From NCBI RefSeq assembly GCF_016432865.1, contig NC_067401.1, positions 190,340,001-190,404,000 of the forward strand: a DNA stretch of 64,000 nt, written 5' to 3'. Under the pieces are notes generated by a model. That model had not been told where the DNA came from. It saw only the letters and a program-made list of their open reading frames with translations, and made no database searches. The translations under genes and the position numbers were made by a program. Of the stretch, positions 1 through 64,000 are shown piece by piece. This DNA is from Antechinus flavipes. Lineage: Eukaryota. Position 1 is the first letter of the stretch, and every line of letters begins with the position of its first letter.

Positions 1-91
1 AAAAATGAATGAGATACCATCCCCATTCTAATGGCCCTCAGCATGGTAAATTAAGATTGGACTCACCTATTCTTTCTTTGATTCCACTTAC

Positions 92-925
92 CTTCAATTT
101 CCCCTCCAGAGTCCGTGATCGCTTGAAGCCAGAATTTTTGGTTTCAGCTTTAATGGCACTAATGGCTCCTGATTTTACCAGCTGTTTAGCCTGCTCTGTT
201 GCTGTGGCTGTGTCTACCACAGGTTGCTCTGATAGAGCTAATTAAGGAAAAACACAGAAAGTATTAAGTGGAAATAATAATCTTGTCTAACTTGTGGGAG
301 AAGTCCTTTTAGGTCCCAATTCTTTTTTCCAGTATACTGCTGGAATTCCAACCAAAATCCATCTCCCCTCCTCCACTTCTCTCATCCCTTGTAATAACAG
401 CACTTAACCCATTAATAACAGCACTTAACCCATTACTCACAGCGTTTGATGCCCCCCTGGCTGGCTGTGCTACTATTACTTTGCTTCTTAAGAGCCAATA
501 ATGCTTTTTTCTAGAGAGGATAGGGAAATAAAAAAGAAAAAGGAGTTAATGGAGGCTTTTTCTCACTTTAAGATTTTATGATCTCTTATTTGGAGAATTT
601 CTCATAAATTTCACTTAAAGTAATTTCTGATAAGAACTACTAAAATCACAATGTCTTGTGGTTGGGCAAGGTGACATAAGGTGATACTGGGTTCACAAGT
701 CATACGTATACCAAGGGTGTTGTTGCTTATCAAGAGGTACCAAATTTAATGGTGGTGGGAAGATGGTTATTCTTACAGTAATGAGCCCAAGAAAAGAGTT
801 TGGGATACAAGCCTATGCTTTTCTTCTGTTCACTCTGCTTGTTTGCTTACCTTTTTCTTGAGTTTGCTGAATTTCTTCTGCAAAGTTTCTTCCTCCTCAC
901 TCAGTCCTGGGGGCAGCACCAACAT
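92..925 (-). CDS. NELFE: Negative elongation factor E (RD protein), first three coding exons; the gene continues off the left edge of the window
   Basis: Minus-strand exons 851-925 (MLVLPPGLSEEEETLQKKFSKLKKK), 441-510 (KKALLALKKQSNSSTASQGGIKR) and 92-237 (LSEQPVVDTATATEQAKQLVKSGAISAIKAETKNSGFKRSRTLEGKLK). All have GT-AG boundaries and match the mammalian NELF-E N-terminus. Confidence 0.96.
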
Positions 926-1899
926 GTCAGCTCCCAGTTCTGAGCCAGGTCTGGCTCTCCAGAGACGCAACTGGAAAGCAAAACAACATATCCAAGGGAA
1001 GTATCTTTTATCCATCGATGGATACCACAACCTTAGGGCCTATGGTATCTGAGACATATCCATTAACCATGGCCTGCTCTGTCCTCTCTTTGTGGCTTTC
1101 ATGCGTGCCATCCCTGGACTCCAAAGGAGAGAACCCTGGGACAGCCAAGTCATAGAGTCCCAAAACAAAGAACTTCGAAGGCCACCTGCTCTGACTCTCA
1201 TCTACTCTAGATGTGATGAAACAGATTCTCAAAAGAGAAGTGGCTTGTTTGAGGTGGCAAAGCCACAGGACTAGGACCCAAGTTATGTTTGAATTCCAGC
1301 ACAAAATCATTTTGGAGGAGGACGCTCTTCAGTTAGAATGTAAGCGATATGATGTTGCCCTAGAGATTTAAAAAAATCTCTTTTTTGCCTCCATCTTCCT
1401 CCCCCTATTCTTAGTTGGTAGGGCATTCTCAAGGCAAATCAACTTATTAAGAGCTTACTATGAGCCAGGAACTGTGTTAAACGTCGGGAGTACGACGAAT
1501 AGCAAAAACTTTTCCTGCCCTCAAGGGGCGTGAGTTTATTAGGTGAAACAATATACAAATGCTCTCTCCTGGAATATCCCCAACCCTCACGTACATCGTT
1601 ACTATGGCAACAGTGCTCGAACTCGGGCCACTCGAAGGTGGTGATCATAGCAACAACAGGGGTTTCCGAACGTCCGGGGTTCGAGCTGGAATTCCCGCCA
1701 TGTCACCATAGCAACGAGAAAGGAAGACATAAAGAGCCGTAGGCCGAAGAGATGGAGAGAGGGAGGGTTCTCACCAGAAAAGGGAGACGTTATCTCCTTT
1801 ACACGGTCCACCGCAGCAATTCCCTCTGCCCTCTCGGGAAGACCAGACGGGCGCAGAGTGATGACGTTTAGGGGAGGGATCTGGAACTGGTAGGCTCTG

Positions 1900-2143
1900 T
1901 AACCTAGGCGGCCGGAGGGGAAGGCACTTCCCTTTAGGCCTTGCGCCATTTCCGGCACTGTTTCTTTTCTACACTCTTCCCCACTACCTGCCTTGTTTCT
2001 CGGCCTGAAGCCATTTCCGCCCTTCTCTCTTATGACGTCAATCACGCAGGACGCGGCAACTTCCGCCATGCCAGGGGCGGGACTTCCAGAGCTTCGGTCT
2101 TCTAAGCACTTCCGGCTTCGCGAAGACTGTGGGAAGCTGCGTT
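1900..2143. promoter_or_regulatory. CpG-rich bidirectional promoter shared by NELFE and SKIV2L
   Basis: Head-to-head genes with high CpG density. Perfect CRE TGACGTCA at 2033-2040, several ETS cores (TTCCGG/TTCCGC, e.g. ACTTCCGG 2108-2115), a GC box GGGGCGGG near 2074 and a YY1-like CGCCATTT near 1944. Confidence 0.75.
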
Positions 2144-12704
<10,561 letters not shown>

Positions 12705-12791
12705 CCCTTCTGTAGTTCATACCCTACTGGTTTCTCCATGGTTCTTTACCAAAGAACGGGCCATGGAAGAACCAATTTCTTTTTAAAAATT

Positions 12792-12797
12792 AATAAA
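12792..12797 (+). terminator. SKIV2L polyadenylation signal
   Basis: AATAAA 88 nt after the TGA. Confidence 0.75.
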
Positions 12798-12904
12798 GCA
12801 GCAAAGCATGCTAATGTGTATTAGCCTGGGGGTAGAGTGTTTCTTTCTGAATTGGCAATCTGCCAAGGGGAAACAAAAATAAGCACCAGATAGTTAAGAA
12901 TGCT

Positions 12905-12910
12905 TTTATT
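12905..12910 (-). terminator. DXO polyadenylation signal
   Basis: TTTATT on + (AATAAA on -), 72 nt past the DXO stop. Confidence 0.7.
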
Positions 12911-12981
12911 TTGTGTGTGTAGGAAGGAGGGACCAGCCTCTTTTTGATCAATCCCCTGGAGAAATTAGTCCCCTGGGCTAC

Positions 12982-14984
12982 TTAGGAGGTCTTAGGAGGT
13001 GAAGGGAATTCTTTGGTCACAGCATCCACATACCAGGTAGGCAGAAAGGCATAGGGAGCATCATAATGAACAGACACAGTAACAGGGCCACCTGGCTCCC
13101 AGGAGAAGAGGTAAACAAGCCTGTCAGAGCAGAAGATAAGTAAGAACTGGGTATTCACAGGCCTAGGTCGTAAGAGAGAAGTAAAACTAGACACCTCACC
13201 TGGGGTCATCTTGAGTGACTGTGCTTTGGACAAAGCTGAGGAAAGCAGCACAAAAGTTCATACATACAGATGGATTCCAACCTTCTCGGTCATTCTGAGG
13301 ACAGAGATAAGTGGATAGGAGCTTAGTGTGAGACTAGAGGACCTCGCAAGTCCTGCAGTAAAAAAAAAAAAAAGCTGAGGGGCAGTATAAAGTCACCTAT
13401 CATTACCCTGATGAGTTCAAACATTTCCATGGTGGGAAAGGTTCTGAGTGATCGGACAGCACCTGCAGGATCCCGGAAGCCAGCAACTACACGTGGAACC
13501 CCAAGAAGGAATGACTGAGCCCACCACTTCAAGAGTTTGTGTCTGTGAGGCATGAGATAAAAGATCACTAGAGACTTCACCAAACAGGGACTATTTGGTT
13601 CCCTAACTTTATTTTGGTTTTGTTATCAATTCAGCTGTGTTGCTCTTACCGGTAGAAGCTCCTCCATTGGCCAGGGCTGTGCATTTCTTTTGAGGTCTTG
13701 AGCTCTACATAGCAGGCAGGTGGCTGTGTAGATGGAGCTTTAGGGTCTGTGCAGTCTACCTCTCCAGAGAAGAGCAGGTGATGGGTTCCTAATTGACTTT
13801 GTAACACTGAGCAGAATGCCACATTAGTATTGACCTCTCCAGAATGATCAGGAGAGCCCCCTGGTGTGTCTGTAGGAGGGAAAAGAGGATGTTACAACAG
13901 GAAAAGCTACAGGAGAAAAAGCTCTTAAGATCAGATCTGGATTAAAAAAAAAATCATAGTACTAGTTTACATCCATATCAAAACTCTCACCTGCACACAT
14001 GTACTGTTCAAACTTGTACCCCATGTACATGAGTTCCCGAAGGAATGGAGGACGAGCCAGTCTCTGTGCCCTAGCAGCAGGTGTTTCCACCTCACTCAGG
14101 TAAAGAGTACCGAGAAGGCGTGAAGCTGCAAGCTGCCAACCTTCTTGACGTTCATAAGGTGTTGTCAACAGCTTTGTTAAATGCCCTCGCCATGTCACCA
14201 CAGCCCCTGCCAACCAGGCTGGGCCCCTGTGAAGGGGTGAAGACGTGTTGACACTCAATTTAGGGGAAAACTGATCAGAGAAGATGAATCCATTCTAAAA
14301 AGGTGAAGATCCATGTATTCTCTCCCCCACAAAAATGGCCAGAGAAGTATTAAGGAATGCCATTTCAAGGTAACCAGGAAGAATAAGGCCAAAAGAAACG
14401 AGGCAAAGTAAGAATGTATTCTGGACTTATGTTTCAGGCTCTATCTTTATTCTATGGATCTTGGAAAACTTCTGGTTTCAAATCCTTCATTTTACAGGTA
14501 AGGCAACTAGCTACAACCTGGAATGTCATGTAACTTGCCCACAATAACAATCTAAGGACGGTGACTCAGACTTAGTGCCTGGTTTCCTGATTTTCAGGGG
14601 GAGATGGCCTCTGTGTATTCACCCTTCCAGCTGCCCTCGGTGCTCCAGGAGCCAGCGAAGTAGGTGATCCAGCCCCTCTTTGATCTCCTCATTTCGGGGC
14701 CGGTAGCGCTCGGGGTAGCCTTCCCGGAGGTCGAAGTCAGGGGCAGAACTGTGGATTGGGGGAGGAGCAAAGTAACGCAATGCCCGAGAGTCTCCGTGGT
14801 AGCGGCGCTCGGCATCCAGGGAGAAGGAGCCCAATTCCGAGGGGCGACGGTAGAACGGGAAGGAGCCCACGTAGAGGGAGGCATCGGTGGGCAGTGAAGG
14901 GGCATGGCGGGTACGTTTGGTAGGGCCCTCTGTCCCCCCATCTTTCATTTCTCCAGCTCCTCGCTTAGCACTCGGAGACTCCAT
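12982..14984 (-). CDS. DXO: Decapping exoribonuclease DXO (DOM3Z), 6 coding exons, 395 aa
   Basis: Minus-strand exons 14623-14984, 13991-14226, 13650-13869, 13407-13542, 13200-13294, 12982-13120 (1188 nt). Includes SLPTD..FPFYRRPSELG, TWRGHLTKLLTTPYE, GYKFEQYM, SGEVD, ELKTS and KLLKWWAQSFL. A probable 5'UTR exon has its donor near 15635. Confidence 0.97.
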
Positions 14985-15639
14985 TGGCTCCTGCAGGGGC
15001 AAAGAGGAGAGCTCTTCCCCCACCACACAAACACACACACTCAAGCCTGAGTGAGAAGGCAGACACCCACTAGACACCCACACCTGCACATCCAAGGAGA
15101 GTAAAGGGGACCGGCCCTTTTCTTTCCTCCTCCCCTCTACCTTTTCTCTTGCACACTTCCAACTTTGGGAGATATTTAGTGAACTTTCCCTCAGTCTTGC
15201 TCTAATTTTCCTCCCCATCTCCTGGAGTCTTAAGGTCTTGGCCCATCTGGACTTCTGGGATCCTCGATTCTGATTTCTGACCCCCTTTGCTCCTGCCCTG
15301 TACTCCCCTCCACCGCCCCACCTCTTACCACCCCCCACACGTCCAGTGTTTCCCCTCCAGGTTGTTGCAGGGTCTAAGGGAGACCAGCTTTCTTTCGGGG
15401 CGGGGGTGGAGGGCAGGGGAATTGTGCCGTGTCTATATTCTCTTCCCACCCCCTCCATGGGTTTGTGTGACACGGTAGTACCGTAAGCGCCCAAAGTGGG
15501 GAATGTGTCTTTTCTTCATCTGTGCATGATACAATCAGGAAGCGACAGCTACGGAATTGCCCAAGATCTCTCGTCAAGGGGCGCTAGGCAGTTCCCGAAT
15601 TACAGGAGGAGCGGTAATTGGAATAGTCACTCACCTTGA

Positions 15640-15902
15640 GGTCCTTACATGCCTATTCTCCACTCGTGTTACCTAGCCGGAGAGCTCGCTGATTTTGACG
15701 TCATCTCCCCGCGACCGGGCCTCTTCCTGTGCCGGGTTCACCTCCCGGAACGCCCCTTCATTTACCCCGAAGATCCAACTCCAAGTCCCTTTCCCCTTTC
15801 TTCCTTTCCCCTTCCCGCTTCTCCTTCCCCGGGCTCTCGTCACTGGTCCTTCCCCGCTTTTTCTGTACTCACAAACCCTCCAAGAGTCAGAGGTCCCGGG
15901 CC
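15640..15902. promoter_or_regulatory. CpG-rich bidirectional promoter shared by DXO and STK19
   Basis: Head-to-head arrangement, CpG-rich, perfect CRE TGACGTCA at 15696-15703 and ETS cores (CCGGAA). Confidence 0.7.
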
Positions 15903-17423
15903 ATGAGCCGGAAGCGGCCCCGGCTTGTCCCGGAGACCTTCGGGTCTAAGAGGCAACAAGGACCAGGAGAGGCCGGTGAGGAATTCCCGAAGGGCGAGTC
16001 AGGTAACACGGGAGGGAGAGCAGAGGGAGCTCTGCGGGAGCCCCGGGACGGCCCTTAGGGCTGGCGCCCAGAGAGAAAAGGGTCCAAGCCCCTGACTAGA
16101 CCCCTTCCCTAGGGTCGGTGCGCAGGGCCCTTCGCGAACTGGGCGAATTGTTCCCCAGGCGGCTCTTCCAGGACGCACTGCCTCCCATCGCCCTCAAGAG
16201 CCAGGTGTACAGCCTCGTGCCAGACCGGACCGTCGCCGACAGGCAGCTGGTGAGAGGCACCAGGATGGGCAACCGATGAGGGAGGGATCAGGAGACAGGG
16301 CCCAACAACTAGTCAGAAAGGACCAGGGGCTCTGAGGGGGGTACCGTGAAGGGGACTAAGGAGCTGGGGGCCGGGTAGCTGGGAAGGGGATCAGGGAAGG
16401 GGCAGCTAATAAGGAGGACCGAAGGATCAAACTGGTGTCTGGTCAAGAGGAGGGAAGGCCTGACAGCTCATGAGGGCGACCAAGGGACCAAGGGAGTAGG
16501 AGTCAGGGGTAAGGCAGCTGGCTGAGGGGGAACCAATGAATGGGTCAGAGGCTGGGGAACTGGTGAGGGGGATTTGGGGACGTGGGGAAGGGCATTGGCC
16601 CCAGCACCATCAGCAGCGGCTCTTGAAGAGAAACCAGAACCAATGGATACACCGATTTGGGAGGAGGGGGAGGGACAGGCAAATAGAAAAATAGTTGGAG
16701 ATAGAAGTAGCAAAACTGTCAGGTTGTTGTGTGAGTAAAAGAGAAAGATACTATATGGTGATGTCATATAGCCAGCCAACTAGTAAGAAGTATTGAGTGG
16801 ATAGTTGGTGAAGTGAAACTTAATTTTTTTGATTTTTTTTTTTAATTGTCAAACTAGTAGACACTTCCTAGTTTCTACTAACCTTTTACTACACAGATGG
16901 TGTTTGGTTTTTCCTACATTGAGAGAGACATCAGAAAAAAAAACTGGCCTTTACCCCATTCCCCTTTTATCCCAGACTCTATCTTCCACCTTATAAACTT
17001 ATTCTCACTCTCCCCAAGCATAGCGGTTTTGATATGTCTTATTTTCCATCTCTCCTGAGACAGAGAGAACTTCGGGAACAAGGGGAGATTCGAGTCATTC
17101 AACTTGGCTTTGATTGTGATGCTCAAGGGATTGTCTTCACTGAAGATTTTAAGGCCAAAGTATGTATATATGTGTGTATATAGGGTAATGGAACTAGAGA
17201 TTGGGGAAATGTTGAGGTCTAGTAAGACTAATGGAAAGATATTAAGGAAGGAGGCAAAAAAAGCATTTTGTGTGTTAATAAACATTAAGTTCTTACTATG
17301 TGCCAGGCATTTTGGATACAAAAAGATAGTTCCTGCCCCCTAGAAGCTTACAGTCTGACAAGGAAGACAATAAGCAAATAGCTTTGTACAAAACATGCTG
17401 TATGCAGGATAAAAGAGGAAGTA

Positions 17424-17474
<51 letters not shown>

Positions 17475-19244
17475 GAATTGGAGAAGATGCTATGAAAAGA
17501 AATGGGGTGGGAAGGGAAGGAGGGATTTTGGTGGAAGGCCACATTGGAGTTTGGTTGCCTTTTCCCTCTTGTTTCTTCTTCAGGCCCTGGAATCTTGCAG
17601 GGGCTGCCCATTTGAAGGGACAGTGCAGAAGTTTCTAGCCCTGGTACTTCCAGCCTGTGGAGACCTCAGCTTTCAACAGAATCAGATGATCCAAACCTTT
17701 GGTTTTAGGGACTGTGAGATAACGTGAGTGTTGGCAGCATAAAACCCATCAGTTGATGACTACATCTATGATCTTATTATAATCTTTTCCCTTACTCTTT
17801 TTTAACTCTCCTCCTAATATTCTTTTCCTGGCAGTGATGCTTTCTCTCCCATCCTTGCTCATGGGGTTATCTGGGAAGGTTGAGAGTTATATGTATCTCA
17901 TTCGAATGTGGGATTTCTCAAAATTGAATTTCATCACTTAAAAAAAAAACCCTAAAAGATACATCAAGTTTTTATAACAGCGACTTACCCTTAGTTTTAT
18001 CTTTATATTACCAAACTGGTATTGGAACAGTACAAACTTGGTTATTTCCTTTTCCTTATAACATAGTAGAGAAAGAGATCAACTTTTGTTCTTCTAGAAA
18101 GAGGACTTAAACAATGAAAAAGTATGCTGTTCATATCCCCCCATGACATTGACTGAATTTTTCTTTTTCTCTCACTGCAAAGGGAACCCAGGCAAATTAC
18201 ATTCCCTCTTTCCTTAAGGTAGGAATTAAGGAGCTAAGGTAGAAATTAAGGGATTAAGAAGGATGATTTCTAGAGGTCAAATTGTCACTTCCTTTCCACT
18301 CCCATCCTAGGCAGCTGGTAAATGCTGGAATCCTCACAGTCCGAGATGCTGGGAGCTGGTGGCTGTCAGTGCCAGGAGCTGGAAGATTTGTAAAATATTT
18401 TGTTAAAGGTGCTGGTTTCTCTTTCCTTTCTCTAATTATTCCAAAAGTGTAAATCACAGTTGTCCTTTGTCACCTCCGCCCCAACTAAGGATACTTAGAA
18501 GAGAGCTCAGTGATCATATCCATTGTCTTGTGTGTCTTACATGTGCTACAGTCCCTGCTTTTGTGACTTACTCTGATCTGCTCTTTTTCTTCTAGGGCGA
18601 CGGGCAGTACTTGGAATGGTTCGAAAGTCCAAGTATCGGGAGCTGTCCCTTTCTGAGCTTCTAGGCAGACAGGCTCCTCTGTCTGTGAGGCTTGGTCTTC
18701 CCTATCATGTACACGATCTAATTGGAGGACAGTTGCTTGACATGTAAAGATCTATCTTAACTTATTCCCTTTCTTCCTCCTGCCAAATGTTAAATCATCT
18801 AAGACTGGAGCTTTACCTTATCTTGATGATCTACAGGACTTGCTTTTTGATTGCCCACCCCAGTTTTCTGTAAACATGGAGACTCTTAATTCTTCCTATT
18901 CCTTACCTTTGTCTCCTACCCCACCCACCTTCCTTTTCCCACTTCTAGCTAGGCAGCACAGTGAATAGAGTACTATGCTTTGGATTCATGAAGACCCGAG
19001 TTCAGATTCTGTTTCACTTACTAGTTATGGGATAATGAGAAGTCATTTATCTCTGTCTTCTTCAGTTTCTTTAGCTTAAAATGCATCACAGGATTGTTTT
19101 AAGGATCAAATGAGGTGATAATTGTAAAGTGTTTAGTATAGTGCCAGTCATATAGTAGACATTGTATAAATCTTATTTGCTTTTCTCTTTCCCTACAGTG
19201 TCCCTACCACATCTGGGACTCTTCTTCGCCTGCCTGAAACATAA
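15903..19244 (+). CDS. STK19: STK19 / WHR1 (RP1), winged-helix DNA-binding transcription-coupled repair factor, 7 coding exons, 245 aa
   Basis: Exons 15903-15975, 16113-16249, 17064-17159, 17584-17723, 18311-18408, 18596-18743, 19199-19244 (738 nt). Translates MSRKRPRLVPETFG..., LPPIALKSQVYSLVPDRTVADRQL, VRDAGSWWLSVPGAGRF, YHVHDLIG, TTSGTLLRLPET*. Confidence 0.95.
17426..17470. repeat. (GT)n microsatellite in STK19 intron 3
   Basis: Uninterrupted GT dinucleotide run. Confidence 0.95.
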
Positions 19245-19530
19245 AGATTCTGGTTATATCTCTTCCCACTTCATCTGTTGGACTAGGGAATGAAATAAGG
19301 TGTAGATATAACCTGCAATACAAGATGTCACTGTTGACGTAACACAGATGGAAATAGCATTTCCAGAGGAGTCTTCCCTCAAAAGGTCTGGAGTTGAGAC
19401 TACTCTTTGGCTCTCTGGGTTGGTGGGACAGATATAATCATTGTTGTTTATATTTTGGGGGTGGGGACGATCCTTGCCCAGCTCTGCCAAGGAGGAAGAT
19501 CAGAAACTATGTCAATGTTTTGGTTATTGC

Positions 19531-19534
<4 letters not shown>

Positions 19535-19575
<41 letters not shown>
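19535..19575. repeat. (CA)n microsatellite downstream of the STK19 stop
   Basis: Uninterrupted CA run. Confidence 0.95.
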
Positions 19576-19580
<5 letters not shown>

Positions 19581-19671
19581 TATAATAGATGGGGTAGATG
19601 CAGAGAGGATGGAATTCTCTCTTTTGCTTTTCAAATCACCAAATAAATTATTGTTTTTTCTGTGATGTTTT

Positions 19672-20325
19672 CTTTTTAATTAAAAATATTTGGGGTGTGT
19701 GTGTGTAAGATTTTGAATTATAAATTTTTCTCCTCTTCCTTCTCTTAACTCCTACTTCCTCAAGACAGCAAGCAATCTAACTTATTATACATGTATAGTC
19801 ATTTTAAACATTTCCATATTAGTCATGTTGTGAAAGAAAAATCTTAACAGAAGGGAAAAAACCACTAGGGAAAAAAAAAAGAAATTATTCAGTCTCCATT
19901 GTTTTTTTATTTCTCATCCTAAGTCTATTGGAGTTGTCTTAGATCGTTACATTGCTGAGAAGAGCCAAATCTATCATAGTTGACCATCACACAATCTTGC
20001 TGTTATTATGTATATAGGGTTCTGATTCTGCTCACTTCATTCAGCATCAGTTCATGTAAGTTTTTCCAGGTTTTTCCAAAATCAGCCTGCTCGTTATTTC
20101 CTGTGAATGGAATGAAATACAATGGTATTCCATTTCATTTATATAACACAACTTATTCAGCTATTTCCCAACTGATGGGCATTCACTCAATTTCTAATTT
20201 CTTGCATTACAAAAAAAGCTGCTACAAACATTTTTGTAAGAGTAGATTCTTTTCCCTTTTGCTTTCTTTGGGCTACAGATCCAGTAGAAGCACTGCTGGA
20301 TCAAAGGATATGCACAATTTTATAT
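19672..20325 (-). mobile_element. Old LINE-1 3' fragment (ORF2 C-terminus plus 3'UTR) between STK19 and the C4 promoter
   Basis: Shares cccaactgatgggca...tagaagcactgctggatcaaag with the ORF2 C-terminal L1 at 51412-52211, plus a T-rich 3'UTR end. Confidence 0.75.
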
Positions 20326-20709
20326 GTGCTGTTTTAAGGCCTCATTTAAATGCAATATGTCTATTTGGCGTTCAGTTATGGGGATGGGTAAGGATAACTC
20401 TATGTCCCCCTCCATAACAATTCATATGGGAGAGAGGTTAAAGACTGGAAAGGAGTCTTCTATAGGAATTACTGTGATTTCACTGAAAACCTACTCAATC
20501 CTTGGAATTTGTTAAAATAATATCTGAATGTCACGTGTTAAGTGGGAGTGAAGGTTGTGGAGGGGAGACATACATATTCTCACTTCACCTGAATAAATAT
20601 CAAGATTGGGGATATACTTAAGAAAAACCATTTTGTTTCAGAAAGACCTATATTAATGGGATCCAATATTTCCTCAGAGGGGCCCAGGTTTCCAGTACTT
20701 TCAGTACTG

Positions 20710-20868
20710 GGCTTTGGGCCAGTTGCATTTCTTAATTGTCACGTGTTTTCCCAGCTAAACCAGAGCAGGGGTGGAGCAAAGTGCAAAGTTATTTTTCCTG
20801 GACCCTGGGACAGTCAGCAAGGAGTAGATGGACAGCTGGGACTGACCATCCCTGTAGTCCTCCCAACC
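20710..20868 (+). promoter_or_regulatory. TATA-less C4 promoter with NF1-like, E-box and GT-box elements
   Basis: ttgggccagttgca at ~20714-20727, CACGTG at 20740-20745 in GTCACGTGTTTTCCCAGC, and GGGGTGG at 20768-20774. This is the same order as described for the human C4 promoter. Confidence 0.7.
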
Positions 20869-23800
20869 ATGAAGCTGTTATGGATACTGCTTTGGGTTTC
20901 AAGCCTTTTCACCTTGACTGTACAGGAAGCCAGGTCTTTGGGGAAAACTATCCTTGAGGGTTATGGAAAGTGGGGATGGGATTTCTAATAGCTATGGACC
21001 GATGGGAAGTGGGATCTTGGATGAATGCTGGGCAGGTGGGCTAAATTCTTAGGTAAGGGAGGAAGGAAGATTTGTACTTGTAGGTCATAACCCCTGTTTC
21101 CCCTAGGCTGCTGATCTTTTCACCCTCTGTGGTTCGCCTGGGTGTGCCCCTTTCAGTGGGACTGCAACTCCAGGGAGTCCCAAAGGGGCAGGAAGTCAAG
21201 GGTATTATCTTCCTGAGAAATCCATCAGGGCCCCCAGTGGGGCCTCATTGCTCAGAGGATGTGCCCTTTACCCTGGACTCTGACCATGACTTTGAGCTAC
21301 TTAGTCTCCCGGTAATTGTACCCCCAGCTCACCACTTCATATCAGCCTATCCCCATTTGCTTCTATGGTCTTTTTGTGCCTGCCATCTAGCTGCTCTCTT
21401 TTGTGTTTTTCTTATATGTCATTTATCTCCTTGCTTCTGTTTCTGGTCTTACATCTGTATCTCTGGTCTTCACCTCTTCCTTGGTCTTTGTAAATCTTAT
21501 TCTTACTTGGTCTTTCCATAGCACTGTTCCTCTGTCTCTCTTACTCTTTTCTCTCTGTCTCTGACACTATCCCCATCTACCCTCAGGTCCCATTGATTCA
21601 TGTACAGCGTTGTGGTCTCAATAAGCTTTATGAGTCTCGTTTTGTACAACTTCTGGCTAAGACATCATGGCTGAAAACGACTCTATCTCGACCAACAGAC
21701 ACTCAGGGTGTCAACCTGTTGTTTTCTTCACGTCGGGGTCATCTTTTTCTGCAGACAGACCAGCCCATTTACAACCCTGGCCAGCGTGGTGAGGAGCTCA
21801 TAGATACAATTCCTCCATAGCCAACAAGAAAAATTTATTGCACAGGCATGCCATGTACAGAATAGCTTTTCTTTATTAAAGGGAAAGGATGAGGAGAAAA
21901 TAGAATTCATGGTATCTCTTTTAGTCCACCGACACCTCTATATCTTTTCTTCTAGTGCGATTCCGAGTCTTTGCTCTGGATCAGAATATGAGACCATCCA
22001 CAGATACCTTGACTATTAGGGTTCAAGTGAGTCCTTGACTTCTAACTCCCCTACATTGACCACTTATTTCCAACCTTCTGCTTCTACATTTGTCACTGAA
22101 TCCATCTTCTCCTTTTAGAACTCTCATGGACTCCAAGTACGGAAGAGTGAGATATTTTCTAGAAGATCCATTTTCCAAGATGATTTTGTGATACCTGACA
22201 TCTCAGAGTGAGCTCTTTCTTGAACCCCTTCTCTGTCAGAACACCTCTATATACACTAACTACCTTCTCACTTTCTACCCCTTCCCTCAGACACCTTATT
22301 CTGGATCTCTGGAATTCTGCCTGTTGCATCACCCTTTATGATCTTCACAGCCCCCCATGTTGTCTCCAAATTCCCCCACTGTATATAAGAGCAACATTCT
22401 TGTTGCTTGAAAGTAGATGTCCAAGTGGGAGATTGTGAGGGGAAGGTAATTGGGATGGGGTGGAGATATGGGGGAAAGGAGCTGTAGGTCAGAGACAGCT
22501 CAGAAACTGTGTATATAAGAGCAACAAGTATCCCAACTCTATCCAGTTGGGCTGAGTTTTTTCTGTATTTCTTTTCAGGTCTGGAACCTGGAGGATCTCA
22601 GCTCAATTCTCTGATAGCTTAGATTCCAATAGCAGTACAGAGTTTGAGGTGAAAAAATATGGTAAGAGCTAGAGACTAGGGAGTTGGTGTCCTAAAGGGA
22701 AAGGGTTAGGGATGGATACTGGATCCCAGTGAGAAGGGATATTGTCATTGCTTTTTGACGTTTTCTTCTACTCTCATTTAGTTCTCCCCAACTTTGAAGT
22801 GAAAATCATACCTGAAGAGCCCTATGTGTTGGTAGCTCCTGGTGTTGATATGCAGATCCATCTGAAAGTACAGGCCAAGTAATCTTTTCCTTTATTTCCA
22901 CCTCTCTGTCCTGATCCCAATACAGAATAACTCTTGATATTCTCTGTCCTCTCCTCTCCTCACCTCCTCTGCCCCCTTCCCCAGGATTCTTCCTTTTATT
23001 CTATTTCCCACCCTCCCTCCCCCCCCCCCCCCACAACCTTGGCTTCTTCTAAGCATCCTTTCAATTAAATATCCCTTATCCCTAGGTATGTTTATGGAAA
23101 GTCAGTGCAGGGAGTAGCTTATATTCGATTTGGAGTCTTAGGTGAGCATGGTGAAAAGAAATTTCTTCGAGGACTAGAGAAACAGTCCAAGGTGGGTCTC
23201 AGAGGTCATAAAAGGCACCTGGGGAGGTAATTGGGTAATAGTGGAATTTTTACCACAGGTGCCTGCTCTCTCTTTTGATTTCTTTTCCTCAGTTGTCAGA
23301 TGGGCTCTGTAGCATTACCCTCTCAGGAGCAGAGATCCAGAAGGCATTGAACATCACTACAATGGATAGTCTTCAAGGGTTTCGTCTCTATGTGGCAGCT
23401 GCTGTCATTGAATCTCCTGGTGGGTGACCTCTACCTTACCACTCCACTATGATTCCTGCTTTGGGCATCTGTATATAGTCTCCTCTCCTTTCCTGACTTT
23501 CCTATCTGAGCTCCTTCTTCCAACTGTAGTTAGGAAAGGATAAAGAGACCGTAATCATCTATGTCTTTCTGTTCCCATCTTTCTTCTCTTTTTCTTTGTC
23601 TCTGCATTTTTGCCCCTGACTTCTTATATCTATTTCCATGGACCCAGGAGGAGAGCTAGAAGAAGCTGAACTTACCTCCTTGCGCTTTGTCTCATCTCCA
23701 TTTTCGGTGGATCTCAGTAGCACCCAGCAATATTTCATACCAGGAACCCCTTTCCTGCTACAGGTCATTTCTGGAGGGTGTTGGGAAAAGGGATAGAGAG

Positions 23801-26800
23801 GGAGAATATAAGAGAGATGGGAAAGGTGGTGAAGATAAGTGGGATGGGACAATTTTAATTTCTTTTTCTCTGATTTCTCTTTTACCTTCCCTTAGGGCTT
23901 GGTTCAGGATGTCTCTGACTCTCCAGCCCCTGGTATCCCCATCAAAGTTTCCATCAAATTTATCACCTCAGGTGTTGATTCTAATATCCAGGTTCTTAAC
24001 CTCAATACAGATGAGAGGGGTCAACTCAGCATCCCCATCAATATTCCCCAGGCCACTCAAAAGTTGCAGCTCATGGTGAGAAGGGAGTCAGATACTGGGC
24101 AAGGCAGGAAAAAGTAGGGGCAGGAGGAGGGGAAGCCATGAGTTAGAACCTTATATCACTCAGGAATAAGGTGGAAAGCAGTTGAAGAATCAAATTGCTA
24201 TGTCCCTCTGACCATTCCTTTTATTGCTTCCTCCCAGGTATCTGCGGGATCCCCTTTCCCAGCAGAAGCCACCATTATTGCCCATGCTCCACCTTCTGGA
24301 GGCCCTGGGCTCTTGTCCATGGAGCGGCTGGATTCCAGGCCTCCCCGTGTGGGACAGACATTCACTCTAAATCTTCATGCTGTGGGAATTGATGGTGCTG
24401 CTTTCTCCCATTACTACTACATGGTGAGGACAGGCCAGTAAGCACAGGATTGTTGGAGCAAAAATCAGGGCAGAGACAGTGAGGAATACAGGAGGATAGA
24501 AAGGAAGCTCCTTTCAGATCCTTGTGTCTCATCAACTACTATGATACTCCCAGGTCTTGTCACGTGGAGAGATCAAGTCTGTGCATCGAGTGGTAAAAGG
24601 AGCTGTGACTTCTATCTCTGTTCCTGTAACCTCCCATCTTGTACCTTCTTTCCGCGTCATTGCCTTCTATTACCACAATGGTCTGCCAGTCGCCAACTCC
24701 TTGAAAGTAGATGTCCAAGTGGGAGATTGTGAGGGGAAGGTAATTGGGATGGGAAGGAGATATGGGAGAAAGGAGCTGTAGGTCAAAGACAGCTCAGAAA
24801 ATGTGAAAAATAAGGACCAACTTCTTTCCAATAATGTCCTGCCTTGTTTTTTTCTCCTCTATTCTTAGCTGGAAATGAAAGTGGAGAGGGGAGATCTTCG
24901 ACCTGGGGAGCAGCTGAGACTAAATTTATACACAGATTCCTCAGCCATTGTAGCTCTGGGGGCTGTGGATACTGCAGTGTATGCAGCAGGTGGCCAGAAA
25001 CACAGCCTTCTCCATATGAACAAGGTTGGAATCCTAGTCGCCAGAGTCTCTTCTTTCTCATCTCTTATGTTCCTCAAACCCCTTAATCACTTTGTTCCTC
25101 TTCTTTCCTTTCAGAAATCCTATTTCAATTCCTCTTCAGATTTCACCCTTTTCTGTGGACCTATTCCACATGTTCAATACTCTTTCTCTCACAGCAACCC
25201 TCCTTTTTCTGTTTTCCCTACTTCCATTTGTCACCAAGTTCCCTCTTTCTCCTTTTCCCTCAGTTTTTGTTTACTCTTCTCCCTCCTGTTTGCCCTTCAG
25301 TTACCACGTCCTGGAGTATTTCTTGTCTTTCTTCCCTCAGGTCTTCACTGCCATGAACAGTTATGACCTGGGTTGTGGTCCTGGGGGTGAGATCAATGCT
25401 CTCGAGGTTTTTGAGTCCGCTGGTTTGATGTTTTCAGATGGATACAAGCGGACCTCACCCAGGAAAAGTACGAACAGAGTTTTTTGGTGGGGGTAGGTGG
25501 GTAGGAAGAATTAAAAGTAAGAATGGAGAAAAGGAGTAGAATGGAGGGAAAATGGAGGGAGGTGAGATAGTATGGGATAGCACTGGTCTGGGAGGCTGTT
25601 AACAAACTGAGTGACCTTGAGTTTTCTCTCTGGTCTTTACTCTGCTTATCTGTAAAATTAGGAAATAAGAATGAGTTATCTTTAAGATCCTTTTCAAAGT
25701 TTGATACTCTGGGATTAAGAGAACCCGAAGAAGAAAGGAAAAGGGGTGGATCGGAAAAGAATGGAAATAGTTTTATGTAAGAAATGGAAGGAAAGGACAT
25801 GGGATCTATGTGACTAGGCCTCCATCCTTTTATAATTTACTACTGTAGACCTGAGATGCAAGGAAAATAAAAGCCGAAAAAGAAGAAATGTGGATTTCCA
25901 GAAGGCAATTCTTCAGAAGAGTGAGTGACAAGACTAGAACCAGAACCATATCTGTGTCTGATGGTGGGGGGCTATTTCCAGTGAACATTCTTCCACTGCC
26001 CACAGTGAATCAATATGTTGGTCAAGTCAAGCACTGCTGCAAAGATGGGATGACACCATTGCCGATGCGTCGATCCTGCAGAGAACGAATGACCAGAGTA
26101 CCAGAACCTACTTGCCGTGAGGCCTTCCTGTCCTGCTGCCAATTTGCTGAAGAGCTTCGTAAAAAGACCCGCATTAGGGGCAGCATGGGGCTTGCCCGAG
26201 GTAACAGTTATGGGTATTGGTTATGGCCTGAGTGGGTATTCAGTGAGGAGTGCTATTTATAACTTTTTTCATTCATCCCAGCCCAGGATATGTGGAACGA
26301 GGAAGAAGAACTGCTCGTTGAAGATGATATCCTCGTCCGGAGTTATTTCCCCGAGAACTGGCTCTGGTCCCTGTTGACAGTAGACAAAGTTAAAAAGTAA
26401 GGAGACCAGGAAGACATTTCAGATGCCTCCCCCCAAAAAACACCACACCCCTTGGGAACCCCAGCATCCAGTTCCCAGATTTGATAGTTGTTCTTTATGC
26501 TCCTTCAACACAGGGTTTTTGAGTATGTCCCTGATTCTCTGACCACATGGGAAATCCATGCTGTGAGCCTTTCCCAGACAAAAGGTGACAGCAATACTCC
26601 TACTCATCCGTTCTTTTTTGCTCTCTCCCATCTTATTCCCTTTTCTTAATATCATCTTTACATGGAGTTTTGTGTCCTTTAGAGTATTCTGCTGATTATC
26701 TTGTGGTTTCCCAAGGACTAGCTCCCTGGGATCTTTCACTTTTCCCATTGGAAAGAAAGTTGGGAGAAAAGGGAGGGGAAATTCTGCTAGTTGGTCTTGA

Positions 26801-29800
26801 AGCCCTGGGGCCACCTTGAAGAAAGGGAGTGTCTGGGAGCTTTGTAAGCACCTCCATTAGAGTTGTGGTGGGACAGGTCCCTTCCTGTGTTTCCCCAACT
26901 TTTCCTGTGCTGGACCTACCTCCTAATGATTCATTTGCTCTTTTCTTTATTGTTTTTCTGCTCCTCTAAATGTATCATGCTTCCATGTGTCTCCACTCTC
27001 ATTGATCCCTCTGACTCATTCCTCCAACCAGGTCTTTGTGTGGCTCAACCTGTTCAGGTTAAAGTTTTCCAAGAATTCCACTTACATCTTCGCCTTCCCC
27101 ACTCTGTACGAAGATTTGAGCAGTTAGAGCTTCGACCTGTCATCTATAACTACCTGAACAAGAATCTGTCTGTGAGATCTTGTGGGGAGTGGGAGAAGCA
27201 AGTGAGGAACTGAAAGGAGAGGGATATTTGGTTCCCATGATTCTCTTCATTCCTTCTTCCTGTCACTACCACCTCTTGCCAGGTGAATGTCCAGGTGTCT
27301 CCTGTGGAAGGGCTGTGCCTGGCTGGTGGTGGCGGCAGAATGATAAAGTTGGAAGTGCCTGCTATCTCAGCACGGCCTGTCTCCTTTCCTGTTGTGCCCA
27401 CGGCTGCTGCTGCTGTGTCCCTGAAGGTCATGGCCCAGGGACCTTTTGGAATTGGAGATGCTGTGGCTAAAGTTCTACACATTGAGGTGAGAGTTGGGAC
27501 CCCTGACCCATCATCCAACCTTACCTACCTATCAGATTTCTTCCTCAAACCTATTCCCAAGTCTCCAACTTGAAACCCCACTTCCCTTTCAAATCATCTT
27601 ACTTTCCTTTCTCATGTGACCAATCTCTCAAACCTTCTGCCTGGACCTCCTATTTATTCCTAAATCCTGACCAACAGCTCCTTTTCCTCTTTGCTGTATC
27701 TGTATTCTCCCCTACCCTTCAGAAGTCTTTGCAGCCCAAACCCTGGAAATAGGAGTTGAGGATAGTCTGAATTATAGAGATAGATCAGGCCTTTTCTCCT
27801 TGGCTTTTGAGTGATCACCTTTGCTTTCCCTTCACCTGGATAGAGAGAAGGAGCAGTTCAGATTAAGGAGTATGCCTACAAGCTGAATCCTTTAGGTAAG
27901 TGGTTCCCTTAGACTCTTCTCCCTAGGGTTCATGCCTCATTTCTTGGTCCCCTACTAATGTCCCTCTCACTTCAGAATATATATGCATAAGGAGTAAGAT
28001 TTGAGGGGGAATATTTCAGAATCCCCAAGAATGGTAGAATGGGGGGGGAGGCAGCTAGGTGGCGCAATAGATAGAGCACAAGCCCTGAAATCAGGAGGAC
28101 CTGAGTTCAAATCTGGTATCAGACACTTAACACTTCCTGTGACCCTGGACAAGTCACTTAACCCCAATTGTCTCAGTTAAAAAAAAAAAAAAAGAATGGG
28201 AGAATGTGATATGACCCTTTCCAGATCTCTGACTCTTTACTTCTCTTCAGATTCCCGTGGCCGGTCCTTTGATATTCCTGGGGAGAACCCATCCAATATT
28301 ATCCCTGATGGAGACTTCAGTAGTATTGTTCGTGTTACAGGTAGTTAGTTCTGTTGACTCCAGATCCCCAGGTTGCTTGAACCTCCAGTTCATTTTGTTC
28401 CCCTTACTCTGATTTTACTCTGATTCCTGTTGATGTTCCCCTTTGCCATTCCTATGGCCTCTAATCCCACAGTAATCTCATGACCCTTCTGTCCTTTCTA
28501 GCCTTTCATTTTGAAGACTTAAGTCATGGATTTTTTTCTCTTTTGTTCCATGTAGCCTCTGAACCCATGGAGACCCTGGGCTCTGGGGGAGCCCTGTCCC
28601 CAGGAGGGCTAGGGTCTTTGCTGAGGGTGCCTCAGGGCTGTGCAGAACAAACCATGATCTACCTGTCCCCCACACTTGCTGCTTCCCGTTATTTGGACAA
28701 GACCGAGCAGTGGGGGAAGCTTCCTCCTGAGATGAAAGACCGTGCAACAGATCTCATCCAGAAAGGTGTGAAATAGAAGTAGGGAGAGGGGAAATAGGTG
28801 GGTAAAGGTCAGTTTATTTGGGAGGGCACAAGATAAGAGAAAATGGAAAAAGAAGAACCTTGGGATATGACAGTTGGAGAAACAGAGAATCCAAAAACAT
28901 CGTTGGGGAGTTGGAGAGTGGGAAGAGACAGAAGGTAGAATGGAAACCAGCAGCTCTTTTTCCCTCCCAAGGCTATGCTCGTATCTTGCAATTCAGAAAA
29001 AAAGATGGTTCCTATGGAGCTTGGTTACACCGGGATAGCAGCACTTGGTGAGATGGACCACCAGAAAAGTTGCAATATCTAGAGTAGGGGAGAGATTTGG
29101 GCAGGACAACAACATTTCACAGTGAGTGAGAACCAGATAATATGGGAGACTGTGATGACTCATACTTCCCCTTTTCCTAGGCTCACAGCTTTTGTCCTTA
29201 AAGTGCTCAGCATAGCCCAGGAGCAAGTGGGTGGCTCTCTGGAAGAGCTGAGGGAGACAGTCCAGTGGCTTCTGACAAATCAGCTTGGAGATGGTTCTTT
29301 CCAGGACCCTTGTCCAGTCATCCATAGAGATATGCAGGTGCTGGGTTCAGGAGTGAGGTGGAGAAAAAGGGAGAGGAAAAGTTTGGTTTCTGGGTGAGGG
29401 TGGGAGGAAATTGTCAAATCTGCTTAAGGGGAAGGACAAAGAAGGCTCTTCCCCTGTCCCATGTAGTGATCTCTTATTGTTTCCTTTGATTTTTTCTTCC
29501 AGGGTGGCCTAGTGGGACCTGATGAGTCGGTGGCCCTAACTGCCTTTGTAGTTGTGGCCCTCCAGCACAGTTTCACTGCCTTCCATACTTCTGAGGATGA
29601 TCCTGACAAGGAGAGAGTGGAAGAGATGCTGCAGAGAGTGGTAAATACAGCGCTCATTTTCCTTGCCCCTCTCTCTCCCCCCCCCCCCCCCATCTGCCAG
29701 CTTCCCAACTCTTCCCTGAAAATCCTATTTCCAGAATTCAAGGAGTCTTTTTTTCCCTAGAAAGCCTCTATTTCACGAGCAGACTCATTCCTGGTGGCAA

Positions 29801-32800
29801 AGGCAACTGCTGGGCTCCTGGGATCTCATGCAGCCGCCATTACAGCCTATGCCCTGACCCTGACTAAGGCCCCCGAAGCTGATCAGAATCTTGCCCATAA
29901 CAATATTATGACCATGGCACAAGAAGAAGGAGGTAAATGTCTAAGGACCCAGTCATGACCCTGGGAGCTAATAGATGGATCTGAGCTCTTGTGTTGAAAG
30001 GAAAGAAAGGAGGAAAAGAAGGAAGGAAAGAAAGAAGGAGTACCTAGTGGGTGCCAGGTATTGTGCTAATATCATCTCATTTGGTCCTTATAGCAACCCT
30101 TTGAGTTATGGATTCTTTCATTCCCATCTTACAGATGAGCAGCAAATAGAGATTAAGTGATTTGCTCAGGATTATACTAGTAAGTGGCTGAGGTCACATT
30201 TGAACTTAGGTCTTCCTGACTCAGTATGACTCCTAGCAGTCAGAGCAGTGATCCACTTACAACACCTAGCTGCCTAGAAAATTGAATCCAGCATGACAGG
30301 ATTTCAAGGTTTGTGATAGGAGAAGCGAAGGCTAGGAAGGAATCAGGATGTAGAGGAAGATAAAAGAAGAATTACAAGATTTCAGAATGAACAAGGGAAG
30401 AGACAAGGTTTTAGGCCTAAAAAGAATAGCAGGCCACTCTTGGGGATAAAATAAAAAGCTACAAAAAAGAGAATTCTGGGATAAGGAGGCATGAGCATTG
30501 TGATTATATTTCTGACTCTGTGACTATTCCTTTTTCTGTTTCACTTTTTCCCTCTCTGCTTTTATCTTCCTTATACCTCATAGACGATTTATACTGGGGT
30601 CCAGTTGCTGGGTCTCAAAATAATGCTATCTTACCAACTCCAAGTGCCAGTGGTGGCCCCTCACAGCCCACTCCCCTGGCTCCGGCCCTGTGGGTAGAAA
30701 CAACAGCCTATGTGTTGCTCCATCTCCTTTTGCGAGAGGGGAAGGCTGAGTTGGCTGATCAGGCTGCAAACTGGCTAACTCACCAGGCGAGCTTCCAAGG
30801 GGGATTCCGCAGTACTCAGGTATAGGGGACACTGAATGCAGGGTCCTGGGGAGTAATTGGGGAGGGAGGCAGAGAGGAAGCAGATTCCCATAAGCTCTGG
30901 ACTAGAGAATGATGTGAACTTTTCCAGGACACAGTAGTTGCTCTGGATGCCCTATCTGAGTACTGGATTGCCAGCCATACGCCCACAAAGACCACACTAA
31001 ATGTGACTCTGAGCAGTCAGAATCGCCAAGGAACTAAAGCCCACATCATTAAATTAAACAACCATCAAACATCAGGGATACAAGAGGATCTACAGGTGAT
31101 AAGCCTTTGGATTTGGCCATGGAGACTATTGGGGACTGGGGCCTTAAAAGTGAGCCTAAAGATACTGGCTCTCACCTGTGCCTCATCTAGCTATAGCTCC
31201 TGACCTGCACAACTTCAGAGCAGAGAGGGCTTAGTTGCTCCTAGGGAATGGGGGTGAGGACAGGGGCACTTATATAGTTCCTATTCTCTTCTCCCCCCAC
31301 TTTCTAGATATCCTTGTTTTCTTTCCCCCTTAGCATCTCCCTCTCTTAGCTAATTTCCCTCCCACTAAAGAGGGAATGGGTTGAATAATGGGCCAAAAGC
31401 TTCTCTTTTCTCATTTGATATGTTTCTCTCTTCTTACTCTCCAAAAGTTCCCCTTGGGCAGCAAGATCACTGTGAAGGTGGGAGGAAGCGGCAAAGGGAC
31501 CTTAAAGGTGAGAACTGGAGAGGCTGGTGGGCCAGAAAGATGATCTGTGATTAGGAGAATTAGAGTTGACTTAACTGCTTTCTTTGTATTCCTTACACTT
31601 AGCACAATGCTTTACACATTTTAAGTACTTAATAAATGTTTGTTGATCAACTTACTGACTTCCTGAAAGGTGAGGAGGGAAATCCTATTTATCCAGAAAG
31701 GGAAAGGACACCAAAGACCTCTCAATTCAAGGCAAAACACTTCATCTTAGAGCTGGTAATGTGTAGTCTAATCAACTGTTTCATGGAGAAGCTCTATAGA
31801 ATGAACTGAGTAGGAGAAGCTAGTAATGTATCCAAAATAGGATGAAGAATAGGGACAGAATGATTCTGATTTCTCCCCTTGCCCTCCAAATAAAATCAAA
31901 ATCAAAACTCTTCTCCCTTCCCAAGATTCTACATAAATTCAACATCCTGGAGGAGAAAAATACAACTTGTAAAGACTTCAGGCTGGAAGTGATAGTCACA
32001 GGCTCTGTCCAATATTCAGGTGAATGCAGGGTCAGAGGGGGTCTGTATATTTGGGTCCCTGAGGGAAGTGGGAATTAGGGAACAAGACACTTGGATCCCT
32101 TCTCATGTCCATGTTCCAATGCTAGAGGAATCTGATGATGACTATGAATACTATGAGGAAGAGCCCCAACTTAGGGATGACCCAAGTCCCTTGGTGTCTC
32201 CTGTGACACCTCTGCATCTATTTGAGGGTCGTCGGAACCGCAGAAAGAGGGAAGCACCCAAGGCAGGAGATGAGAAGGAGCAGAAAGTGCATTATGAAGT
32301 ATGCATCTGGTAAGTGCTTGCAGGTTGGAAGTACTTGAGGGAGATGAGAGCTTGAAGATGAAGCCAGGGACTGGATAATCAGATGCCTATATCCCAGGGT
32401 AGTAAATAGGAGGACAGCTGGCGGACTAACTGGGAGGTGGATTTTTGAGTCAAGGGTTGAACTTCTGGGTCAGTAGAAGCTGGAGTCAAAAGTATCTCTC
32501 CTCAAAGGCGAAGTGATGGAGTCAGATTCCCTGGAATGGCTATCGTAGACATCACCCTGCTGAGTGGATTCCATGCCCTACACAGTGATCTAGAAAAGGT
32601 AGGATTGTTGTTCTTCCTTCCCAGTTGGGTCATTGTTAATCTTGTTATCTCTGGAATCCTAGGTTTTTGGTTCACATTTTATTTCTGACACTTACCTATG
32701 TGACCTTGACCTATTCCTTTACATTCCCTGTGGCTCATTTATAAAATGAAGGGATTGAATTAAGATGGTCTCTGAGTAGTCTTTCAGCTCTCAACAGATC

Positions 32801-33125
32801 TTACCTTCTGTGACCTTCCAGTTGCTTTCAGACATCCAAGAATTCAGGTCCCTTTTGTCTGTCTAGACTCAGCTATCTCAATTTCTACAACTAATTATTA
32901 TTCTTGTCTAGATGAGGCAATTATGCTAGGTACTGTTCTTGTTCCCATTTTCTACTTCAATCGCTTTGGTCCTTTGGGTGGGAAGTTCTGTGGTGTTTTT
33001 TTCCTTGACCTCTGTTTTTTCTTTCTAGTTGACATCACTCTCGGATCGTTACGTGAGTCACTTTGAGACCCAGGGACCCCATGTCCTGCTGTACTTCGAT
33101 TCGGTGAGAGAGAGAGAGAGGAGAG

Positions 33126-33185
<60 letters not shown>

Positions 33186-33547
33186 GCAAAACTCCAAGGT
33201 GGCCTTCCACCAAAATCCCTCCTTCCCTTCCCACCCCATTTCTTTTCATAGCATCTTCTCTGATCCTGTTACACACACACACACACACACACACACACTT
33301 AATTACTTCCTCTTTTATCTTGCATACAGCATGTTTTGTACAAAGCTATTTGCTTATTGTCTTCCTTGTCAGACTGTAAGCTTCTAGAGGGCAGGAACTA
33401 TCTTTTTGTATCCAAAATGCCTGGCACATAGTAGGAACTTAATGTTTACTAACACACAAAATGCTTTTTTTGCCTCCTTCTTTAATATCTTTTCATTAGT
33501 CTTACTAGACCTCAACATTTCCCCAATCTCTAGTTCCATTACCCTAT

Positions 33548-33605
<58 letters not shown>

Positions 33606-36600
33606 TTTGGTCCTAAAATCTTCAGTGAACAGGGGGATTCCAGCTTCTGCTCTGTACAGTCCAGTGTTGGGCTGAGTATCTGGGGAATATAAAGAACATG
33701 GTTGCTACTATCAAAAAAATAACAATAATTATTACTGGGTCTTCACTGTGGTAAGGCAATCCATTTAAATCTCCCAACTTGACTGACCATCCCACAGCGA
33801 CTTTTCCAAAGTTCCCCTTCTCCCCACCCTCTCATTGATTGCCATTCCTCATATTTCACTGAAAAAACCTGAGATCATTCAAGGGACTCCCTCTTCTCCC
33901 CTATTTCTCATCTTATATTACTTTGACCTCATCATTAAACTGAAATTGCTCTTTGTACATTGTCTCCCTTATTAGATTATGTCTTCTGTGTGAAAAGACT
34001 CCTTTTTGCCTTTCTTTATATCTCTAGAATTTAGCACATAGTAGGTGCTTAATAAATGATAGTTGACTGACATGAAAAATTTTGTAGTTACAATTGTTAT
34101 TTTTATAACCATTTTATTACAATTCATTATTTACAATTTATTATTATTATTTAATACAATGTTATTTTATAAACTTTTAAGGTTTATAAGGCTTTTTATT
34201 TCAATGAAAAGTCACCCAGAAGAAAAAGCAAGACAAATCAAATCACACAGACCAAAGAACTATTGAGTTTATAAAGTGTCAAGGTCTAATTCCTTGATAA
34301 ATTCAGTCTAGCCACAGATTGGTTGACTGGTCAGCATTGAAAATGTTCATTTATTTAAGTCTCCACTGAATGCAGAGTACTCTATTGGTAGCTGAGAGAA
34401 TTAGAAATGTCTAAACATTAGTTTAGATTAAAAAACTCACTCTCATATAATACTTTTAAGATTTATGAACATAGGGCAGCTAGGTGGCACAGTGGTTAGA
34501 GCACCAGTCCTGAAGTCAGGAGGATCTGAGTTCAAATCTGGCCTCAGACACTTAACACTTCCTAGCTGTGTGACCCTGGGCAAGTCACTTAATCCCAATT
34601 GCCTCAGGGGGGAAGGGGGAATTTTGGGCATTTCCCCCCCAGACCAGATTGTGAAGGAGATAGCACAAGTTGAGTTATTTCTGTCTTATAGAAGGGGAAA
34701 CTGAGTGTGTAGAGAGGAAAATGACTTGCCCATTTTCCTCCCTTCATATGTAGTGCTTTTTTGCATGAGACCCTGTTACCTTTTATATGGAGCTTATGTT
34801 AGTTTAAAGACATGAGTTTAACTGGTTGATATCTTACTCATTCCTGATCTTCCCCTCAATCCCATCTCCTTAAAATCTAGTTGTATTTGCCTCACATTCT
34901 CTCAAAAGGTCTTGTCCTAGAGAGTCCTCCCTTGGGCCTGAAAGATATCCTTCACAGACCTTGCAGATATAGGTGAGGGATTACTGATTTTACAAAATCA
35001 AGGAGTATGTGAACTTTGGATGGGAAAACATCTCCCTTTTTTAATAACCTCTGATTGAAATGTAGCATTTCTTTTGATCTTTTAAAAATGCTATTCTGAG
35101 AAAGGGACTTTAGGCTTCACCAGACTGCCAAAGGGATCTTGGATGCAGAAAAGGCAAAGAACTCTGGTTCTTGGTTGCTCTTCTGGAAGCACTACCCTCA
35201 TTTTCAACCATTTCTTTCCACCTTGGTCAATTTGCTTGAAACTTAAGTCATTGTTAAAACTGGCTCTGCTTATAAGTGAAACTGACCTTTTTCATCTGAG
35301 TTCTAATAGACATCAAGGTCCAGCATCATTTCGTGGACAGTGTTGGTTGCTGCCATTATCTATTTTTTTCCCCAGTAAATTTATTTATTTTCCATACACA
35401 TTCTTTATGAATCATGTTGGGAGAGAAAAATCAGAAGAAAGGGAAAAATCATGGGAGAGATAAAGAAAAACAGAAAATAGAAGTGAACATAGCATATATT
35501 GATTTACATTCAGTCTCCTTAGTTCTTTTTCTGGATGCAGATGTCATTTTCTGTCCAAAGTCTATTGGGATTGCTTTGGAAGTTGCTGCCATTATCAGCC
35601 CCTGAGACTGCCTGCTACCATGATCTCAAACAGATTGACTTTCTCTTTGAGTCATGCCCTGCTCCTGTTTTTCCCTGTCTTCTGACCTACTGTGAAATTT
35701 CTATTTCTGATTAGACCCTGGGATAGCTATAATTCTGAACCCTTTGGTAACACTGAGATGATAGATACTGCTCATATTAATAGGTTAATAACCAATTGCT
35801 CATTGACTCATGTTAGTAGTTTTCATGTTTTTAGTAGTTTCTGAGGTAGAGACTGATAGCTAAACTAGGAAGAGTCAAAAAAGAAAAAGAAAACTATAGA
35901 CCAATTTCTCAATGAACATTAATGCAAAATTTTTGAATATTAGCAAGAAGATTGTAGCAATATATGAACAGAATAATGCCACATAATAATATGACCAAAG
36001 GTTTATACCAGAATCAGGGCTGGTTCAATATTAGGAATATTGAACAGCATAATTTACCATATCAATAATAAAATCAACAGGAATCATATCTTAATAGATG
36101 TAGAAAAAACTTTTGACAAAATGCAGAACCCATTCCTATTTAAAATACTAACAGCATAGCAAGAAATAGACTTTTCTTTTAAATGGTAAGTATGTATCTG
36201 TTCAAAACCACCAGAAAGCATTATATGTAATGGGGATAAGCAGGAAGCTTCTCTGTACCTTCTCTGTACTAGAGATGTTAGAGCTATAAGAGAAGAAAAA
36301 GAAATCGAAAGAATTAGATCAGGCAATAATGAAACAAAGGTATTATTCTTTGCAGATGATATGATGGTATATTTTAATCAACTAAAAAGCTATTTGAAAT
36401 AATTAACAACTTTAGTAAAATTGCAACATAGAAAATAAAGGTAGGGCTTCGAGAACAGCAGCCATAGCAGACTCTACCTTTTCTGTGCTCTACAACCCTT
36501 TGGCAGTCTGGACTCAGTGAATATTCAGACCTCCCCCAAGCTGAAATTGCCATCTCCCCGCCAGAAGTCCTCTGGCAGTTTTTGGTGTAGCAATTTTTAA

Positions 36601-39327
36601 AGACAGCAAAAATACAGACTTAAGGAAGAATCATTACATCACATGGTATAATGAAAGAAGATGAATCTGGTGGCAGGGCTGGAAAGGAAAAAGACTGGAA
36701 GCAAAGAGACCAGTTAAGAAGCTTTTTAAGAAACAAGGCCTGAGAGGGTGAAGGCTAAGACTAATAGAGTTAGCAGTAAGAATGGGGGGAAAAGAGACAG
36801 ATAGGATAGATGTTTTGAAGGAAAAAATTAGTAACTTAAAGGTGGAATAGGAAAAAATCAGAGTTATTTCCTAGGTTGGCAGCTGGATGGTGCTGGGGAT
36901 AGAGCCCTGGGCCTGGAATCATGAAGGCCCAAGTTCAAATGTGGTCTGAGACACTTAATCTAGTCACTTAACCTCTGCCTTAATATCCTCAATTGTTAAA
37001 TGGGGATAATAACAGTTCTAACTTTTCAAAGTTGTGACTAACAAATGAGATAAAATATTTATAAAAGCTTTTACTTAGCTTGGCACATAGTAGGTACTTT
37101 ATTTCCTACCATCAGGCCTTTTAAACTGGCTGTCCTCTTAGACTTAAAACCACCTTCTGCAGAGAGCTTTTCCTGGTCCCTCCAGAGCCTGTACTTTCCT
37201 ATCTAAAGTTTTTTTCCATCTATTCAGCATGATAGATTTATAGGTGGAAGGAACCTCCAAAGTTTTTTTGTACTCCACCCTTTACTTTATAGATGAGACC
37301 AAGACTTGAAACCAAGAGAAATTAAATGACTTGCCCAGGTTTTTAGAATTAGTTAATTAGTAGAACCCAGATTTTACCTTGGGTCCTCTGATATCAAAAT
37401 GATTGCTTTTCTCATTATATGATTACTACCCCTGGATTAAAATAACAGAACAAAATGAAGAGAAAGCTGAGAGCAAAGAAGATAATGGAGAAAGCTAGCA
37501 AGAGAGAGATAGTAGATTGGGGGACAGGGATGATTTAAATAACCACTTGAGCGTTCTTTTACTGTTACCTCAGGTTTCAGCATCCCGGGATTGTGTAGGC
37601 TTTGAGGCTGTGCAGGAGGTGCCTGTGGGGTTGGTGCAACCAGCAACTGCTGTTCTTTATGACTACTATGAGCCTGGTAAGTAAAAAAAGGAAGCATGGG
37701 AGAACCTGGACTTCAATATATAGGGAGGTAGGATGGGGGAAGAAGGGAAATGATGAAATAGCATGGGGCACACAAAGATCTTGGGCATTCTGAGAAAACA
37801 TAGGATTATTTGGAATTCTTGTCTGATTTGAAGATGAAAAGAGAGTCTTGAGCCTAAGGTCCTTCCTCCCCTTCCCCCCTTATTATTGTGCCATGGACTT
37901 TTCTCCTCCATGGAGAAGTAGTAGGGGAAATGGAGAGACAGTTTTGTGACTATCTGTGACTTTTTTATCTTTACAACAGAGCAGAAATGTGTTGTGTTCT
38001 ATGGGGCCCCACGTAAGAGTAAACTCCTATCCACACTGTGTTCTGGAGATGTTTGCCAGTGTGCAGAAGGTAAGTTAAAAACAATACTAGATAGGTAAGG
38101 TGTGAATTTAGGGGGAATATCATACATACTTTTTGGAGCTTAAGGCACCGGAAATAATGAGAGACACATACAAATAGAAATCAAGGTATATAACAGTTCC
38201 TTTCTGTGTTCTATTCTTTTCTTTTCCCCCATGAAGGGAGGGAGTTACAAACATATATGATTAAGCAAAACAAATTTCTGCTTTAGCCATTTCCAAAAAT
38301 TGTCCAAACCAAACTAAAAAAAAGGCTCCATCTGTGTTTTGAGTGCATCATCCCTCTATTAGGAAGGTATGTGGCAAGTTTCATTGTGAGTTCTCTTTCT
38401 CTGCTCATCACACCCTGTTTTCTCCTTTCTTAGGAAAATGTCCTAAAAAATACAGACTCACAGAAGTGGAAAAAATGGAGGAAGAAGTCAGGATGAACTA
38501 TGCTTGCTATGATCCACGTGTACATTATGGTGAATTGATAACCTTCAAGATCTTGCCTTTTTCTTTAGGGAGCCAGGAATCTTAAGTCTTCTAGTTCTGT
38601 ATTTTTTTCTAGATACTTCCCTCCTCACCCCAAGCTTTTGACTTAGTATCCAACCATATCAAGTTTAATTCTCTCAACTCCCAGGGTGACCTCTGCTCCC
38701 TTCTTCCCAATAACAGGTTTCCAGGTTGAAGTTCTCCGAGCAGAGGACAAAGCTGCCTTCCGACTCTTTGAAACTAGGATTACCCGTGTTCTGCACTATA
38801 GTATTGATGGGGGCTGCAAACATTGGGTGGGGGTAGCTGGGGAATGGGGATAAGGGTGGCAGGGGGATATCCCTGCCCCTCTAATGTTTTCTTCTTTCCT
38901 TCTCTTAGCTCAAGATGTCAAAGCTGGTATTGGCCAGACTCGAAACTTCCTGGTCCGAGTTTCCTGTCGTTTGCAGCTCGAACCTGGAAAGGAATATTTG
39001 ATCATGGGACTTGATGGAGTCACCTTCGACATTAAGGGACAGTGAGTTATCTATGACTTAGAGGGACCCTGTTACTTGTATCTTTGGCTTTTCCCTGAGG
39101 CCCCAAACCCTTATTCCTTTGGAGACTCACAGACCCAGGCCTTCCCTCCCTCTAAGGTTCTCATCCCTGACTCTTTCTTACATAGGCCCCAGTATTTGCT
39201 GGACTCCATGACTTGGATTGAGGAGATACCGTCTGAAAAGAACTGCCAGGCCTTAAGATATCGGCCTGCTTGTGCCAACCTCAGTGAATTCCTCCAGAAA
39301 TATGAAACACAGGGCTGTCAGGTTTAG
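20869..39327 (+). CDS. C4: Complement C4 precursor, 41 exons, 1747 aa, intact
   Basis: Exons 20869-20933, 21107-21311, 21587-21788, 21956-22026, 22119-22207, 22579-22661, 22782-22878, 23086-23191, 23293-23419, 23648-23763, 23896-24075, 24238-24423, 24554-24739, 24869-25024, 25341-25467, 25849-25920, 26006-26200, 26282-26396, 26514-26584, 27032-27171, 27283-27486, 27844-27895, 28251-28340, 28556-28765, 28972-29047, 29181-29337, 29503-29640, 29761-29932, 30584-30819, 30928-31095, 31448-31507, 31926-32019, 32126-32309, 32508-32598, 33029-33103, 37574-37676, 37980-38069, 38434-38529, 38717-38800, 38909-39041, 39186-39327 (5244 nt). Features: beta-alpha site RKRR, C4a ending GLAR, thioester GCAEQ, PCPVIH, sulfotyrosine-type [10 protein letters not shown], alpha-gamma site RRNRRKR, ends QGCQV*. 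Confidence 0.97.
22380..22526 (+). repeat. Templated insertion in C4 intron 5: copy of C4 24700-24800 flanked by 17 bp direct repeats
   Basis: 22406-22506 matches 24700-24800 with 4 mismatches in 101 nt. tgtatataagagcaaca occurs at 22380-22396 and 22510-22526. Confidence 0.9.
28051..28194 (+). mobile_element. Marsupial CORE-SINE (WSINE1-like) in C4 intron 22
   Basis: ggcagctaggtggcgc...gagttcaaat...caagtcacttaacccc with a poly-A tail. An agaatggg repeat on both sides is TSD-like. Confidence 0.85.
33128..33182. repeat. (GT)n microsatellite just inside C4 intron 35, preceded by a (GA)n run
   Basis: Direct observation. Confidence 0.95.
33185..33629 (-). pseudogene. Inverted fragment of STK19 (last ~24 nt of exon 3 plus most of intron 3) inside C4 intron 35
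   Basis: The reverse complement matches 17136-~17559. I counted 6 substitutions over ~245 nt between the two microsatellites and 5 over the next ~83 nt. Confidence 0.92.
33780..34070 (+). mobile_element. Degenerate LINE-2 fragment
   Basis: Ends in a typical L2 3' terminus (tagcacatagtaggtgcttaataaatg). Confidence 0.55.
34473..34606 (+). mobile_element. Marsupial CORE-SINE (WSINE1-like) in C4 intron 35
   Basis: gggcagctaggtggcacagtggttagagc...gagttcaaatctggcctcagacacttaacacttcctagctgtgtgaccctgggcaagtcac. Confidence 0.85.
35885..36440 (+). mobile_element. Degenerate LINE-1 ORF2 reverse-transcriptase fragment in C4 intron 35
   Basis: Frameshifted remnants of [24 protein letters not shown] and LFADDM.VY. 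Confidence 0.85.
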
Positions 39328-39504
39328 GGGATGATATTCTCTCCTTCCTCTCCCCCACCCCCATAGAATTTCCTGTGGTTCACACCTGCTCTGTACTTTC
39401 TCATCCCTTCTTTATGAATGGAAGGGGAGGCCTAATTATATCAGGATTTACTCTTGACTTCTACTTTCCTTCTATTCTCACCTCTCAAACTGGAAACCAA
39501 CTTA

Positions 39505-39510
39505 ATAAAA
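39505..39510 (+). terminator. C4 polyadenylation signal
   Basis: AATAAA ~180 nt after the stop. Confidence 0.7.
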
Positions 39511-41035
39511 ATTGTTTGATAGCCAAGTCAGTGATGTTTGTTTTATCTGTGACCATTTTCTCTGGATCACTGCTCTTGGACATAGGACTGCTACATCTAT
39601 GACCACTGTACCACATTTCCACTTCCCTTAACCTTTTCTCTTACCCAATTACTGTAACTACTTCTAGTCTCTCCTTGATTCCTCTCAGACCCATTCTTCA
39701 TTCCTCTGACCTTTTAGCAAATCCTGACCCGTAGGTCTCTTGCCACACCCCCTTACTCACCTGTACTTTTCTGCCTAGCCAGCTACCATCCTTACCTCCA
39801 GGAACATTATAACTTTGAAACTGATTCCATTGGAAACTTGTTTCTATCAGCATCATGTTACTTACCCATGTCATAGCAGCAAGTTCCTCCATTCCCTTGA
39901 TTCTTTTCCTAGCCCATTTTTCTGTAATTTCTCATCATCCTGTACTCTTCCTGCTTTGACCTACTCTATATTATTCCTTATTCCTTTCTTTCCCTCTCCC
40001 TTAAAACCCATGATTGTCCTGGCTTTGTCCTCTGGTTCTATCTTTCTCTTTAGCTTTGTCCTCTTACATCTTCCATCGGTACATATAACATAATGCCATG
40101 AACACTACACTGTTGCATATGTGTTCTGTTAAATATTGGGGAAAGAATTGATTAAAAAATAGGGAAGCACTTGACAAATGATCTCACTTGAGCCTTATAA
40201 TAACACTATAGAATAAGATATTATCCCCATTTTATAGAGGAAGAAACTGAGGCTGAGAGAAATTGAGAATTAGCTAGTCAGTTTCAAAGTAGGAATTTAA
40301 ACTTGTTTTCCTAAGTCCTAAGTCTAACACTGTATCCACTACATTGCCTTCATGGCAGAAACCAAGGTTGGATAAGGAGACATGCAGTTAAGGTTATCCA
40401 GACTTAGTTAGTATGGCATAATGAAGATTACTGATTTGGAAGAGAAAAGGCCTAGGTTCAAATCCTCATTCTGTTATTTATTACCCTGAGTTACCTTAGA
40501 CAAATCATTTAAACTTATTGGGGCCACAGTTTTTTCACCTTGTAAAATAAAGAGGGTGGGGGTGGGGGTGGGAGGTATCAGATGAAGAAGGGAGATTTTC
40601 AACTGAAAAAAATATAATTTGAAAAACAAAAAACAGTGATTGTAATACAAACACTAAACTATTTACTTAATGTGACTCTTGAAGTCTTGGATTCAAATTG
40701 TAGAGACTTTTAATGGTAATTTTATCTACCTTTTTCCACTCATCCCTCAATTCAGAACTAGTAACATCTGAAATTAACTTGGCCTAGATATTCAGTCCCT
40801 TACCAATGCTACTCACCCAGACAAAGAATGGCACTGAGATAGTAAAATATTTAATTGGAATGGAAATAATAGCTAAAGTAACAGAATTGTCAGTCACATT
40901 TAACAAATATCTTGAGTTTAGTTTTTGATAAGCTCATGGTTTAAAATTAAAAAAATACTGAGGAATGGAACCATTATTCAACAAAAAGAGTGAAATGGCA
41001 AAAAAAAAAAAAAATAGGGTAACAATCTTAGGTTA

Positions 41036-41760
41036 TATTGTTCAGTTATTTCAGTCGTGTAGATATGGCCATGTAATGAGATTCAGGAAAGCAAAGATGA
41101 GTTGCAGATGTTGTGAAGATCTGCAATGAGTTGTTCTCCCTGCCTAAAGGTATCTTTATTTACAAGTAAAAGTCTCAGACAAAATCCAAGTATAATTTTG
41201 TGCCATACTTTGGGAAGGGGCAATTTTTATAGACCAAAGGAAGGGGAAGAAACTAGGAGAATGTTTTGATTATCAGGAGATTTAGGAAGATAAGGGATGT
41301 TTTGGAAAACAGTTGTGGTGATGTTTTGCTCAAGGGTAAGATCAAGGAGGAGTGGGGGAGAATACTCGAAGGACAAAATCAGGGAGGAGTAGGGAAGAAT
41401 GCTTGAAGGATAAGAGCAAAGAGGAGTTGGAGAGAGACATCATGGATAAGGACAGTCAGGGGAGATTTGGGGAAATACTTTCAGAATGAGTTGAGTAATT
41501 TTGACTTAGGGGAAAAGCAAGCTGACTTGAGTTCCCATCAATGCCATGACTCCATTTGGGATTTTCTTGGCACAAAGACTGGAGTGGGTTGCCATTTCCT
41601 TCTCCAGCTCATTTTACAGATGAGGAAACTGAGGCAAAGAGAGTTAAATGATTTAGCCAGGGACATACAGCTACTATGTCTGAGGCTAGATTTGAATTTA
41701 GGTATTCCTGACTCTTGGCTCAGTACCCTATCCAATGTGGCTGTTAGCTGGTCCATCAAT
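41036..41760 (-). mobile_element. Mar1-type CORE/RTE SINE split by a ~490 bp LTR-like insertion (41058-~41546)
   Basis: The SINE end ttgttcagttatttcagtcg resumes at 41547 as tgactccatttgggattttcttggc...tttacagatgaggaaactgaggc. The insert begins TG and has a minus-strand TATAAAAA (41224-41231) and AATAAA (41155-41160). Confidence 0.6.
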
Positions 41761-42278
41761 GGTCCATCTTCATAAGATACACATAATATATACATATGTA
41801 CATATATGTGATATATATGCATACATATATATTGATATAATACATACAGAATATATGTTTGTACACATTTGCAATATACAAAAATAAGTCAATGACTACA
41901 AAATAATAAAAGTAATTGGAAGAACAATATTAATTATGAGAGGATTATTTTTATCAATCAATAATCTTATGCCAGACACTGTACTGGATATGTGAAAAAC
42001 CAGTGAAAAGATGAAACAGTCTCTTCTGTCTTCAAATATAAGAATTCATTGGAGATAAACTGATAGGTTTGATTATGCAAAAAAAAAAAAGAATTCTGCT
42101 GAATGAAAATAATGTCTAATCTGAGAAAGAAATAAAGAGTTGGAAAAAATTTAAAGTAAATATGTCAAATAAAAGATCTGAGATCAATATTGAGATGAAT
42201 ACTTCTATATATATGAATACTATAAGATACATACTTCTCAGTGGAGTAGTGGTTAAAAGATACTGAACAGATCATTTT

Positions 42279-43047
42279 CTTTTTATTTATTTATTAATTT
42301 TTTTATTATAGCTTTTTTATCGACAGAATATATGCATGGGTAATTTTTGCAACATTGTTCCTTGTTAGAATCCTTACAAAGTGATAAATCAGTTGCCTAA
42401 TTTAGCATGGTACTTAGCAAATTCTCTAGCTCACTAATGTATTTAAGTACTCATTGGAGTTCACACTTTTGGAAGATTCACAAGTCAGTATTCAGTATGA
42501 GATTCACAAGTCAGAAACCCATAATCCCACTCTCTCAGAGGAGGAGTCAATCTTTGGGTTCACACCTTTAAGAGATCATATATAAGAAGCTTTTAGAGCT
42601 TCAGTTAGTCAGTTCGGAAGGTTGCCAGGAGTCGGGAAAGCTAACCGGGCCCAAGGTAAGAGACAAGACTTGGAAGGAGAAAATAAACGTTTGGATTTTA
42701 TCAGCTGGCTGCATTTGAAGTGATTATTACTTTGAACTGAAACTAAGGCTGTCTCCAGAAAACCTCCCCGAGAAATCTGCTCCCAGAAAACCCTCATATA
42801 TTATACAAAAGAAGAAGAACGCCACAGTTCCTTGCACTCACTTTTGTTCCAACTTTCCCCTTCCCTCCCTCCAACTCCTCCCCTAGATGGCAGGCAGTCT
42901 CATACACATGTTAAAGTATATCTTAGATACGATATATGTGTGCAGATCCGTACAGTTCTCTTGTTGCACAAAAAAAATTGGATTGAGAAGGTAAAAATAA
43001 CCCGGGAAGAAAAACAAAAATGAAAGTAGTCCACATTCATTTCCCAG
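42279..43047 (-). mobile_element. 5'-truncated LINE-1 3'UTR insertion hosting a nested solo LTR
   Basis: T-tail at the left. 15 bp TSD tgaacagatca(t/c)ttt at 42264-42278 and 43048-43062. Homologous to the + strand copy at 44390-44688. Confidence 0.75.
42363..42826 (+). mobile_element. ERV solo LTR with 6 bp TSD
   Basis: TG...CA termini, TSD gttcct at 42357-42362 and 42827-42832, TATATAA at 42579-42585 and AATAAA at 42682-42687. Confidence 0.85.
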
Positions 43048-43179
43048 TGAACAGATCACTTTCAAAGAGGACCTAATTGTTAATAGACATATAACCTGCA
43101 GCCCATGATTCTTGTTGACTGACATATTGGATATAATCATGATTGTTGTCATTCATTTGTTCAGTTGTACAAGTATGCC

Positions 43180-44050
43180 CGGAAATCTTTGGGATTTTCC
43201 TGCCCACTGTATTCCCCTAAATCTGAACGAGTTGCATGCTAGATTTTCTTAGGGTTGATTTCCTTCCCTTGTCTTTCATATGAGCCATTCTGGACCTCTG
43301 CCACTGTGGCTGCATTTGACCCTGTCAACATTATGCCATCAGTGTGTTGGTATTCACCTGTTTCTCTCAGAAGGAGAAGCCTCTTCCAGGTTTCTGTCCA
43401 TCATAATGTGGTAATACTACGGAGAATCCTGGGGAAGGGTATGAAGACATATGCCTTCCCAGGTGAAAGCAAACTGTTCCTGACTAGTCTCAGTCCTAGA
43501 AATAGAGAAAAAAGCATTGTCAAAATTGATAGCCCTACTTCACCCCACCTGAGCCTGAGCTACCTGGTCTTCAATATTGACAGGAACATTGACAAGATCA
43601 GGGACAGCTGTAGAGATAAGCATAGCAACTTCTCAAGTGCTATCTGCTTCTCTCACAGGATTGTTGTTGTAAGAGGATATGGGATAACAGAATACTCCAG
43701 CTGCCTTCATCTCTATCATCTTTCCTTTCCCTCCCTCTGCCATATTATATGGTGGTATGGTTGAGGTAACTAAGGATTTCCATTTGGTTGTACCCCCAGT
43801 AACATGTCTAGAGGTTCCTAAATAGGCCCTCCCAGAAAGGGACCCTATAATAATCCTCTTTGGACTGACCCTGTAGCCTTCCCTGAAAGATTCAAATGAG
43901 GCTGGACCTTTAGAGAATATCTCGAGCTTGGTGGTGCTAAAGGGCCCCAGGTCCTACATACTTAGTTTTCCTGTATAGTTTTATTAGCCAGAAAGAGTTG
44001 GCCATCAATTAGTCTCATCAGACCCTTGTTTCAGGAGCTATACGCCAATC
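43180..44050 (-). mobile_element. Degenerate class III (ERV-L-like) endogenous retrovirus pro-pol fragment
   Basis: Minus-strand translation across stops and frameshifts gives TKWK, AVPDLV, INFDNAFFSI, QEQFAFTWEG, LPQD, HTDGIMLTG, EINPKKI and FRGIQW. These are colinear with ERV-L RT motifs (IDLANAFFSI, QKQFAFSWQG, LPQG, HYIDDIMLIG, EINPTKI, FLGVQW). The segment above ~43800 is weaker. Confidence 0.8.
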
Positions 44051-44389
44051 TCCCTTTTGGGGACAGTATCATTCTCCTCATCCCATCTATCTCTATTACT
44101 TCTATTCGCAAACTATTTGTAGTGACAGCAAAATTTATTCATCACAGCTGTCTCAGCCTCTTACTCAGATTTCACCAGCTGATCAACCTATACATGTGTA
44201 TCTGTGTGGTGGTAGAAATTCATAGCTAAACTCGAAGACACTCAAGTGGGGTTCCACCTAGAAATCAGAGAGGTAATTAACTGAAATTCTCTGAAATATC
44301 ATTTGTTCTTTCTATATCTACCCAAATTTTGTAGCTGATGCAATGTCATCCACAGGCTGAAGAAGCAATCTTAAAAAAAATCCAGAAGG

Positions 44390-44688
44390 AGCTACACTCA
44401 AAGAAAGAACACTGGGAAATGAATATAAACTGCTTGCATTTCTGTTTTTCTTCCCGGGTTATTTTTACCTTCTGAATCCAATTCTCCCTGTGCAACAAGA
44501 AAACTGTTCAGTTCTGCACACATATATTGTATCTAGGATATACTGTAACCTATTCAACATGTAAAGGACTGCTTGCCATCTGGGGGAGGGGGAAGAGGGA
44601 GGGAGGGGAAAAATCGGAACAGAAGTGAGTGCAAGGGATAATGCTGTAAAAAATTACCCTGGCATGGGTTCTGTCAATAAAAAGTTTT
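44390..44688 (+). mobile_element. 5'-truncated LINE-1 3' end with 17 bp TSD
   Basis: aaaaaaaatccagaagg at 44373-44389 and 44689-44705; L1-type G-rich 3'UTR and AATAAA. Confidence 0.8.
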
Positions 44689-45116
44689 AAAAAAAATCCA
44701 GAAGGGACTGACTTATAAAATGATCCCTTCTTTCCCTTAAATATTACTAGATAAGGACTTTAAAATAAGGAGAAAAAACACTATTTAAAATTGTTTATAT
44801 CAATGTAATCTAATTTTGAAAACTTACTAGCAAAACATAATCAAGCCTTTATTTCCCATTAGATATCTTTGGGAGCAACTTGAATATATATCCTAGTTCT
44901 TGGATTTTTAACAATCTAATTTTTTTTGCTTTACTAAAGTTTAGTGCTCCATTAAATTTTTTTAAAAAGGCACCACCTTTTAGTCTTATTCTTCTTTTTG
45001 GAGGATATATACCCTCACCAATATCCTAGATATATATGTATACACACACACACACACACACAGATTTCTCATATCAATTTGAAGGAATGAGGTATTTATA
45101 CATTAATATTATACAG

Positions 45117-45424
45117 NNNNNNNNNNNNNNNNNNNNNNNNNNNNNNNNNNNNNNNNNNNNNNNNNNNNNNNNNNNNNNNNNNNNNNNNNNNNNNNNNNNN
45201 NNNNNNNNNNNNNNNNNNNNNNNNNNNNNNNNNNNNNNNNNNNNNNNNNNNNGATGGTAAGCTGAAGTTACATAGTTTAACCTAGTTACNNNNNNNNNNN
45301 NNNNNNNNNNNNNNNNNNNNNNNNNNNNNNNNNNNNNNNNNNNNNNNNNNNNNNNNNNNNNNNNNNNNNNNNNNNNNNNNNNNNNNNNNNNNNNNNNNNN
45401 NNNNNNNNNNNNNNNNNNNNNNNN
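45117..45424. other. Assembly gap: N runs at 45117-45252 and 45290-45424 around a 37 nt island
   Basis: N characters. Most of the island repeats the sequence starting at 45425. Confidence 0.98.
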
Positions 45425-47333
45425 AAGCTGAAGTTACATAGTTTAACCTAGTTACATAGACTATGATGGTAACTACTAATATAGATTAATAATATCTTTC
45501 ATACTTGTGTCTATTAATTAATAGTTGTGGTATTGCATTGACAAATTTCCACTGTTCACTTGTTCTGATTATAGAAATTTGCAATGAAAGGGAAAAAGAG
45601 GGGCATGATTATGACAATATTCAAGACCCTTTGAGGACATAGATTGGTTTGATACAAGACATAAAGGGGAAAAACTCCCTTAACTCAGTTTGATTTCAGA
45701 CATAGTTAATAGCCAATCATAAAACAAAGTTCCACATTATTCATAAGGGATCAAAACCAGGGTCAGAAGTAACTATGTGGGAAATTTTCCTATTCAGAAA
45801 GGAAATAATACAATGAGAAAACTGAGTGAAGAAGATCCCACTCTTGTCTACCCCTCAACTTTTCTAGACATAGACATCCATTTGCAGTCATTATCAGGTT
45901 GCACTTCTTTTCTGGGCAGCACATCTCTTGAATGATGAACATGACAATGGTTTCATGACAATTCAATCGTATCTGAAATCAAAACTGAGAGAAGATTTTA
46001 CCTCAAATAGCAAAATTTCACTAATTATTAGTTTTCTCATGTTTCCATGATAGTGAATAGTATTAAGTATATAAGGACATTTCATTTATCCTTAATTTAT
46101 AAATTAAGAATAATCTCTTTCTGTGTCTCAAAAAGCAAAACTGGAAAGATATCTGTTGTCTTTACTTCTGGCTTACCCAAAACATTCTTCAAAATTATTT
46201 TACTTTCTCACTGATTTAAATTAGTTTCTCTCTTTTCATAGTCAAGAAAAGAGTTAAGGTGGGACTTCAAATTTTTTAAACCACAAACTACCAAAAAAAA
46301 AATTTCCTTTAATCAGTGAAATCATCTTTGTCTCTTGCATTTGGCAGTAATATTGTCAATATCAAATGTAATATTCCTTTCTCTGTCTAAAGGCCATATG
46401 GGGAGTAATAAAGCCCTTCCTTCTCAACAATCCTAGGAATGTTGTTTTATTCCTCAATTTTTATTGAGTTACTTTCAATTAGGTTGGACTAAGCCCCACC
46501 CTAGGGATCATATAAAGAGAACTGATTTAGGCCAGCTACAGCTAGCCTAAAGTAGCATAAGTCTTTGCTTCTTTTATTTATGGCAAATTAGATCATGAAG
46601 GTTAAAAGAATCAGAATAAAGTGGATTTTCTTGCTTGGATTGCCAAGAATAGTGGAGGCTTCCTGACCAGGCCTTGCTTCTCATATGGATAACTCTTCCT
46701 TTCTTCCTGAAAGTATTATCTTTTTATAATTTCCATTGGTATATATCCATGTGCTCAGATATATGGGTGACTCAGAGTTATAGGTTAATGTTGCTTTTTT
46801 CCACTTCCTTCACTTAAGAGCTTGATTTATTTCAAGACTAACATTAATGGTGGCAGCAGAGAATTCATGGGAGAGTATATCTTTCATAGTTCTGGGAGTG
46901 AGCTTCTGTATGCCCAGATACTAGTATGAACTTCTTGTGTTCAGTCCCCAAGTCCCCTCCTATTCTGCTTGGTAAGTAACTATAATCCTGCTTGAATCCA
47001 GACTTCCATAAGTTTTGGATTGTGTCACCTCATTAATTGAGAATACTGGTAAAGACACATAAGCATTTATTCAGGTTCCATTTTATCTGGCACCTATGGG
47101 AATTGCAGCCAGTTAGATGGCTTTGCAGTATGGTTTGGACACTTGCAAGTTCTAGGATCGGATCCGCTAAAGCTGCTGACCATGGTGAGGATCCTTTAAC
47201 AAAGATAAATAAACTATTTAAAGAGGTCACTGTATTAGGCAGGGCTCCAAATCAAACATCCTGAATTAGACTCCTTTGATCAGTGGCTATTAAAAGCCAT
47301 TAAAAGAGAAACCTAATGTAGAACTTCATCCTC

Positions 47334-47891
47334 TGATTTCAGAAAGGCCTGGAGAGACTTACACAAACTCATGCTGAGTGAAACAAGCAGGACCAGGAGA
47401 TCGTTATATACTTCAACAACAATACTGTATGATGTCCAATTCTGATGGACCTGGCCATCCTCAGCAATGAGATGAACCAAATCAGTTCCAATGGAGCAGT
47501 AATGAACTGAACCAGCTACACCCAGGGAAAGAACTCTGGGAGATGACAAGAACCATTACATTGAATTCCGAATCCCTATATTTTTGCCTGCCTGCATTTT
47601 GGATTTCCTTCACAGGCTAATTGTACAATATTTCAGAGTCCGATTCTTTTTGTACAGCAAAATAACAGTTTGGTCATGTATACTTATTGTGTATCTAATT
47701 TATACTTTAATATATTTAACATCTACTGGTTATCCTGCCATCTGGGGGAGGGAGTGGGGGGAAGGAGGGAAAAATTGGAACAAGAGGTTTGGCAATTGTC
47801 AATGTTTGTAAAATTACCCATGCATATAACCTGTAAATAAAAGGCTATTAAAATTTTAAAAAATGTATATTAAAAAAAAAGAAGAAGAAAA
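47334..47891 (+). mobile_element. 5'-truncated LINE-1 (ORF2 C-terminus, 3'UTR, A-tail) with 14 bp TSD
   Basis: TSD agaactt(c/t)atcctc at 47320-47333 and 47892-47905. Same family as 51412-52211. Confidence 0.88.
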
Positions 47892-48479
47892 AGAACTTTA
47901 TCCTCCCAAGAAAACACCTAAAAACCCCAAAATTTGAAAGAAAAGGGCTAGATGTAAAATATTTCTCATAATTATTTTTTTAAAAGCTACAACATTTATC
48001 TTTGTGGAGTATAAAGTGTAGATTTGTAGTAATGTTTGTATTAATGTATGTGTGTGTGGAGGCAACTGGAGGGTAAAAACAAAGGGTAAAATCCTGTTAT
48101 CAGTCATGTTTTTTGTTCTGTGCTTCTATGTACTTTTATGTGCTTTTCAAATCTTTGCTTCAGCAGAGAGCCTAACAATATAGAGTTGTCTGTCCTACTA
48201 GCACAGGCTTATAAAGTGGAAGACTACCAATAAGCATCTCTATGTGCTTTTTTGGTCATATTATCTATGTTTAATGTATGGGCTATGGCACGAAGAAAAC
48301 AAATGGGAAAAGACAAAAATATTAAACAATGCTTGTGATTATCTTTGGAATTTTATTTCAAAGACACTGGAATGGTTTGCCATCTGACTATGATGAAAAT
48401 AAAACTGTCATCGATAAGAGAAATATGAACAAAAATTTCCAACTCAGATACTAAATAATGTTGTCCTAAAGAATGAAGG

Positions 48480-48830
48480 GTTAAAATAACAAAATTCATT
48501 TGGAAGAACAAAAGGTCAAGAAAATCAAAGGAGTTAATGAAAAAAATGTAAAGGAAGTAGGATTGGTAGTACCAGATTTTAAATTGTATTTTAAGGTGGT
48601 AATTATACTTTTTGTTACATTAAATTTAAATGGTTTTGAACAAATAAAACCAACTTAGCCAAGATTAGAAAGAAAGTAGAAAATTGGGGAAGGGGAATTC
48701 TATACATATTTTCTCACATAAAGATCTCTTATCTCAAATATATACAGAACTCTGGCAAATTTATAAGAATATGAATCATTCCCTAACTAATAAATGGTCA
48801 AATGATAAGAACAAGTATTTCATATCAAAT
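48480..48830 (+). mobile_element. Old LINE-1 ORF2 fragments
   Basis: Remnants of FIWKNKRSR...GL.VPDFKLY and KDLLSQIYTEL.QIYKN. Confidence 0.7.
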
Positions 48831-48964
48831 TTATATATATATATATATCATATAGCTTATATATTTTATATATGTACATACATAATGTCATTAAATAATA
48901 TACATGTTACATATATATACATATATAGTCTCATGAAAAAAATGTTCTAAATCATTATTGATTT

Positions 48965-49200
48965 GTTATTGTTGTTCAGTTGTATCTGATTCTTCATGAG
49001 TCTATCTGGGATTTTCTTGACAAAGATACTGGAGTTTGCCATTTTCTTCTCCAGCTCATTTTATAGATGAGAAAACTGAAGCAAATAGGGTTAAGTGACC
49101 TGCTTAGGATCACATAGCTAGTAAATATCTGAAAGCATATTTGAAATTAGGATTTCCTGACTCTGGGCCCAGCTCTATTTATTATGTCATCTAGCTGCCC
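48965..49200 (-). mobile_element. Mar1-type CORE/RTE SINE
   Basis: gttgttcag...ttttcttgacaaagatactggagtttgccattttcttctccagctcattttatagatgagaaaactgaagc; same family as the SINE at 41036-41760. Confidence 0.75.
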
Positions 49201-49299
49201 CTTATTATTGATTAGAGAATGCAAATTATTAAAAAAAAATCTCGTATCCAACTTTTAAAGCAAAAATAAATCTTAAAGCATAGCTTGACTAAAAGGATA

Positions 49300-49930
49300 C
49301 AAAAATTCCTGGAAAAACTAAAACAAGAGAAAAAATCACATAACTGTTACAGAAGAAAAAACTGGTAGGAAAATAAATAGCTTAGCCAAGATAGTAAAAA
49401 AAAAAAATTATCCAAGTATTGAACTCTAAAAATTAAAATGAACTAAATAGAACTCAGTTACTCCATGAAATGAGAAATATGGGGTCAAAATGAAGAGACT
49501 GAAAAATAGAAGAAAATATAAATTGTTAATTATTGGAAATAACTGAGCTAAAAAATAGGTTAAGCAGAGACAATTGAAGAATTATTTGGCTTCCTTAAAA
49601 CCATGACTAGAAAAGCATCTGGATACTATGGTGCTCATAAATGAATATTTTCCTTATTTATTCTAAGCAGAGGAAAAAGTGAAAATAGAACCAAGAAGTC
49701 ATCTCCTGAATGAAACCCAGAATTTGTCAAAACCAATAATGTATAACTCCCAGGTAGAATAAAAAAAAACACTTGCAAATATCCAGGAAAAAAAAAAGAA
49801 TTCAAGCACCATAGGATCATATATGAAAGAAATCTTGGAATTGTCAACTGTCTTGGAATTATTGCCTCTAGCCTGTGAATGACTAGAGCTGCACAAATCA
49901 TGCTAGAGACAGATAAGTTAAGACACAAAA
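49300..49930 (+). mobile_element. Degenerate LINE-1 ORF1-like fragment
   Basis: A-rich segment with L1 ORF1-like remnants (LENR.SRDN.RIIGLP pattern), heavily mutated. Confidence 0.5.
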
Positions 49931-50472
49931 AAAGTTTAATTTCCGAGTGAGGAAAATAATGTTTGCAAAAGGAAGTCCTCCTGCCAACTCCCCTGCTCTC
50001 CACCCCAAAATTATTGCTATTGATGCTTGGGCCACTTGCATACATGAAAGGGGTTATTCTACAACATATTATTCTTAGGTCTTAAGAATAGTTCTCATTG
50101 TTAGCATTTCTTGGGATGATACAGGTATTATTGAATCCTGCAGGAATATCCATTATCTTAAATCATAGGAGTCATAACCATCCTGTGGGGCACAGAGTAG
50201 AGTTCTATGATGATAACAGATAGTGCAGTATCTGTTAATGATAAGGAACACAGATTATGAAGAAGTGATGGATGGCCTTACTTCTGGAAAATAGGGTGTC
50301 TCCTAAATATTTTGACAGAACATGATTTTCCAAAAAGCAAAAGGTAAAAGTTTACAATAGAGAATAATTTAACCTTATAAGACTGAAGTTGATCCTAGGT
50401 GTTAAGATAGGGATTATATCTGCTTGGTACCAATGCTAGTACTTTAATTGTAATTTACAATCTTATCTAAAG

Positions 50473-50670
50473 CAGTAATTCTCAAAATTTTGTTTGTCTT
50501 TGTCTTTAAGTTATTAAAAATTATTGAAGATCTATCAAAAGAATTTTTATTTATGTAGGTTATATCTTTAGATATTTACAATGTTAGAAATAAAAACTAA
50601 TTTAGAATTTGTAGATCCTCTAAAAGGGTTTCAGAGACTCACAGTATTCTCTAGACCATACTTTGAGACT
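50473..50670. mobile_element. hAT/Charlie-like MITE remnant
   Basis: Begins cagtaattctcaaa and ends gaccatactttgaga, with CAG..CTG-type hAT termini that are degenerate. Confidence 0.4.
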
Positions 50671-51411
50671 ATAATTTTACAGTAACAATTGATTTAGAAG
50701 TAAAAGAGTTTTCTGTTGGGAAACAACAGAATAATAATTATTATGATGATTATGATTGTTATCATTATTATCATTATCATTTTGCCTCTATAGGCAATTT
50801 ATTGCCTATCACTGTTTTGCTTTATGCCTGTAAATTTCGGAGATCTTTTTGTTTCCAGAATTATGGTAATGCTCTTTTTAACCCAAATGAAGTATTGCTT
50901 TTTTTCTTGGTACTTTCCTATTTTATTTTTTCAAATTAAGTCTATTTTCCTTTTACCATGACCTTCTCCTATCAACACATGAATCTGTTTATTTTGAGCT
51001 TTTCACATATACACACACACACATACACAAACACACAATGACATTCACCAGCATTGCAAAAATGTCAAAGGTTAGTTTAGCTAGCTCTGCTTTCAGAAAA
51101 TAGACGTCAGTAGCTCCTCTTTGAACATGCCTTCAAAGTGGAGATTTTTTTTGGCCATGAACTTCTTGACATAATCTTGTGGCCTCTACTAATTAGTTAA
51201 CTCCAAAGCTTCCGACTGTATCTTTTAAATAAATAAATAAACTTTTTTGGTATCTGGGGCATGGCTGTAGCTGTTCCTGCCTTTTGATCTAGCTTCACTC
51301 AAAGTTAACCCAATAGCATTATCTTGATTCAGAATCAGTGGGGAAAAAATGTTTCAAGGTCCAGTAACATTGAGGAAGTAAAGGAATCCAGGATTCAACC
51401 AGCATATTCTT

Positions 51412-52211
51412 TTTTTTTTTAATTTTTAATTTTTAATAGCTTTTTATTTACAAGTTATATGCATGGGTAATTTTACAACATTGACAATTGCCAAATCTTT
51501 TGTTCCAATTTTTCCCCTCTTCCCCCCCCCATCCCCCAGATGGCAGGATGATCAATACATATTAAGTATGTTAAAGTATAAATTAAATACAAAATAAGTA
51601 TACATGACCAAACCGTTATTTTGCTGTACAAAAGGAATCGGACTCTGAAACAGTGTACAATTAGCCTGTGAAGGAAATCAAAAATGCAGACAGACAAAAA
51701 TAGAGGGATTGGGAATTCTATGTAATGGTTCTTAGTCATCTCCCAGAGTTCTTTCGCTGAGTGTAGCTGGTTCAGTTCATTACTGCTCCATTGGAACTTA
51801 TTTATCTCATTGCTGAGGATGGCCAGGTCCATCAGAATTGATCATCATATAGTATTGTTGTTGGAGTATATAATGATCTGGCTCTGCTCATTTCACTTAG
51901 CATCAGTTCATGTAAGTCTCGCCAGTCCTCTCTGTATTCATCCTGCTGGTCATTCCTTACAGAACAATAATGTTCCATAACGTTCATATACCACAATTTA
52001 CTCAACCATTCTCCAACTGATGGGCATCCTTTCATTTTCCAGCTTCTAGCCACTACAAACAGGGCTGCCACAAACATTTTGGCACATACAGGTCCCTTTC
52101 CTTTCTTTAGTATCTCTTTGGGGTATAAGCCCAGTAGAAACACTGCTGGATCAAAGAGTATGCACAGTTTGATAACTTTTTGAGCATAGTTCCAAATGGC
52201 TCTCCAGAATG
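51412..52211 (-). mobile_element. 5'-truncated LINE-1 with perfect 17 bp TSD
   Basis: tcaaccagcatattctt at 51395-51411 and 52212-52228. ORF 51832-52215(-) is the L1 ORF2 C-terminus (WNYAQKVIKLCILFDPAVFLLGLYPKEI...MFVAALFVVA.SWK..GCPSVGEWL.KLWY). Confidence 0.93.
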
Positions 52212-52770
52212 TCAACCAGCATATTCTTAAGTGAGCAATTCAGTTCTAGTCATATGGATTTAAATTGGAGGGTTAAAAGAAAGGGGACAATGGTTATGGC
52301 AAATCTTGAAAAGATCATGTTGATCTATACACTAATAAGAATCATAAGAAAAACACTTGTCCTATTTCCTTTTCTCAGGACTGAGCATCATGGAAGCTAT
52401 TACCAGAAATAAAGTCATTAACTTTCTTTTCATTAAAAATAAAACATTCTCATAGTTTATGGAAAAGGGAGGGCAACAGGCATTTATTAAAAGCCTACCA
52501 TATGTCAGAGACTGTGATAAATACTTTATTATTTTATCTCACTTTATCCAAAAAGTACTTTTATGTCAAGAAATTTATAAGGAATGCATAGGACATAGGA
52601 AAAAACATAGGAACGTATTTTCCACCCCCCTCCCCCCTCCTCCTTCCACCCTTCCCCCCCAACCCCCCAGAAGACATTGCTTTAAATCAGGACTTGCTTG
52701 AAAAGTTAACTGTTCCTGGTTGAATTACTTCTTGATCTGAAATTAGATATGTAGGGGAGGTATTGGAATC

Positions 52771-53465
52771 TTTACAAACTGTTGAGTCATTAGAGTTGAT
52801 AGAGACAATAATTATCTAATTCAGCATGGTTCAGTATCACTGATCTGATTTTACAAGGAGATGTTTTGGGCCAGAACCTGAAACAAGGTCCTAAGTAGAA
52901 CTAATTGATACAATGCTTGTGTTCACATCTTTACTCATTGGAGTTCACACTGTTTGGGAGATTTCAGGGTTTAGTATGAGATATCCGAATTCACACCTCC
53001 CTTGAAGCTCTCAGGGCCAGAGAGCACTTTGGGAGAAAACCCATAATCCCACTCTATGATATATAAGAAACAGACAGCGGCTCTGGGGAGAGTTCAGCTG
53101 AATTAGATTGGAGAGGAGCACGCTGGGACAGACGCAGAGCACTCTGGGAGATTGAGAGCCAGAAGCCCTCTCTTAGAGGCAAGAGAGATCCATTCCATTT
53201 TCCACCTGGCCGGCTGGAGGCTGAAGGACAAACCTTTGGATTTGGAGACATTTGGAGGGAGCTCTTGGAACCAAACAGTGAGATAGGCCACTAAGCTAAC
53301 CGGGCTATATTGGAAGCAATAAAAGATCTGGACTTTTAATACCTGGCTGCATTTTGGGTGATTATTTACTCAACTGAAACTAAGGCTGCCTCCAGAAAAC
53401 CTCCCTGAGAAACCTGCTCTCTCCCAGAGAACCATCTAATATTTTAAAGAAGAAAAACCCCAACA
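52771..53465 (+). mobile_element. ERV solo LTR related to 42363-42826
   Basis: Shares blocks actcattggagttcacact, aaacccataatcccactct, aagctaaccggg and actgaaactaaggctg.ctccagaaaacctccc. TATATAA at 53060-53066, AATAAA at 53318-53323, TSD-like gggagg/gggtgg. Confidence 0.78.
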
Positions 53466-53554
53466 GGGTGGATCTTGTCCCAAAGAAGGTGATGAAGATT
53501 TTTGATAGGACCACTCAGAGAAGAATGTTAGAATCCAGAAGCAGCTTATTCTTT

Positions 53555-53666
53555 TTTTTTTTTTTTAAATAAGTTTTTATTGATAGAACCCATGCCAGGG
53601 TAATTTTTTACAGCATTATCCCTTGCATTCACTTTTGTTCCGATTTTTCCCCTCCCTCCCTCCACC
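53555..53666 (-). mobile_element. Very short 5'-truncated LINE-1 3' end with 15 bp TSD
   Basis: agcagcttattcttt at 53540-53554 and 53667-53681. The insert is the reverse complement of the end of 44390-44688. Confidence 0.85.
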
Positions 53667-54292
53667 AGCAGCTTATTCTTTACCATTGTATTTCTGAGAA
53701 GAGATACCTGAAGAGGTCCCCAATCTCCCTGCCAGAATTTAATTCTCTTCCAAAGATCCTGAAGGAAAAGCAGCAGCACAATTAAAGCTAGCTGAGGTTT
53801 GCAAAGGAAGTAATTAACAGAAAGAAGATATTAGAATTAAGAGGGGTTGGGAAAGGCTTCCTGAAAAAGATGGGATTTTAGATGGGACATAAAGGAAACC
53901 AGAGAGGTCAATAGGTTGAGTTGAGGAGGGAGGACATTGCAGGTATGGAGGGAGACATCTAGAGAAAATGCCCAGACTGAGAGATGGGATATCTTGTTTG
54001 TAGAACAGCCAGTAGGCCAGTGTCACTAAATCAAAGAGTATATGTTGGGGAGTAAGGTGGAAGAAGACTGGAAAAGTAGGAGGGTCCTAGGTTATGAAGA
54101 GCTTTGAATTTCAGAGAATTTTATATTTGATAATAGGGACTCACTAGAGTTTATTGAGTAGGGAAGATAATATGGTCAGACCTGAGGGTTTTAAGGAGGA
54201 AAGATAATGAGTTTTGTTTTGGACATGTTTAGTTTAAGACTGGACTATCTCCTAGATTGAGATTCTGAAAGACAGTTTTGGATATGAGATTA

Positions 54293-55085
54293 GAAGTCAC
54301 ACTCTTATTTAACTTATTTGTTTGTTTTCTCGATAGTATTTTATTTTTCCAATTACATATAAAGATAATTTTCAACATTCATTTTTGTAAGATTTTGAGT
54401 TTCAAAATTTTCTGCCTTCCTTTCTAAACCTCTCCTCTTTCCAAGACAACAAACAATCTGATATTGGTTATCCTTATAAATAATCCTTGTAAATGTATTT
54501 CCATATTAGTCATATTGTGAAACAAAAATCAGAACGCAAGGGGAAAACTCCGAGAAAGAAGTCACACTCTTATTTACTTATTTGTTTGTTTTCTCGATAG
54601 TATTTTATTTTTCCAATTACATATAAAGATAATTTTCAATATTCATTTTTGTAAGATTTTCAGTTTCAAATTTTTCTGCCTTCCTTTCTTAACCTCTCCT
54701 CTTTCCAAGACAACAAACAATCTGATATTGGTTATCCTTATAAATAATCCTTGTAAATGTATTTCCATATTAGTCATATTGTGAAACAAAAATCAGAACG
54801 CAAGGGGAAAACGCCGAGAAAGAAGTCACACTCTTATTTACTTATTTGTTTGTTTTCTCGATAGTATTTTATTTTTCCAATTACATATAAAGATAATTTT
54901 CAATATTCATTTTTGTAAGATTTTCAGTTTCAAATTTTTCTGCCTTCCTTTCTTAACCTCTCCTCTTTCCAAGACAACAAACAATCTGATATTGGTTATC
55001 CTTATAAATAATCCTTGTAAATGTATTTCCATATTAGTCATATTGTGAAACAAAAATCAGAACGCAAGAGGAAAACCCCGAGAAA
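54293..55085. repeat. Tandem triplication, 3 x ~264 bp, derived from an old L1 3'UTR fragment
   Basis: Units start gaagtcacactcttattta at 54293, 54558 and 54822 and differ at only a handful of positions. Confidence 0.95.
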
Positions 55086-56619
55086 GAAAAAGCAAACAAC
55101 AACAACAATAAGGTGAAAATAAAATACTATGATTCACATTCATTTGATCCACATGGCATTTTGGATTTGTCTTGGATTACTGTTACGGCTGAGTGATAAG
55201 AAAAGAGGAAGAGAGGGAAAGAGGGAGTTCATAGTGAATAGCCTCATTTTTTTTCTGTAAAAGATGAGGCAAGCTTCTCATTTGAGGAGGGGAGGTGAGA
55301 GGGGAGCCATAAAAAATTTGGAGAGAGTTAAAAAGACTTGGAAAAGCCACAGTGAAGAGTGGGATTATGGGTTGATAAGGGAGGTATAGTAGGATTGCCT
55401 AGCAGCAATGAGTGAACACTTATGGCTCAAAAATGATCTCTTGGCTAAAGTGTTTCTGCTTTTCTGAAGTTTTCTTTTATATAATGGTCTACACAGCCTC
55501 ACAATTAAGAAATCTGCCAGGGGGTCTGTGTACAGGAATCGGATTTTCTAGCATGTGACTTTGTCCCCAGTTCTATAGGGCACAAGGGTATACCCTCATA
55601 TCCTCTCCAATCATCCTTTTATTAAGCTGGACAAAGTCAGAAGCTACTTCCTAAAATGCCCAGAAGATGAAGAGGCAAGGAGCTACATGCATGCTTCTCC
55701 TGGTAATGCCTTCCCCCCCCCCCCCCCCCCCAGGGAGATAAAGAAAAAGACTTAATAACCTGCAGCTTTTAAGAATTGTTTGTTTTCATTAACCTATAAA
55801 TAAATTTGATCATTCTTTAAACTTGGAGAATTGGTGAAGATATATGGGATATTGTTAGAGAAGAAGCTTTTTGACTATCTGAGTGGGGATTATGAATCAG
55901 AGAATCCAGAATTCTCCCAAGGAGTCAGTCAAGTTCTGATGGAAGACTGATCATGGCCTTGGCAATGGAAAGTCTAAAAGTCCTAGCTTTATTTCTAAGT
56001 GATCCTACACAAATGACCTTACTTAATCTCACTGAACCTCTGGTTCTTCATCTGGAAAACTTCCTTCTTCCCTCCCTTTCTTCATTTTTTCTTTTTTCTG
56101 AATAGAGGGGCCCCTTTCTCTTGCATTCATATATTAGAATAAAGAACAAAATGGAAACAGAAAAAAGGCAGTTTAGTCAAATCAACCAATACTTCAACCA
56201 CAACTGGTAACCAATAGCTATTCCATAGCTAGAGTCTTCCACTTCAGCTGAGAAGAGAGGGAAGTGGACTTTCTTAACCAGTCTACAGGACCAAGCTTGG
56301 TCATTCTAATTACCCAGTGTTCAGTTTCTTTATATTGTGATTTCTGTATTTTAACTTCTTTCAAATAATTTTTTCTTGCCTATTTCTCAGGACAACCCTA
56401 GGAGTTAGGTAAGATCCTTATAATTATCCCCATTTGAAGAAACTATTTCTTTGAATTAACTATGCCTCTTGAGGATAATTTTGTACAAGAACATCTCTGC
56501 CTCACTGGAGGTATCTGTAAGTGGGCAAAGAAACTAAAGGAGGATAATTATTGGAGATTCCCATTTCTCTGCTTGTAACCCTGATAGTTCATAAGCTGAG
56601 CTGAGACAGAAACTGGAAG

Positions 56620-56895
56620 GCTGGCTTCAAGGACCCTGTGTTCTGTTCTTGATTGATAGATGGCTCTCCAAGGCTAGAGAAATAAGGTTGGTTAAAGTGG
56701 TTCCTGAATAATTCTTTGACAATAAAGTCCAGTATAGGAAGGAATATTGAGTGCTTTGGTTAGGAAGGGGAAGGAATATCTCAGTCCCAAAGACACTTCA
56801 AGGCCAAGGGAATGAATGATGCCCAAGCGGGGTGGAGAAAGTGCAGTGGAGGTTATATTTGGCCTTTTGCCTCCCCTTTTTTGCCTTCCTATGCT
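56620..56895 (+). promoter_or_regulatory. CYP21 proximal promoter with SF-1 (NR5A1)-type sites and TATA-like box
   Basis: TCAAGGACC 56627-56635, CCAAGGCTA 56668-56676, TCAAGGCCA 56798-56806, GGGGTGG near 56830 and TATATTT 56854-56860. Confidence 0.7.
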
Positions 56896-59800
56896 ATGCT
56901 GCTTTCGGTGGTCCTGCTGCTGGTTCTGCTAGCTGCCCTGAGGTGGCTATGGATGGAACTGACTGTCTCACCGCATCACTTTCCCCCTCTAGTCCCTGGT
57001 TTTCTTCACCTCATCCACGCTGATTTCCCAAGCCATTTTCTGAGCCTTGCACAGAAATATGGGCCACTCTATCGGCTTCACCTTGGGATGCAAGGTAAGA
57101 GAAGGGTCTTTCATCTGGACAGTCCTCTAGGTCTCCCTGGAACCCAAGAAATTCTTGTAAACTGTCCTTCTTTCTTCTCCTCTAGAAGTGGTGGTGCTAA
57201 ATTCCAAGAAGGCAATTGAGGAAGCTCTCATGAAGAAATGGATCGATTTTTCAGGGAGACCACAAACATTCACTGGTGAGGGAAATGACTATTGGGTTCC
57301 TTATTGTAATAAGGGATGGGAGAATGGGACAAGAACTGAGGAATAGCAGCTGTAAATTTATTTCCAAAGAAGCAAGGGCTGGTGGAAACAGAAAGTTTGG
57401 GGCTAGGGTTCTAGATTTGTGCTTTCCAATGTTTTTACATTCAGTCCTCTCTATTCCCCAGTTCAATTGGTAAGCAATGACAGCCAGGATCTGTCTCTGG
57501 GGGATTACACGCCACTCTGGAAGGCCCACAGGAAACTGGCCCGTTCTGCTCTTCTGTATGTCCAGAATAACACGGAGCCTCTCGTGGGACAGATGGTACA
57601 AGACTTGTGTAAGGTTAGAAAATTCCTGCTTAGGCTGAGCTCTAGGATGTTATGCTACCCTCTGGTTTTCTCCATCTAAACTTGTTGAGACTGTACTTCT
57701 CCCATTTCACCCTTCTGCTTTTTGAAATGATATCAGGGCCTCCTTTAACCTTTTTAATTCCCCTTCATTCCACAGAAGCTTCTTGCCCAGGCTGGCTCTC
57801 CTGTGAGCATATCTGAGGAGTTTTCCATGTTCACTTGTAGCATCATCTGCTTCCTCAGTTTTGGAGAAAAGGTTACTTAGTTCTGTTCCTTTTTATCAGG
57901 CACCCTTTGATCATTTCTCCTGAATCCTATCTTCCCATTTGTCCCTTCCCAATCTTATTCTCTCTTCCATTTCCCTTTGCCACCAAACTGACATCCCCTT
58001 TTTGACAGAGAGAGTCTTCAGTTCAGGAAATTAACAGCTGCATTGAGGAATTGATGATAGCCTGGGACTGTTGGCAAGTCCAGATTTTGAACCTCCTACC
58101 CTTTCTCAGGGTAAGAATGGAATATAGTCCCCTAGGGACCTAGGGGCGAGGAGTTATGAATGGGATGTCTTGGGCAGAAAGATGAAATATTTAGGTCTTA
58201 GAAGGGTTGTACTAACTTCTTTCCCAGGGATGAGGAGGGAGAAGAAGGATGATACAATTACTTCCTCTCTCCAGTTTTTCCCCAACCCAGGTCTCAGGAA
58301 GCTGAGGCAGATAATAAAGAAACGGGATGGGATTGTGCAGAAGCAACTGAGATGGCACAAGGTAAAAGAATTATTTTTTGCTGATTTGCATGAATTCTCC
58401 TCTGATTGCCAGGTAGGTTTCTATCCTCTCTTCTCCTTACCACACACTTTTTTAGCTGACCTTATGAAGAAATGACCCCTGTTTAATGTTTTGTAAAAAA
58501 CTGTAGGTAGTCATTATGTATTTATTAAATTGAATTCATATTAAGATGTGAATTGGCCCTGTATTCTGGGAGAGCAGGAGATATTAATGTTGGCAAGAAA
58601 AGAGAAGCATCATGGTTCCAGGAAATTCTTCCCTTAAAATTAGGAGCTGGAGGACCTTGGTTTTGGGGAATAAAGAGAACACTGGTGCAATATGGGATAA
58701 TGGTTAGGCTCTAGGTCTGCTATAGACCATGTGCCCTTGGGAAGTCACCACCTCTCTGGGTGACATACAATTTTCTCATTGGTAGGACTTGGATTAAGTG
58801 ATTTAACCATAATCTTTCAACTTTAATTTAATTCTCCTAGAAAAAAAGTGCTGATACCACAGAGAGCCAATGGCTCCCAACATAGCCAATTTAGGGTAGG
58901 GGTCTTTTAATATCCCTGGGATCTGTAATACAATCTTTATGTCACACTCTTTGAAGTATATTTTTATATACCTTTCATATCAAAGAACTAGAGCTAGAAA
59001 GGACTTTAGAGGCTATTTGTCAATCCTCTCATTTTACAGTTGAGGAAATTGAGGCCTTTGAAAGTTAAATGGGTTGACTGAAGTTGGCTGAAGTCACACA
59101 GGTTATTTCTGAATTGGGATTTGAACCCAGATGCTAGAGCCAGTTCTTTTCCCATTGTACCACACTATTCTCTAAACCAATAAACTTTATAGTGAAAAAC
59201 CTCTTCTGTACCTGGGTAAGTGAAAAAAATGTGCAATGTATGATGTGACTAAGTGGAGATGACTTTTGGGGACAACAGCTGAATGGGTAGAGGAGTTGCT
59301 CCTTCAGTGTCATTAAGTTAGCTAATTATTTACAGAGATGGGACTCAGTTCCATGGAAAGAGAGAATTTAAGAACCATTAGGATCCCAGAAAATAAAATA
59401 AAAACTATGTAGACTGGTGTTCACATCGAGCCTAATTCATCCACCTTCACCAGGGGTTTTTGTTCAATATCTTTACCCTTATACCCTTCCCAAAGTCACT
59501 TTCTACCATCCCCCAGGAGACAATGGTGGAAGGACAGACTCGGGATTTGACTGATTATATGCTACAAAAACTAAAGGAGCAAGGAGAAGGGTCAGGTCAG
59601 CTTTCTGAGGGACATGTACACATGGCTTTGGTGGACTTCTTCATTGGAGGCACAGAGACCACAGCATCTACCCTCACCTGGGCAGTGGCCTTCCTGCTTC
59701 ATCACCCAGAGGTGTGGCCTCAGAGGACTGGGCTGTTAAGGGATAAGGAATGGGATGGAAGACATCACCTGGGGAGATAATGGGCTCTAAAGAGAATGTA

Positions 59801-60761
59801 GTTTGCCCAGCAGAAAAGAACTCAAGAACTCCCCCTCCCTCAGATACAAAGGCGGTTGCAAGAAGAATTGGATCAAGAGCTGGGACCAGGTTTTTCAGGA
59901 AGTCCTCCCAACTATCAAGACAGAGCTCGGTTCCCCCTGCTCAATGCTACAATTACCGAGGTACTCCGGCTAAGACCTGCAGCCCCCTTGGCCCTTCCAC
60001 ACTGCACCAAACAGCCTAGCAGGTATTCGCTGGGCTTCAAGGGCAAGGATGGGAAAAGGTATGTGGGACAGATTATCTGTGTCCAGAGTTTCCTTGTCTT
60101 TTAACTCTTTTGTCCTTCCTCAGCATATGTGGTTTTGACATCCCTAAGGATACCATTATTATCCCCAACATCTTTGGTGCTCACCATGATGACAGTGTTT
60201 GGGCACAGCCATATGACTTCCGGCCTGGTACAGGGGTCCAAGGGAGGGGGTGGGGCTGGGTGGGCAGAGAGCTGGGATCTGAATGAGGGTTGAGGGCTTG
60301 GGGAAAAACCAATGCTAAATCTTAAGAGGGAGATTTGAGAATGAGTAGGGGGCTCTAGGGAGCTGCCCAATGTTTTGGTCCTGAGGGTGGGAAAAGGAAT
60401 GGAATGGGGTTTGCAAGGCCAGTTACGCAGGTTCCAGGAGTTGCAGAGCAGAGGAATCAGAGGCCTGATGTCTGAGAGTCAGATCTGTCTCCATCTCTAA
60501 GTATCTTTTCTCCTCTTAGATCGTTTCTTGGAGCCAGAACTGAGTCCATCAGGGATCCCATTCAGCTGTGGGGCCAGGGTGTGCTTGGGAGAGGCTCTGG
60601 CTCGCTTAGAGCTCTTCTTGATCCTGGCTCACCTGCTCCAAGCTTTCACACTACTGCCTGTAATTGAGGGCGTCCATAATCTGCCTTCTCTGAAGCCCAC
60701 TTTTGGAAGCAATATAAAGGCCCAAGACTTTCAAGTGCGGCTGCTGCCTCGGCTGGAGTGA
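56896..60761 (+). CDS. CYP21A2: Steroid 21-hydroxylase (P450c21), 10 exons, 481 aa, intact
   Basis: Exons 56896-57094, 57186-57275, 57462-57613, 57776-57871, 58009-58110, 58275-58361, 59517-59711, 59844-60022, 60124-60227, 60520-60761 (1446 nt). Motifs: [11 protein letters not shown]-helix IGGTETT, ExxR (EVLR) and heme motif [10 protein letters not shown]. Exon phases match human CYP21. The symbol indicates the orthology group. Confidence 0.95.
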
Positions 60762-60786
60762 TAGCCTCTTCACTGCAGAGTGTACC

Positions 60787-60792
60787 AATAAA
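60787..60792 (+). terminator. CYP21 polyadenylation signal
   Basis: AATAAA 26 nt after the stop codon, followed by a U/GU-rich tract. Confidence 0.65.
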
Positions 60793-61602
60793 GTGCCTAA
60801 ATGCAGGCCTTGAACCAGTTTCTTTTTATCAATTTTGTGCAGTCCTTTTCTTTCACTCCTTTCTTCTAACTGGTAAACAAGGTGCTTTGCAATTGGCTGT
60901 TTTTTTCCCCCCTTGGCACCTGACAGCACTTTATTTTGTTTTTGGAATAGGGAAGGGGAATGTTAGAAATTATCTAGGGATGTGCTTGCTATTGAGGATT
61001 TTTATAAATGCAAATGCCACCCTTTGTCCTTGAACCAAAATGCTGGTATTACTTGTTAGAACACATAGGTAGCTATATTGGTAAAAGGAAGCCCTTGCCA
61101 TCTTAAAAGTGAAAATTCAGCTCCTAAATCCCTCACCCTTCTACATTAGCATTCATATGTAGAATACAAAGTGGAAAATTGTAATTCCTTAAAACTGAAG
61201 TAAAGATGGATCTCTTCTCTCTCTCTGCTGGAAGTAACCCTTGAATTAAGTTATTTAGAAGCAAGGGGTATTCTTTTCATGATTTTTTTCCTTACCTTCT
61301 CAAGTTCATGCTTTTTTCTTAAATTCCCAAATTCTCAGGAAGATCTCTTCTGGTTTTCAAAATTGAGATAAGGCTCAGCTTAATCCGATTTTTATATAAC
61401 CCTAACTCTTGTGTATGATAGATTTTGTTTCATCTTTCCATCCTTGTCTGCAGTCTATGAATTAAAACCAACTTGGAAACATTTTTAACATGCATCATTT
61501 GAGATAGTACTGGACCCTTTTATTATCCTGCCACAGTTTACTCAAATTGTTCTGCTTCAGTCCCCCTGGGTTGCAAACCCCCTACCCCCCAACCATTAGG
61601 AC

Positions 61603-61920
61603 TGATATAATTTAGGGGTGGCTACTCTAAGGTGATAAACTGTAAATATTTAATCCCAGATAGGGGAAGATATTCTATTTTAGACATCATGGCTCCAGAC
61701 CTTCCCAATTTATCAGAAGGACCAGTGCTCATTCTGCTTCCACCTTTCTATCTTTGTTCTCCCTTATCACTAAAACCTTATAAAGAATCTCTGGAATCTC
61801 ATATTCGATACTGGATACTTGGAGATGAGAGTCTGATCCAGTTAATTAATTAAGCTCTCCAATAAATAAAATATTAAAACTCTCTAATCTCTATCTTGCC
61901 TCAGTTTCTCTGGCATTACA
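61603..61920 (+). mobile_element. Solo LTR between the CYP21 and TNXB 3' ends
   Basis: TG...CA termini, ttaggac direct repeat at 61596-61602 and 61921-61927, TATAAA at 61779-61784 and AATAAA at 61861-61866. Confidence 0.75.
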
Positions 61921-62569
61921 TTAGGACCTTTTTATATCAAAAGAGGACACTAGTCAGCCATCCTAAATGGAATTTTGAGCTGTCTCCCTATCCCTAGTAA
62001 CTGAGTTAAGATAGCAGGCCTCTGTATACCGTTTGGATAGCTTGAATAGAAGCCACCTTAGATCATCCACCTCCTTGAGACCTCTGGAAGATATCCTCTA
62101 ACCCTTTTGCATTAGCTCTTTGGAGAGCTCTTTCCCCTTCTCTCCCCTCACCCATCTCCCCATCTGAGAATATCTTGAGGCCTTAAGACATCATGTACAT
62201 CTTAGACCTCTGTTGATTACAAATAATATCCTTTTATAACCACTAGATTTGAAAGTTTTATGTAAGTGGCCTTTTCTTTGTCCCAGGGTAGAACATTTTG
62301 TTTTTTAATAATCACAATTCACTGTGGGAGGAAGGGGAGAGCAACTGTTACTAAATGTAGAATGTAATATGGATAGAGGGATTACATCAATCCCCTTCAG
62401 TTATTTTCTACAAATCCAAAGAATAACTGGCTCTTTGAGGGAAAGGAGAAGAGAATGAAAATAAGGGTCCTGGCTTTTTCTGGTAAAGGGCAGTTGGATG
62501 GTCTGGGAGGCCCCTGGGGCAGGGAGCCTTTCTTTTGTATGTCAGGATTAGAGGGCTGAAAATGGGGAA

Positions 62570-64000
62570 TCAAGCCCTCTGGGAAGATGGGTTATAACTT
62601 CTTGGCCTCAACTTCATTTCCGTGAAGGGAATGGAGAACTCAAAGCCCTTCCAGGCATACCAGCTCACGCCCTAGGAGAGAGGAGTTGTAAATCACAATA
62701 TGATGGTCTCCCTCATTCTTACCTTCTCTTTTCAGTATGATCCCGACCCCACTCATTCTAGCCCAGGGGGCACAAGGAGTATCTTGTGCTCAAAGGAAGG
62801 AGAACCCATGTATCTTTGACAAATTATTCTCAAGACCCTAGGCTTCTCTCTCAATGTTGTTCCCCCCTTCAAAGAGAACCTTGGTTTATCACAACTCAAT
62901 GGTCCTCTCCCTTTCCCTACCTTCAACTCCATCCCAGGCTTGATGAATTCCCCTCCCAAGGCAGTCCCGTCATACTGTCCCATCTCACCTGATGGTCAAT
63001 GATGCTTCCGTAGAGTCCATTGAGGTTGACATAATGGCAGTTACGGTACCACCAACCACCTCGATAGGAGACGGCGCAAGGAATATGGAGATTGTTGGGG
63101 TCTCTGTCCCTTGTAGAGAAGATACTGCCACTGTGATAACTCATGGAGTCTCCTAAAGAGAAATAGAGGATGGGGGAGGGTAACGATTCTGTCATCTTAC
63201 AATGATGACTGGGTCCTTCCCTTCCAACCTCTGCTGTTTATCTTACCTGCAGTACCATGGTAGCCCTCTAGGTGGAGGCGGTAGTATTTTGCAGCTGAGT
63301 CCACAGTAAAGAAGTCATATTCAGCAAAGACAGACTCATTTCCAGCCCGGAGATCCACTCTCAAAGAGTAATCACCGGCTTGGGTCAGGCTGTGTAGGGC
63401 CTCGTTCCCTAGGATGAGAAGAGATATCCAGTAAGACTTCGTCTTTTAGCCACAAAATCCATACATGTAAAGAAATTTATATTCATTTTAAAAAAGTTGA
63501 GTTCTGAATTCTCTCCCTTCTTCCTTCCCTTCCTCCCTCCCTAAAGGCTAACAATTTGATATAGATTATCTGTATGCTGTCATGCAAAACATTTCCATAT
63601 TAGCCATCTTACAAAGGAAAACAGACTCAAGAAACCTAATAAGAAAAAAAAGAAAGCATTCTCATCCCCTTTAAGAGACAGGCTTAAATCTTAGCTCCTT
63701 CCCTCAAACCAGAGCCAATGGTAATGACACTGACCCAGCCAAAATTCCCCAGAGATGTTCCCAAATCCATGGGCATATTCTGCCCAGTCCCTCCAGAAGT
63801 CTGTGTGTCCATCCATCCTGCGCTGGAACACCTAATATAATGGAATAACAATGACGATAGTTAACATTTATATAAGGTACTAAAGAATACAGGTGTCAGG
63901 AGGACCCCCTAGGCAAAGGGAATATTGTTTCCACAGTCTGCCCCTGCCAGTGCCCCACAACTCACCAACCAGCCACCTCCCTCTGTCTCCATGTCACAGT
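62570..64000 (-). CDS. TNXB: Tenascin-X, last five exons (fibrinogen-like globe); the gene enters from the right edge
   Basis: Minus-strand exons 63966-64000 (partial; [11 protein letters not shown]), 63735-63831 ([16 protein letters not shown]), 63247-63408 ([14 protein letters not shown]), 62989-63152 ([19 protein letters not shown]...[15 protein letters not shown]) and 62570-62671 ([26 protein letters not shown]...*). Confidence 0.96.

What the first reader, a model, noticed from the sequence alone, without database searches (positions are those of the whole stretch)
33185..33629. Recent inverted copy of STK19 exon 3/intron 3 embedded in C4 intron 35
Seen: the reverse complement of 33185-33629 matches STK19 17136-~17559. 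It includes coding sequence (TTCACTGAAGATTTTA..CCAAA), the exon 3 donor and both intronic microsatellites. I counted 6 substitutions (all transitions) in ~245 nt, so the copy is young but not identical. It starts immediately after the (GT)n tract behind C4 exon 35, suggesting microsatellite-guided template switching. Established: RCCX rearrangements in human and mouse create partial STK19 copies in direct orientation at module junctions. An inverted STK19 piece inside C4 is a different kind of RCCX rearrangement that I do not recognise from the literature.
Basis: partly seen in the sequence, partly recalled or inferred. Interest (0 to 1): 0.7.

Follow-up and report, generated by a model that had tools for sequence, protein, structure and literature searches.

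The report
Backwards STK19 fragment inside C4 intron
A 440-base piece of the neighbouring STK19 gene (the end of one exon plus nearly the whole next intron) was copied backwards into an intron of the complement C4 gene of this marsupial; it is a real but ordinary DNA-repair scar with no sign of function.

Summary
Window 33186-33629 (+) is the reverse complement of 17136-17552/17562. Outside the microsatellites I counted 14 differences in about 357 aligned bases. Nothing else in the 64 kb resembles it.

The source is genuine STK19. Its flanking exons match solved STK19 structures at residues 80-110 and 113-158, so the copy went from STK19 into C4. The host intron follows C4 exon 35; six exons lie downstream. 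That intron is 4.5 kb long and full of transposon relics.

I read it as a copy-and-paste "patch" placed at a break or stalled fork beside a (GT)26 tract, most likely neutral. It resembles class-2 templated sequence insertions or MMBIR-type template switching.

LINE-mediated insertion is not supported, because there is no target-site duplication, poly(A) tract or poly(A) signal. It is not an RCCX module rearrangement.

Interest is low.

The parts
33186..33629 (-). Inverted copy of the STK19 fragment. In STK19 sense (minus strand) it holds the last 24-25 nt of the exon, the donor (GTATGT changed to GTGTGT) and about 395-405 nt of intron. It lies in a C4 intron.
   Evidence: (I1, I4)
17136..17562 (+). 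Source segment in STK19: the exon end 17136-17159 plus intron 17160 to about 17552-17562. The intron ends at 17583, so the copy stops 21-31 nt before the 3' splice site, leaving out the polypyrimidine tract.
17061..17159 (+). STK19 coding exon (third coding exon in the window), ending ..GIVFTEDFKAK with donor GTATGT.
   Evidence: translation; matches solved STK19 chains at residues 80-110, E 8e-11
17584..17724 (+). The next STK19 coding exon. It defines the 424-nt source intron, 17160-17583.
   Evidence: matches STK19 residues 113-158, E 3e-18
33029..33103 (+). C4 exon ([25 protein letters not shown]), followed by donor GTGAG. It is exon 35 if the gene has 41 exons.
   Evidence: A2M_recep, weak, E 0.047; six further C4 exons downstream, stop at 39324
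33104..33185 (+). Start of the host intron: a compound microsatellite, GTGA(GA)n..ATTTT(GT)26.5, then TAT. The insertion junction lies at its 3' edge.
33271..33298 (+). (AC)14 brought in with the copy. It is complementary to the resident (GT)26 tract, and a GU:AC hairpin is predicted in C4 pre-mRNA.
   Evidence: MFE -75.2 kcal/mol, z -3.9
33548..33600 (+). (AC)13.5(AT)13.5, expanded in the copy from a short AC/AT patch in the source (17160-17180).
33630..37573 (+). The rest of the 4.47-kb host intron. It is rich in transposon relics: a SINE head at 34475-34563 and L1 reverse-transcriptase-like ORF pieces at about 35995-36400. The next C4 exon starts at about 37574.
   Evidence: (D4, D7)

Best explanation
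This is a germline copy-and-paste insertion. A DNA break or stalled fork arose in the C4 intron at the 3' edge of a long (GT)n tract. It was mended with a roughly 427-nt patch templated from STK19, 16 kb upstream on the same chromosome. The patch covers the end of the third coding exon and nearly all of the following intron, and it was joined in reverse orientation. The donor stayed intact. The patch was made either by two replicative template switches (FoSTeS/MMBIR-like) or by end-joining capture of a copied fragment (class-2 templated sequence insertion). Since then the two copies have drifted apart by about 3-4% and their microsatellites have changed length. The copy sits antisense in a large, transposon-filled intron and most likely does nothing.

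Shown: the duplication, its borders, its polarity from STK19 to C4, and its position beside the (GT)n tract. Inferred: the break, the repair route, the neutrality and the age.
For: The pair is 96-97% identical over about 357 non-microsatellite bases and has no third copy in the window. The homology crosses an exon-intron boundary of a conserved gene, which rules out a transposon consensus as the common origin and fixes the direction. The 17 substitutions and the different repeat lengths mean the copy is a separate, older locus, not a mis-joined read of the source. The junction lies at the edge of (GT)26.5, and GT tracts are documented break and recombination sites (PMC5948810). There is no target-site duplication above chance (longest shared flank word 6 nt; 757 of 2000 shuffles did as well). 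There is no poly(A) tract and no AATAAA near the 3' end of the copied piece. Those are the negative criteria of class-2 templated insertions (PMC5110952). The best DNA run holds 0.78 of the sampled words of 32700-34100, while a genome without the insert could hold at most about 0.757. That is weak support. Two other notes fit the same process in this genome: a 108-nt direct templated copy elsewhere in C4, and a reported inverted intron copy in SRCAP (an unchecked note).
Against: I could not obtain an orthologous empty site, so microhomology, deletion or filler bases at the junctions cannot be read. DNA-templated and RNA-templated routes therefore cannot be separated. The k-mer margin (0.78 against 0.757) is within sampling error of 153 words. 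I could not search the rest of the genome, so the direct donor could be another STK19-derived copy elsewhere. As the sequence now stands I see at most 1 nt of microhomology at either junction, which fits end joining better than MMBIR.
Confidence: 0.68

Rival explanations
1. LINE-mediated retro-insertion (class-1 templated sequence insertion or orphan transduction). An unspliced STK19 pre-mRNA fragment was reverse-transcribed by a LINE ORF2-type enzyme at a nick in the C4 intron, and the (GT)n tract derives from its tail.
For: The + strand reads ..GAGATTTT immediately before (GT)n. A TTTT/ nick followed by cDNA of the RNA's 3' end would give this layout, with the STK19-sense 3' end next to the repeat. 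A-rich retroposon tails can evolve into microsatellites (my own knowledge). The host intron carries L1 and SINE relics.
Against: There is no poly(A) tract. No AATAAA or ATTAAA lies within 280 nt upstream of the 3' end of the copied piece, and no target-site duplication exceeds chance. The (GT)n tract is continuous with a (GA)n tract that starts in the C4 donor itself, so it looks like a resident compound microsatellite. All three class-1 criteria of PMC5110952 were tested and not met, or were inconclusive.
Confidence: 0.1
2. Assembly artefact. The segment does not lie in C4 intron 35 and was placed there by a chimeric read or a collapse at microsatellites.
For: The segment is bounded by or filled with dinucleotide repeats that break short-read assemblies. 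The same window has two N runs at 45117-45424. No reads could be laid.
Against: The copy differs from the source at 17 positions and in both repeat lengths. A chimera of source reads would be identical, so at the least a second genomic copy exists. The right junction (33629/33630) lies in unique sequence. The best run's word share of 0.78 slightly exceeds the ceiling of 0.757 for a genome without the insert.
Confidence: 0.07
3. Member of a dispersed family, or copied from a different donor. The fragment exists in several places in the genome (for example picked up once and spread, or taken from a second partial STK19 copy in another RCCX-like module), so the STK19 gene in this window is not the direct parent.
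For: The middle of the segment is an old MIR-type SINE tail; one search gives weak 74-80% hits at 34010 and 37078, and the identification as MIR is from my own knowledge of that element. The rest of the genome could not be searched. Divergence is uneven: 2.4% in the core against 6-10% at the ends.
Against: The homology extends well beyond the SINE relic on both sides and into the coding exon. Other SINE tails in the window are only 74-80% similar over 40 nt. Only one STK19-C4-CYP21-TNXB unit is present in the window. A look-up of part of the sequence in the scan's notes was blank.
Confidence: 0.1
4. Functional inverted repeat. The two complementary arms pair in read-through STK19-C4 RNA or between the two pre-mRNAs, or they drive inversion between STK19 intron 3 and C4 intron 35, and so link the regulation or stability of the two genes.
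For: The arms are about 440 nt long, 96% complementary, 15.6 kb apart and in co-oriented neighbouring genes. The insert also creates a predicted GU:AC hairpin 27 nt from the C4 donor.
Against: I have no RNA data. The substitutions show no A-to-G or C-to-T bias on either strand: taking the source as ancestral, the sense-strand changes are G>A 6, A>G 5, T>C 3 and C>T 1. That argues against an edited RNA intermediate, though it says nothing about present-day RNA editing. The copy evolves like its intronic source, and its exon part took two non-synonymous changes and a donor change.
Confidence: 0.04

Closest known systems
Class-2 templated sequence insertions (TSIs/TSIPs; Onozawa and Aplan, PMC5110952)
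   Same: A few hundred bases templated from elsewhere in the genome are inserted at one site while the donor is kept. The template can be intronic. There is no target-site duplication, poly(A) tract or poly(A) signal. The event is heritable and apparently neutral.
   Different: The donor here is only 16 kb away on the same chromosome, not 'distant'. Junction details (microdeletion, microhomology, filler) cannot be read without the empty site. The species is a marsupial, and the insertion is not shown to be fixed or polymorphic.
FoSTeS/MMBIR template-switch insertions
   Same: A short, nearby, inverted templated segment is inserted with the donor intact. Proximity of donor and acceptor is typical of fork-to-fork switching.
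   Different: Those junctions usually show 2-5 nt or more of microhomology. I see at most 1 nt in the present sequence, but the copies have diverged by about 4% since the event.
RCCX module duplication leaving partial STK19 (RP2) in human (PMC2193198)
   Same: Same gene neighbourhood (STK19/RP, C4, CYP21, TNX), and a partial STK19 copy results.
   Different: RP2 is the 3' part of the gene, in direct orientation, at the junction of tandem modules of about 30 kb made by unequal crossover. Here an internal 0.44-kb exon-intron piece lies inverted inside a C4 intron in a single-module locus.
HERV-K(C4) in human C4 intron 9 (long versus short C4; PMC2193198)
   Same: A C4 intron tolerates a foreign insertion. 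From my own knowledge, HERV-K(C4) also lies antisense to C4.
   Different: That is a 6.4-kb endogenous retrovirus with its own integration mechanism, not a templated copy of a neighbouring gene.

Membership tests
Class-1 TSIP (LINE-1 ORF2-mediated) | Target-site duplication of at least 5 bp at both junctions | tested here: not met
   The longest word shared by the flanks is 6 nt and is not adjacent to the junctions; 757 of 2000 shuffles did as well.
Class-1 TSIP (LINE-1 ORF2-mediated) | Non-templated poly(A) tract of 10-40 A, with a poly(A) signal 10-30 nt upstream in the template | tested here: not met
   There is no A tract; the 3' end abuts (AC)n on the sense strand. The only AATAAA in the source is at 17277, about 275-285 nt from the end.
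Class-1 TSIP (LINE-1 ORF2-mediated) | Insertion at a 5'-TTTT/A-3' site | tested here: inconclusive
   ATTTT precedes the (GT)n tract, but 56 nt of repeat plus TAT lie between it and the insert.
Class-2 TSIP / DSB patch repair | Templated insert from another locus with the donor retained | tested here: met
   Both copies are present. The donor exon and intron are intact and the donor exon matches STK19.
Class-2 TSIP / DSB patch repair | No target-site duplication, poly(A) tract or poly(A) signal | tested here: met
Class-2 TSIP / DSB patch repair | End-joining marks at the junctions (microdeletion, microhomology, non-templated bases) | not testable with these tools
A 'TAT' between (GT)n and the copy could be filler.
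RCCX modular rearrangement | Tandem duplication or deletion of a whole RP-C4-CYP21-TNX module, with a direct partial STK19 at the module junction | tested here: not met
   The window holds a single unit: STK19 from about 15.9 kb to about 19 kb, C4 ending at 39.3 kb, CYP21 at 56.9-60.8 kb, and the TNXB 3' end from 62.7 kb on the minus strand. The copy is inverted, internal and 0.44 kb long.
Dispersed repeat (SINE/LINE family) | Many copies with shared element borders, all relating to a consensus | tested here: inconclusive
   Within the 64 kb there are only two copies, and their borders lie in a coding exon and in unique intron sequence. The rest of the genome was not searchable.

The most novel reading that the evidence does not exclude
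The inverted pair is more than a scar. The 440-nt complementary arms in STK19 intron 3 and C4 intron 35 would either pair in RNA (read-through or in trans), giving double-stranded RNA that couples the two genes, or mediate a recurrent 16-kb inversion that disrupts both STK19 and C4 in this marsupial lineage.
Probability: 0.04. Interest if true: 0.6.

Novelty: new member of a known kind. Interest (0 to 1): 0.22.

Why it matters
The finding adds one clean, polarised example of a local inverted templated insertion in a marsupial germline. The exon end marks the donor, so the direction of copying is certain. It lies beside a long GT tract in a medically well-known gene neighbourhood. It says nothing new about C4 or STK19 function. 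If related species are checked, it could serve as a rare-genomic-change marker for dating or grouping them.

Tried and rejected
Later database queries used 17061-17159, 17584-17724 and 33300-33400 only.

2. Orthologous loci in related species.

3. Exons were searched one by one by reference. For that reason, and because of cost, I did not use the large protein searches.

4. Microsatellite-guided switching is rejected on strand polarity.

5. An edited RNA or deaminated single-strand intermediate is rejected. The 15 transitions run in all four directions and none is at a CpG. Finding 15 or more transitions among 17 differences has a probability of about 0.05 by hand under an assumed 2:1 bias, so it is not remarkable.

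6. Later gene conversion of the core (2.4% divergence against 6-10% at the ends) is not significant once the cluster of four changes within 8 nt next to a microsatellite is counted as one event.

7. A lariat-derived origin, suggested because the copy stops near the branch-point region, is rejected because the copy includes exon sequence upstream of the donor.

8. The literature searches found no paper that links marsupials with RCCX or STK19 rearrangements.

9. I did not run a metagenome pattern scan for the junction; the prior chance of a hit was negligible.

Full report
**What is there.**
I read both stretches and aligned them. Window 33189-33629 on the + strand is the reverse complement of 17136-17552. 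With a 3-nt gap the match extends to 33186 and 17562.

- The repeat finder reports the pair as I1 (297 nt, 96%) and I4 (110 nt, 95%).
- Local blastn on the non-repetitive parts gives: left 82 nt with 5 mismatches, core 246 nt with 6 mismatches (97.6%), right 30 nt with 3 mismatches.
- A base-by-base walk finds 17 differences: 15 transitions, 2 transversions, none in a CpG.
- The two microsatellites inside the segment differ in length between the copies.
- No other place in the 64 kb resembles the segment. The next best hits are 40-nt, 74-80% matches to the tails of other old SINEs.

**Gene context.**
The window carries marsupial-type tRNA-derived SINE heads (families D4 and D7; the identification is from my own knowledge). 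The gene order is as follows.

| Gene | Position | Strand | Evidence |
|---|---|---|---|
| SKIV2L | ends at about 12.7 kb | + | DSHCT domain, E 1e-16 |
| DXO-like ORFs | 12.8-15.5 kb | - | not tested against a family |
| STK19 | from about 15.9 kb | + | Pfam Stk19 hits on two exons |
| C4 | stop at 39324 | + | |
| repeat-rich spacer with two N runs | 17.5 kb long | | |
| CYP21 | 56.9-60.8 kb | + | |
| TNXB 3' end | from 62.7 kb | - | |

This is one STK19-C4-CYP21-TNXB unit, not a duplicated RCCX array.

**Polarity.**
The exon at 17061-17159 matches solved STK19 structures at residues 80-110 (E 8e-11). The exon at 17584-17724 matches residues 113-158 (E 3e-18). The source intron is therefore 17160-17583, 424 nt.

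The copied piece is the last 24-25 nt of the exon, the donor, and the first 393-403 nt of the intron. It stops 21-31 nt before the 3' splice site, so the polypyrimidine tract is left out.

Because the homology runs into a conserved coding exon, the copy went from STK19 to C4 and not the reverse. In the copy the exon remnant has two changes that would be non-synonymous, and the donor changed from GTATGT to GTGTGT. That is expected for dead sequence.

**Host site.**
The C4 exon at 33029-33103 encodes [25 protein letters not shown]. Six further C4 exons follow, starting at about 37574, 37985, 38437, 38716, 38910 and 39190, with the stop at 39324. 'Exon 35 of 41' therefore fits.

The intron is about 4.47 kb and holds SINE and L1 relics. 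It opens with a compound microsatellite, GTGA(GA)n..ATTTT(GT)26.5. The insert starts 3-6 nt after this tract.

**Mechanism.**
I tested four routes.

Both the C4 tract and the STK19 intron tract are (GT)n on the + strand. A 3' end paired through them would copy STK19 in direct orientation and would start at the source repeat. The copy is inverted, and its end lies 82-92 nt from that repeat. This route is rejected. The GT tract remains plausible as the fragile site (PMC5948810).
- **LINE-mediated class-1 templated insertion (criteria in PMC5110952).** There is no target-site duplication above chance, no poly(A) tract, and no poly(A) signal near the 3' end. Only an ATTTT before the GT tract is suggestive. 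The criteria are not met.
- **Edited or deaminated intermediate.** The transitions run in all four directions. Rejected.
- **Class-2-type patch repair, or two replicative template switches.** All features I could test fit: the donor is retained, the template is local, orientation is arbitrary, LINE marks are absent, and the site is next to a fragile repeat. The junction fine structure needs an empty site, which I could not obtain.

I commit to the last route at about 0.68.

The antisense orientation may be survivorship. In sense orientation the fragment would place a strong donor inside a C4 intron. This is inference.

**Age.**
I counted 14 differences in about 357 non-microsatellite positions, 3.9%. 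That falls to 3.1% if the cluster of four changes in 8 nt next to a repeat is one event. At commonly assumed mammalian neutral rates of 1-2.2e-9 per site per year, this gives roughly 9-20 million years. The rate is taken from my own knowledge and was not calibrated for this species, so 'recent' is only relative.

**Artefact and repeat-family rivals.**
- A chimera of source reads would be identical to the source. The 17 substitutions and changed repeat lengths therefore show a separate genomic copy.
- Whether it truly lies in this intron rests on the assembly. The only independent hint is weak. The best DNA run holds 0.78 of the sampled words of 32700-34100. A genome without the insert could hold at most 0.757. 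The difference is within sampling error.
- A dispersed family is unlikely, because the borders lie in a coding exon and in unique intron sequence. The rest of the genome could not be searched.

**Limits met.**
I worked beside those places afterwards and sent none of their letters to any search tool.
Exons were searched singly by reference.

**Comparison with what is known.**
Human RCCX rearrangements give a direct partial STK19 (RP2) at module junctions: RP1-C4-CYP21A-TNXA-RP2-C4-CYP21B-TNXB (PMC2193198). This event differs in scale, orientation and mechanism.

It belongs with templated sequence insertions and template-switch insertions, which are known genome-wide. The searchable literature holds no marsupial RCCX or STK19 paper.

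Two further observations suggest the process recurs in this genome. A 108-nt direct copy of another C4 exon-intron junction lies in an upstream C4 intron, flanked by a 16-nt direct repeat. An earlier, unchecked note reports a 113-nt inverted intron copy in SRCAP.

**Verdict.**
The feature is real and correctly described. The mechanistic and 'new kind of RCCX rearrangement' reading is only partly right. It is a new member of a known kind and of low interest unless RNA or population data show an effect.

Noticed in passing
window 22406-22513 and 24700-24807: A 108-nt direct copy (95%) of a downstream C4 exon-intron junction sits in an upstream C4 intron. It is flanked by a 16-nt direct repeat, TGTATATAAGAGCAAC, at about 22380-22395 and 22509-22524. 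This looks like a target-site duplication, so it would be a second, differently made templated insertion in the same gene (first-reader note s1-189124).
   Followed up: partly
window 33130-33298: The insert brought an (AC)14 tract 88 nt downstream of the resident (GT)26 tract. In C4 pre-mRNA these are predicted to pair as a long GU:AC hairpin starting about 27 nt from the exon 35 donor (MFE -75 kcal/mol, z -3.9). Any effect on splicing is unknown.
   Followed up: partly
window 39325-56900: The spacer between the C4 stop and CYP21 exon 1 is about 17.5 kb. From my own recollection the human spacer is only a few kb. It is full of repeats and has two N runs (45117-45252, 45290-45424) embedded in an 8-10-nt periodic array. 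I did not fill or examine the N runs.
   Followed up: no
window 54309-55100: Three tandem 264-nt units (94-98% identical) lie in the C4-CYP21 spacer. This is a young minisatellite-like array and is not coding on inspection of the ORFs.
   Followed up: no
window 47398-47772 and 51509-51879: A 375-nt inverted pair at 88-92% identity. Direct pairs at 20010-20324 and 51866-52174 (75-83%) lie nearby. All look like copies of the same transposon families, not local templated copies.
   Followed up: no
window 33261-33268 versus 17473-17480: Four transitions fall within 8 nt, right next to the (AC)n tract. This is a cluster that looks like one complex mutation at a microsatellite border.
   Followed up: partly
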